This document shows, piece after piece, positions 1 to 64,000 of a stretch of DNA of 64,000 nucleotides. Origin of the DNA: Macrostomum lignano. Taxonomy: Eukaryota. Location: contig NIVC01002460.1 of assembly GCA_002269645.1 (NCBI GenBank), positions 108,161 to 172,160 of the forward strand, in the 5' to 3' direction. A model generated the notes under the pieces. The model made no database searches and was not told the origin of the DNA. It saw only the letters and a program-made list of their open reading frames with translations. Position numbers and translations under genes: made by a program. The first letter of the stretch is position 1. Each line of letters begins with the position of its first letter.

Positions 1-50
1 CATCTGCTGGCTGCCTTCATCATGCTGCAAGAGTTCTCTTGTGCTCAAAA

Positions 51-1631
51 TTACACTCTCGGTTCCATCACCAGCTGATAGTTCTTTGGCGACCAGACCA
101 GGCCGTCGGAGCCCTCCATCAGCCTGGCGACATACTCCGGGGTCACGTCGCCCGCCAGACGAAATCGGTAGCGTCGAATGAGCTCGACAGTCACCAGAGT
201 GATCTGCAGCTCGGCCAGGCGCTCTCCCGGACACGAGCGCGGCCCGACAGAGAACGGGATGACCTCAGCCGGCTTCTTGAACTGGCCGCCGGGTCCGGTG
301 AGGAACCTGGCCGGATCGAACTGGTCTGGCGCAGCGCCGAATACTGTCGAACTGCGCAGGGCCTCGCGCAGATTGGGGAAGACCCATGCGCCTGCTGGCA
401 CCCGGTAGCCTAGCACCACAATGTCCTCCTTGGCGCAGTGATTTATGGCTGTAGGCAGCGGCGGATGAAGTCGCAGCACCTCGGTGATCAGAGCGCGCAG
501 GCCCGGAGCTTCTTGGCAATCGGCAGCAGTGAGCGCACTGAGCTCCTTGAACAGCTCATCCTGGTAGTCTCCATTCCGATGAGTTGCCAAGTAGAGGAAG
601 ATCCACTTCAGACAGCTCGACGTCGTGTCAGTTGCTCCGATGAGAAGGTCAAAGATGGTCACGGCCAGGCCGCTGTCGCTGTAGTTCTCCATGCTGGCCA
701 GCTCCGCGCTGTTCACAGCCGTCTCAACGAAGAATGTCGCATCGCCGCAGCCGCTGTTGGAGAGCTGATTAGCCTGACGAATCTGGTCCTCGATGAAGCT
801 TAACAACAGTTTGATGCTGCGCTGGGCCGCTCGAGTCTTCTTCACCAGGTAGAAGAGCAAGTTGGGAAATGCCATCAGGTAGGGCAGCAGGACGGATGTG
901 GCGAAGGAGGAGTAGATATCCTTCTGCACAATGGTTTGCACAGCCTCGAGTCTGCTGGTGAAATTCTGATTGTCGGAGGCGCGCTGACCGAAAATGATGC
1001 GGAACACGATGTTGGCGGTGATGCGGGTGAACAGCTCGCTGGGGACTGGCTCCCCGGGAACCTGTTCCTCCAGGCTCAGCTGCAGCTCCTCGTGCATCAA
1101 GGACTCCAGGTTGCCCCGATGCGAGCGAATCTGCGATATGAACCGGTGCACAAACTGCCGCTGCTTCCTCCAGGCCGGGCCCTCGCCCAGGGCCAGTCCG
1201 TTGCCATTGAACAGCTTCTTGGACCACAGCCCCTGCGGCCGGCCCGACAGCGCCTCGCCGTGCTCCTTCAGCGCGTCAATGGCTTTCAAACTGTTCAATG
1301 AGACCCAGCAGTTGCCGGCTAGTTGGAAGACGAATATTTCGCCGTACAGGCGCGCACCTTCGGGCAGCCAGCGTCGGTACGGCAGCTGCATGAATGGGTA
1401 GGAGCCGACAACTGGCAGACTGGGAGGTCCGGGCAGCTCCCGTCCCGCCGGCCTGTCTGTCGCAGATTCCTCAGCAATCGATTTGCGTTTCTGTCGAAGT
1501 TTTCGACGCAGTTTGGACGCCGTGCAGCCGGCCGCGGTGAGCAGAATGGTGGAGACGAGCAGAATTTTGAGTAGGGCGATGGCTGAATCGGCTAATAACA
1601 GGTCGTACGGGTGCACGTTGAGCTGGTCCAT
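51..1631 (-). CDS. Cytochrome P450, clan 2 (CYP2-like), single exon, 526 aa
   Basis: N-terminal hydrophobic anchor then PGPPSLP hinge; I-helix IGATDTTS; K-helix EVLR; FDPARF (PERF); heme motif PFSVGPRSCPGE (FxxGxRxCxG). ATG 1631-1629, TAA 53-51, uninterrupted. Confidence 0.95.
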   Translation of the reverse strand: MDQLNVHPYDLLLADSAIALLKILLVSTILLTAAGCTASKLRRKLRQKRKSIAEESATDRPAGRELPGPPSLPVVGSYPFMQLPYRRWLPEGARLYGEIFVFQLAGNCWVSLNSLKAIDALKEHGEALSGRPQGLWSKKLFNGNGLALGEGPAWRKQRQFVHRFISQIRSHRGNLESLMHEELQLSLEEQVPGEPVPSELFTRITANIVFRIIFGQRASDNQNFTSRLEAVQTIVQKDIYSSFATSVLLPYLMAFPNLLFYLVKKTRAAQRSIKLLLSFIEDQIRQANQLSNSGCGDATFFVETAVNSAELASMENYSDSGLAVTIFDLLIGATDTTSSCLKWIFLYLATHRNGDYQDELFKELSALTAADCQEAPGLRALITEVLRLHPPLPTAINHCAKEDIVVLGYRVPAGAWVFPNLREALRSSTVFGAAPDQFDPARFLTGPGGQFKKPAEVIPFSVGPRSCPGERLAELQITLVTVELIRRYRFRLAGDVTPEYVARLMEGSDGLVWSPKNYQLVMEPRV

Positions 1632-2261
1632 GATTGCTCAAAATTTTGCAAGCTGGGTCGCACTGCAAATTATACGGGCCTTCCTTCTTGAGCTATGCGC
1701 TTAAATAGACAGGCTGGCCTCTGCCCACCTGCTGACCTTCACTGTGCGTATCGGTCGGAGCCACGTGAGCAGATTGCCTAGCGTTCGCTCGCGGTGAGCA
1801 GTAGTGGTCAGTGATTACTGAAATGAAAAAAACACACACATTCTCCCCGGCTACTCACACGACCCTACGCTATTTATCTGCGTCAGTAAGTGCTGGCGCA
1901 CCAGTTGCAGAATTGGCTTGGAGCAATGGCTAGTATTTTTAGAAATGAAGAGATAATAAAAAATTCTTTTAAACTCAACTTGATTGATTACGAAATGGAC
2001 AAACTACTGTAGAAATACGGAGGCTCTTTGGGACTCTGAAAGCATGCCTGTAAAAACCCAGGCAGGCCCCTTGAGCACCCTTGAGAACACAGTTTTTTTC
2101 GCCACAATTTCGTGCTAACCCAGCTCAACGGTCCTTCATCCCTATTTTTGAGGAGGAAGTCAAGGCGCGGTCATGCCCATTCCGCTGACCCTTCAGCACA
2201 CAATGCGCACGCTCACACAGGGTGTACAACGATCCTGACTTTCTTATTGTCAGGCGGTGTA

Positions 2262-2871
2262 CACTCAGCAACAGTCAAAACCGCCACCCTACCGAGAGAG
2301 GCGACTTCTCTCACACCTCAACTGCAAGTGACGTAACTTGCGCCACGGCGTGGCTAAAGCTGGGTGAGAGTGAATGCAGGAGAGGGCAATCAGGGGATGC
2401 AGGGGATGCCCCATCTCTTTTTTTCATTAGACGGAGCAGGGTGGCTGGCGCGGTCGGAGTTCGCCTAACAATCCGCAGCAGACGTCGATTTGCCCTGGCT
2501 GTTGAGCCGCGGAGATCATGGCGCTGGCTGCCTATGGCTGCGTGCTGAACACTACCAGTCTCTTGGGACTTCGTTAACAGCGCTCGAATTGTTGAACGTG
2601 ATCGGCCAGATTGGCGAGCAACTGCACTGATGGATGCACCAGCATCTAGCATGCCAACAGCGCGCCATCGTTCAGCGTCTGTCATATGCCTGACTATTGT
2701 CACGTGTACTGTTGCACCCCCAACCCCAACCCGTTCCCTTTGTACTCTCACCCTGGAATTCACTCTCACCCAGCTTTAGCCACGCCGTGGCGCAAGTTAC
2801 GTCACTTGCAGTTGAGGTGAGAGAGAAGTCACCTCTCTCGGTAGGGTGGCGGTTTTGACTGTTGCTGAGTA
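2262..2871 (-). mobile_element. Tc1/mariner internal-deletion derivative (610 bp)
   Basis: ~120-bp inverted repeats (2262-2380 and 2752-2871; CACTCAGCAACAGTCAAAACCGCC...), TA on both sides (2260-61, 2872-73). The minus-strand interior encodes a Tc1/Tc3-type N-terminal HTH (MTDAERWRAVGMLDAG...ARQSGRSRSTIRALLTKSQETGSV). No DDE domain. Confidence 0.85.
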
Positions 2872-3440
2872 TACATACGTCTCTCTGTCCATTGTTAGTC
2901 GAACTACATGGGAGCTCGTTGTTTGTATGGACTACTAAGAGCACGATATATCTTATTCTGCAAAACTATTCGTTGATTTCCGGCCCTAAAACTGCCAAAC
3001 ATTTGAAGTTTGAGTGCTGAAAAATGTCATAGATGCTTTCTTTGCGGAAAAGTTGACTCAACTTTCTTAAAATTATAAATTTATACGATTGTGAACTGTG
3101 GACGTAAAAATGCTGAACTGACTGTAGGACCAGTGCACTTGAAAGTGACTCAAATTTTCTTAACGAATCGTGGAGCTGCCCCTGAAGGTGAGTGACAGGT
3201 AAGTAATTGATAAAATCTTGCTTACAATCACAGTAATTACAGCACAGAGTACCGAAGAAGAACTTAAAATCAAACTTAAAGTGGGGCCTGCTTGGCATAT
3301 GCGCCCGCGTTTGCCAACCAAAGCAACCCCTCACGCATGGGTGCCAACTTTGCACCCGAATCTGTGTCTGATTAAAGTTTAATAGCACTCTACTGAGGCA
3401 CTCGCTGGTTCAGCATTAAGAGAAACTACTTTAATACTAG

Positions 3441-4270
3441 GATGCTTACTGCAAGACCAAGATGCTTACTGCAAGACCAAGATGCTTACTGCAAGACCAA
3501 GATGCTTACTGCAAGACCAAGCTGCTTACTGCAAGACCAAGCTGCTTGCTGCAAGACCAAGATGCTTAATTTACTGCAATACCAAGTCAAGGATGCTCAC
3601 AACAAGTCGATGATGCTCACAGCAAGTCAATGATGCTCACATGCTCACAGCAAGTCGATGATGCTCACAGCAAGTCAACGATGCTCACAGCAAGTCAACG
3701 ATGCTCACAGCAAGTCAATGATCCTCACAGCAAGTCAATGATCCTCACAGCAAGTCAATGATGCTCACAGCAAGTCGATGATGCTCACAGCAAGTCAACG
3801 ATGCTCACAGCAAGTCAACGATGCTCACAGCAAGTCAATGATCCTCACAGCAAGTGAATGATGCTCACAGCAAGTCAACGATGCTCACAGCAAGTCAACG
3901 ATGCTCACAGCAAGTCAATGATGCTCACAGCAAGTGAATGATGCTCACAGCAAGTCAATGATGCTCACAGCAAGTCAATGATCCTCACAGCAAGTGAATG
4001 ATGCTCACAGCAAGTCAATGATGCTCACAGCAAGTCAATGATCCTCACAGCAAGTCAACGATGCTCACAGCAAGTGAATGATGCTCACAGCAAGTCAATG
4101 ATGCTCACAGCAAGTCAATGATCCTCACGGCAAGTCAATGATGCTCACAGCAAGTCAATGATGCTCACAGCAAGCCAATGATCCTCACAGCAAGTCAATG
4201 ATGCTCACAGCAAGTCAATGATGCTCACAGCAAGTCAATGATGCTCACAGCAAGTCAATGATGTTTACTG
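3441..4270. repeat. Two adjacent related 20-bp minisatellites (GATGCTTACTGCAAGACCAA ~6x; ATGCTCACAGCAAGTCAATG ~33x)
   Basis: Tandem periodicity read directly. Confidence 0.95.
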
Positions 4271-6768
4271 TAAGTCTAAGATTATCACTACAAGGCTCTC
4301 CAAATCACTGCAAGTAAGACACAAGGACAACTAAAGTGACATATAACTTTAGTAGTCCTTGGTAAGACATTAAACCATTAGACACAGAGTAACACATTAG
4401 AGCCGTACAAGTGCAGCTGCACTTTGCTTACTTGAAACTCAGACTTATTGCGCCTTCATAACGAAGCTTCACTACTGCTACGTCATTTAGGACAGGCTTT
4501 TAATCTGCATGCCAATCAAGCGCTATCAAATCTCTGCAGCTAGGGGTGCAATGATAGTAACCACGGTAACCACGGTAAATCAGTGATATCTGGTTTATTC
4601 AATATATTAAGGTACAAGTATAACTGCCGCGTGGAAAGAACTTTGAAATGTTTGTATGTAATGCCAATTTGTTGGTTGAGTGCATACGTATACTCATGCG
4701 CATTCGTGCTTATATCTGCGTGGATGTCAAGGCTCATGGAATTTTTTTGAAATTCTGTGACTCAAGGGGGATTTCTGACACTTCAAGGCTTATGGGCGGT
4801 TGCTCAGCTGATTTAAGCCAAAGTTCAAAGCGGATGCTGATATCTAGGCTAGATAGCACTGGCTTTCAGGGTAGATGCTTTATTTGCTCGAAACATTTTT
4901 TTCCTTAAAAAATTAGCAATATAGTGACTGTACAAGTTGACAAGGTCTAAACTTTTACCTGCATTATTATTCCTTAAAGCAACTAGTATAGCACTTAGCA
5001 CATGACGTGAATTCTACGAACTAGTTCATACATGTACCTACATGTACGATCGCGATGCTGATCCACCTCCAAGTGGATAGCGAACGGCGCGATTGTACAA
5101 ATTACATGCAAGCCATCAGATGCAGTAACTAATTAAGGGTTCGCTGTAATTATACTGAGTTCTGCTAGCGGATTCAGGGCGTCAAGGGGGGTTTGCTTGT
5201 TGGCTGACGACCCAATTAGATCACTGTACAAACGTATTTGTACCACTGCAGCTGTACCTTGAGTAGTCCTTAGAAGCTGGATGATAGGAATTCAAGGGGT
5301 ACTTCTAAGTTTTCTTTTGTTTGCCTCGTTCTGCCTGCCTTTACATTGGATAATTGTTGGGTTTGCCTATTTTCTCAGGGGTTCAGCCCAAGGACCACCA
5401 CTGTAATACTAGGACTACATATGTGCATGTTTCTATACTTAAGGAGAAGGAAATGTGGCTGGTGGCTGCCCCTGATAATCAATCAATTAATAAGACAAAT
5501 TAAATTTTTTAATTCTGTGTGCTAATAATTTGTTCCAGCCCCAGAAATTATTTTACTTCTCCGGTACCACCTTGTTTGTGTTTAATTACAATGTAGTCAA
5601 TTTTCTGACTCAGCCTACTTTACTCATTAGCTACTAGCACCGCGGCTCCGCCAAATCAACTCTCGTAGAAGAAATAATCAAAATTTTATAATTTTCTTAA
5701 GCCTGCTCAACAAATATTAATAAATAAGTAACAAGTTGCACCTTATTATTCGTTGATCCATAAGCCATAGCCTATCTTGAGTTATTTGTCCGTGGGACGT
5801 AAAACAACAAAAGTTCTCAACTCAAAGAAAGCTCTGAGACTAATTTCGTTCCGAATACGAGAATTACGGTTGGTGGCAGCTCTACCCTACTGATAGTAAA
5901 CCAGCTTAACAAATCGACGCATTAATTTACGGTGACAGAATCTTCGGTGTCTACCATTTGAACAACCGTGCCGCTAAACGACCGCTCAGCTACGATTGCG
6001 ACTACCCTCCCCCCGGACTTGAGACCCCGGCAGTCGGAGTAAAACAGGAGAAAATTTCGTTCTGATTCGTCTGCGATTTCCGGATTTATTCGTGCGAACG
6101 CAACGCCGGCGGAATTTAAAAGTTGAAACCGCCCCACCTCATTAGTGTCAGCAACCGACCTTATTATTCCCAATCTCATTATTTTTTCTCCGCAACCACC
6201 TCAGAAACATAGCGGGATCACTATGTTTCTTAGAAAATGTTTGAGGCAGATTTTTTTCCAAAAAATACACTACGGAAATAGGAAGTTTTCTTCTTGTAGC
6301 ACAAAAATTGTAATTGCTTTCGATAGGAGGCAGACTACCACTTGAATAAACCTCGCCAGCGTCAATATTGCACAATTTTAAAACGATTATTTCATTTAAA
6401 AATTAGCTAAGAGCAAAGTTATATAGTCTTTTTCTAAACTAAATTGTTAGCATATTTTAAAATTGTTAAGCATAAAATCTCATATTTGTTATAATTTGTA
6501 GTTTATAATGTCTACGATTTTCAACGGTTTCAAATCTCGAATTTCTTGTGTTTTTACTGATCACCTGATTGAATAAGATAAATTTTTCGCCACAAATTGC
6601 AATCTAACCGCCTAAACTACGAACGAAAATTGTAAAAATGTAAAATACATCATTATAAAAATGGTACAAAAACAATGTATTGTAGCAGTTGTAACAATAT
6701 TGTAACAATGATTCTTATTCTTATTACATTTAACAATTATGATATGATAACAATGCAATGCCTAACAT

Positions 6769-6822
6769 TGTCGCCGAAGTGACTGTCGCCGAAATGTCTT
6801 GTCGCCGAAGTGACTGGTAGCC
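6769..6822. repeat. Solo transposon-end-like motif (TGTCGCCGAAGTGAC x3)
   Basis: Three short direct repeats built like the subterminal repeats of the element at 7437-8158; no partner end found. Confidence 0.4.
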
Positions 6823-7381
6823 TCGTTTTTACATTTGGCTTTATCTTCATTTTTAGGCTCCTTCAATCAGATTAGGTTTAAATGACTTTTGACTTAAGCA
6901 TGGCTAATGGCTTTTGTTTGTCTTTTGATTTTTTGTCAACGTCAACAGTCAGCAGTCACCCAAGTCCAAGACAGTCAAGACCAAAAAACTTTTTAATGCT
7001 TTAAAATGTTCAAGAATCAAAACTTCCAACTACTAACTATCTATATTTATCTTAACAAAAGTAGCACTAAATAAAAAAAAATAGATGGTTTTTTTGCAGC
7101 AAATACACTACTCTTTGCACCATTAGGCTTATATGCTTTATTACTTTATTTCTGGGTTAGGTTGTGTTGGACACAATACTCAATAGCAAACAAACTATAT
7201 ACCCTAACAGGGACTTTTGGTAGACAAATTGACAACAAACAAAATGACCTGCACCTTTTTATCAATATCAATCATAGTAATTGCTTTCTAAAAAGGATAT
7301 TAAAGCATATAAATTTCTAGTTTACTATTTATTATATTTAGTTTATATGCAAGTAGCATTAATACTAATAGGCCTAATTAT

Positions 7382-8721
7382 TAGTGTTCTACTGTAAGGA
7401 AGGTCTATATACTGTAGCCGTAGCCATAAGCAGAACGGTAACAGTCCACTTTGGTAACAGCCATTTCGGTAATAGCCACTTTGGTAACAAGTGATAATAA
7501 TATATAAAATGTATTAATTGATAGGTCTGTGCTCCAAAAGAATGTGCAAACTTTGAAGAAAGAATGACAACAACAACGCAGGTATGCATTTGTTTAAGTT
7601 GTTTAAAAATGTTTTAACTGATCTATTTAACTTTTGGATGAGTCAAAAACATGTATGCATGCACCCAAGACATCTTGTAATTGACCAAATATTGTGTACC
7701 ATGTACATTAGAATCTCTGATCTAGTTAGTGAATAGTGACTTGATACTACAGAATCTACTTTCTTTATTAATACTTCTTATTACTTTCTTTACTTTATTA
7801 GTTATTTAAAATATTTAAAATATTTTTTTTCAATTTCAATGTATGGCCAGGCAGGCCAGCTCGCGCGCGGTTTGCTTAATTTTTTTTGCCTTTAAATTTT
7901 TCACAAAGTTAACATGCAAGTTTAAGCAAAGTATAACACAGTTTAACTAGAAAGTTTAACGATATGTGACAATAAGATATTTAAGATGTTAATTAAACTA
8001 ACTATAGCAAACCTAATTATTATAAAAATAAAGTGTTGACAGTCATAAATTTGCATTACTGAAGTAGCTATTACCAAAATGGCTGTTACCAAAGTGGTCA
8101 TTTTTTGTTACCAAAGTGGCTATTACCGAAATGGCTATTACCGAAGTAGATTGTATTCAGCAGAACTATGGCTTATTCCAATTCTCCATAGAACCATATT
8201 CCCATTGTTCCTATAGCCATAGCTGTAGTTTTAACAAAAAGTCTAGAAAACAAAATATTTGAATCACTTAGTGTTTAAACAACTAGAAAATTAAGTTAGA
8301 AAATGAAAAAACACTTAATTGACTTTGTAAGATTATATTTCATCTTTTTACAAAGCAACAATACTTAATCACTACTGAGAGTACTTATTCTGAACTTTTT
8401 CATATTAAGAAAAATTAGAGTTTGCTAGTTTTTTATTGTAGCTTACTCTATTAGGTATATTCTATAAGTTTCTAACTTGATAATACAGTTTACTAAAGTA
8501 TCTTTGTTTTACTCTACCTGTTTCTAGTATTTTTCATTTTTTTAAATTAATAACTATGGCTATAGGAAGCTACAAAATATGACAACAGCTACCATATTTC
8601 CATAGTTATAGCCATAAGAGCAGCTAGTTACCATAGGCATATCTGTAGCTGACATAGGCACCTATTTTACCATATTTGTGTGGGATCCTGTAGCTGTAGC
8701 TACGGCTATAGTGGAACACTA
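7382..8721. mobile_element. hAT-like non-autonomous element (host of a nested insertion)
   Basis: Termini TAGTGTTC... / ...GAACACTA; exact 8-bp TSD CTAATTAT at 7374-7381 and 8722-8729; recurring TAGCCATAG/CTATGGCTA subterminal motifs. Confidence 0.8.
7437..8158. mobile_element. MULE-like MITE nested in the hAT-like element (722 bp)
   Basis: Inverted subterminal repeats (CACTTTGGTAACAGCCATTTCGGTAATAGCC versus its reverse complement at 8107-8145); G...C termini; exact 8-bp TSD AGCAGAAC at 7429-7436 and 8159-8166. The superfamily call is inference. Confidence 0.75.
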
Positions 8722-9630
8722 CTAATTATAATATAAACTATAAATAATGCATTGTTAGGGCCTATCCACCATTTTTTATAAAAAGTAGATAAACTTATAA
8801 CTATCATATTTTATTTTAAAAAGCATGTTTTATTACTCTATTGATTTTTAAAGCTCTATTATTATCAATGTTTTTAATTAGACTAGTCAAAAATCATATT
8901 TGGCAATATTTTTTATATAAAAATTTATTATTATAAAATCATTTTTGATTGTATTATTCAAACAACATTATTCTTTTTAATATAACAAATTTAGGCTAAG
9001 GGCTAAAAGAAACTATATAATGGACTAGTTTCTAGTTTTTTTAATTAGTATATTAGGCTTCTAGTCTATTTTAAAATCATCCAAATTTTCCTATATCAAC
9101 ATTTGTAACCATATCAATTTTTTAATGTTTATGTTTGTATATAGAGCTAATTTATTTTTTATAACATAACTTTAGAAATGCTAAATTCAATGGTAATAAT
9201 TATATTATCTTAACTTATACCCCTATCATCCTAACTACACAAAAATATATAGTATTGAAAATCTATTGTTTAAATTCCTAAACTCTGTACTTAAGGTAAG
9301 GGTTCTCATTACAAAGGCTTTGACACTAGCAGTATGAACTCATTCTTATTATCTTATTGCTTCTATAAAATCCAGGGCTCTAATGATCTTTTTTGAGTCT
9401 TTTAACTCTATCATTGATTATCTAATATTAACAGATATAAGAAATTTTTTCTTGTACCTATATTTGTATACATTAATCTTTAATTATATTACATTTGTCT
9501 AATACAAACTCAACAGAGCACCACTTCAAACTCTTCATTTATGCTATTTAGCATCTAGCCATCCAGCATCATCTTTTACTCATCAATAGTAGTGAAATCT
9601 AATATAATTAAAAAAACCGCACTCAAAGAC

Positions 9631-10200
9631 ATGGCCAGTAGCAACACTAACAGCTCTAAGACCCTCACCACTGTCGAGGATCACGATGGCTGGACGCTGG
9701 TCAACTATGATGACATTAGCGACAATGTTGACGAAGGCTTCCTGCTGGCTGGCGGCGCCAGCGGTGGCAATCGAAGCGACAGCAGCAGCTCCGCCGAGGT
9801 GCTGAAATCGCCAACTCCGACTTCCGGCATCGACGCCAATGACGATGAAGTCGAAGGCCAGCCGGAAGCATCGCCGGCGGGCAACCAGGAGCCGGCTCCT
9901 GCTGCAACTGCTCGCGCTGTTGTGGCCGCAGCCGCCGCTGCCAGCGGTCACCGGGCCGCGGTCGCCGCCTCGTCTTCGTCGAGTTCATCATCGGCTGTGG
10001 CACTGTGCCATTCGGCTGCCTCCAGGGCTGCCAGCCGCACCCGAGCCAAGCTGGAGCTGAGCCGGGCCAGCCTGGCCCGCAGGAACCAGGTGGCCACCCT
10101 GCGCTGCTCAGCCGGAAGCGGCGCCTCCGCTAAGCGCCAAATGAAAATGCGCGGCACCGTCAAGTGCCCGCAGGCCCGCTCCGCTTCTAAAAAGTGCTGA
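9631..10200 (+). CDS. Small acidic, Ala/Ser-rich protein with an N-terminal LIR motif; TP53INP/DOR-like autophagy regulator candidate (189 aa)
   Basis: GC-rich ORF island in AT-rich DNA; ATG 9631 in GACATGG context (the track's 9592 start is GTG); EDHDGWTLV fits an acidic W-x-x-V LIR; C-terminal LSRASLARRNQV resembles TP53INP1 LSRNSLRRQNL followed by a basic tail. Confidence 0.6.
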   Translation: MASSNTNSSKTLTTVEDHDGWTLVNYDDISDNVDEGFLLAGGASGGNRSDSSSSAEVLKSPTPTSGIDANDDEVEGQPEASPAGNQEPAPAATARAVVAAAAAASGHRAAVAASSSSSSSSAVALCHSAASRAASRTRAKLELSRASLARRNQVATLRCSAGSGASAKRQMKMRGTVKCPQARSASKKC

Positions 10201-10275
10201 ATGAACTTTTCATAGCTCAATTGTGAGCTAGCTGGGGGCTATCTGACCCTGCTGGGAGTTTGTAAGTGTAACCAC

Positions 10276-11203
10276 TAGAGATGTTCCGAAAGCGAATTTT
10301 CTGTCGAAATCGAAATCGAAATCGAAATTCGCTACTTTCCGAAATCGAAATCGAAATCGAAATTTTCCGAAATCGTAATTCAGAAAAACAAAGTTTAGTA
10401 CAACCGACACTCACTTTTCTACTTTCGATTTACTGCTCATGCAAAACAAAATACATGTATGTTTAGCAGAAGTTCGTTTATTTTCGGCCACTAAATAAGT
10501 AGAATCCCTCATTGCCACTTTTAAATGCAAAATTTTTTTTCGACGCGAAAACTACATATACTGTAAATGTGTTAAGTAATTTATTTGAACTAGTGCCTTT
10601 AAAAGAAACACTAAGGCGCGTATATTGCATATATTACTAGACGGTATTAAAGCACGGCAGCCTTTTCCCTGCTAGACAAAACAAATTTCTCTGCCTTTAT
10701 CCGTCTAGGCGGTAGGGTATAGGGTGTATACTGAGTTGTACATGTATAAAATGTACAGTTAAAATGTACATGTATCAGTACTGCATGACTAGCAATAACT
10801 GAGATCGTGTAAACGATAATGCATGTACATGTACGGTAAATGTACATATATATACTGTAAAATGCGAAAAATATGCAATATATCAGCAGACGCTTTTGCA
10901 GCTTTAAAGTGCAACAAAATTTACGAAAATTTACAGTTCCACATGTACAAACTACCATGTTACATGTCCTACATGCATGGAACAGTTTTAACAAATTCAA
11001 AAAGTTTTACATGTAAAAACTGTATAATATCACCGATAAAAGACAGTAACGAAGTTCTAAAAAAACTAAAATTAGATAAAAATTTCGGAAGTAGGCACTT
11101 CCGAAATTTTGACTTCCGAAATTTTTTCGAAATCGAAATTTGCTCTAAAAAAATCCGAATTTCGGAAAATCGAAATCGAAATCGAAATTTCGGAACATCT
11201 CTA
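10276..11203. mobile_element. hAT-type MITE (928 bp) with (GAAATC)n subterminal arrays
   Basis: TIR TAGAGATGTTCCGAAA / TTTCGGAACATCTCTA; exact 8-bp TSD GTAACCAC at 10268-10275 and 11204-11211; no coding capacity. Confidence 0.9.
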
Positions 11204-11211
11204 GTAACCAC

Positions 11212-11660
11212 CCCATGATTCTTGGGTGGCTGCCACCCCCTCCACCTCATGATCCTTGATTGGCTGTTACCCCCTCCAAAATCTCGACCCCATGATCCTT
11301 GATTGGCTGCCATCCCCTCCACCCCATGATCCTTGATTGGCTGCCACCCCTCCACCCCATGATTCTTGATTAGCTGCCACCCCCTCCACCCCATAATCCT
11401 TGGGTGGCTGCCACCCCCTCCACCTCATGATCCTTGATTGGCTGCCATCCCTCCACCCCATGATCCTTGATTGGCTGCCACCCCTCCACCCCATGACCTT
11501 TGATTGGCTGCCACCCCTCCACCCCATGACCTTTGATTGGCTGCCACCCCTCCACCCCATGGTCCTTGATTTGCCGCCACCCCTCCACCCCATTCCTTGA
11601 TTGGATGCCATCCCTCGACCTCATGATCCTCAAGTGGTCTGCCACCCTCCACCCCATGTG
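11212..11660. repeat. ~33-bp minisatellite CCCCTCCACCCCATGATCCTTGATTGGCTGCCA (family shared with 44220-45126)
   Basis: ~13 degenerate copies; source of the GWQPIKDHG ORFs. Confidence 0.95.
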
Positions 11661-13057
11661 TTTAAGTTGGCTCATAAGTTTACGATTTGTTAAGCAGAAT
11701 AGTTTTTATAGTCCGTGATTATGTGGTTAGCTCTGAAGCCACAGTATTGTTGAAGTTCTGCGTCTAGTTTTTAGTCACTGGTTGTTTTAGTGTGTTTTAA
11801 GAGTTATGGAAGCTGAATGATATTGAGGTCGGTGTAGACAATATCAAATTTCAAGAGTAGCGGTTTTTTGTTTTCGTATTTATTCGGTCCGTTGTTAAAT
11901 TCCCCCCCTTCGTGTTGTGCTCTTTGTAACACCTCTTAACTCTTATATAAATCCTTATTTATATTCATAATTCAACTTTTAACTGTCGTCATTAGGCACA
12001 CATGCTAGGACCCTCTGTGTACTCTTGAGTTGTTTTGGTTTGAGTAGCTAACGAGAGTCGGTTGGTTTGTGAATTTAAGATTGCTACAATAAATTCAAGG
12101 TTAAATTGACGCGTTCTTTTGTTAATCTGTGATAAAAAAGGGTTTGTTAATGCTTTTGTACTACTGTTTCAATATGCAATCTGTATAGTAAGAAAACTCC
12201 TAATAAAGGCTATAATTGTTCTTTCAATTTTATTCGGAAACTTCATTGTCTGTGCAAATATTAATAATATTTCGCAATTTGTCAATTTTGTTATAACTGT
12301 TCATAGAGAACAGTGTAGATTTTGTGTTTGCTGAAAAATCAATTTATAAATAATTTTATTACTTGATATTCAGCTAGAAGCCCAAGTCTAAATTACAGAA
12401 GCCTTTCAATTTATTAAATTTAATACAGAGCTGCTGAATCACAGGCCATCATAGTCATAATCTGAATTCTCGATTACAATTTCCATTGTATACTTTTTGC
12501 TCCTTTAAGATTATCTTGCTAACTGCCTAGAATTAGCTAACATCTGTTCTGTTTGACACAATTAGAAATCATTGTTACAATTTATTTATCAAATTTTGCT
12601 ACTTACAGGCGCTTTCAGAGTCAGTTTTTTTATATAGTTTTCTGTGTTTATATAGTGATAATTTACTAAACGAGTTGACCAAGTTTAACTGATTATAATA
12701 ATTTATGCTAATTAATTTGATTAATGTTAACAGTATTATTAACTACTAAAGTCTATATCAGCTGATTGTGTAATTAAATCTCATAGTTTCCGCAGTAATT
12801 AAGTTACTTTATTAAGAACGCGTCGGGAAAACAAAATATTATTTCCTATTAAAATCTTAACGGTTGACTGGTCTGATTGTGTGACTTGACTCTTCTCTGT
12901 TAATCTCTCTTTTATTAATCCTGCTCTTATTAGCGTGTGTTGTCCTGTAGCCTCTTAATTCGTCTTTAAACTCTGTTTTGCCTGAACTTTATCACTGTTA
13001 TTTTTGGCTATTTTTTTCGAGACATCGCTGCGTTGAAGAGTGAGAGTCTTACTCTTA

Positions 13058-14395
13058 AAATTGGCCCTGAACCATCATGAGAATTGGCCCTAAACCATCA
13101 TGAGAATTGGCCCTGAACCATCATGAGAATTGGCCCTGAACCATCATGAGAATTGGCCCTGAACCATAATGAAAATTGGCCCTGAACCGTCATGAGAATT
13201 GGCCCTGAACCATCATAAGAATTGGCCCTGAACCATCATGAGAATTGGCCCTGAACCATCATGAGAATTGGCCCTGAACCATCATGAGAATTGGCCCTGA
13301 ACCATCATGAGAATTGGCCCTGAACCATAATGAAAATTGGCCCTGAACCGTCATGAGAATTGGCCCTGAACCATCATAAGAATTGGCCCTGAACCATCAT
13401 GAGAATTGGCCCTGAACCATCATGAGAATTGGCCCTGAACCATCATGAGAATTGGCCCTGAACCATCATGAGAATTGGCCCTGAACCATAATGAAAATTG
13501 GCCCTGAACCGTCATGAGAATTGGCCCTGAACCATAATGAAAATTGGCCCTGAACCGTCATGAGAATTGGCCCTGAACCATAATGAGAATTGGCCCTGAA
13601 CCATCATGAGAATTGGCCCTGAACCATCATGAGAATTGGCCCTGAACCATCATAAGAATTGGCCCTGAACCATCGTGAGAATTGGCCCTGAACCATCATG
13701 AGAATTGGCCCTGAACCATCATAAGAATTGGCCCTGAACCATCATGAGAATTGGCCCTGAACCATCATGAGAATTGGCCCTGAACCATCATGAGAATTAG
13801 CCCTGAACCATAATGAAAATTGGCCCTGAACCGTCATGAGAATTGGCCCTGAACCATCATGAGAATTGGCCCTGAACTGTCATGAGAATTGGCCCTGAAC
13901 CGTCATGAGAATTGGCCCTGAACTGTCATGAGAATTGGCCCTGAACCGTCATGAGAATTGGCCCTGAACCGTCATGAGAATTGGCCCTGAACCATCATGA
14001 GAATTGGCCCTGAACCATCATGAGGCTAGAATTGGCCCTGAACCATCATAAGAATTGGCCCTGAACCATCATGAGAATTGGCCCTGAACCATCATGAGAA
14101 TTGGCCCTGAACCATCATGAGAATTGGCCCTGAACCATCATGAGAATTAGCCCTGAACCATAATGAAAATTGGCCCTGAACCATCATGAGAATTGGCCCT
14201 GAACCAAAATGAAAATTGGCCCTGAACCGTCATGAGAATTGGCCCTGAACTGTCATGAGAATTGGCCCTGAACCGTCATGAGAATTGGCCCTGAACCATC
14301 ATGAGAATTGGCCCTGAACCATCATGAGAATTGGCCCTGAACCATCATGAGAATTGGCCCTGAACCATCATGAGAATTGGCTCTGAACCATCCTG
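13058..14395. repeat. 23-bp minisatellite CATCATGAGAATTGGCCCTGAAC (~58x)
   Basis: Tandem periodicity read directly. Confidence 0.97.
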
Positions 14396-14917
14396 ATAAT
14401 GGTAGGAAAGTGTGCAGTAAGACTAGCAAATTTTAGCAGTGTTGTCATGCTCATTTTTTTAATTTCGAGACTTGAATATAAGTTATTCAATTTGTTTGTT
14501 CAGTACATTTTTTTCTCTTGTAAATTTAGCCTCATTAGCTGGTCTTTGCCAATTTGAGTTTTTTATTCTTAAAAGTACTTTTTAGTGCTTTTTTAGACAA
14601 AGAATTTTCTGCTCCTTTGTGCGCTGTTGAAAGATTGTGTTAAGATGAGTGTTTTCTGTAATACAGCCCTCGGTTCATTTGGTAGTTTTCTATTAGAACT
14701 AAAAAATTTTGTGTGCACTGACTAATAAAGTTATCCAGATAGAATAAATTTTTTGCTTGTCTATTATTTAACTTGTTTATCTTTGCCACAAGTTAACCCT
14801 TTGTAATCTAAAAATAAACATTTTTAGTAGCTCAGCCAATTTAATATATTTAAAAAGCCGCTCTGTTGATTTCTTTATAACTTTTTTTAAGTTTCAAAGT
14901 TTTTAATAATTTAATAA

Positions 14918-15993
14918 TGGGAGAGTGGGTCAGTGGAGAGTGGGTCAGTGAGGGAGAGTGGGTCAGTGAGGGAGAGTGGGTCAGTGAGGGAGAGTGGGTC
15001 AGTGAGGGAGAGTGGGTCAGTGAGGGAGAGTGGGACAGTGAGGGAGAGTGGGTCAGTGAGGGAGAGTGGGTCAGTGAGGGAGAGTGGGTCAGTGAGGGAG
15101 AGTGGGTCAGTGAGGGAGAGTGGGTCAGGGAGGGAGAGTGGGTCAGTGAGGGAGAGTGGGTCAGTGAGGGAGAGTGGGACAGTGAGGGAGAGTGGGTCAG
15201 TGAGGGAGAGTGGGTCAGTGAGGGAGAGTGGGTCAGGGAGGGAGAGTGGGTCAGTGAGGGAGAGTGGGTCAGTGAGGGAGAGTGGGACAGTGAGGGAGAG
15301 TGGGTCAGTGAGGGAGAGTGGGACAGTGAGGGAGAGTGGGTCAGTGAGGGAGAGTGGGTCAGTGAGGGAGAGTGGGTCAGTGAGGGAGAGTGGGTCAGTG
15401 AGGGAGAGTGGGTCAGTGAGGGAGAGTGGGACAGTGAGGGAGAGTAGAACAGGGGGAGAGTGGGTCAGTGAGGGAGAGTGGGTCAGTGAGGGAGAGTGGG
15501 TCAGTGAGGGAGAGTGGGTCAGTGAGGGAGAGTGGGTCAGTGAGGGAGAGTGGGTCAGTGAGGGAGAGTGGGTCAGGGAGGGAGAGTGGGTCAGTGAAGG
15601 AGAGTGGGTCAGTGAGGGAGAGTGGGTCAGGGAGGGAGAGTGGGTCAGTGAGGGAGAGTGGGACAGTGAGGGAGAGTAGAACAGGGGGAGAGTGGGTCAG
15701 TGAGGGAGAGTGGGTCAGTGAGGGAGAGTGGGTCAGTGAGGGAGAGTGGGACAGTGAGGGAGAGTAGAACAGGGGGAGAGTGGGTCAGTGAGGGAGAGTG
15801 GGTCAGTGAGGGAGAGTGGGTCAGTGAGGGAGAGTGGGACAGTGAGGGAGAGTGGGACAGTGAGGGAGAGTGGGACAGTGAGGGAGAGTGGGACAGTGAG
15901 GGAGAGTGGGTCAGTGAGGGAGAGTGGGACAGTGAGGGAGAGTAGGACAGGGGGAGAGTAGGAGAGGGGGAGAGTGGGACAGTGAGGGAGAGT
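14918..15993. repeat. 18-bp purine-rich minisatellite GAGAGTGGGTCAGTGAGG
   Basis: Tandem periodicity; source of the EWVSEG/RESGSV ORFs. Confidence 0.97.
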
Positions 15994-16231
15994 GATGCTG
16001 ATATCTGTTATCTCACCGTGCTCAAATGCCCACCGCTTTCCATGGTTGTGCAGCCAGCAGGCCGCATATGCAGCAAAGCCGCTACTAGTGTCCCAGCTAC
16101 CCGCAGCTGCGCACCACAGTTAGATGACAAGCGCCCAGTCAGCTGACATAGCAGCAGCAGCAGCCGAATCGTCCCTGCCTGTGTCGTCGAATTCTACCGC
16201 AGTCAATCTGGAGAGTGGCCAGCCGCCTGAC

Positions 16232-19200
16232 ATGCAGGTTCGTGCGCCGCTAATAGCTGCTGTTCATTCTCTTGGAGATTAAATTTTTTGCTTGAGTCGT
16301 GCATATAGTAGCGTCTGTTTTACCTTCCTAAAGAATTCACCTAGCTAGTGAGAATCGCCCTCTCTCTCCCTATGAGAATGGTTCTCCCTCCCTATGAGAA
16401 TCGCCCTCTCTACCTATGAGAATCGCCCTCTATCTATGAGAATCGCCCTCTCTATCTATGAGAATCGCCCTCTCTCCCTATGAGAATCGCCCTCTCTACC
16501 TATGAGAATCGCCCTCTCTACCTATTAGAATCGCCCTCTCTCTACCTATGAGAATCGCCCCCCTCTCTCCCAATGAGAATCGCCCTCTCTCTCCCTATGA
16601 GAATTGCCCTCTCTCTCCCTATGAGAATCGCCCTTTCTACCTATAAGAATCGCTCTCTCTACCTATGAGAATCGCCCTCTCTCTCCCTATAAGAATCGCC
16701 CTCTCTACCTATTGGGTTCCCATCTCTCCCTATGAGAATCGCCCTCTCTTCCTATGAGAATCGCCCTCTCTACCTATGAGAATCGCCCTCTCTCCCTATG
16801 AGAATCGCCCTCTTTACCTATGAGAATCACCCTCTCTACCTATGAGAATCGCCCTCTCTATCTATGAGAATCGCCCTCTCTATCTATGAGAATCGCCCTC
16901 TCTCCCTATGAGAATCGCCCTCTATCTATGAGAATCGCCCTCTCTATCTATGAGAATCGCCCTCTCTCCCTATGAGAATCGCCCTCTCTACCTATGAGAA
17001 TCGCCCTCTCTACCTATGAGAATCGCCCTCTCTACCTATGAGAATCGCCCTCTCTCCTTATGAGAATCGCCCTCTCTACCTATGAGAATCACCCTCTCTA
17101 CCTATGAGAATCGCCCTCTCTATCTATGAGAATCGCCCTCTCTCCCTATGAGAATCGCCCTCTCTACCTATGAGAATCGCCCTCTATCTATGAGAATCGC
17201 CCTCTCTATCTATGAGAATCGCCCTCTCTCCCTATGAGAATCGCCCTCTCTACCTATGAGAATCGCCCTCTCTATCTATGAGAATCGCCCTTTCTACCTA
17301 TAAGAATCGCCCTCTCTCTCCCTATGAGAATCTCCTCTCTCCCAATGAGAATCGCCCTCTCTACCTATGAGAATCGCCCTCTCTACCTATGAGAATCGCC
17401 CTCTCTTTCTATGAGAATCGCCTTTTCTACCTATAAGAATCGCCCTCTCTCTCCCTATGAGAATCTCCTCTCTCCCAATGAGAATCGCCCTCTCTACCTA
17501 TGAGAATCGCCCTCTCCCGATAGAGTTTAAGTTGCTGCCGCCGCATTCATTTGCTCAGGTGTACAGCCTGAAAGCGCCGCAGGCGGCAGTCCGCGGCGTA
17601 GACGAAGTGGCTGGCAGCCTGCGCACCAGCCTGCGCGACGGTCTGTCCCAGGCCGAAGCCGACGTCCGCCTTCGCCGCTTCGGCCCGAACGAGATCGAAT
17701 CGCCGCCAGACGATCCGCTTTGGCAGAAATATTTGGAACAGTTCAAGGATCCGATGATTCTGTTGTTGCTATGCTCGGCGGTTATTAGTCTGCTCATGCG
17801 GCAGTTTGATGACGCTGTCAGCATCTCTTTGGCTATCGTTATTGTTGTCACTGTTGCCTTTATTCAAGAATACAGGTAAGACTAGTATGCTCAGACATCA
17901 AGTGTGCTCAGACATCAAGTGTGCTCAGATATCCAGTGTGCTCAGAATCCCGTGTGCTCAGTTTCAGATATCCAGTGTGCTCAGAATCCCGTGTGCTCAG
18001 CTTCAGATATCCAGTGTGCTCAAATATTCAGTGTGCTCAGATATCCAGCTAGTGTGCTCAGATATCCAGTGTGCTCAGAATCCCGTGTGCTCAGCTTCAG
18101 ATATCCAGTGTGCTCAAATATTCAGTGTGCTCAGATATCCAGCTAGTGTGCTCAGATATCCAGCTAGTGTGCTCAGATATCCAGCTAGTGTGCTCAGATA
18201 TCCAGCTAGTGTGCTCAGCCTCAGATATCCAGTTTGCTCAGAATCCCGTGTGCTCAGCTTCAGATATCCAGTGTGCTCAGGATCTCAGAATCTCAGAATT
18301 TTGTGCTCCAGAAATTCCAGATAAAATGTTGTTTCTAAAAATAGACCATGACGTCATCCTTCCTCACCGTGGCACACCAGATCCGAAAAGGCTCTTGGCG
18401 CTCTAAAAAAGCTGGTGCCCTACAAGTGCTACTGTCTCCGGTCGGGTATACTGCAGTTCCTATACGCCCGCGACCTAGTTCCTGGCGACATTGTACACCT
18501 GAACGTCGGCTGTCGGGTTCCGGCCGACCTGCGCGTGTTCGAGTCCACCGATCTGCGCATCGACGAAGCCAGTTTCACCGGCGAGACCGACCCGGTGTTG
18601 AAGTCCGCCACGCAGCTGCACGAGTCAAATGTTAGCACTGGGGGCTCCGTTGTTGGGATGAAGAACTGCGCTTTCACTGGCACCCTTGTCAGGTGAGAGG
18701 TCCTGATTTATTACTCAACTCCAGATTTATGCGTCTCATTATTGCTTGGATTATTGCATAATTTATGACCTAGATTACTGTATGATTTATGACCCAGATT
18801 ATTGTATTATTTATGATCCAGATTATTGTATGATTTATGACCCAGATTATTGTATTATTTATGATCCAGATTATTGTATGATTTATGACCGAGATGACTG
18901 ATTTATGACCGAGATGACTGTATGATTTATGATCCAGATTATTGTATGATTTATGACCCAGATTATTGTATTATTTATGATCCAGATTATTATATGATTT
19001 ATGACCGAGATGACTATGATTTACGACCGAGATGACTGTATGATTTATGATCCAGATTATTGTATGATTTATGACCCAGATTATTGTATGATTTATGACC
19101 CAGATTATTGTATTATTTATGATCCAGATTATTATATTATTTATGACCGAGATGACTGTATGATTTATGATCCAGATTATTGTATGATTTATGACCCATA

Positions 19201-20893
19201 TTATTGTATTATTTATGATCCAGATTATTATATGATTTATGACCGAGATGACTACGATAGATTATTGTATGATATATAATCCATCCAGATTACTGTATGA
19301 TTTATGATACAGATTACTGTATGATTTATGAGCCAGATAGATTACTGTATGATTTATGACCCAGATCATTGTATGATTTATGATCCAAATTACTGTATGA
19401 TTTATGACCCAGATTACTGTATGATTTATGATCCAAATTACTGTGTATGATTTATGATCCAAATTACTGTATGATTTATGACCCAGATTGCTCTATGATT
19501 TATGACCTAGGTTACTGTATAATCAATTACCCACAATAATGTATGATTTATGAGCCCTAATTATTGCATAAATTATGAATTATTATTACATAATGATGAC
19601 CAGGAATTAGTATTATATCTGTAATTAATAACTCACTCTGCCGCAGGTGCGGCACAGGCAAGGGCATAGTGATCTGCACAGGCGAGGAGAGCGCATTCGG
19701 CGACATATTTCGCGCCATGCAAGAAGAAGAGGCGCCAAAAACTCCGCTGCAACGCAATATGGATCGATTAGGCAAGCAGTTGAGCTTCTACAGCCTGTGC
19801 ATCATTGTTGGCATTGTCATTATTGGCCTGCTGCAGCGCCGGCAGATGCTGGAGATGTTTCAGATTGGCGTCAGTCTGGCTGTAGCGGCCATACCCGAGG
19901 GCCTGCCGATTGTGGTGACCGTCACCCTGGCCATCGGGGTCATGCGAATGGCCAAGAGAAACGCTATAGTGAAAAAGTTGCCAGTAGTTGAAACTCTGGG
20001 CTGCGTTAACGTGGTCTGCTCGGATAAGACTGGCACCTTGACTCAGAATGAGATGACTGTGACCAGGCTGATCACCTCCGACGGCCTGGCAGCCACGGTT
20101 AGCGGCGTCGGCTATGCGGCTGCTGGAGACGTGGTTGCCGAGGCTAACGGTGCCAGACTGACTGCCAGCTCCACCGTGGCCTTGCGCTGGCTCTGCCTGA
20201 CCGCCTCCTGCTGCAATAATGCCGAGATTCGGGGCAACGAGCTGCACGGACAGCCCACTGAGGGAGCCTTGGTGGCTCTGGTTAACAAGGTGTGTGCTGT
20301 GTATGTGTGCAGGCTGTGTGTGCTGTCTGTGAGTGCTGTCTGTGTGTGCTGTCTGTGTGTGTGCTGTCTGTGTGTGTGCTGTCTGTGTGAGTGCTGTCTG
20401 TGTGTGTGCTGTCTGTGTGAGTGCTGTCTGTGAGTGCTGTCTGTGAGTGCTGTCTGTGTGTGCTGTCTGTGTGTGTGCTGTCTGCTTGTGCTTTCTGTGA
20501 GTGCTGTCTGTGTGTTTGTGCTGTCTGTGTGTGTGTGCTGTCTGTGTGTGTGTGCTGTCTGTGTGTGTGTGCTGTCTGTGTGTGTGCTGTCTGTGTGAGT
20601 GCTGTCTGTGAGTGCTGTCTGTGAGTGCTGTCTGTGTGAGTGCTGTCTGTGTGTGTGCTGTCTGCTTGTGCTTTCTGTGAGTGCTGTCTGTGTGTGTGTG
20701 CTGTCTGTGTGTGTGTGTGCTGTCTGTGTGTGTGCTGTCTGTGTGTGTGTGCTGTCTGTGTGTGTGTGCTGTCTGTGTGTGTGCTGTCTTTGTGTGCTTG
20801 TGCTTATGCTGTCTGACTGTCTGTCTGTCTATGTCTGTCTGTCTGTGTGTCTGTCTGTCTGTCTGTCTATGTCTGTCTATGTCTGTCTGTCTG

Positions 20894-20926
<33 letters not shown>

Positions 20927-20959
20927 GACTTTCTGTCTGTCTGTCTGTCTGTCTGTCTG

Positions 20960-21008
<49 letters not shown>

Positions 21009-21121
21009 GACTTTCTGTCTGTCTGTCTGTCTGTCTGTCTGACTTTCTGTCTGTCTGTCTGTCTGTCTGTCTGACTTTCTGTCTGTCTGTCTGTCTGTCT
21101 GTCTGACTTTCTGTCTGACTT

Positions 21122-21152
<31 letters not shown>

Positions 21153-21157
21153 GACTT

Positions 21158-21216
<59 letters not shown>

Positions 21217-21221
21217 GACTT

Positions 21222-21272
<51 letters not shown>

Positions 21273-21293
21273 GACTTTCTGTCTGTCTGTATA

Positions 21294-21328
<35 letters not shown>

Positions 21329-21331
21329 GCC

Positions 21332-21366
<35 letters not shown>

Positions 21367-21369
21367 GCC

Positions 21370-21408
<39 letters not shown>

Positions 21409-24400
21409 GTTTGTCTGTCTGTCTGTCTGTCTGTCTGACTGTCTGTCGCTATCTCCACCCTGACTCCACCACCCCATGGCTGTCATTCGCAGCTGAACGC
21501 CGATCGCCTGAAGCAGGACTACAGCCGCATCCAGGAGTGGCCATTCAACTCCGACACCAAGCTGATGACGGTGAAATGCGAAAGAAAATCTTCTGCAGTA
21601 GATAACTCTGCGGTGAGTGAATATCGGGTCAATGTGAATGATGATGAGTATTTGTAAAAGGCGGTGTTTTGAGATTGAAATGTTTTCAATACTCGTATCT
21701 TGTCTAGTAACTAAGCCGACGTATTTTTTGTGTTTTTTTAGCCAAGAAGATTGGTAAGTATCAGAAGCTGCAGTCCCTAGAGTTAGAATTAGAATATCCT
21801 TTGCCCAATCTTCTTAGGGCGTTGATTGTTTGTTTGTCATCTGAAAGTTTATTCGAATCCTTAAAAATTTGTTTAATGATTTTTATTAGACTGATTTTTC
21901 TATTAATCATATTGTGCAAAGTGTCCGATATGAGCAAGTTCTTAACCGACTGCTCAGGACTGATTCTCTGGGTTCGATTCGCAGCCATGAAGGGCGACTC
22001 TCAAGCTCAGAGACTGTACATGCCCGATGATTAGAAAGTCACAAGGAGCCTCTGTACACCTGCGTGAGCGTGTGTGTGAGTGCGTGCCTGCGTACAGTAC
22101 TGGCGCGCAACGGCAACCCACCAGCTAACTAAATGGATCGGGGAGGGGCATCGGCAACCCACCAGCTAACTAAATGGATCGGGGAGGGGCAGCGGCAACC
22201 CACCAGCTAACTAAATGGATCGGGTGGGGGCAGTCCCGGCAGCGGCAACCCACCAGCTAACTAAATGGATCGGGTGGGGGCATCGGCAACCCACCAGCTA
22301 ACTAAATGGATCGGGTGGGGGCATCGGCAACCCACCAGCTAACTAAATGGATCGGGTGGGGGCAGTCCCGGCAGTGGCAACCCACCAGCTAACTAAATGG
22401 ATCGGGTGGGGGCAGTCCCGGCAATGGCAACCCACACCCGGTACACCCTGTGTGAGCGTGTGCACGAGTGCGTGCCTGTGTACAGTATTGGCACGCTTGT
22501 TTGGCAAATGCCATTGGCCTAGCTAAAACCCAAAGGTAAGAATATTTTACATTGATGAAGAGCCAGCATCTCTGCCCCACCACAAAACCACTGGCAGGAC
22601 CTGCCAACAACTGTATTCTTTGTCAAAGGCGCGCCAGACCGACTGGTTCGCGCCTGCACCAGCTACTGGAACGAGCGCGGCCAGCTAGAGTCCATGACCT
22701 CCGGGCAGGAGACCCGGATCAACGACTGGGCTGCCCAGCTGGGGGTGGGCGGCCTCCGCGTGCTGGGACTCGCCTGCGGACCCGACCAGCAGAATCTGAC
22801 CTTCTGCGGCCTAGTTGGATTGCTAGACCCGCCTAGGCCAGGCGTTAAAGACTCGATACGCTTTTTGCAGCAATCTGGCGTGCTAGTTACTATGATAACC
22901 GGCGACGCTATGGAGACCGCTTGCACGATAGCTCGCCAACTGGGCATCTCAGGCGGCACTGGACAGCCAATCAGCGGCGAGCAGCTGGACCAAATGCAGC
23001 CGGACGATCCGCGTATACCGGAGACGCGCATCTTCTATAGGACCAGCCCTAGGCACAAGAACAAAATTGTGCGGGCTTTCCAGGTTGGCCTCTCGCTCTC
23101 TACCCACTCTACCCCGCTCTCTACCCCGCTCTCTACCCACTCTACCCCGCTCTCTACCCAATCTACCCCGCTCTCTACCCACTCTACTCCGCTCTCTACC
23201 CAATCTACCCCGCTGTCTACCCACTCTACCCGCTCTCTACTCACTCTACTCCGCTCTCTACCCACTCTACCCTTCCCTTTATCACTCTACCCCGCTCTAC
23301 CACTCTACTCTGCTCTCTACTCACTCTACCCTACTCTACTCACTGTACCCCGCTCTACGACTCTTCTCCGCTCTCTACCCACTCTACCCCGCTCTCTATT
23401 CACTGTTTTCCACTCTACCCACTCTATCGAATTCTCTACCCACTCTGGCCAACATTCTATTACCTGTTCCGATTTCTACTCACTAATTTACTTTAAAATC
23501 TATTCCCTGCTTATCCTACTGCACTCCCTCACTCTCTACCTACGGCGTACCCTCTATCGCAATCTATCTACTGAAATCCTGCCAAACCACCGCCACAGGC
23601 CGTCGGCAAAGTGGTGGCCATGACAGGCGACGGAGTGAACGACGCCGTAGCCCTGAAAGCCGCCGACATTGGCATCGCCATGGGCATGATGGGCACCGAG
23701 GTGTCCAAGGAGGCGGCCGACATGATCTTAATAGACGATCACTTCCAAACCATCTTGGCCGCGGTCGAGGAGGGCAAAGCAATATTTCACAATATTCGCT
23801 GCTTTATCAGATTTCAATTGTCTACTAGCATAGCCGCTCTGACTCTGGTCACCATGGCAACGGTGTTCAATTTGCCGAGCCCGTTGAATGCGATGCAAAT
23901 CCTGTGGATTAACATCTTGATGGACGGGCCGCCGGCTCAATCGCTCGGCGTTGAACCGCTGGATCCCGATTTGCGAAAGAAGCCGCCAAGGAGGCCCTCC
24001 GACTCCGTGCTGCCCATGGAGCTGCTGCTGGGGGTGCTGCGGTCCGCCCTCATCATTGTGGCCGGCACCCTGTTCGTGTTCCACCGGGAGATGAGCGACA
24101 ATAAGGTGGGCTGCTCCGCCATCACTGATGCCTCTCGGGTCGTCAGAATGGGCCACGGCCAGCCTCCCAGATCCTCAGTTGCTGCTGGGCCAGCCTCCCA
24201 GATCCTCAGTTGCTGGGCCAGCCTCCCAGATCCTCAGCTGCTGGGCCAGCCTCCCAGATCCTCAGTTGCTGGGCCAGCCTCCCAGATCCTCAGTTGCTGG
24301 GCCAGCCTCCCAGATCCTCAGTTGCTGGGCCAGCCTCCCAGATCCTCAGTTGCTGGGCCAGCCTCCCAGATCCTCAGTTGCCGGGCCAGCCTCCCAGATC

Positions 24401-27400
24401 CTCAGCTGCTGGGCCAGCCTCCCAGATCCTCAGTTGCTGGGCCAGCCTCCCAGATCCTCAGTTGCTGGGCCAGCCTCCCAGATCCTCAGTTGCTGGGCCA
24501 GCCTCCCAGATCCTCAGTTGCTGGGCCAGCCTCCCAGATCCTCAGTTGCTGGGCCAGCCTCCCAGATCCCCAGTTGCTGGGCCAGCCTCCCAGATCCTCA
24601 GTTGCTGGGCCAGCCTCCCAGATCCTCATTTGCTGCTGGGCCAGCCTCCCAGATCCTCAGTTGCTGCTGGGCCAGCCTCCCAGATCCTCAGTTGCTGCTG
24701 GGCCAGCCTCCCAGATCCTCAGTTGCTGCTGGGCCAGCCTCCCAGATCCTCAGTTGCTGGGCCAGCCTCCCAGATCCTCAGTTGCTGCTGGGCCAGCCTC
24801 CCAGATCCTCAGTGTCTGGGCCAGCCTCCTAGAGTGTCAGTTGCTGGGCCAGCCTCCCAGATCCTTAGTTGCTGGGCCACCCTCCCTCCCAGATCCTCAG
24901 TTGCTGGGTCAGCCTCCCAGATCCTCAGTTGCTGGGCCAGCCTCCCAGTTCCTCAGTTGCTGCTGGGCCAGCCTCCCAGATCCTCAGTTGCTGGGCCAGC
25001 CTCCCAGATCCTCAGTTGCTGGTCCAGCCTCCCAGATCCTCAGTTGCTGGGCCAGCCTCCCAGTTCCTCAGTTGCTGCTGGGCCAGCCTCCCAGATCCTC
25101 AGTTGCTGGGCCAGCCTCCCAGATCCTCAGTTGCTGGGCCAGCCTCCCAGAGTGTCAGTTGCTGGGCCAGCCTCCCAGATCCTTAGTTGCTGGGCCACCC
25201 TCCCTCCCAGATCCTCAGTTGCTGGGTCAGCCTCCCAGATCCTCAGTTGCTGGGCCAGCCTCCCAGTTCCTCAGTTGCTGCTGGGCCAGCCTCCCAGATC
25301 CTCAGTTGCTGGGCCAGCCTCCCAGATCCTCAGTTGCTGGGCCAGCCTCCCAGAGTTTCAGTTGCTGGGCCAGCCTCCCAGATCCTCAGTTGCTGGGCCA
25401 GCCTCCCAGTTCCTCAGTTGCTGCTGGGCCAGCCTCCCAGATCCTCAGTTGCTGGGCCAGCCTCCCAGATCCTCAGTTGCTGGGCCAGCCTCCCAGATCC
25501 TCAGTTGCTGGGCCAGCCTCCCAGATCCTCAGTTGCTGGGCCAGCCTCCCAGATCCTCAGTTGCTGGGCCAGCCTCCCAGATCCCCAGTTGCTGGGCCAG
25601 CCTCCCAGATCCTCAGTTGCTGCTGGGCCAGCCTCCCAGATCCTCATTTGCTGCTGGGCCAGCCTCCCAGATCCTCAGTTGCTGCTGGGCCAGCCTCCCA
25701 GATCCTCAGTTGCTGCTGGGCCAGCCTCCCAGATCCTCAGTTGCTGCTGGGCCAGCCTCCCAGATCCTCAGTTGCTGGGCCAGCCTCCCAGATCCTCAGT
25801 TGCTGCTGGGCCAGCCTCCCAGATCCTCAGTGTCTGGGCCAGCCTCCTAGAGTGTCAGTTGCTGGGCCAGCCTCCCAGATCCTTAGTTGCTGGGCCACCC
25901 TCCCTCCCAGATCCTCAGTTGCTGGGCCAGCCTCCCAGATCCTCAGTTGCTGGTCCAGCCTCCCAGATCCTCAGTTGCTGGGCCAGCCTCCCAGATCCTC
26001 AGTTGCTGCTGGGCCAGCCTCCCAGATCCTCAATTGCTGGGCCAGCCTCCCAGATCCTCAGTTGCTGGGCCAGCCTCCCAGAGTGTCAGTTGCTGGGCCA
26101 GCCTCCCAGATCCTTAGTTGCTGGGCCAGCCTCCCAGTTCCTCAGTTGCTGCTGGGCCAGCCTCCCAGATCCTCAGTTGCTGGGCCAGCCTCCCAGATCC
26201 TCAGTTGCTGGGCCAGCCTCCCAGATCCTCAGTTGCTGGGCCAGCCTCCCAGATCCTCAGTTGCTGGGCCAGCCTCCCAGTTCCTCAGTTGCTGCTGGGC
26301 CAGCCTCCCAGATCCTCAGTGTCTGGGCCAGCCTCCCAGATCCTCAGTGTCTGGGCCAGCCTCCTAGAGTGTCAGTTGCTGGGCCAGCCTCCCAGATCCT
26401 TAGTTGCTGGGCCACCCTCCCTCCCAGATCCTCAGTTGCTGGGCCAGCCTCCCAGATCCTCAGTTGCTGGGCCAGCCTCCCAGATCCTCAGTTGCTGGGC
26501 CAGCCTCCCAGATCCTCAGTTGCTGGGCCAGCCTCCCAGATCCTCAGTTGCTGGGCCAGCCTCCCAGATCCTCAGTTGCTGGGCCACCGCCAGTCACCCA
26601 GATACCTTCCTGTCACTGCATTAATCACTATCCATTTACAGGTGACTCCCCGCGACACCACCATGACGTTCACCTGTTTCGTACTATTCGACATGTTCAA
26701 CGCTCTGTCCTGCCGTTCAAAATCAAAGAGCATCTTCACCATCGGTCTGTTCTCCAATCGGACCTTCTGCATAGCCGTGGGTCTGTCCCTCATCGGCCAG
26801 CTGCTGGTCATCTACGTGCCCCCGTTTCAGGCGATCTTTCAGACTGAGGCTCTCTACGCTACTGGTGAGTTTCTTATGTCTAAATAGTTCTCTCTCTATC
26901 GTATTATTTTTCAATCAAATCTTTCTAAAAATGAACTTCATTTATTCAATCTTATTTTATGCTAACTCTCGATTAGTTGCTGACGAAGTTTTCTTTCTTC
27001 TTATAAGTAAAAGTGAAGAAGTAAGGGCCGCTGTACACTCCTGTGTGAGTGTGTGCCTGTGCGTATGACTGCGTACGTATCCGCGCGCTTGTGTGCCTGC
27101 TCAGGGGAGTCGGCGGAATGGGCAGCAATGCCTCTCGCTGGTTGTGTGACAATGTCGCTTAAAGTGCGTCAGGGTGCACATTGGCAGCTGCCTCTAATTA
27201 AATAAAGTAGCCCAGGTCCCAGGGCTTGCGTAATACTTTTTATTTCTTTCAATTATTTGACATTTCCAGTAGAATCAGCGTGCAAATTTTGCTAACAGTG
27301 GACTCAACATTCTGTTTTATCTATTATGTAATTACTCGTAACAGTTTAATTTAATATTACTTGAAGTTGCCTTGGCACGTTGGTTTTTATTAGGTAATCT

Positions 27401-28272
27401 TCATTTTCACTGCTCTCTATATTTATATCTTTATGTTATTCTGAAATATAATTATAAACCTGGGTTCAGAGAGAGCAGCGGCAACCCACTACCTAAATTA
27501 AGATCAGGGGAGGGCAGCGGCAACCCACCAGCTAACTGAATGGATCGGGGAGGGCAGCGGCAACCCACCAGCTAACTAAATGGATCGAGTGGGGGCAGCG
27601 GCAACCCACCAGCTAACTGAATGGATCGGGGGAGGGCAGCGGCAACCCACCAGCTAACTGAATGGATCGGGTGGGGGCAGCGGCAACCCACCAGCTAACT
27701 GAATGGATCGGGTGGGGGCAGCGGCAACCCACCAGCTAACTGAATGGATCGAGTGGGGGCAGCGGCAACCCACCAGCTAACTGAATGGATCGGGGGAGGG
27801 CAGCGGCAACCCACCAGCTAACTGAATGGATTGGGTGGGGGCAGCGGCAACCCACCAGCTAACTGAATAGATCGGGGGAGGGCAGTGGCAACCCACCAGC
27901 TAACTGAATGGATCGGGTGGGGGCAGCGGCAACCCACCAGCTAACTGAATGGATCGGGGGAGGGCAGCGGCAACCCACCAGCTAACTGAATGGATCGGGG
28001 GAGGGCAGCGGCAACCCACCAGCTAACTAGATGGACCGGGGAGAGTTCAGATAGGTTATTTATAAATCTAGAACTATAATAACTAAAAGCTCAAAGTGGT
28101 CACTCGCATTGCAGACCTGCTATTCCTGGTGTGCCTGTGCTCCACAGTGTTCTGGATCTCGGAGCTGGCCAAGCTGATGCACCGGCATCATTACAATTTC
28201 AGTCGGGCAGCCCTATCGCTAATTGGTTTTAATAATCGTCGGTCAACTAAATTTTCTGACAGTATTGTGTGA
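16232..28272 (+). CDS. ATP2C1: Secretory pathway Ca2+/Mn2+-transporting P-type ATPase (SPCA/PMR1), ~923 aa, 9 coding exons
   Basis: join(16232..16237 tentative MQ,17559..17875,18381..18692,19647..20289,21493..21612,22598..23083,23599..24105,26642..26864,28115..28272). All junctions are GT-AG with matching phases and the total of 2772 nt is in frame. Motifs: [22 protein letters not shown] (phosphorylated Asp), [51 protein letters not shown]. Colinear with human SPCA1. Confidence 0.95.
16348..17519. repeat. ~22-bp minisatellite CTATGAGAATCGCCCTCTCT(C/A)C in SPCA intron 1
   Basis: Tandem periodicity. Confidence 0.95.
17886..18300. repeat. AGTGTGCTCAGATATCC-core minisatellite in SPCA intron 2
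   Basis: Compound tandem repeats. Confidence 0.9.
18760..19560. repeat. 24-bp minisatellite GATTATTGTATGATTTATGACCCA in SPCA intron 3
   Basis: Tandem periodicity. Confidence 0.9.
20290..21447. repeat. (CTGTCTGTGTGTGTG)n grading into (CTGT)n in SPCA intron 4
   Basis: Simple repeat starting at the donor GT. Confidence 0.95.
22111..22436. repeat. 41-bp minisatellite CGGCAACCCACCAGCTAACTAAATGGATCGGGTGGGGGCA(T/G) in SPCA intron 5
   Basis: ~7 copies, flanked by ~55-bp direct repeats at 22054-22108 and 22441-22496. Confidence 0.9.
23092..23560. repeat. CTCTACCCACTCTACCCCG-type pyrimidine-rich repeat in SPCA intron 6
   Basis: Degenerating ~21-bp repeats. Confidence 0.85.
24158..26590. repeat. 28-bp minisatellite GCTGGGCCAGCCTCCCAGATCCTCAGTT (~85x) in SPCA intron 7
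   Basis: Tandem periodicity; stop-free on +; source of the 918/546/566-aa ORFs. Same family as 45770-46850. Confidence 0.97.
27027..27165 (+). repeat. Short dispersed repeat (GGGCCGCTGTACACTCCTGTG...GAGTCGGCGGAATGGGCA...ATGTCGCT)
   Basis: Near-identical copy at 43560-43668; partial copies at 22054, 22441 and ~2165-2228 (minus strand). Confidence 0.75.
27476..28042. repeat. 41-bp minisatellite (same family as SPCA intron 5) in SPCA intron 8
   Basis: ~13 copies of CGGCAACCCACCAGCTAACTGAATGGATCGGG(T/G)GGGGGCAG. Confidence 0.93.
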
Positions 28273-28821
28273 TCGAGAAACCTATCTATAGTACTAATAG
28301 AATTCATTAGTAGACTATATTGAGTTTCTGTAACTTATTTCTATAATTTTAGCATAATACGATTAGAAAAAAACTATTATTATCGAAGATTGAACAGTTA
28401 AAAATGTATCTTTCCAGATAATAAAGGACACGCGTGTACTTTAATTATTGATTTATTATATTGTTGTCTATGCACACAGTTCTGTCGGCTGCTAATCTAT
28501 TATTCTATCATATCCTCTCGATCATGTTTTTATTGCATATCTTTATATAACTGCTGCGCTTACAAAACCTTTGATATTTTGCTTTATGGAACTGAATAGA
28601 GAGAGCACCGGCATTGTCTGCTAAATGGCATCCAGTTTGGCGTCTCTAGATTTATAGCTTTTCATTTGTGTGATGTGTCTGATTTTTCATGACAATTTAT
28701 GTGTCATTTTTCACTGCTTCTGCGGGAATGCAAATGATGGACATGCGTGTAGTGCTTCATCGGTTGATTGGTTGATTAATATGTATTATATTTTTGTTGC
28801 TGACTTGACCACAGCCTCTTC

Positions 28822-29270
28822 TTATCTCTCTCATCTCACTGTCTCCCGTATCTTCTCACTCACTCCCGTCTCCTCTCACTCTCTCATCTCATCTCACTCT
28901 CTCCCGTATCCTCTCACTCTCATCTCATCTCACTCTCTAATCTCATCTCACTCTCCCGTATCCTCTCATCTCATCTGATTCTCTCCTGTCTCCTCTCACT
29001 CTCATCTCATCTCACTCTCTCATCTCATCTCACTCTCCCGTATCCTCTCATCTCATCTGATTCTCTCCTGTCTCCTCTCACTCTCATCTCATCTCACTCT
29101 CTCCCGTCTCTTATTACTCTCATCTCATCTCACTCTCTACCGTCTCCTATCACTCTCATCTCATCTCACTCTCTCCCGTCTCCTATCACTCTCTCTCTCC
29201 CGTCTCCCTCCCATCTCACTTTCATCTCCTCTCACCATTCTTCCATCTCCTAATTCTCTCCCGTCCTAAG
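28822..29270. repeat. CT-rich compound repeat (CTCATCTCATCTCACTCTCTCCCGT)
   Basis: Degenerate tandem repeats. Confidence 0.85.
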
Positions 29271-29659
29271 CTATTCTTTTCCCAGTTATGATTTTTATTT
29301 CCACAGCGTGTCAACTACAGCGTCGCGACTTGCAATGCTGCTTCCTATATATATATATAAATAAACATTAATTTTGTGCAACAGCCTTAGTCTTTTTTCT
29401 TGTTTTGATGCTCACCCTGTTTCTGGTTTCAAATTCAAATAGATTTCACATAAGTTATACGGAAGAGGGGGGCGTTTTTATGTATGCTTTACTATTTTTT
29501 ATAACTAAATGCCTATCAGACTACTTTTTAGTTGGCTCTTTCCTGAGTAGATTGAGCCTAAGTTCTGTTATTAATAAACTGTTCTTTTATTTGTTTATTA
29601 AAATAGTTTTAGCTGTACTAACGAGCTGACGCTTGATTGCAATATATATTAGCCTTCAT

Positions 29660-30092
29660 GTGTATCCTGAATGCGGCTGTATTGGGTGCATTTACCTGGA
29701 TTCTGGGTATCCTGAATGCTGCTGTATTGGGTGCATTTACCTGGATTCTGGGTATCCTGAATGCGGCTGTATTGGGTGCATTTACCTGGATTCTGGGTAT
29801 CCTGAATGCTGCTGTATTGGGTGCATTTACCTGGATTCTGGGTATCCTGAATGCTGCTGTATTGGGTGCATGTACCTGGATTCTGGGTATCCTGAATGCT
29901 GCTGTATTGGGTGCATGTACCTGGATTCTGGGTATCCTGAATGCTGCTGTATTGGGTGCATTTACCTGGATTCTGGGTATCCTGAATGCTGCTGTATTGG
30001 GTGCATGTACATGTACCTGGATTCTGGGTATCCTGAATGCGGCTGTATTGGGTGCATGTACATGTACCTGGATTCTGGGTATCCTGAATGCG
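29660..30092. repeat. 45-bp minisatellite GTATCCTGAATGCTGCTGTATTGGGTGCATTTACCTGGATTCTGG (~10x)
   Basis: Tandem periodicity; source of the YPECCCIGCIYLDSG ORFs. Confidence 0.95.
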
Positions 30093-30728
30093 TGAATGAT
30101 ACAGACAAAGGTAGGCACAGTTACCACTAGGTGTTCCTCATCAGGCTTCGATTGTCTAAAGAGATAATTTTTTTTAGTTTTGTTTTTAGTTTCTGGTGAT
30201 TTTATCCCGACCCCTCATTGCATTACAATTTTCAATTTTATATATTAAATAAAGCTATCGTATATTGTTATAGTAATGAGTCACAAACAGAAGCCAATTA
30301 TATTGTAGTGTAAATTCAAGTCTGAAACAACAATTGGCCAACCATTTTGCCAAAGAGGCTGTGTTCTCTTCTGTTTTGCCTGTGCGACTTCTTTTGCAAG
30401 CAAAGCAAACCAAATTCGTTATAACATGTAGCATTATTATCCTGCTGTTGCTTTGCTTGGCTTTGCTTTGCATTATTTTCTTTTCTGTTTTGCTAATCTT
30501 TATAACTATTAGATCTTGGTTCTGTTGCAACGGAACGTGCAACATTTTTGTTAAACTGTACCTGTACTGCAAACACTGTGAACCAGAATACACGCGTAGC
30601 TTATCCACCTGACTACTGGACTGTGCGATGGGGTTGGCGTCTTCCTTTTTTGCTTCATTTTTATCGTTTTAAAGCAAACAGCTTGGGTCTTGTTTGCGAT
30701 TGATTTTTGCTACTGACTGGAATTGAAA

Positions 30729-31305
30729 ATCAGTTAGCTAGGCAGTTAGCTAGTCAGTTAGCTAGACAGTTAGCTAGTCAGTTAGCTAGACAGTTAGCTA
30801 GACAGTTAGCTAGTCAGTTAGCTAGTCAGTTAGCTAGACAGTTAGCTAGTCAGTTAGCTAGTCAGTTAGCTAGTCAGTTAGCTAGTCAGTTAGCTATACA
30901 GTTAGCTAGTCAGTTAGCTATACAGTTAGTTAGTAAGTTAGCTAGTCAGTTGGCTAGACAGTTAGCTATACAGTTAGCTAGTCAGTTAGCTATACAGTTA
31001 GCTAGTCAGTTAGCTATACAGTTAGTTAGTAAGTTAGCTAGTCAGTTAGCTATACAGTTAGCTAGTCAGTTAGCTAGACAGTTAGCTAGTCAGTTAGCTA
31101 TACAGTTAGCTATACAGTTAGCTAGTCAGTTAGCTACACAGTTAGTTAGTCAGTTAGCTATACAGTTAGCTAGTCAGTTAGCTAGTCAGTTAGCTACACA
31201 GTTAGTTAGTCAGTTAGCTATACAGTTAGCTAGTCAGTTAGCTAGACAGTTAGCTAGTCACTTAGCTAATCAGTTAGCCAGACAGTTAGCTAGTCAGATA
31301 GCTAG
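30729..31305. repeat. 12-bp minisatellite CAGTTAGCTA(G/T)(T/A) immediately upstream of the PARL start
   Basis: Tandem periodicity; source of the (QLAS)n ORF. Confidence 0.95.
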
Positions 31306-31346
31306 TATTTATAGTACACCAGACGAACTTGCACACTTTCTGCGGC

Positions 31347-34028
31347 ATGCAGACCCCATACGGTAGTCGAATTTGCCATTGCTGCCGTGCCTGCAGCCGC
31401 CGACTGCTCACTGTCCTGCTCAGCTTGCCCCGGCCGCCCTCCCTGCAACCTGGTCGGCGATATTTTAACGTGAATAAGTCGGCCGTCTCCGATGCCCGCC
31501 AGCCGCTGACGAATGCCCAAGATTTTGCCCGCGCCTTTTTGGCGCCCTACCGTCTGACGGAGAGCGCCAGACGGTTGGCCTGGCGCGGCCGGGCATTCTG
31601 GGCGCTGGTGGCTTCCGGCACCGCGTATGGGATCTGCCGGCTGTGGGAGACTCACCAGGCTAAGAAGTCTGATCCCAACAGCCTGTACCTGCCGTTCATG
31701 GGGGTACAGGTGAGCTGACTTGGGGAGGGTATTGCAGCAGCTCACTGGCAGAATCAGGGAGGGTATTGCAGCAGCTCACTGACAGAGAATCAGGGAGGGT
31801 ATTGCAGCAGCTCACTGACAGAGAATCAGGGAGGGTATTGCAGCAGCTCACTGACAGAGAATCAGGGAGGGTATTGCAGCAGCTCACTGACAGAGAATCA
31901 GGGAGGGTATTGCAGCAGCTCACTGACAGAATCAGGGAGGGTATTGCAGCAGCTCACTGACAGAATCAGGGAGGGTATTGCAGCAGCTCACTGACAGAGA
32001 ATCAGGGAGGGTATTGCAGCAGCTCACTGACAGAGAATCAGGGAGGGTATTGCAGCAGCTCACTGACAGAGAATCAGGGAAGGCATTGCAGCAGCTCACT
32101 GAGGCAGAATCAGGGAGGGTATTGCAGCAGCTCAGACAGAATCAGGGAGGGTATTGCAGCAGCTCACTGACAGAATCAGGGAGGGTATTGCAGCAGCTCA
32201 CTGACAGAATCAGGGAGGGTATTGCAGCAGCTCACTGACAGAATCAGGGAGGGTATTGCAGCAGCGCACTGACAGAGAATCATGGAGGGTATTGCAGCAG
32301 CTCACTGACAAAATCAGGGAGGGCATTGCAGCAGCTCACTGACAGAATCAGGGAGGGTATTGCAGCAGCTCACTGAGGCAGAATCAGGGAGGGTATTGCA
32401 GCAGCTCAGACAGAATCAGAGAGGGTATTGCAGCAGCTCAGACAGAATCAGTGAGGGTATTGCAGCAGCTCACTGAGGCAGAATCAGGGAGGGTATTGCA
32501 GCAGCTCACTGAGGCAGAATCAGGGAGGGTATTGCAGCAGCTCACTGACAATCAGAGAGGGTATTGCAGCAGCTCAGACAGAATCAGTGAGGGTATTGCA
32601 GCAGCTCAGACAGAATCAGTGAGGGTATTGCAGCAGCTCACTGAGGCAGAATCAGGGAGGGTATTGCAGCAGCTCACTGAGGCAGAATCAGGGAGGGTAT
32701 TGCAGCAGCTCAGACAGAATCAGAGAGGGTATTGCAGCAGCGCATTGACAGAGAATCAGGGAGGGTATTGCAGCAGCTCACTGACAGAATCAGGGAGGGC
32801 ATTGCAGCAGCTCACTGACAGAATCAGGGAGGGTATTGCAGCAGCTCACTGACAGAATCAGGGAGGGAATTGCAGCAGCTCACTGACAGAATCAGGGAGG
32901 GAATTGCAGCAGCTCACTGACAGAATCAGGGAGGGTATTGCAGCAGCTCACTGAGGCAGAATCAGGGAGGGTATTGCAGCAGCGCACTGACAGAATCAGG
33001 GAGGGTATTGCAGCAGCTCACTGACAGAATCAGGGAGGGTATTGCAGCAGCTCACTGACAGAATCAGGGAGGGTATTGCAGCAGCTCACTGACAGAATCA
33101 GGGAGGGTATTGCAGCAGCTCACTGACAGAATCAGGGAGGGTATTGCAGCAGCTCACTGAGAGTGAATAAATTAAGATATCCTTAGCTTGGCTACTGTCA
33201 GTAGGCTGATGCAGACGCATTTACAATCTCTATCAAATTCCAACGCAGCCCGGGCTGTCCCGCTGGTCCCTGCTTGGCCCGTACGCAGTCGTCCTGATGC
33301 TGAGCAGCTGCGTGTTTGCCGCTTGGCGAATCTTCGGCCTGGCCTCGCTGCAGCCCGCCGCCGCCGCCGCCGCTGCCGCTGCGGCCGGGTCTCGGATTTC
33401 TCTGCTAGGCGCTGAGAATTTCCTTCGCCTATTCGCTGACAAGCCGGGCCTCGGTCCCACTGTCAGGGCCTTCTCCCGGCCGCTGCTCAGCCCGCTGGGA
33501 TCGGCTCTGAGTCATCGGACAGTCGGGCACTTCCTAGCCAGCCAGCTGGTACTTTTTGGCGCCCTAACCAGCTGCATTGGCAAAATGTCGCCGGGCGAAT
33601 TCGTTGCCTTCTCCGTAGCGGCGGCCTACGCTACCAGTTTGGCCAGTGTGCTGGCCATGACGCTGGCCAATCGGTTTGTGTTCAGCCTGGGCGCTAGCGG
33701 TGTACTGTCGGCTCTGGTGGCCTACAATGCGCTGACTGCCGACCAGAATGTCCAGCTCGGTCAGCAACAGGAGAGCGGCAGTAGCTCGCCATCGAGCCTG
33801 GCTCTGCTCGGTGTCATCCCGCTGCCCTGGCTGACACCGGCTGTTGGCCTGTCCGTCTGGGCCGGAGTCGAGGCCGTCAGCTGGATGGTTACCGTCTGGC
33901 GGGGTCGCCTGCCCCGGTTGAACCATCCAGCGCACCTGGCTGGCATCGGGTTCGGCTGTCTGTATGCTGTGTGGGGCCACCAGGCTCTGTGGTCGGCGCA
34001 CCCTGTGCCGCGGCTGCGGCTGCCTTAG
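31347..34028 (+). CDS. PARL: PARL-type mitochondrial rhomboid protease, 380 aa, 2 exons
   Basis: join(31347..31709,33249..34028), phase 0, CAG|GTGAGC ... AACGCAG|CCC. Arg-rich presequence-like N-terminus; TM1 ending VFAAWRI; SHRTVGHFLAS; catalytic SLGASG (Ser 33696-98); LNHPAHLAG (His 33933-35); YAVWGHQALW matches the PARL C-terminal YVTYGHELIW. Confidence 0.85.
31720..33160. repeat. 34-36-bp minisatellite GGGAGGGTATTGCAGCAGCTCACTGACAGAATCA filling the PARL intron
   Basis: ~41 copies, starting ~10 nt after the donor. Confidence 0.97.
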
Positions 34029-34117
34029 GCGACCGCTCTGTCTGATAACTGATTGGCTGCTGTGTCCGTATTGTGCCATGTGGATGTCAGTTCTGTGTCC
34101 GTATTGTGGCATTTTGT

Positions 34118-34885
34118 CCTCACCATCTGCCCTGTGTCCTCTCACTGTGTCCTCACCATCTGCCCCTGTGTCCTCATCATCTACCCTGTGTCCTCACCAT
34201 CTGCCCCTGTGTCCTCATCATCTAATCTGTGTCCTCACCATCTGCCCTGTGTGTCCTCTCGCTGTGTCCTCACCATCTGCCCTGTGTCCTCATCATCTAC
34301 CCTGTGTCCTCACCATCTGCCCCTGTGTCCTCATCATCTACCCTGTGTCCTCACCAATTGCCCTGTGTCCTCACAATCTGCCCTGTGTCCTCACCATCTG
34401 CCCTGTGTCCTCACAATCTGCCCTGTGTCCTCATCATCTACCCTGTGTCCTCACCATCTGCCCTGTGTCCTCACAATCTGCCCTGTGTCCTCACCATTTG
34501 CCCTGTGTCCTCACCATCTGCCCTGTGTCCTCATCATCTACCCTGTGTCCTCACCATCTGCCCTGTGTCCTCACCATAGCTGCCCTGTGTCCTCATCATC
34601 TGCCCTGTGTCCTCACCATCTGCCCTGTGTCCTCACCATAGCTGCCCTGTGTCCTCACCATCTGCCCTGTGTCCTCACCATAGCTGCCCTGTGTCCTCAT
34701 TATCTACCCTGTGTCCTCACCATCTGCCCTGTGTCCTCACCATAGCTGCCCTGTGTCCTCACCATCTGCCCTGTGTCCTCACCATAGCTGCCCTGTGTCC
34801 TCACCATCTGCCCTGTGTCCTCACCATTTGCCCTGTGTCCTCACCATCTGCCCTGTGTCCTCATCAACTACCCTGTGTCCTCACC
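34118..34885. repeat. ~20-bp minisatellite CCTCACCATCTGCCCTGTGT
   Basis: Tandem periodicity. Confidence 0.95.
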
Positions 34886-35292
34886 CTTTTCCTCATCACC
34901 CCCTGTCAGTTGGCTGTCCTCGCCCTCCCTGTGTGTCCGTACAAATCTGACCTTTTCCATCCGGTTCAACTGCAGCAATCAGTGTTCACGTAGAACTTTG
35001 CAAATGGCAAACTGCTCTGAAAGTTGCACAGCGTTTTGCTTGCATATCTTTAACAACAAATTTTCATGCTATTGGCATTCATTATAGTAGTTATAATATA
35101 GCTAATGTATCGCTGCTACATGCCTACTCAAGTATGTGTGCCTGCCATGAAAGTTTCTATTTTTGGGTTCAAATTCCCCATGTCTATTAGAGTATTCTAT
35201 TATATATTTCAAAATATAATTTGCATGTTTAAAAAATTCGGATTTGTTAACTTTCGAATTTGGACTCTGTAATTTATTGTTAAATAATTACT

Positions 35293-35830
35293 GTCCCTCT
35301 CTCCCCACCCTCTCCCACCTTCTCCATGTGTTCTCACCCTCTCCCTGTGTTCCCACCTTCCCACCTTCTCCATGTGTCCTCACCCTCTCCCTGTGTTCCC
35401 ACCTTCCCACCTTCTCCATGTGTCCTCACCCTCTCCCTGTGTCCCCACCCTCTCCTGTGTCCCCACCCTCTCCCTGTGTCCCCACCCTCTCCTGTGTCCC
35501 CACCCTCTCCTGTGTCCCCACCCTCTCCCTGTGTCCCCACCCTCTCCCTGTGTCCCCACCCTCCCCTCTCCCTGTGTCCCCACCCTCTCCCTGTGTCCCC
35601 ACCCTCTCCCTGTGTCCCCACCCTCTCACTGTGTCCCCACCCTCTCTACTGTTTCCTCACCCTCTCCCTGTGTCCCCACCCTCTCCCTGTGTCCCCACCC
35701 TCTCACTGTGTCCCCACCCTCTCTACTGTTTCCTCACCCTCTCCCTGTGTCCCCACCCTCTCTACTGTTTCCTCACCCTCTCTGTTTCCCCACCCTCTCT
35801 ACTGTTTCCTCACCCTCTCCCTGTGTCTCC
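35293..35830. repeat. 19-bp minisatellite CACCCTCTCCCTGTGTCCC
   Basis: Tandem periodicity. Confidence 0.93.
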
Positions 35831-35948
35831 ACTCTCTACGGTGGGAGCAGCCAGCAGCCACCCAGATCCCATTGCAAAGAGTTGGCATGGCAACAACATT
35901 TCAGGCATAGGAAATTCTCGCACCTGTCTAACATCAGCAGCTGCTGCT

Positions 35949-38126
35949 ATGCCGATCTTCCTCTGCCTCTGCTGCCGCAGCCGGCTCTTGCTCGACTTAG
36001 CCAGCGGCTCCCTCCCGCTGCTCCGGCCGAGTCGCCGCTGTCTGAAGGCGTCGCCGCGGCCTTCGCCGAACGGGCAGCAACAGCAGCAGCGGGGGCAGCC
36101 GAAGCCCAAGCTGTTCTTCAGGCGCATCGGCCAGCTGGCGGAGTCGCCGGTTTCAACCGAGCCGCTGTCGCTGTCAGCCGGAGGCCACGCCTTCCAGCTG
36201 GCCGCCAGGGCCGTCGCAGCCCTGGCAGTGGGCGGCCTGGTGTCCGTGATGGTCAGCGAGCGTCGGAACCGTCACCGACGCGACTGTGCCAGTCAGCTGA
36301 GTCAGTACGACCTGGGCTACGTTGGCATTCAGGAAGACGACGGCTTGGACAAGATTGTCCAGGATTTAAGATGGACATCGCCTGCCCTGCTCTACTGCGG
36401 CCTGGCGCTGGCCATCCACAGCCTGCTGGGCTCCAGGCGGATGCCGCTTGATAAGCTGGCCAAGCTCAGCCGGCATGCGCTGGACCAGCCCGGCAGGTGG
36501 GCCCTGCTCTGTGCCCTTTTAGTGCCTTTTCAGTGCCCTTTTATAGTGCCTTTTTAGAGCCCTTTTAAGTGCCTATTTAGAGCCCTTTCTAAGTGCCTTT
36601 TCAGTGCCCTTTTAGTGCCTTTTAGAGCCCTTTCTAAGTGCATTTTTAGTGCCCTTTCTCAGTGACTTTTTAATGCCCTTTCTCGGTGCCCGTTCAGTGC
36701 CCTGTCTCAGTGCCCTTTCTCGTTTTCTTTCTTGGTACGTTTCCCAGTGTCCTGTGCCTTTCTAAATGCTTTGTCTTTGTCATGTGTCCAACTCTAGTGA
36801 GTGCCCCAGTGCCTGTGCCCTACTCTGCCCATCCTCAGTGCCCATTGTTGTCAGTGTCCAAGACTGCATCAGGCACCACGGGTCTTCAATGCCAACAATG
36901 TCCATTGCTGTTCTACCGCACTGGACACTTCTTAGCTTACCTGTGCACCCACCGATCCCTGCCTCAACCAGGTCGGCCATCCTGACTTCTCCCTGGTTGA
37001 GTTCGGTGTGCGAATTTCAAGTTTTTGGATTCTTATCCACCATCAGCGCACTGAGTCTGTTGAGCACACTGAAGTTCGGCTTATCGCCCGAGGAAAAGGT
37101 TGGCTGCATTTTGCTGCTTTTGCTATTGTAGGCGTAACAGGTGTTCCGGTTACCTGGTGACGGTGCCCTGGGGTGCAGGTGTTCCGGTTACCTGGTGACT
37201 GGGTGCCCTGGGGTGCAGGTGTTCCGGTTACCTGGTGACTGGGTGCCCTGACGTTCAGGTGTTCCGGTTACCTGGTGGCTGAGTGCCCTGGGGTGCAGGT
37301 GTTCCGGTTACCTGGTGGCTGAGTGCCCTGGGGTGCAGGTGTTCCGGTTACCTGGTGGCTGAGTGCCCTGGGGTGCAGGTGTTCCGGTTACCTGGTAGCT
37401 GAGTGCCCTGACGTTCAGGTGTTCCGGTTACCTGGTGGCTGAGTGCCCTGACGTTCAGGTGTTCCGGTTACCTGGTGGCTGAGTGCCCTGGGGTGCAGGT
37501 GTTCCGGTTACCTGGTGACTGGGTGCCCTGGGGTGCAGGTATTTAATCCCAGAGCACCTTTACAACTCAGCCACAGGCGGCAGACCCTAAGAGTTATTAC
37601 CCCAATCCGAATACAGATTCTGGCCTTCATCGCCGGCTCGCTGACCGGCTCAGCATTTCGCTGCGCCTATCAGCAGTCTCTGCTGCTGCTCAGCAGGGAG
37701 CGCCGGCCGCTGGGCCACTGGTGCGGTCCGCACGCCGGCCTGGCTGCTCTGGTCGCCTTGCACCTGCTCTCTCTGAGAAGCGTCACTGCCAAAGTGCAAC
37801 AGCAAAGCCAGCTGGGACAGGAGGAGCCGGCATTCGCTCGATCTGTTCGGCGAGACTTTCTCGAGTTTCGGTATGGGCTGTGCTCAGCTCTGCTGATTGG
37901 CTGGGCAGCCTTCAACCTGGTCTTCTTGGTGCGCTATCGCCGGTTGCGGGCGCCGGTGTTGGGCCCGGCGGCACCGGCTTTGAAGCACGCCTCCACCCTG
38001 GCGGGACTGGCCGCCGCCTGCGGCATTCACGCCGCTATTGAGTACAGAACTCAAGCAGTTGCTGAGCTGCCTGCGGCCTCAGACTCAGCTCCCCAACCTG
38101 TTCCGGCTGCAACACCTGCTGTTTGA
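35949..38126 (+). CDS. PARL-like rhomboid pseudoprotease (catalytically dead tandem paralogue), 394 aa, 3 exons
   Basis: join(35949..36496,36972..37098,37617..38126); phases 2 and 0 match; 1185 nt in frame. Ungapped local alignments to the upstream PARL: SPWLSSVCEFQVFGFLST vs SPLGSALSHRTVGHFLAS; LSPEEKILAF vs MSPGEFVAF; CGPHAGLAALVA vs LGASGVLSALVA; LKHASTLAG vs LNHPAHLAG. Confidence 0.75.
37137..37541. repeat. 40-bp minisatellite GGTGTTCCGGTTACCTGGTG(A/G)CTG(G/A)GTGCCCTGGGGTGCA in pseudoprotease intron 2
   Basis: ~10 copies. Intron 1 also carries degenerate AGTGCCCTTT repeats at 36515-36720. Confidence 0.93.
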
Positions 38127-38289
38127 TTAACTGGGCAGCCGATGTTAGATTGTCTGTCAAAGCTGGACTCATAACTCATCTGAAATAAACTTGAGCAAAG
38201 CATTGCTGCTGAATGCGCCTGATTTATACATGCAAGACTGGACTTTTTCGCTGCAAATTGTACAATTAAATTTTATACCATGATTTGTG

Positions 38290-39480
38290 TCTCTCTGACT
38301 CCGATATGGTTTGCAGTCTTCTTCGTTCTGGAAGACCGTGGAGTCTGCCAGTGTGCTGGGCAATAACGCGGCCGTCGATTATGATGCAGACCCCAAAGCC
38401 GGCGTGGCCGTGTAACAATGGACCTCCTGGAAACTCTAGCATCCCTTGAGGGGATATGATGACCATGTAGCGCTGAAAGAGGTTGAGAGTGTGGGTTTCA
38501 CCGTCAGACAAGACGTGGAGCCCGCCGCCGTCTCTCAAGTCTTCGAGGCAGAGGTGGACGTGAGTCGAGGCAAGAGCTTGCGCTTAGCCATGGCTTTATG
38601 GGGCAGGAAACGAATGCCAGCGTCAATCCGTCCAACGGAGGATGGTCCGCTGAGTCGGACCAAGGTGGATTGTGAACTTAGGCGTCCAGCGCTTAGCCCA
38701 GGCGTCAGAGAGCACTAGGATCACCGTAGCCCCCTTCTCCTGTGGCGTGTTGTAGGAGCCTGTTGATCTCGAGGTCAGGGTGCAGCTTTAGCAGGATCTG
38801 CCTAAGCTGATCTCCGGACTTAATGGCACTGACGGCCGGGATCCAGACGTGAAAGCGTAAGGTCTTTTGTCGCTCGCCCTCGCTGTCGAAGACGAGCTTG
38901 CCGAGCTTCTTGGGCCAGTTCAGTTTTGGCTGAAGCTCGCGTAGACTGCGGCTGCTCTCCTAAGAGTTGCACCAGATGAAGATGCGCTGGTCAATGAGCG
39001 CAGTATCAATTAATGGTGCGCCAGGCACTGTCGAGCTCATCGGCAGTGATCGGTCTCGCTCTTCCCCGAAGACGATGACCGCCGGTTGGAGCGTGACCTT
39101 TTGAGGCGTAGTTGGTGGCGGCGGTTCCCGAAGGCCCGGCCGCGCTGGTTGCAGGTTTGCTGGGTATCTCACCTGCGGGGGTTGTGTCCTAGGGACAGGG
39201 GTCGCTGTGGCTCCTCTCGGCCCAACAGCAGCCTCGCCCTCCCAGGTTCCCCTCCGCAGGTGGCCGTCCCACAGCTTCCCGTTGTTGCCGTCGCCGCTCA
39301 TTGCAGCGTTGGTTGCAAGCACGTAGGGCCTCCGCAGAGGGCCCGGGTGCGCGTGCGGACTTGTCACCAGAGTGACCAGACGAACCGACGACGATCGCCC
39401 GCGCGTCTGCCCCCGGTAGGACGGCGCTGGCGCCAAAGTCACCGGCCGGACCACAGTAGCCTGAAAGTTCTCACACGACA
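38290..39480 (-). mobile_element. Degenerate non-LTR retrotransposon (LOA/I-group-like): ORF1-like segment joined to an RNase H remnant
   Basis: Frameshifted minus-strand translation gives RFHVWIPAVSAIKSGDQLRQILLKLHPDL...KGATVILVLSDAW (resembles LOA-clade ORF1, DUF4780-like), then HAGFGVCIIIDGRVIAQH...DSTVFQNE (LINE RNase H G-x-G-V...STVFQAE). Confidence 0.6.
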
Positions 39481-41208
39481 CTTCAATGCAATCGGCTCTG
39501 GTCCAACTGCGACGTATGACGTCGTTTTTCGGTCGATGTAATGTTTAAAAAGCACATATCTCATATCTGGCAACGACAGTACATGTTACATGTTATGCTG
39601 GCGAAGTACATGTTTTGCTGGCAGTATTAAGTACAGTAGTACAGTATTAAATCAAAAAATAAATTGACCCAGAATATAGAAAAGCATGAAAACTCAGAAA
39701 TAGCCTTTAAGAGTAGTAAGAGAAGAGGAGTTGAGAACCCAGGTGCGATTTTAAGATTGCAAAGTGCGTCATCATCATCACAATGTTGAGCTAATGAAGG
39801 CTGGCGGCGATTGCGGCGAAGGCACGTAATATGTACAAAAGAATGTAGTATAGGTAGACTAGTGTTACTATTTTTTGTTTTAATTGATCAATTTCTCGGA
39901 AATCAAATACCAGTTCAAATTTCGCGAAATTACCGATCCAAACCTGCGCAAGTGGCCCTAATGAGTAGCTAAGTGTTCTAGTACAGCTCCGGTCCTTCCG
40001 GATACGATTAAATAAGAAAATGAACCACAAAAATAACTTTTTTATTTATATTTTCGGCTTTTAAACTGCAATTTATCTTCTTAGACTATGCATACCAACA
40101 TTATTAGGGGCCTAGCACTGCACTAGAAACTATTCTATCTGGATACTGATAGTAATAGTTGCTACTGCAATTCTTGTGTTTTAATTGTAATGTATGACTG
40201 TGCTGTGACAGTCTGACTGAACACCTGAGCCTTAGTTTTTTTAATGCCAATGGATTTGCCTAAATATTCATTTTTGTTGCATATTAAATCAATTTTACCT
40301 TTTCAGTCTTAAATGCTTTTTAAAATACTTATAAAAATAAATAAATCTCTTTCCCTGACCCCATATACTATAAAGTATAATTTGCTCTTATATGACCATG
40401 TCTATAATGTAGGGGTGGTATAAAGCCTAATATTTCAGGGGCACCAGACTGGGACACAAGGGCATAAATGTCTCTATAAACTACTAATTAGGGCCTAAAA
40501 TTAAAAAAGCATTAAAAATTAAAAGTCTACCAATATTAACTATTACTAAGCTTTCAAATATCAGAAACTCAAAAATGCAGGGAACAATGCATTGTGTACT
40601 ACATAGACTCATTTTCTAGGAGAAATGTCCTTAGTAATGCCATTAAGTCCCACTGTCTATGCATGTCTAATATTAATAATCAAAAAGCAAGCTGATATAG
40701 GATGCACTAAAATGTTTTATAGATATTAATAACTATAATATTATTAAAAAATATAAAAAAGAAAAAGTCCTTTATTTAGTTATAGGGGGCCTATCATATT
40801 TAAGTTTGCATTAGCAAAATGTAATTTGGCTTTTTTAACCCTTATGAAAAGAAATTTAACTTAGTTAGCAATCAAATGTCTTAATATAAGTGTATCTTTT
40901 CACTAAAAGAATTTATCATAATATTATAATATTCTTTTTAGATTTACCATAAAGCTTATTAAACAAATAAATATATAACTCTTATGGTTTAACTTGACTA
41001 TGCAACTTTTTGGGCTAGATATAATATAATATATAGAAGAATAAGAAAATTATTTTTAACAACTTTTTTGATTGCACAAACTCATTATTTACTTTTCTAC
41101 ATTATAATCAAGGAAGTTTTTAAAATAATGCCAAACTTTTATATGTCAATTTGTTCAAAATTTGTGTGGTACACTAAAGTTGCTTTATTTGTTTCTGCTA
41201 CTTCCTAT

Positions 41209-44200
41209 ATGGAAGACAGCTATCAATTTAAGATATCTTCAAGTCCACCATCTTTGGATTCTGATGTGGATGCTGAATTTTATGAAGCTGATGCAGATGA
41301 TTCTTCTGTTTATAATGAAGCAGTTAGCAATCAAAATGCTGCTCATATAAAGCTGGAAAGTGAAGCAACCAGTGCATCTGAGTCAGGCGCTGCAAGTAGT
41401 ATGTGTAGACAGCAAGATACTGGCAATGCTGAGTTAGAAGCAGATTATGTTGCACCAAATTCCAAGTATGGTAATGCGACACTGGAGGACAATAAGCCTG
41501 CACTACCTGACGAAGACTTTGATCATTTTGGTGAATTTGCCGATTTTAACAGTGCACCTGCATTTGAACAACCAACTGCAACTGGGACAGGATCAGAATG
41601 CTCAGCTGAGCAAGTAGCAATTAGCCAAGAAAGCAGTGATGATAAGACAGATGCTGCAGTCAAAGAGATAGATTTAGAAGAGGCAAAAGTCAAATCTGCT
41701 CTGAAGAACCTAAAGAAGCGCTTGATGAACCTGTCAAAGCAGATGGAGTTGATTCCGAAGTAAAGGAACCGGAAGTAGAGACTCAATCACCAGCAGATCC
41801 AGAAGTCAAAGTTGAAACGGACGATCTGAATGCCAACTCGGTAGCAGGAGCGGAGATCCAACCAGAAGAACTGGAAGCTACTGATGAAGAAAATAACGAG
41901 ATCAAATTTGAAGCGGAGGCGAAGATCGAATTGGAAACAGAACCGGAAGTAAAGGCTCAAACAGATGAAGATGGTAGAACTGCAATTAAGACTGAATCGG
42001 TGGAACTGGGCACAGTTGACGAACTAAGAAATGTTGAGAAACCCGAAGCGGAAGCAGAAGTGAAGACCGAATCCAAAGAACCGGAAGCAATTAGCGAAGC
42101 TAAAGAAAATGATAAAGCCAAAGTTGAAGCAGAAACCAAGACCGAATCAGATAAACCCGAAGCAAGTTTCAATGAAATAGTTGAACCCAGAGAGGCAGGA
42201 GTGGAAACGGAAGTAGAAGTCAGTTCAGATACAATCCCAGAAGTCGAGCTAAAGTCTAATGTCGAATTCCCAACTGAACCGGAGTTAGAGCCGGTGCCTG
42301 GCCAGGATTCTGAAGTCCAACCGGAAACAGTTGCAGATTTCAACGACATAGAATTCGAGGCAGACTTTGCCGCTTTTGAGACAGCTGCTGATGGTGAAGA
42401 GCAAACGAACGATAGCAACGATCAGTGTTTACAAGAAAATGAAGTCGACGCGGATGATGCAGATTGGGCAGAATTCGCCGATCCTCCAGCAGCCGATGCT
42501 GTTAATGACAAGCCGCCGACGGTCTCTGCTGTCAGTGAAGTTTCCGGCGACTGCAACGTTAATGACGACGACTTTGGCGAAGATGATGACGACTTTGGCG
42601 ACTTTGAAGAGTTTCAAGGCGCCCAGCCGATCCCTTTGGAGCGTCGATTAAATAAGCTGTGCGCCGACTTGCGCGCCGCTCTTGACAAACTGCTGGCTGA
42701 CGCGCTCGGCGCCGCATCCGAGGAGGTCGACGACGTTGACAATGACGATGCTGATAGTGATGAAAGCGATTTGAATATCGATTCGCAGCGATTAGAGCAG
42801 CTGCTGCAGGCAGAAAGTACCGCACAATTGGAGGATGTGAAGGCTATTGTGTCGCAGGCTGCGTCAAGGTTGGTTTTTTTGCCTGTGACTGGGAAAAGTA
42901 GTTAATGTACCTTTGCGATGCATTGTCAAGAATGGATAAAAGGCTGTATTGTAACTACTGATACTAGAATAACTAGATGGGCCACTCATGCATATATACT
43001 TAGCAAAACAGCTTTCTACTTTCAGTTCAGTAGCAAATAAGAATACAGAAGCTATTTTATAAAAATATAAGGTAGCTGAGATGACTTTGATAATTTTAGA
43101 AGCCAAAGCCCAAGCTTAACAGGCATAAACAACTTGCTAATTGGTTCAGTGATAATGTACATCGGCCAGTTCACTGAAATGTACATGGCAGCTTTAGACT
43201 GGAATTCCTAGAAAGGCAATAAAATTGGGGTGGGGTAGTGTGGAAAGGCGCGGTTGGAGGGATTAAGCTGGGGGGGTAAGAGCCAATAAATAAGCCTCGG
43301 CTTTAATAAAACATTAAAATGCTTCAGTTTCACTTACTACTGAACTGAAAGTAGCTTACACGCAAATGTCCTGAGTGGCCCATCTAGTTATTCTAGTATC
43401 TGTGATTGTAATCGAGTCCTTGATTTGCTTTATGTAGATCTTTTAGATCTTTTTAGCTTAGCAAAACAAGTCAATAGTTGACGCATAGCCATCATTCCGC
43501 TGACACATTAAGCTAGCACACACCCCAGAGGGAGAGCCGTAGCCTTATACAGTAGTTAAGGGGCCGCTGTACACTCCTGTGCGAGTGTGCCAGTGCGTAT
43601 GCCTGCTCAGGGGAGTCGGCGGAATGGGCAGTAATGCCTCTCGCCGGTTGTGTGCCTATGTCGCTTACAAAAATTCACCAGAGTATTGAATTCACCATAT
43701 TGAATTGAATCCAATATTTCATGACGCGCATAACACTACTGTAACCAACTAACAAGTAGTCTCTTCCGTTTTTTATTAACTTTCCAATCATCAGAGAGCA
43801 GAAGCAGGTCTGCCATTGCATTCACTGGTCAGTTGGTCATGTACAGACAGTGTATAGTTTCCTATTATTTTTATAATTTTAATTATTACGGTGTCCATGT
43901 CATCCAGTTTTTGTGTGATTTTTTGGCAGTTTGAATTCTTCCCGTTCTCTTCCCCATCATGTGCCCGCCTTTTTTTCTGGTGGAAATGTTTTATACTTAA
44001 TAAGTAAACTTTGTTTCTATAGAGAATTCATGAACCCGATGATTGTATACTATACACTACATTCACGCAGTCATCCAACAACTACCAATGTCTGGTCTAA
44101 CCTGATGGACTTGGAGAACTCGCCAACAGTCAAGTACCAATGGGCCCAGTCTGTCTTCTATGAGGAGTCGCTTAAAGCCTTGCATATTGACGTCAGGAAC

Positions 44201-47200
44201 CTGGTGAGCTATGGCGTGCCACCCCTCCACCCCATGACCCATGATTGGCTGCCACCCCTCCACCCCATGACCCTTGATTGGCTGCCACCCCCTCCAGCCC
44301 ATGATCCTTGATTGGCTGCCATCCCTCCACCCCATGACCCTTGATTGGCTGCCACCCCCTCCAGCCCATGATCCTTGATTGGCTGCCATCCCTCCACCCC
44401 ATGATCCTTGATTGGCTGCCACCCCTCCAGCCCATGATCCTTGATTGGCTGCCACCCCCTCCACCCCATGATCCTTGATTGGCTGCCATCCCTCCACCCA
44501 TGATCCTTGATTGGCTGCCATCCCTCCACCCAATGATCCTTGATTGGCTGCCACCCCCTCCAGCCCATGATCCTTGATTGGCTGCCACCCCCTCCAGCCC
44601 ATGATCCTTGATTGGCTGCCATCCCTCCACCTCATGATCCTTGATTGGCTGCCATCCCTCCACCCATGATCCTTGATTGGCTGCCACCCCCTCCAGCCCA
44701 TGATCCTTGATTGGCTGCCACCCCCTCCAGCCCATGATCCTTGATTGGCTGCCATCCCTCCACCCCATGATCCTTGATTGGCTGCCATCCCTCCACCCAA
44801 TGATCCTTGATTGGCTGCCACCCCCTCCAGCCCATGATCCTTGATTGGCTGCCACCCCCTCCAGCCCATGATCCTTGATTGGCTGCCATCCCTCCACCCA
44901 TGATCCTTGATTGGCTGCCATCCCTCCACCCATGATCCTTGATTGGCTGTCATCCCTCCACCCATGATCCTTGATTGGCTGCCACCCTCCACCCCATGAT
45001 CCTTGATTGGCTGCCACCCTCCACCCCATGATCCTTGGTTGGCTGTCATCCCTTGATCCTTGGCTGCCACCCCTTGATCACCTCCATGATCCTTGATTGG
45101 CTGCCACCCCTTCACCTCATGACCCTTTAGGCCAATGTCTATACTACACTCCGAACCCTACTGGAAGCCCTGGCTCCCTATTGAAACCGCAACCGCTGCC
45201 ATCGAAATGAACCTTCCAGCTGAACAGTCGGAAGCACGCCTATCAGATTTTCGCCGGCCAGCTGGGCCTGCTGGAACCCACGCCCGTCACTCCCGCTGCA
45301 GCTGGCGGGAACGATGAAGCTGCCATAGGGCCTGCGGCTGCGGCAGCAACATCTGCTGGCGTGACTGGGGTGAGAATTCTCGAGAATTTGAGAGTGACTG
45401 TTTGGGGAATTCATTGTAGATTTTAGTGGATTCATTGGAGTATTTGGGGTTGGGGAATTCATTGGAGTATTTGGGGAATTCATTGGAGATACTTTGTGGT
45501 GGGATTTTTCAGTAATTAAACCTTGTAGAATTCCTCAAATTGTGATGCGGGATTTTCTATTTCGATGGCTCGGCTCTGTTGGTCGGCTCCAGTCAAGTGC
45601 ATTCCCTTCCAAATTGACAGGAAGCGCCGGCGGAACCGTCTGACCCGAGTGCCGCCACGTCTGCTGGAGGCCCGGAACTGCAGTTCGACTGGAACTCCAG
45701 CGGATTAACTAATCCTTTGGACAGTGAGTTGCTGTGCTGGGGAACAGCTGGGTGTTTTGTACTGTGCCACCCTCCCTCCCAGATCCTAAATTGCTGGGCC
45801 AGCCTCCCAGATCCTCAGTTGCTGGGCCAGCCTCCCAGATCCTCAGCTGCTGGGCCAGCCTCCTAGATCCTCAGTTGCTGGGCCACCCTCTCTCCCAGAT
45901 CCTCAGTTGCTGGGCCAGCCTCCCAGATCCTCAGTTGCTGGGCCAGCCTCCCAGATCCTCAGTTGCTGGGCCAGCCTCCCAGATCCTCAGTTGCTGGGCC
46001 AGCCTCCCAGATCCTCAGCTGCTGGGCCAGCCTCCCAGATCCTCAGTTGCTGGGCCAGCCTCCCAGATCCTCAGTTGTTGCTGGGCCAGCCTCCCAGATC
46101 CTCAGTTGCTGGGCCAGCCTCCCAGATCCTCAGTTGCTGGGCCAGCCTCCCAGATCCTCAGTTGCTGGGCCAGCCTCCCAGATCCTCAGTTGCTGGGCCA
46201 GCCTACCTCTCAGATTCTCAGTTGCTGGGCCAGCCTCCCAGATCCTCAGCTGCTGAGCCAGCCTCCCAGATCCTCAGTTGCTGGGCCAGCCTCCCAGATC
46301 CTCAGTTGCTGGGCCAGCCTCCCAGATCCTCAGTTGCTGGGCCAGCCTCCCAGATCCTCAGTTGCTGGGCCAGCCTCCCAGATCCTCAGTTGCTGGGCCA
46401 GCCTCCCAGATCCTCAGCTGCTGGGCCAGCCTCCCAGATCCTCAATTGCTGGGCCAGCCTCCCAGATCCTCAGTTGTTGCTGGGCCAGCCTCCCAGATCC
46501 TCAGCTGCTGGGCCAGCCTCCCAGATCCTCAGTTGCTGGGCTAGACTCCCAGATCTTTAGTTGCTGGGCCAGCCTCCCAGATCCTCAGTTGCTGGGCCAG
46601 CCTCCCAGATCCTCAGTTGCTGGGCCAGCCTCCCAGATCCTCAGCTGCTGGGCCAGCCTCCCAGATCCTCAGTTGTTGCTGGGCCAGCCTCCCAGATCCT
46701 CAGCTGCTGGGCCAGCCTCCCAGATCCTCAGTTGTTGCTGGGCCAGCCTCCCAGATCCTCAGTTGCTGGGCCAGCCTCCCAGATCCTTAGTTGCTGGTTC
46801 AGCCTCCCAACCTCAGATGCCGGGCCAGCCTCAGAGCCTCAGTTGCTGGATAGCAGGCCCCTTCCAACGAGTATGAGATCGGGCAAGATAGTACATTTTT
46901 GCGCAATCACTGTTGCCATAGCACCCACCACGTCCCGTCCACGCGCACAGTCACAGCCCTCATGCTGGACCTGGACAACATTGGCAGCGGCCGGCCGTCA
47001 AGTGGCTGGCGGCCGCGTAATTACGGTAATTTCAGTTAGTTTTTCTTCAGTTTAGTTGCAGCAGCGCATGTAGTTCTTCAGGTTTACAGCGGCTCTTGCG
47101 AGTATCTTTTTTTGTTGCTAATCTGTGTGCTCATGAGTGTCTTTTTTATTTTTTTCATCCTATGCTTTGTATAAGCTTCTTTATCCAATTTTATAGCCAC

Positions 47201-48264
47201 TTGACTTTATTTATTCATGTTTCTATCTTATGCAAGGTGGTGGTTCAAATCCTACTAGTTATTTAAATATTTTAATAACATTTCAATTGAATTTTTATCC
47301 AAGCGGTGGGAAGTTGGAGATTAGAGAAAAAAGTGGGAGATTAGAGTGGATAATGGAAGATTAGAGCGGAAAATGGGAGATTAGATCGGAGAGTAGAAGA
47401 TTGGAGTAGAGTAGGAGATTTTAGTGAAGAGTGGGAGATTAGAGCGGAGAGTGGGAGATTAGAGCAGAGAGTAGGAGATCAGAGCGGAGAGTAGACAATT
47501 AGAGCTGAGTGGGAGATTAGAGCAGAGGGTGGGAGATTAGATCAAAGAGTAGTAGTTTGGATCGGAGAGTGGGAGATTGGAGCGGAGAGTGGGAGATTAG
47601 AGCGGAGAGTAGGATATTAGAGCGGAGAGTAGACAATTAGAGCTGAGTGGGAGATTAGAGCAGAGGGTGGGAGATTAGATCAAAGAGTAGTAGTTTGGAT
47701 CGGAGAGTGGGAGATTGGAGCGGAGAGTGGGAGATTAGAGCGGAGAGTAGGATATTAGAGCGGAGAGTGGGAGATTACATCGGAGAGTAGAAAATTAGAG
47801 CTGAGTGGGAGATTAGAGCAGAGGGTGGGAGATTAGAGCAGAGAAGGAGATTAGAGCAACATCAGTAGTGCAAAGGGGAAAGCGGAAGTAGATTGCGGTG
47901 TTCGATGTCATGTCAAATATCCTACTTTTATTCTCGTCCTCAATGTACTCTTTATGTGTTGAGTCGTATTCGCTTTAAACTTCGAATAATTTTCTCTCCT
48001 AAATTGATTGCAGAGCTGGAGGCAGAATTTCTCGACAATGGAGGCGGCGGCAGCGCTACCGGCCGTCCGGATAAGAAGCTGAGCAGCCTCATCAGTGCGG
48101 CTCAGCCGTCCGCCCCTGTGCCAGCCGCGGCGCTGAGCGATCGGGCCCGCAAATTCATCAAACGATTGCCAGACCTGTCTTACATGCGAGCCAAGGTGCT
48201 CATGTTCCCCATGCACCGTAGCAACAGCGAGAGCTCTCTGCCAGTGACTGACGAGTCGCCCTGA
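41209..48264 (+). CDS. AFTPH: Aftiphilin (AP-1/clathrin accessory protein), ~788 aa, 6 exons, apparent 1-nt frameshift near 41701
   Basis: join(41209..42868,44071..44203,45220..45369,45621..45723,46957..47025,48014..48264) = 2366 nt, one short of in-frame. N-terminus MEDSYQFKISSSPPSLD resembles human MEPDIIRMYSSSPPPLD; repeated [DE]FxxF and WxxF motifs; WSNLMDL..KYQW, IFAGQLGLLEPT, QFDWNSSGLTNPLD and LPDLSYMRAKVLMFP match the aftiphilin C-terminal blocks. Confidence 0.9.
42960..43400. mobile_element. MITE-like inverted-repeat element in aftiphilin intron 1
   Basis: GATACTAGAATAACTAGATGGGCCACTCA...CTACTTTCAGTTCAGTAG at the left and its reverse complement at 43335-43400; possible TA TSD at 42962-63 and 43397-98. 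Confidence 0.7.
43560..43668 (+). repeat. Second copy of the short dispersed TGTACAC repeat
   Basis: Matches 27027-27165 with an internal deletion. Confidence 0.75.
44220..45126. repeat. ~33-bp CCAAT-containing minisatellite in aftiphilin intron 2
   Basis: ~27 copies; same unit as 11212-11660. Confidence 0.96.
45770..46850. repeat. 28-bp GCTGGGCCAGCCTCCCAGATCCTCAGTT minisatellite in aftiphilin intron 4
   Basis: ~38 copies; same unit and orientation as SPCA intron 7. Confidence 0.96.
47310..47860. repeat. Purine-rich ~20-bp repeat GAGTGGGAGATTAGAGCGGA in aftiphilin intron 5
   Basis: Degenerate tandem repeats. Confidence 0.85.
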
Positions 48265-48354
48265 CTTTCTTCTTTCGAAACCGTTTCAGATGTCTCCGTT
48301 CTTGTCAAAAGTTTTTGCAGTTTGTGATTAATTGTTCTCTGGGGTCTGTTTGCC

Positions 48355-48690
48355 AGATCCTGAGGTAGACAGCCTATTAGATCCTGAGGTAGACAGCCTA
48401 CCAGATCCTGAGGTAGACAGCCTACCAGATCCAGAGGTAGACAGCCTACCAGATCCAAAGGTAGACAGCCTACCAGATCCAAAGGTAGACAGCCTACCAG
48501 ATTCAAAGGTTGACAGCCTACAATATCTAAAGTTAGGCAGCCTACCAGATCTAGAGGTAGACAACCTACCAGATTTAAAGGTAGACAGCCTACCAGTTCC
48601 AAATGTAGACAACCTACCAGATCCAAGGTAAAAAGTCTACCAAATTCAAATGGTAGACAGCCTACCAGATTCAAAGGTAGATAGCCTTCC
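48355..48690. repeat. 24-bp minisatellite GATCCTGAGGTAGACAGCCTACCA
   Basis: ~14 copies just 3' of the aftiphilin stop. Confidence 0.9.
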
Positions 48691-49142
48691 ATATTCAAAG
48701 GCTGTGCCAGCCGTAAAAGGCTTCAATTGGTATTTGTTGCAGCCATTGTGCCATGCATTACTGTATGGCACACTTACTTGTGTATACTTCCTTTTCATTC
48801 AGCCAATTACATAGAATCGCACACTGCATCACATGTTCAGATGCTTAATAGATTTTGTTTTCCCTTATCTCTTAACCTACTTGCACAAACTTGTTAAATT
48901 CTTTGCATAACTCAAATATTGAATTCATTCAGTTTGAATTTGTCCATTTCTGGCCTTAAACATGATTTTTGATGCTACACTTCTCCCGCTGTTGTGGTAA
49001 TCGGATGTGTTTTCTGTGTACAATATATTTAACGTCCAGTGTGTTTCGGCGCATGTCTGCATGACATTCCTTGATGAGTCGAGAGCTCGCGTTTAAACAA
49101 AAACATTTAAAAATATTGTTTTTGTCATGCTATGTGGAACTG

Positions 49143-50142
49143 GGGACATCCAAAACGGAACGGCCAATAGGGTTCTATGGCCCAGCGTTTTAATCAACTC
49201 GAGACAGCAAGCCTTAGACAACTTAATTTGTCATGAAATATGGAACGGTGAGCCATAATAGAAGGAGCGGTGAGCCAAAATAGAAGGAACGGTGAGCCAA
49301 AATAGAAGGAACGGTAAGCCAAAATAGAAGGAACGGTAAGCCAAAATAGAAGGAACGGTAAGCCAAAATAGAAGGGTAAGCCAAAATAGAAGGAACGGTA
49401 AGCCAAAATAGAAGGAACGATTTGAGCTTTTCACAGAGACAAGACGCTTTTATTTTCTAACGATTCGTCGCGCTAAGTTGCATAAATGGCACCGCAAATT
49501 TCTGTACGCGATCGACAGCGTATCATAGCCGCCTTTCATCGTGGACTGTCGATGACGGATGTTTCAGTTTTGTTAGGAGTATCCGAAACTTCTGTTCACC
49601 GCATTTGGTCAACATTCGAACAAGCCGGCAGATTAGAAGCTTTGCCTCGTGAAGGACGCAAGGAAGAAAGCTGCAAAATGGACGCAGATATGCAATTTTT
49701 TGCAACAAGAGGTGCAGCAAAATTCCTCTCTAACGCTAAAGTCAATGGCTGAGAAGCTGGTTGGAAGCTTTCCTGACAAGCCGCATGTGAGCCTTAAAAC
49801 AATTGATCGAGCAATGGATGGTTTGCTCTTTACGATCAAACTTGCTACCAAGGGGACGGATGTGCGCCAAAACACCTACCGAGTCGAAAGCCTCGACGCC
49901 AGAAGCGAATACGCTAACGAAGAATTGACCTTTTTATATTTGATGGTTTCAATTTGTGACTTAAAATGTGCTTCATTAATGTCTGTTTTTATTCTTTCTG
50001 TAAATAAAACTCAAACCGTTCCTTCTATTCCGGCTCATCGTTCCATATTGCATGACAAATCGAGTTGTCTATGGCTTGCTTTCCCCGAGTTAATTCAAAC
50101 ACTTGGCTATAGAATTCTATGGCCGTTCCGTTTTGTATGCCC
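49143..50142 (+). mobile_element. IS630/Tc1/mariner-type element, truncated (DNA-binding region only), ~125-bp diverged TIRs
   Basis: Left GGGACATCCAAAACGGAACGGCC...TTGTCATGAAATATGGAACGG vs reverse complement of right end GGGCATACAAAACGGAACGGCC...TTGTCATGCAATATGGAACG. ORF from 49486 (RDRQRIIAAFHRG...VSVLLGVSETSVHRIW) with a frameshift to TLKSMAEKL...VSLKTIDRAM...FTIK. No DDE motif. Confidence 0.8.
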
Positions 50143-50384
50143 GCTGTTACACATAGCACGACAAAAGCAATACCTGTGTTAAATTCTTTAGTCATTTTTT
50201 GCTGAATCGTCAAAATTTTACCAATCGTGCGCTATACATACCACTGATACGGCGCTTTAAGTAACAAAATACAGGCATGCGAAATTGACTAATAGGAGCT
50301 TGAATCCATGAGTCTCGTTATTGACGGGTTGGACAATTTTTGGAGCATGTGCTTTCTACATTGGAGATGTTAGAGGGCGGGAGC

Positions 50385-50905
50385 GGAAGGCAGAGAGCAG
50401 AAAGTAAAGAGATGAAAGCAGAGAGCGGAAAATAAAGAGCAAAGAGCGGAAAGTAGAGAGAGGAAAGCAGAGAGCGGAAAGTAGAGAGAGAGGAAAGCAG
50501 AGAGCGGAAAGTAGAGAGTGGAAAGCAGAGAGCGGAAAGCAGAAAGCGGAAAGTAGAGAAAAAAGAGCAGAGAGGGGGAAAAGAGAGAAGAGCGAAGCGG
50601 AAAGCAGAGAACGGAAATTAGAGAGAGAGAGAGAGAGAGCAGAGACCGGAAAGTAGTGAGCGGAGAGTAGAGAGAGGAGAGCAGAGACCGGAAAGTAGAG
50701 AGCGGAGAGTAGAGAGAGGGGGATTGGAGAGAGGAGAGCAGAGACCAGAAAGTAGTGAGCGGAGAGTAGAGAGAGGAGAGTAGAGAGGGGGGATTGGAGA
50801 GAGGAGAGCAGAGACCGGAAAGTAGTGAGCGGAAAGTAGAGAGAGGAGAGCAGAGACCGGAAAGTAGTGAGCGGAAAGTCGAGAGAGGAAAGCAGAAAAG
50901 GGGAG
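50385..50905. repeat. Purine-rich AGCAGAGAGCGGAAAGTAG-type repeat
   Basis: Degenerate tandem repeats. Confidence 0.85.
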
Positions 50906-51769
50906 CGGGAAAGGGTTTGAGCTGGGTTGCCGGATCAGGGCTTGAGTTCGTGAGCCCCATCACTAGCAGTTATACACTGCAAAAGTGTTAGCGGTAAACA
51001 AATCACTGATACGTACGAGTATTTGTCGAGCGTGGGATTCTTAGCCAGGCACTGACTGATAGCCTTGCTAATCCAGGCCTTTCTGCTTGACTTTAGTAGC
51101 GAAAAAGCCTCTTGTAGCAGTTTAGTTGAAGTTTGTCTCCGCTACCCTGTTTCTTATATTCCGAAGGGTACAAACGGTTGCAGCCTTCCCGTGAAATATG
51201 ATCTGGAGTCCAAAATTCAGGCGTCATTTAAAGACGCCCAGCAATTCGTGACCCTTTATGTTTTTTGATAACTGTTAAGGCTAATTAGTTTCGTCAACAG
51301 CAGCTGAAGCATGTGACAGAGAGAAGGGGGATGTTCGGAGCCATCTAAAAAAATTGATCGCTGAACTCTCGGTCTTCGGAGTTCAGGCGGTGCTCCAGTA
51401 AAATTCTTAAAGCTGCTGCTGCTGCTGTTGCTGTCCAGGATCTGGGCTAACAGGAAAGCGGATTGTGTTTGGAACAGTTGTAAAATATGAATTTGTTAAA
51501 CTTCTGAATGATTTGCCCGCTGCCTCTTCGAAATATAGGAATAAAAATTATGAATTTCAATTTGCTAAAATCGTTACAACAGCTGGTCTGCTAAAGGTTG
51601 ATTGTGCCCGAGAACCCCTGGGATCTGGGAACTAATTTAGATGCCTGAGCCAACGTGTAAATTGACTCGACTTCCACCAGATAAAGTTTGCTAGCAAATG
51701 GATAAACTTTTGAAACTGGGAGAGGTTAGCTTCAGATTGGGGTTTAAGGAGAATTTGCTGTAGGAAAGT

Positions 51770-52115
51770 CGAAGGGATAGAATGATTTTGAGAGTGAGAT
51801 GAAGGGATGGAATGATGCGGAGAGGGAGATGAAGGGATGGAATGATATGGAGAGGGAGATGAAGGGATGTATGATACGGAGAGGGAGATGAAGGGATGGA
51901 ATGATATGGAGAGGGAGATGAAGGGATGGAATGATATGGAGAGGGAGATGAAGGGATGGAATGATATGGAGAGGGAGATGAAGGGATAGAATGATATGGA
52001 GAGGGAGATGAAGGGATAGAATGATATGGAGACGGAGATGAAGGGATAGAATGATATGGAGAGGGAGATGAAGGGATAGAATGATATGGAGACGGAGATG
52101 AAGGGATAGAATCTC
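51770..52115. repeat. 30-bp minisatellite ATGATATGGAGAGGGAGATGAAGGGATGGA
   Basis: ~11 copies. Confidence 0.93.
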
Positions 52116-52827
52116 CATAAAAGTCGAAATTCCATAAAAAATTCCTGGAGTCAAAGGCGCATTTTTTACTGCGATGACGCGCTGGTGGCATGCACTGACC
52201 GCTTGCGCGCAGTTCCGGTTATTAATGAGACGCAAGCGCTCGAGAATAAGCAATTTTATGCAGGAATTCAAGAGTGCTGCCTTGGCTATTCTGTAGGCCT
52301 ATAGGCTCGGCCATGTGTTAAAAGAATATAAATGGTCAGTCAGTGAAGTGGGGAGCCTGCGACATGATCGAGAGGTGCATGTTCCTCAATCTCCCTGCCC
52401 TCTCTAGAAGAGACACGCCATCCATTTTAGCCCGAGCGGAGCCCGAGGGGGGCCTCCAGAAACTCAGATTGATGGCCCTGAAGGCCCGCTGCTTGCGGTC
52501 GCATTCCATCCGTGATCTACATCCCCGATCTACGACACGTGTGCGCTCTAGGCGACCACACTGTCCTCGTGAGGGATCGGGAAGGAATGCGGCTTCACTT
52601 TTCAAGCATCTTTCAATTTCGATTCTCTATTCCTAGCAATCATTTCTGCTGCTGTTTCTTGTCCTTGTTTGAACGGAACTGACCGGAGAGTTTCTTGGGT
52701 GCAAGCTTTCTTAGAAATTAATTGTTTTTTTGTTTAAACTGGCAAAGGTTGCAAAGTGGTTGCGCTAATTGTAGGTCTTCTATGCTAGGGGGCTTGGGTT
52801 CGTATCCGTGGCATCACAGATACGGTA

Positions 52828-53180
52828 GCTTGTTGTCATGGATACTGTGGCTTGTTGTCATGGACACTGTGGCTTGTTGTCATGCATACTGTGGCTTGTT
52901 GTCATAGATACTGTGGCTTGTTGTCATGGATACTGTGGCTTGTTGTCATGGATACGATGGCTTGTTGTCACGGATACTGTGGCTTGTTGTCCCGGATACC
53001 GTGGCTTGTTGTCACGGATACAGTGGCTTGTTGTCACGGATACTGTTGGCTTGTTGTCATGGATACTGTAGCTTGTTGTTATGGATACGGTGGCTTGTTG
53101 TACGGATACAGTAGGTTGTTTTCATGGATACGGCAGCTTGTTGTCATGGCTATGGTAGCTTGCTGACATGGATACGGTGG
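52828..53180. repeat. 22-bp minisatellite GTCATGGATACTGTGGCTTGTT
   Basis: ~15 copies. Confidence 0.9.
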
Positions 53181-53402
53181 CTTGTTGCCTTGGATTGCAT
53201 AGATCAGGGATCAATGCTTGTAATAAAATTTTCGAATTTCTCCAGGCTCAGGCAGCAAAACAAACATGCGGATGAGAAAATTGTAAACACCCTCCATCGA
53301 GGCAGGAATAACAGATGAGGTGGATCAGCTCGCGAAGATTATTCTAGAATGGTCCGGTGGAATGCGGAAAGTGCAGCCTTCGCTGATTTGCCCATTTCTC
53401 AC

Positions 53403-53525
53403 CTGGATGTCTCGCTGGCAGGCGTGATTTACAACTGCCCGAGGGGAGAGCCCAAACTGGCAGTTCTGAAAGAAGAAAACAAGAGAACCAGTGGAGAGAG
53501 ATATTACAGCAAGCAGCCACAGCCC
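53403..53525 (-). CDS. Candidate orphan internal exon (41 aa, hydrophobic)
   Basis: TTCCAG|GGG...CAG|GTGAGA, 123 nt, phase 0-0; GLWLLAVISLSTGSLVFFFQNCQFGLSPRAVVNHACQRDIQ; lies between minisatellites like other exons here. No homolog recognised. Confidence 0.3.
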
Positions 53526-53789
53526 CTGGAATGTTGATGATGACAAATGACATTCCATCATGAACTGCTTGGCCTATGCAAGCGGAAATGTCAGATGTTT
53601 CCACATTAGAAAATTCCTGAGTGCCCAGGCAAAATTCTCATTCATACATTTCTCTTCTCGGCTTCTTCATTCTTTTGGATTGCAGCTCCATCTTTCCCAT
53701 TGCATAAGCTCACGTACTCCACCTTCCATCCTTTGATCTCCCTTCATCTCGCTTTTCTCTCTCGTGTTTTTTGCTCCTTTTTCTCCGCT

Positions 53790-54356
53790 GTTACCCCCTT
53801 CATCTCTCTGCTCCCCCTTTATCTCCCTGCTCTCCCTTCATCTCTCTGCTCCCCCTTTATCTCCCTGCTCTCCCTTCATCTCCTTACTCCCTTCATCTCC
53901 CTGCTCCCCCTTCATCTCCCCTGCTCCCCCTTCATCTCCCTGCCCCCCTTCATCTCCCCTGCTCCCCCTTCATCTCCCCTGCTCCCCCTTCATCTCCCTG
54001 CTCTCCCTTCATCTCCCTGCTCTCCCTTCATCTCCCTGCTCCCCCTTCATCTCCCTGCTCCCCCTTCATCTCCCTGCTCTCCCTTTATCTCCCCTGCTCT
54101 CCATTCATCTCCCTGCTCTCCCTTCATCTCCCCTGCTCTCCATTCATCTCCCTGCTCTCCCTTCATCTCCCCTCCTTCCCCTTCATCTCTCTTTCTTCCC
54201 CTTCATGTGGGAGAAGATTCTCCTTTATCTTCTCAACTCCTCTTTCATTTCACCTCTGTACCCCTGTCCCATATAACCAACCCCTATCCGACACTCTTTC
54301 TTCTCACTTAATATTCCCAATCCTTTCGTTAGCATTCTTCCCCTTGCCTTCCACGG

Positions 54357-54435
<79 letters not shown>
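53790..54435. repeat. CTCCCCTTCATCTCCCTG-type repeat (53790-54200) and (CT)n microsatellite (54360-54435)
   Basis: Read directly. Confidence 0.9.
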
Positions 54436-54879
54436 GTTAAAGCAATGTAACAATTATAAGCACTAATATAATTTTGCAGCACTGTATCAGTGGCATATTT
54501 TAGAGGACATCTGCAGCCAGTGTCCTTCCGTTCTTTAGAAAGTTAATTTTCAAAACTTTGTTCAACATCGCCCCTCCATCACTCTACGCCGTGGCATTTA
54601 GACACGGCAAGGCAATCAATCCCAAAACTTTGCGATTCTATAGCAGCTTATCACTGCGTCGAGATGAATTCCATTTTGTTTACAGCGCTGGCCCCAATCT
54701 ACATCTAGATAGATCCGAAAAAACACAGGGTGGCCATGCAAAATATCATCTTTAATAGAGATTTGAAGGGCGAATTGTAGTCTGTGCGGCCTGATGATTA
54801 ACGATTGCTATCGATACGAAAGTAGGAGGGCTAATGCAGGATGCAATACATTTTCCACGATCGAGATTAGAGACTTTGG

Positions 54880-55362
54880 GGAGATTAAAGTTGTTGGGGG
54901 AGATTAAGGTTGCTGGGTGAGTTTTAGGATGCTGGGTGAGTTCTAGGATGCTGGGGGAGTTTTAGGATGCTGGGTGAGTTTTAGGATGCTGGGTGAGTTT
55001 TAGGATGCTGGGTGAGATTAATGAGGCAGGGTAAGATAGTGGATGCTGGGTGAGATGGAAGATGCTGTTTGGGACGGAAGATGCTGGGTGAGATGGAGGA
55101 TGCTGGATGACATGGAGGATGCTGGGTGAGATGGAGGATGCTGGATGACATGGAGGATGCTGGGTGAGATGGAGGATGCTGGGTGAGATGGAGGATGCTG
55201 GATGACATGGAGGATGCTGGGTGAGATGGAGGATGCTGGGTGAGATGGAGGATGCTGGATGACATGGAGGATGCTGGGTGAGATGGAGGATGCTGGATGA
55301 CATGGAGGATGCTGGGTGAGATGGAGGATGCTGGGTGACATGGAGGATGCTGGGTGAGATGG
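54880..55362. repeat. GGATGCTGGGTGAGATGGA-type minisatellite
   Basis: Tandem periodicity. Confidence 0.9.
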
Positions 55363-56877
55363 AGTTCTTTTTCAGAATGGCTCTCATCAGGAAAGGTAAT
55401 TAAACAAGTCAAACATTTATCTGATCCTGTTTAACTTCCACTCAGTTGGAGCTCATTTATTTTGTTCATCAGCGGGACTTGATGGGGATAAAACGACCCT
55501 AACCCGAAGCAAAACAACTCCTTAGAAACAAACACAGGTTGCCTCAGTTTTACGCTAAAAATAAGCTTCAAAGCTTAGAAAACATATAGACTAAGCACTT
55601 CTTGCATAACCAGAGCAAAATATCAGTTAAATATTGCTCAACCAACTGCTGCTATTGACCAAATCAAATAAAATTGATGAAAAAATGAACAGGATATGGA
55701 ATTTCTCCGGTGAAAACATTATTAGAGTCACTCGAGGCGCCTTCAAAGTGACCAGAAATAGTTGCAGTGCAGTGCAGTGCTTCATCGGTTTATAATTGTC
55801 GACAGATAAATGATAGATATTTAATGAGGCTAGCAGATATTGTTAAGAACTCATGGCTGATGACGAATCAGACAGGTGAGCGTGACGGGGGCGGATTAAA
55901 TTATAACTGAAAGCATGTGAATCTGTGCAGTTGGGCTGTCAGGCAGGAGACAGAGCAACTGCAGTTTAGCTAAAAACACACGCTAATGTATAAAAATTAA
56001 TAGTTAATAATTATTACTAGAAAAACATCTGTTGTGACTATTTGAAAGCATTCCGATAATATAGATGGAAGGAAAAATGGTCAACTCATGAACCATATAT
56101 TGTTATTAAAGCAGAAAAGCATGTTTTCCTTGTTTCATTGCGAGCCAGTATTAGCCTTTTCAATTCTTTTAATAATTTTTCATTCCAATCTTTCATCTAA
56201 ATTTATTATTTTGCCGATAAATTCATAACTTTCGAGTTGGTTCGGCTAAAAGTGGCTACAAAATTGGCTTGATCAGTTTGAAAGCCCAGAGCGCGCCACG
56301 TTAATGCAGAGAGAGGTGAGTAGCAATGAGTGGTATAAAAAATATACGATGCAAAAATGAAGAAGCCTTGTTACTAGGGAAAGATGCGGGTGCGACGTCA
56401 GAGTGAGCTCCGATAAGAGGCGCACTTCGCCCGAATGGTGCAGAATGCTCGTAGAAAGGCAAATCGGGATGTCTTTCGCTTCAATTGGTGGGGCTGTTTC
56501 TCTAAAATATAATAGTAAACCGGTACGCGCGATTGCCAATCAGTTTAACAAATTTAATAGTAAACATGGTATAACAAATTGTAATAGCGAAAGAGACGCG
56601 GGCAATCGATAAATTAAGAGTTGAGTGCGAGAAGAAACTCAATCGAATAAATGACAATGACGAACCGACGGAAAGCGCGGACGAGTGGTGTTGCCGATTG
56701 CTAAGCAGTTGCGAGCATTGAGAATATTCGAGCCCATTTTCTGTCCAACTTTTGCATTCCCAACAGCATATCATTAATTGTCAGTTTACAGAAGTTACAC
56801 TTCGACTCGTTAAGCCCTCAGTCCCGTGCTGTCTGATCACTCCGGTTCCCGTTTAAGACCCTTCGGCGTCTGTCGCT

Positions 56878-58881
56878 TCAAGCGCAGGTGCAAGTCTCAG
56901 CGGACAAGTCCTTGATAGTCTTGAGCTGCACGTTGCTGCCGCCACCGGGTTTGCGAACCACTGTCAGTACCTGGAAGTCCCGATAGGTGTTGGCCACGCA
57001 GCAGAGGCTGATCTCCTCTCGGGTTGCATGGCTCAGCTGGCTTGTCTGACTGTGGCTAAAGATCTGCAGCAGCGAGCTGTGAGCGTTGTTCACTTCGGAC
57101 TGGCCGTGGCCTGTCAAAGGGGGAATTGGTTTAGCAAAAATGCAGCCAAATAATCACTCAATGGTTGCCCAGCAAAACTGGCATGAAATCCGAATTCAAC
57201 TAGGAGGTTACTCACATTCTCCAGTGCAGTAGTTGATTTGAAGCTGACGCGGCGCCAGCACAGCACTCTGGTGGATTAGGTCGTACGTGAAGTCCATCAT
57301 ACAGCAGGACACCTGACCATGTCGCATGCGCATCTTCTCAAGGATGCACTTTTGCGTCTTAGTGATGTCCTTGCTGGACGTTACGTTGTTGAACAATGAG
57401 GCGGCGGCTACTTCAAATGGCCAGGGCTCTCTGCTTGCTTCGCGCTTCTGCCGGTCATTCTGCTGGTCCTCTGGTCCAGTTGTCTCTCTAATGCGGACTT
57501 TGCAATCCATCACCAGGTAGGCCACGTTCAAGTCACTTTTAGTTTTGCATTGAGGACATTCGATCAAGAAAAACAGTTCGATCTGGTCACCGCTCTGTGG
57601 CGAAAAAAATTTCGTGATAATCGGCTTAACATCTGCGCTGAAGTCCACTGAGATCTCGTCCATGGCTGCTGCTGACAGAATCACATTCTTGGTTCTCGTA
57701 GCCCCGGGACTCAACAAAGTATCGGACGCATTGCTGAGCTGGTAGACTGAAATTCGCATGGCTTTCACTAGGGGACGCGACTTCGGCGTCAGATGGACGC
57801 TCATGCTCAGCTTAGTAATGCGCTGCTCGCTGATGGACCTGTCAATTATGAAGCTCCAACCATGGTGCTCCCTGCCTGCCAGATCTTGAATCGTCTCTGT
57901 GGGATTTTAGCGATATCTCATCAGCTACTGAGAATAATGCGAGAAAGATTCAAGTTTCTCAGTTGATAATTGCCCTTCTAGCTCCTGCCTACATGTACCT
58001 GCTAGGAGGAAAGCTGGCTCGTAAATGAAAACCATGGAACAGATTGAGATCTTTGATAGTAGTTAAGAGACAAAGCCTCTTGTTTAAGTAGTTTCGTATT
58101 CGGGGCTGGTCCACTCAGTTGGTCCACCTGTCGAGACGGGAATGTCCTAATTAGTTCCAATTACGTGTCGATTCGAAATTCTTCGAGCACTAGACACTAA
58201 TGACCACCTCTGCAAGGAGTGCCCATATGTCTCTTTTATTCCTAAACTGTCGTTTTGACAAAGTCAACCGCCCGTCCTTGCCACACTGTATAACCTTAAC
58301 AGTTGGTTTCTTTCATGGCCCAAAGGCAACTTTAATAGGGTAGCAACTAAAAACTTACTTGGCGTTCCGATAAAGATGGACTCCTCAAACTTGCGCGTCA
58401 TTGGCCTCGCGTTCCACTTGTACACGCGCGTTAAAATGGCATCCGGTATGCGCGTGAGGAGGTCCTCTTTCTCGCTGACATCTAGCAGTACGTCACCCTT
58501 GCTGATGCCCAGGTTTTCGTACAGTAGATTAGTGACCCTGTCCGACATTGATTGCTGCTTTAAATAGACGCCCATATAAGCATCGCGCAGAAACTTCCGC
58601 CACGTACTGACGGTCATGTTGGAGAGTCCTTCGTACTTCAGGTTAATCCGACGTAGTTCTTCCCTGATGATGTCGCTAATCACTCGGCCATCCTTAGTTG
58701 TCCCCGCATTCGAGTAAAATTCCTTGTGCAGAAATGACACGGCGTCCTCCTCCGTGCTGCTGCTCACTAGAGGCTCCGGAGTGGCGAATGTTGTTGGCGC
58801 TGGCGCAGAGTCAGCGCAGAGCAGGCAGCCGCACAGGCAGATGGCGGCGGCCAAGCACAGGCAACGGGAACTCAGAGACAT
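56878..58881 (-). CDS. TGF-beta superfamily ligand, activin/inhibin-beta/myostatin class, 478 aa, 3 coding exons
   Basis: complement(join(56878..57110,57216..57896,58359..58881)); both introns phase 1 GT-AG; 1437 nt in frame. Signal peptide; prodomain with ECPQC; furin site RQKR; mature domain C..CC..CTGEC..CC..CTC (9 Cys). Confidence 0.9.
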
Positions 58882-60582
58882 GACTTTTTGCTGTCGAATT
58901 GGGGTTTGTTTCCAATTTGGTTAAAGCAACGTTCCTAACAGCTCATTTATAATGACAGAATCTGAGGCTCAGAAATAGTTAACTTACCGTTCGAATTCGA
59001 GACAGGTTTGGTCGGACAAACAAAACGAACCGCCGCACCAGTGGAACAAGCGTGAGAGCAGTGGGTCCTCGCCGCGGCCGCCAACTGGTCGAGTTTTTAT
59101 AGACGATCGGGACCCAGGAGGTGTTGGCGTTGATTGAAGAGAGGGGGGCTTGGAGTGGGCAGGGAGGCAAGCAGTCGCAAATAGAGACGGACTGCGGTTG
59201 GAGGCTGGGTTCAACCAACCCCAGTTCGATCTCCCCGAAAAAAAATCGCTGCATTCCTTAATAGCTTCAACCCCGAGCTGCCGTACTCTGCATGAATTCG
59301 CGACCAATAAGTCATTCTGGATGGCTAACATTTACAGGGCAGCAGATTTTTGCATCATTCGCACCGGCCCTAAATTCCAGCTTCGAATTCTTGCGCATTC
59401 CAGGGTTCCACCTTTCACTCGGAAAAAAAGAGTTTACATACTACTGCTTTGTTGCTAAATCAGTAATATATACTGATTAAATTGTAGATAGCTTTGCATG
59501 AAATTCCGGTCGAACCAATTTGGCTTATTTGCCTATATTCTAAACAGCACTTTTGCGATTAGGGCTTGTTGTTTCGACCGGTTTATTAGTTTCTTAGTTT
59601 CTTAGGTTTCTATGATTTCTAGGTTTCTTAGAAAAAGTATAAGGAAAAGAAAAAAAGGGAAAAGAAATAAGGAAAGCTTGCCAGGGATTGAGCTGGCAAG
59701 TTCGAAGAAAATCGGTCAAGCCTTTTGGGAGATAATCGATTGCGTACAAGCAAGCAAGATTTTCATTTTTAGTATATGGATTGTTTTCAGATTTAATAGC
59801 CATTCTACTCGCCTAAAGAATTATTAACCTAGCATTGCCTACTACTAGTAGTATAAGAATGCGTACCAAATAAATGTGAGATTACTATGTACTCGTAAAA
59901 TAACTCAAAGGAAGGATTTACTGTACAACAAAACAGTAAATTTCTTATTTAATTGGGCAACGCACGACGGCCTTTCCGCTCCAATTAATGAAGATTTTAG
60001 GATCAAGCAACCTATAATCTTGAAGCTGATCTGAAGCAGCCTCTCACATAGACATAGGCACATACACTTGGGGTGTATTAGGCTCATCTCATTGGCATTA
60101 AGACAGAGGTAAAATTCGATTTTTTTCTAAACTTGCAGCTACAGCTCGGAGTGTCACGAGGCATAAATAAATTGACAATCGGAAGAGAATTCAATGCGGT
60201 CCGATTCCCACATATGCATTCCATATTCTACATATACATGAATTTGGGTTAATCCTAGGGGAAATTCCTAGGGGGGGATCCTAGAACTCTAGGAGCAATC
60301 CAAGCTAGCCAAGGGGCAACTAAACGGGGAATTATAGGGACATGCATGCCCACCTTCGAAATTTCACCTGGCCGTACGTGCGACTTACTTTTTGATCAAA
60401 AAATGCGACTTACCTATGAAAGAAAGCAAAAATGAGCTGGTAACGTAATTTTGAGTAAGCGGCAAGAGTAACTATAACTGTATTATAAAGGTTAAATGCC
60501 TCGTCATCTAATTAGTACTCCGTGTGTATTTTTTCGGGTCAGCGTTTTCGCGACTTACCTTGGCCAGACCTCTTGGCCCAGG

Positions 60583-61078
60583 CTGTCCCCTGTCCTTCCT
60601 CCGCCCTGCGCAAGACCCTGCTTGGACTCAACCGCATGGACATCAGGGCGGTGACCATGGCCCTCTCGGCTCATGGCTGTTTTGCCAGGCATCGCTACCT
60701 CCAGGGAAAAATCCGCAGTGGGAATGCCCATTCTGCCTCTCCGGTGTCGAGAATGCGGAGCATTTCATCTGTGAATGCCCCGCCTTTGCTCAGGACAGGC
60801 TCACCTACCTCGGCCCAAACCCGGACCTTTCCGACGTTTTCAGGCCCGAGAATCTCTGCCAGCTCGTCCGCTACCTAAGGGCTTACCGGGCGAGCGACAG
60901 TCCACCTCCTGGACTCTCCGGGGGGGGGGACACCGCGCTGCGGACACCGGCACCACCAGAACTCCCTGCGCGACACCGCAGCACTAGCTGCCCGTGGTTG
61001 CCAGGGCTTAGCGAAATGGGTGGCAACGCCTCCTCGCTGTTTCCGGACGCACGGAACCCCCTGCAGCTAGCTAAGTCA
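60583..61078 (+). mobile_element. 5'-truncated LINE (I/LOA-group-like) 3' end
   Basis: [25 protein letters not shown]..., then (1-nt frameshift) [22 protein letters not shown] = ORF2 C-terminal CCHC. Flanked by a 17-bp direct repeat AGACCTCTTGGCCCAGG (60566-60582 and 61079-61095). Confidence 0.8.
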
Positions 61079-62455
61079 AGACCTCTTGGCCCAGGGTGTT
61101 GGGCATGTATGTTCTAGGGAGAGGGAAGTCTATGGAGGGAAATTCTAGGGAATCACGAAGGGATCGGTGAGTCAATTCTCGCAACCGGCTGGGCGAGATG
61201 CGGTGAAAAAAGTTACTGGGTGGAATGGGGAGCAATGGGCACTTAAAAACAGAATTCGTGAATCGGGCCTCTAGATTCGGGTGGAGGCCGTTATTATCTC
61301 AGTAAAAGTTTTTAATGGATTTGGGCAAATAATAGACTATACTATACTATGTATACGCAATAAATATCAAATTAATTATCAGCACTATACTCGTATTTTC
61401 GCTATCAACTTTATCGCCTTCATTTTGACCGTGGTTTTCGGCTTTTAAACTAAAGTAAATAAACGAAGCGTGCTGCCGTTGAATATAATTATTATCTAAT
61501 TACTAATAGAATAAATTTAATAACCACACAGGTAAATAATTTAATTCAACAAATGATTCAATGGAATGCAAGTCTAATTAGATTTATCAAACATTGATAA
61601 CATAATTTATCGATTCTACGTTTTGAAGCGAATAAGGTCACAAGTGTGTATTTTATGTGACGAGCATTTGATCTTTTAAGTCAAAAAAGATCTGATTCGA
61701 TAGCCTCTAAATCTAAAGATGCAGTCAACGACAGTTCCAGACCAATGTTGTGATTATTGATTAGTGCAATTATTAATCGTCGTCGAGTCAGTGCGTGATT
61801 TTATAAAAAAACCATGACTTCCATTAAATGCTCGTAAACGAAACTCAACTGCACTACTACTAATAGTGCCCGTGTCGGTCTGTCATTTAGCATTTTTACT
61901 TGCGATAGGCTACTTTATTGTAGCATTGTCAATCGCCAAGCCATTGGCATTGGCATTGCAGCCGCAGATAAACTGCAGCACGCAGAAGTAGCATTTATTT
62001 CAACAATTGTCCGATATAAAAATTACAGATTACAGAAAGAAAAAAAACGAGACATTATCACTTCGGTCAGTGGCGTAGCCAGACCAGAGTTTTAATCTAG
62101 TTCTAGGGGCTGTCACTGTCACAATCAAAGTTTTCAACGTAGCGACACTGACAGGGCAGACAGACACCAAATTATCGGGCCAACGCCGCTTTGAGGTCGA
62201 GCGTCGGTATGTAAATTCAGATAAACAACCAGTGAATTCACAAAAAAAGCGCAAGTTAAGTAACTAGCAGGCGACATCTTGTTTGGTCTATTATGGGTGG
62301 GTACAGACAGATACTTTGTTGAGCACAGAGGCCACACTGGCATTCACCGCGTGCCTTATTTATCTGCTGTGCAAGTCAGGAATTCGAAGAGTAACCGTGC
62401 TAGAAAGCTAGCAGTGTTCAAGTCCCAAGAGCTAAGCTTGAAAGACTGTATAGTA

Positions 62456-64000
62456 AAGCATAGCATAAGCTTGACGTTTCCTCTTCGACTTCCAGACTAG
62501 AAGCGTATAACAGAATAAGGCCAGCAGTAGATACCAAAGCAGCATCTAACAGCGCGACAAGAGACAAGCCAGGCCAGGGAGAGGACAATTGGAACTTAAG
62601 AAGAGCCATGAAGGCATGATTCAGTTTCAAAACTTACCCGATTTTGAATCTCGGGTCTTGGAAGAGCTTCAGTCAAATAAATGAGGACGCGAAGGACATA
62701 AGATAAGAAGGGCAGTCCCACAACGAAAAAGTTGGAGGCCCTCGTCTGCTAAGGTTCCTCTCTTTATTTAGCTTTGAAAATGGGGAGGGAGGGTGGGGAG
62801 GTCACCCTGGCGTGAGAGTTAAAGGAGGATAGGAGGAGGGGTGAATATAGAAAAACGCGGCCGGCCTGGGTCTGGGGATGGAGTATGGGGCATGGGTCGT
62901 TGTCTTGAACAAAATTATCGATCGAGAAGGATAGCGTGGGGGTTGGGGAGCCGTGCGCACATTGAGACTTAGCCCACCCTCCCGGGGGGGGGGAGAAAGG
63001 CCCATCGTAGAAAGACCTCATAGCATTTGGGGGCCCCGTTTAAGGTGGGGAGGTTTTGCATGTGGTTGGTTGAAAGGTTTGGGGCTTGGGGCCATCCTAT
63101 CTTTGTGTGGTTGTTGACCGTGGGCCGTGGCTGGCCCTTTTCTTTCTCAGAACCTGTGTTAGTGTGTGCAAGTGCAGTAAATGCATTGCTATAGATTTAG
63201 ATAGGCCTAACTATCAAGCAGTCTCATCTCATCCATGCATTGCATTTAAGGATAGCTATTTACTTTCTAGTGTGCTCTGCCTCTAAGCTCTAACTCTAAC
63301 CAATCCAGCCTCGAGCTCTCCCTCCTATGCTCCTCTTCCCCGACTCCTCAGTCCTCAGTCCTCACGACTCCTCAGTGTCCTCACTCTCACATTTTTCTCA
63401 CGAAAGACGAAGGGAAAAGAACGGAACGGAAAGAAGCTCTTCCTCTGCACTGCACCGCACGGTCCTCGGACATCGACTCCTCAATCCTATTCCTAATACT
63501 ATTCCCTTCGTGCTGTGCAGTGACAGTGATGTCGCCTGGTTCGATTCTATCTATCTCGTTTATTTCGTCTGCTTTGCTTTATTTCTTAATTATTTGCTTC
63601 TATGCCGGCTATGCGGTATTGCATGCAGATGCAAAATGCAATGCATGCTGGGTCTGGGTGATATTGATAGGTTGGCTTGGGCTGGGACGTTGGGACTTGG
63701 GAGCTGGGCGTCGGGACTGGGGAGGAATCCTTTTTCCCCATTTCATTCTTGCTTTTACTGTCTCATCTCATCCCCATTCATCAATAAGACAATAACACAT
63801 CATTAGACATCAACAGCCTCCGGCTCCGGTCCGTTTCCTGATCTCTCTTCGTGTCTGATTCTATTTCTATGGGTCTTTCTATTGTCTCTTGTCGCGCTGT
63901 TAGATGCTGCTTTGGTATTGGTATCCACTGCTGGCCTTATTCTGTTATACGCTTCTAGTCTGGAAGTCGGAAGAGGAAACGTCAAGCTTATGCTATGCTT
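62456..64000. repeat. Long inverted repeat (>=110 bp arms: 62456-62566 and 63883-64000) around a ~1.3-kb non-coding core; truncated by the window end
   Basis: AAGCATAGCATAAGCTTGACGTTTCCTCTTC...GCGCGACAAGAGACA matches the reverse complement of 63883-64000 at high identity. Confidence 0.85.

Follow-up and report, generated by a model that had tools for sequence, protein, structure and literature searches.

The stretch of Macrostomum lignano DNA analysed here (the window, 64,000 nucleotides of contig NIVC01002460.1) carries a gene for a mitochondrial-type rhomboid, PARL, and, on the same strand, a second gene whose ATG lies 1,920 bp past the end of the first (Table 1). The upstream one encodes a true rhomboid of the PARL type, a 380-aa protein (PAA57664.1) that scores 30.6 bits against Pfam PF01694 (E 4.5e-7) and 27.6 bits against an HMM of vertebrate PARLs, and is 25–30% identical to vertebrate PARLs across 72–92% of the core, with z of 17–25 against shuffles. 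The downstream gene, here called the candidate, had been read in a first-pass annotation as an old, catalytically dead tandem copy of PARL with an intact three-exon, 394-aa frame. The frame is as described: from the ATG at 35949 the spliced CDS of 1185 nt reads through 394 codons to a TGA, free of stops and frameshifts, and both introns are GT–AG. The unlike intron positions are also borne out; the single intron of PARL follows codon 121, and the candidate has one within codon 183 and another after codon 225. An AG at 35903–35904, just before the start of the annotated CDS, may be a spliced-leader acceptor (for the frequency of trans-splicing in M. lignano, see PMC5730564), and the AATAAA downstream is probably the poly(A) signal of the candidate. 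[Minisatellites are abundant in the region and give long spurious ORFs.]

Table 1. Features of the PARL gene and of the candidate gene (positions are those of the window).
Feature	Position	Strand	Remarks
PARL-type rhomboid, exon 1	31347..31709	+	codons 1-121; basic N-terminus with ICHCCRACSRRLL, helix A; PAA57664.1
PARL-type rhomboid, exon 2	33249..34028	+	six-helix core with LSHRTVGHFLAS, GASG, HPAHLAG and WGHQALW
Candidate, 5' leader of annotated transcript	35903..35948	+	short; annotated partial CDS from 35907
Candidate, exon 1	35949..36496	+	codons 1-183, the last partial; identical to PAA57665.1; encodes basic N-terminal region, helix A (~81-102), helix 1 (~143-162) and most of the next loop
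N-terminal Cys/Arg/Leu motif CLCCRSRLLL	35964..35993	+	candidate codons 6-15; common to PARL
Candidate, intron 1	36497..36971	+	GT..AG; minisatellite of ~24-bp units at 36511-36719
Candidate, exon 2	36972..37098	+	end of codon 183 to codon 225; encodes hydrophobic helix 2 and LSPEEK loop
Candidate, intron 2	37099..37616	+	GT..AG; minisatellite of 40-bp units at 37138-37540
Candidate, exon 3	37617..38126	+	codons 226-394 and TGA; encodes hydrophobic helices 3-6, Gln-rich loop and acidic/Pro-rich tail
G262-P263-H264-A265 (GPHA)	37725..37736	+	set opposite PARL GASG in the first-pass annotation
G266-L267-A268-A269 (GLAA)	37737-37748	+	set opposite GASG in the TM4 register of MAFFT
H349-A350-S351-T352 (HAST)	37986..37997	+	followed by LAGLAAACG; putative counterpart of PARL HPAH-LAGIGFG
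AATAAA	38184..38189	+	58 nt past the stop codon; from sequence only

By hydropathy, the candidate protein consists of a basic N-terminal region of 80 residues and then seven hydrophobic helices, with peaks at 95, 153, 207, 232, 274, 323 and 359 (for PARL they are at 90, 136, 224, 251, 271, 313 and 356). The first of these helices occupies residues 81–102 in the candidate and 81–99 in PARL, and the cross-correlation of the hydropathy profiles, taken within ±150, peaks at a lag of +4 (r 0.42 for the neighbour and 0.46 for pig PARL). The loop charges of both proteins are compatible with an N-in, seven-helix topology, and on hydropathy and loop charges together the candidate has the 1+6 layout of PARL. 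A Gln-rich TM4–TM5 loop with QLGQ is common to the candidate and the neighbouring PARL and is absent from vertebrate PARLs.

The two genes also start alike. The likeness of LCLCCRSRLL in the candidate to ICHCCRACSRRLL in PARL, to which the first-pass annotation had drawn attention, is real; in a six-frame translation of the window (~128,000 residues), C.CCR and CCR..SR.LL occur at two sites only, and these are the starts of the two genes (that of PARL at 31374). The best BLASTP match between the candidate and its neighbour (E 0.054) is this N-terminus, where the local alignment score is reached in 1 of 1000 full shuffles and in 37 of 1000 window-shuffles, and dropping the first 30 residues removes the pairwise signal between the proteins. 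The motif is not strictly kept: a paralogous M. lignano locus, L001, has the same PARL and candidate pair, and there Cys8 of the candidate is Ser. With 12 Arg/Lys and a single Asp/Glu among its first 60 residues, the N-terminus of the candidate is basic and, in composition, like a mitochondrial presequence. An old duplicate would not usually be expected to retain likeness in its presequence and lose it throughout the membrane core.

The blocks that had been aligned without gaps to TM2–TM6 of PARL are, on shuffle scores and BLASTP, no better matched than by chance. BLASTP of the TM6 block alone gives E 0.29; semi-global and local BLOSUM62 alignments, whether of the core or of the protein from residue 31 on, have z of 0.25–1.4, with 10–33% of shuffles reaching the score; and in pairwise comparison with pig PARL z is below 0. 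A rhomboid HMM had been proposed as a check on the dead-copy claim and did not support it: at E ≤ 10 Pfam Rhomboid finds nothing in the full candidate, in its core alone, in its paralogue, or in P0002 or P0127. Searches of NCBIfam and of PDB sequences with the candidate gave no match, and the vertebrate PARL HMM, which detects the neighbour, does not detect the candidate. Aligned with hhalign to vertebrate PARLs, the candidate obtains a probability of 0.1%. With M. lignano PARL in the profile, residues 158–239 of the candidate are paired with 172–252 of PARL (E 0.018, probability 2.5%), in register over L1–TM2–TM3, a match that is reached in 3 of 268 window-shuffles (p ~0.01) but that, given the many tests run, is weak as a single result. 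Exon 2 falls within this sole in-register match. Global hhalign collapsed to a trivial 13-column end overlap. A MAFFT alignment with 19 PARLs (16 invariant columns) was discarded as evidence of homology, since shuffled candidates match the conserved columns equally well or better. As there is no significant alignment to any rhomboid, a phylogeny of the candidate with rhomboids cannot be built.

Comparison of the candidate and PARL genes at the DNA level found no similarity, and tblastn of PARLs against the six frames of the candidate region found nothing, hence no PARL-like hidden frame; recent duplication, copying of a 5′ exon and overprinting are therefore rejected. On the side of PARL ancestry, UniProt A0A1I8IKH2, a candidate-only model, is called 'Rhomboid domain-containing protein'; a Pfam run on the candidate-only model P0127 did not reproduce the rhomboid name. 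The entries P0003, P0004 and P0129 bear 'Rhomboid domain-containing' names too; these are fusions of PARL and candidate in models from an older assembly, and what they are called is therefore no evidence. Low-complexity words swamped two initial word-index searches for relatives of the candidate; phmmer, run exhaustively against 1.84 billion representatives, found no homologue beyond M. lignano.

Predicted structure was also consulted. AF2 models of the candidate have a pLDDT of 38.8 when it is modelled alone (2-sequence alignment) and of 49.9 with a 21-sequence alignment that includes PARLs, a run that is partly circular by design. A Foldseek comparison of these models with the PDB returned no rhomboid (best E 0.6), the models being too poor to exclude the fold.

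The first alternative is that the candidate is an orphan polytopic membrane protein unrelated to PARL and simply its neighbour, sharing the motif and layout by chance or through convergence on a signal for targeting or anchoring. It is a serious contender, a little short of an even call. Failure of every standard homology test (Pfam, NCBIfam, BLASTP, PARL HMM, hhalign and shuffle z) speaks for it, as do the equal fit of shuffles to the conserved PARL columns, a phmmer search that finds M. lignano alone, the lack of DNA similarity, the other exon structure and a Cys motif that is not strictly kept (C8S at L001); AF2, even when given the PARL alignment, adopts no rhomboid fold. However, strand, length, and helix number and spacing would then be shared by chance, and so would the 80-residue basic N-terminus with its rare Cys-rich start, while the lone hhalign match happens to sit in the expected register.

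The same doubt extends to the catalytic positions, all of which had been described as replaced. The codons are where they were read, Pro263 at 37728–30, His264 at 37731–33 and Thr352 at 37995–97; their equation with catalytic residues depends on an unproven candidate–PARL alignment. If the candidate were unrelated to PARL, the substitutions would be artefacts of force-aligning two membrane proteins rich in Ala, Leu, Gly and Ser. Taken at face value, the catalytic Ser position is not Ser in either TM4 register (the TM4-equivalent, WCGPHAGLAALVALHLL, is without Ser), Thr occupies the catalytic His position in HASTLAG of the TM6-equivalent, and in the TM2-equivalent, CEFQVFGFLST, the places of His, His and Asn/Ser are taken by Glu, Gly and Thr. 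Two points are independent of register: the N-terminal half of the fifth hydrophobic helix (the TM4-equivalent) is without Ser, and Thr directly precedes LAG in the last helix. There is no Ser–His dyad in either TM4 register, and the set of residues by which an active protease is recognised (Ser of GxSx, His of TM6 and HxxxN of TM2) is not present. Judged by its residues, the candidate cannot be an active rhomboid protease.

Whatever its ancestry, the candidate is expressed as a gene. Its spliced protein is 100% identical, over the full length, to GenBank PAA57665.1 (BOX15_Mlig011814g1, named 'hypothetical protein'). The GenBank annotation of M. lignano derives from RNA-seq and transcript assemblies (PMC5730564), and both junctions, 36496/36972 and 37098/37617, for which RNA-seq confirmation had been sought, therefore have independent transcript support. 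At L001 the 394-codon frame is also intact, 19 substitutions and one in-frame indel apart. Exon 1 is 98.9% identical in nucleotides to L001 8043–8590, and exon 3 98.0% (with one in-frame extra Leu codon); intron 1 is 93.8% identical and differs in length. Overall, identity between the loci is 97–99% for exons and 92–97% for introns and flanks. Thirteen of the substitutions are synonymous and 6 non-synonymous, giving a dN/dS of 0.165 (binomial p 1.8e-4) for the candidate and 0.155 for PARL. A dN/dS near 1 had been named as the mark of a pseudogene; the value found is that of purifying selection, and as the frame is intact, transcribed and under such selection, the pseudogene reading fails. A transcribed but non-functional relic, be it a PARL copy in decay or a chance frame in this GC-rich, repeat-rich region, is very improbable: the spurious ORFs of the minisatellites, the lack of a recognisable Pfam domain or of a phmmer homologue outside M. 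lignano, and the failure to find expression data under the gene id in published papers and supplements would suit it, whereas a frame kept open at two loci, constraint like that of the adjacent PARL, exons more conserved than introns, and an RNA-seq-derived model with canonical splice sites and a downstream AATAAA speak against it.

The data thus establish a genuine, transcribed and selectively constrained protein-coding gene of M. lignano, which sequence searches have so far found in no other organism. It codes for a membrane protein and is restricted to this lineage. Its descent from PARL through an old tandem duplication, with divergence almost past recognition, is plausible and about as likely as not, but unproven. 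The signals of paralogy, namely the N-terminal motif, the hydropathy register and the local hhalign match, are weak. Of the dead-PARL reading as first put forward, the intact gene, the tandem with PARL, the seven helices and the missing dyad have stood, and the homology and structure tests have not supported it. Under descent from PARL, the 1+6 layout would survive in the duplicate together with the Cys/Arg/Leu motif at its N-terminus and a trace of similarity at L1–TM2–TM3, and the Ser–His dyad, both His of TM2 and the TM2 Asn would be gone. By analogy, it would span the inner mitochondrial membrane with its N-terminus facing the matrix and its C-terminus outside, and might, as a non-catalytic rhomboid-like protein, bind transmembrane segments or partner proteins with no cleavage. 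The full proposal, a PARL-derived pseudoprotease born of a tandem duplication within the Macrostomum lineage, still imported into the mitochondrial inner membrane and acting there as a non-cutting substrate trap or scaffold, with or against PARL, is doubtful. The convergent iRhom-like regulator of PARL suggested at the outset is speculation.

Among known systems the nearest comparison is with the 1+6 mitochondrial rhomboid proteases (PARL, Rhomboid-7 and Pcp1), a member of which the candidate adjoins on the same strand. With PARL it has in common its length (394 and 380 aa), basic N-terminus, Cys/Arg/Leu motif, helices at similar positions and a faint in-register similarity at L1–TM2–TM3. It differs in having no significant overall sequence similarity, in intron positions, in being without the Ser of GxSx, the TM6 His, both TM2 His and the TM2 Asn, and in the absence of a rhomboid fold from its low-confidence AF2 models. 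iRhoms (iRhom1/2 and Drosophila iRhom) are rhomboid pseudoproteases of the secretory pathway and of 6+1 topology, in which a long N-terminal domain lies in the cytoplasm and a large Cys-rich iRhom homology domain separates TM1 from TM2. The candidate would resemble them as a non-catalytic rhomboid relative and, in one register, by a Gly-Pro near the lost catalytic Ser position. iRhoms are easily recognised by Pfam Rhomboid, however, and the candidate is not; between TM1 and TM2 it has a loop of only ~28 residues and no Cys-rich domain, the extra helix lies at its N-terminus, and the iRhom hallmarks sought in it are absent. In Derlins, UBAC2, TMEM115 and RHBDD2/3 the rhomboid fold has outlived HMM-detectable similarity. 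These are ER or Golgi residents, wide among eukaryotes, whereas the candidate is of a single flatworm lineage and no match between them was found. Only two rhomboid-like proteins of the mitochondrial inner membrane have been described as lacking catalytic residues, TimRhom I and II of Trypanosoma brucei, trypanosomatid subunits of the single TIM translocase (PMC5187411). Their kinship to rhomboids is very remote, as that of the candidate would be; exhaustive phmmer found no sequence relation between them and the candidate, which nothing here ties to protein import.

There is a general caution in this case, that alignments of Ala/Leu/Gly-rich membrane proteins made by eye may look convincing, even to the point of displaying 'substituted catalytic motifs', and yet score like shuffles. 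Restriction to one lineage also limits the general importance of the candidate. Rhomboid pseudoproteases (iRhoms, Derlins and TimRhoms) have nonetheless proved time and again to be key regulators of the fate of membrane proteins, and we know of no PARL-derived pseudoprotease described in animals. If the reading as such a protein is true, the candidate would be the first, and an iRhom- or TimRhom-like solution would have evolved independently in mitochondria. M. lignano is transparent, can be made transgenic and is amenable to RNAi, and it would then be a system in which to study the effect of a non-cutting PARL on the handling of substrates of the PINK1/PGAM5 type or on quality control of the inner membrane.

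The gene that the first-pass annotation took for a catalytically dead copy of PARL (the candidate) encodes an expressed, constrained, polytopic membrane protein that adjoins PARL and lacks the catalytic dyad. On re-derivation the annotated ATG, exons, junctions and ORF length were matched exactly. GenBank already lists the gene as PAA57665.1 ('hypothetical protein BOX15_Mlig011814g1', Macrostomum lignano; contig NIVC01002460.1; 100% protein identity), and a literature search found no paper naming it. The GenBank annotation of the M. lignano assembly rests on RNA-seq together with assembled transcripts (StringTie/TACO/TransDecoder; PMC5730564). Because it contains the identical spliced protein, both junctions have independent transcript evidence, of the kind that had been proposed as a check. 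AATAAA is present 58 nt downstream of the stop codon. The annotated transcript starts 1-3 nt past tttcAG (within 35900-35907; AG 35903-35904), an AG situated where a trans-splice acceptor for the spliced leader would be expected. No AG of this kind stands at the PARL annotation start (31344), and the transcription-unit ids of the two genes differ. The candidate-only UniProt model A0A1I8IKH2 (P0127) splices from a GT at 38121, just before the candidate stop, to an exon at ~38319-38400 (SSSFWKTVESASVLGNNAAVDYDADPKA...). The extra exon may represent an alternative 3′ end; otherwise it would be a downstream exon or gene missing from the annotation.

Features of the window around the PARL-candidate pair
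Feature	Position	Strand	Details
Cytochrome P450 ORF	51-1631	-	uninterrupted, 526 aa, full-length domain, Pfam E 4.5e-70
P-type cation-transporting ATPase exons	about 17800-28300	+	E1-E2 ATPase, hydrolase and C-terminal domains; 959-aa annotated product
PARL-type rhomboid CDS	31347-31709 + 33249-34028	+	380 aa, = PAA57664.1
Candidate CDS, 3 exons	35949-36496, 36972-37098, 37617-38126	+	ATG 35949, GT-AG introns, 394 codons + TGA
Six minisatellite arrays	30730-31306, 31723-33160, 34115-34885, 35304-35837, 36511-36719, 37138-37540		units 19-40 bp, up to 42 copies

The upstream gene lies on the same strand, with 1,920 bp between its end and the candidate ATG, and is by its sequence a PARL-type rhomboid, as first annotated. 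It matches Pfam Rhomboid (30.6 bits, E 4.5e-7) and an HMM of 18 vertebrate PARLs (27.6 bits), shows 25-30% identity with vertebrate PARLs across 72-92% of the core, scores z 17-25 over shuffled sequences against pig PARL, and has GASG, HPAHLAG, a PARL-like C-terminal WGHQALW and an additional N-terminal helix. The pair recurs elsewhere in M. lignano, at locus L001 (NIVC01000309.1). Codon 219 of the window PARL (33540-33542) is Ser (HFLASQL) where the TM2 oxyanion-hole Asn of rhomboids (HxxxN) is expected, whereas the L001 copy (about 5754-5756) carries canonical Asn there (HFLANQL); catalysis may be impaired in one or other of the two copies. The TAG stop of the window copy is GAG in the L001 copy (6239-6265), adding 8 residues (EATALSDN), and that copy is not called as a gene in GCA_002269645.1 despite its intact frame. 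The ATPase is immediately upstream of PARL, and the order ATPase-PARL-candidate also holds in L001. The P450 ORF is apparently an intronless gene. Minisatellites fill both candidate introns, the PARL intron, the spacer between the two genes and the region upstream of PARL; array lengths are unequal between the window and L001, and the arrays produce spurious long ORFs of up to 437 aa.

Standard tests do not connect the candidate with PARL. Pfam gave no match at E <= 10 for the full protein, its core alone or its paralogue, nor did NCBIfam or PDB sequence searches, and phmmer, run exhaustively over 1.84 billion cluster representatives, found M. lignano sequences only. The vertebrate PARL HMM (18 sequences) did not report it at all, and hhalign against the vertebrate PARL alignment gave a probability of 0.1%. 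BLASTP against the neighbour yields E 0.054 (N-terminus) and E 0.29 (TM6 block). The full-length semi-global score with the neighbour is 44 (14 +/- 7 in shuffles), a signal that is gone without the first 30 residues (z 0.25). The alignment to PARL TM2-TM6 originally described does not rise above chance: for the core alone z is 1.1-1.4, equalled by 10-14% of shuffles. An attractive MAFFT alignment of candidate and PARLs is not counted as evidence because shuffled candidates match the conserved PARL columns equally well. Global profile alignment with PARL had no positive score; DNA-level comparison found no similarity, and the candidate region has no PARL-like alternative frame. AlphaFold2 pLDDT is 38.8 for the candidate alone and 49.9 given the PARL alignment, and neither of these low-confidence models resembled a rhomboid when compared with the PDB. 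P0003, P0004 and P0129, named 'Rhomboid domain-containing' in UniProt, are fused PARL + candidate models from an older assembly and were set aside.

Some signals of PARL ancestry remain. Both proteins have a basic N-terminus of 80 residues (net +9 and +11) and seven hydrophobic helices, which begin at residue 81 in each, with loop charges consistent with N-in topology. The candidate's hydropathy cross-correlation peaks at lag +4 (range +/-150; r 0.42 with the neighbour, 0.46 with pig PARL). The N-terminal resemblance noted at first stands: six-frame translation of all 64 kb of the window gives exactly two instances of C.CCR(..)SR.LL, one at each gene start. (Candidate C8, the first residue of the Cys cluster, is Ser in the L001 copy.) When the profile includes M. 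lignano PARL, hhalign gives an in-register local match of candidate 158-239 to PARL 172-252 (E 0.018; L1 loop, TM2 and TM3), equalled by 3 of 268 window-shuffles. A Gln-rich TM4-TM5 loop with QLGQ is common to both and missing in vertebrate PARLs. UniProt calls the candidate-only A0A1I8IKH2 a 'Rhomboid domain-containing protein', a name that a Pfam-A search did not reproduce. These signals are individually weak and come from among many tests, yet are collinear and partly independent. Were the candidate an unrelated neighbour, as the failed homology and structure tests would allow, that it shares with PARL its strand, size and helix layout as well as a rare N-terminal motif would be a striking coincidence. 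Descent from PARL is given an even chance.

The codon assignments originally given for Pro263, His264 and Thr352 are correct, and the catalytic Ser position is non-Ser in both the original and the MAFFT registers; the counterpart of GASG is register-dependent (GPHA originally, GLAA in MAFFT, four residues apart). Ser is absent from the N-terminal half of the TM4-equivalent helix (WCGPHAGLAALVA). In the last helix, HPAHLAGIGFG is matched by HASTLAGLAAACG, which has Thr in place of the catalytic His, and in the hhalign register Glu197, Gly202 and Thr206 occupy the two TM2 His and Asn/Ser positions. Because catalytic residues are absent in every register, the candidate is not a rhomboid protease, regardless of ancestry. 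It is rejected as an iRhom too: the iRhom homology domain is lacking, the additional helix sits at the other end, and Pfam gives no match.

Between the window and L001 the candidate has 13 synonymous and 6 non-synonymous differences and one in-frame Leu codon. Its dN/dS of 0.165 (binomial p 1.8e-4 against neutrality) is closely similar to that of PARL (0.155), and exons are 97-99% identical while introns and flanks are 92-97%. By this pattern of substitution it is a functional gene; a relic, for which dN/dS near 1 had been anticipated, is made very unlikely by the dN/dS and by exon identity above that of introns and flanks.

The Arg-rich, acid-poor N-terminus and PARL-like layout suggest that the protein would reside in the mitochondrial inner membrane. 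By analogy with iRhoms, Derlins and the TimRhom proteins of trypanosomes (PMC5187411), it may there bind partner proteins or transmembrane segments in a non-catalytic role. That an animal has a pseudoprotease derived from PARL is not established; if true, it would be a new variant on a known theme.
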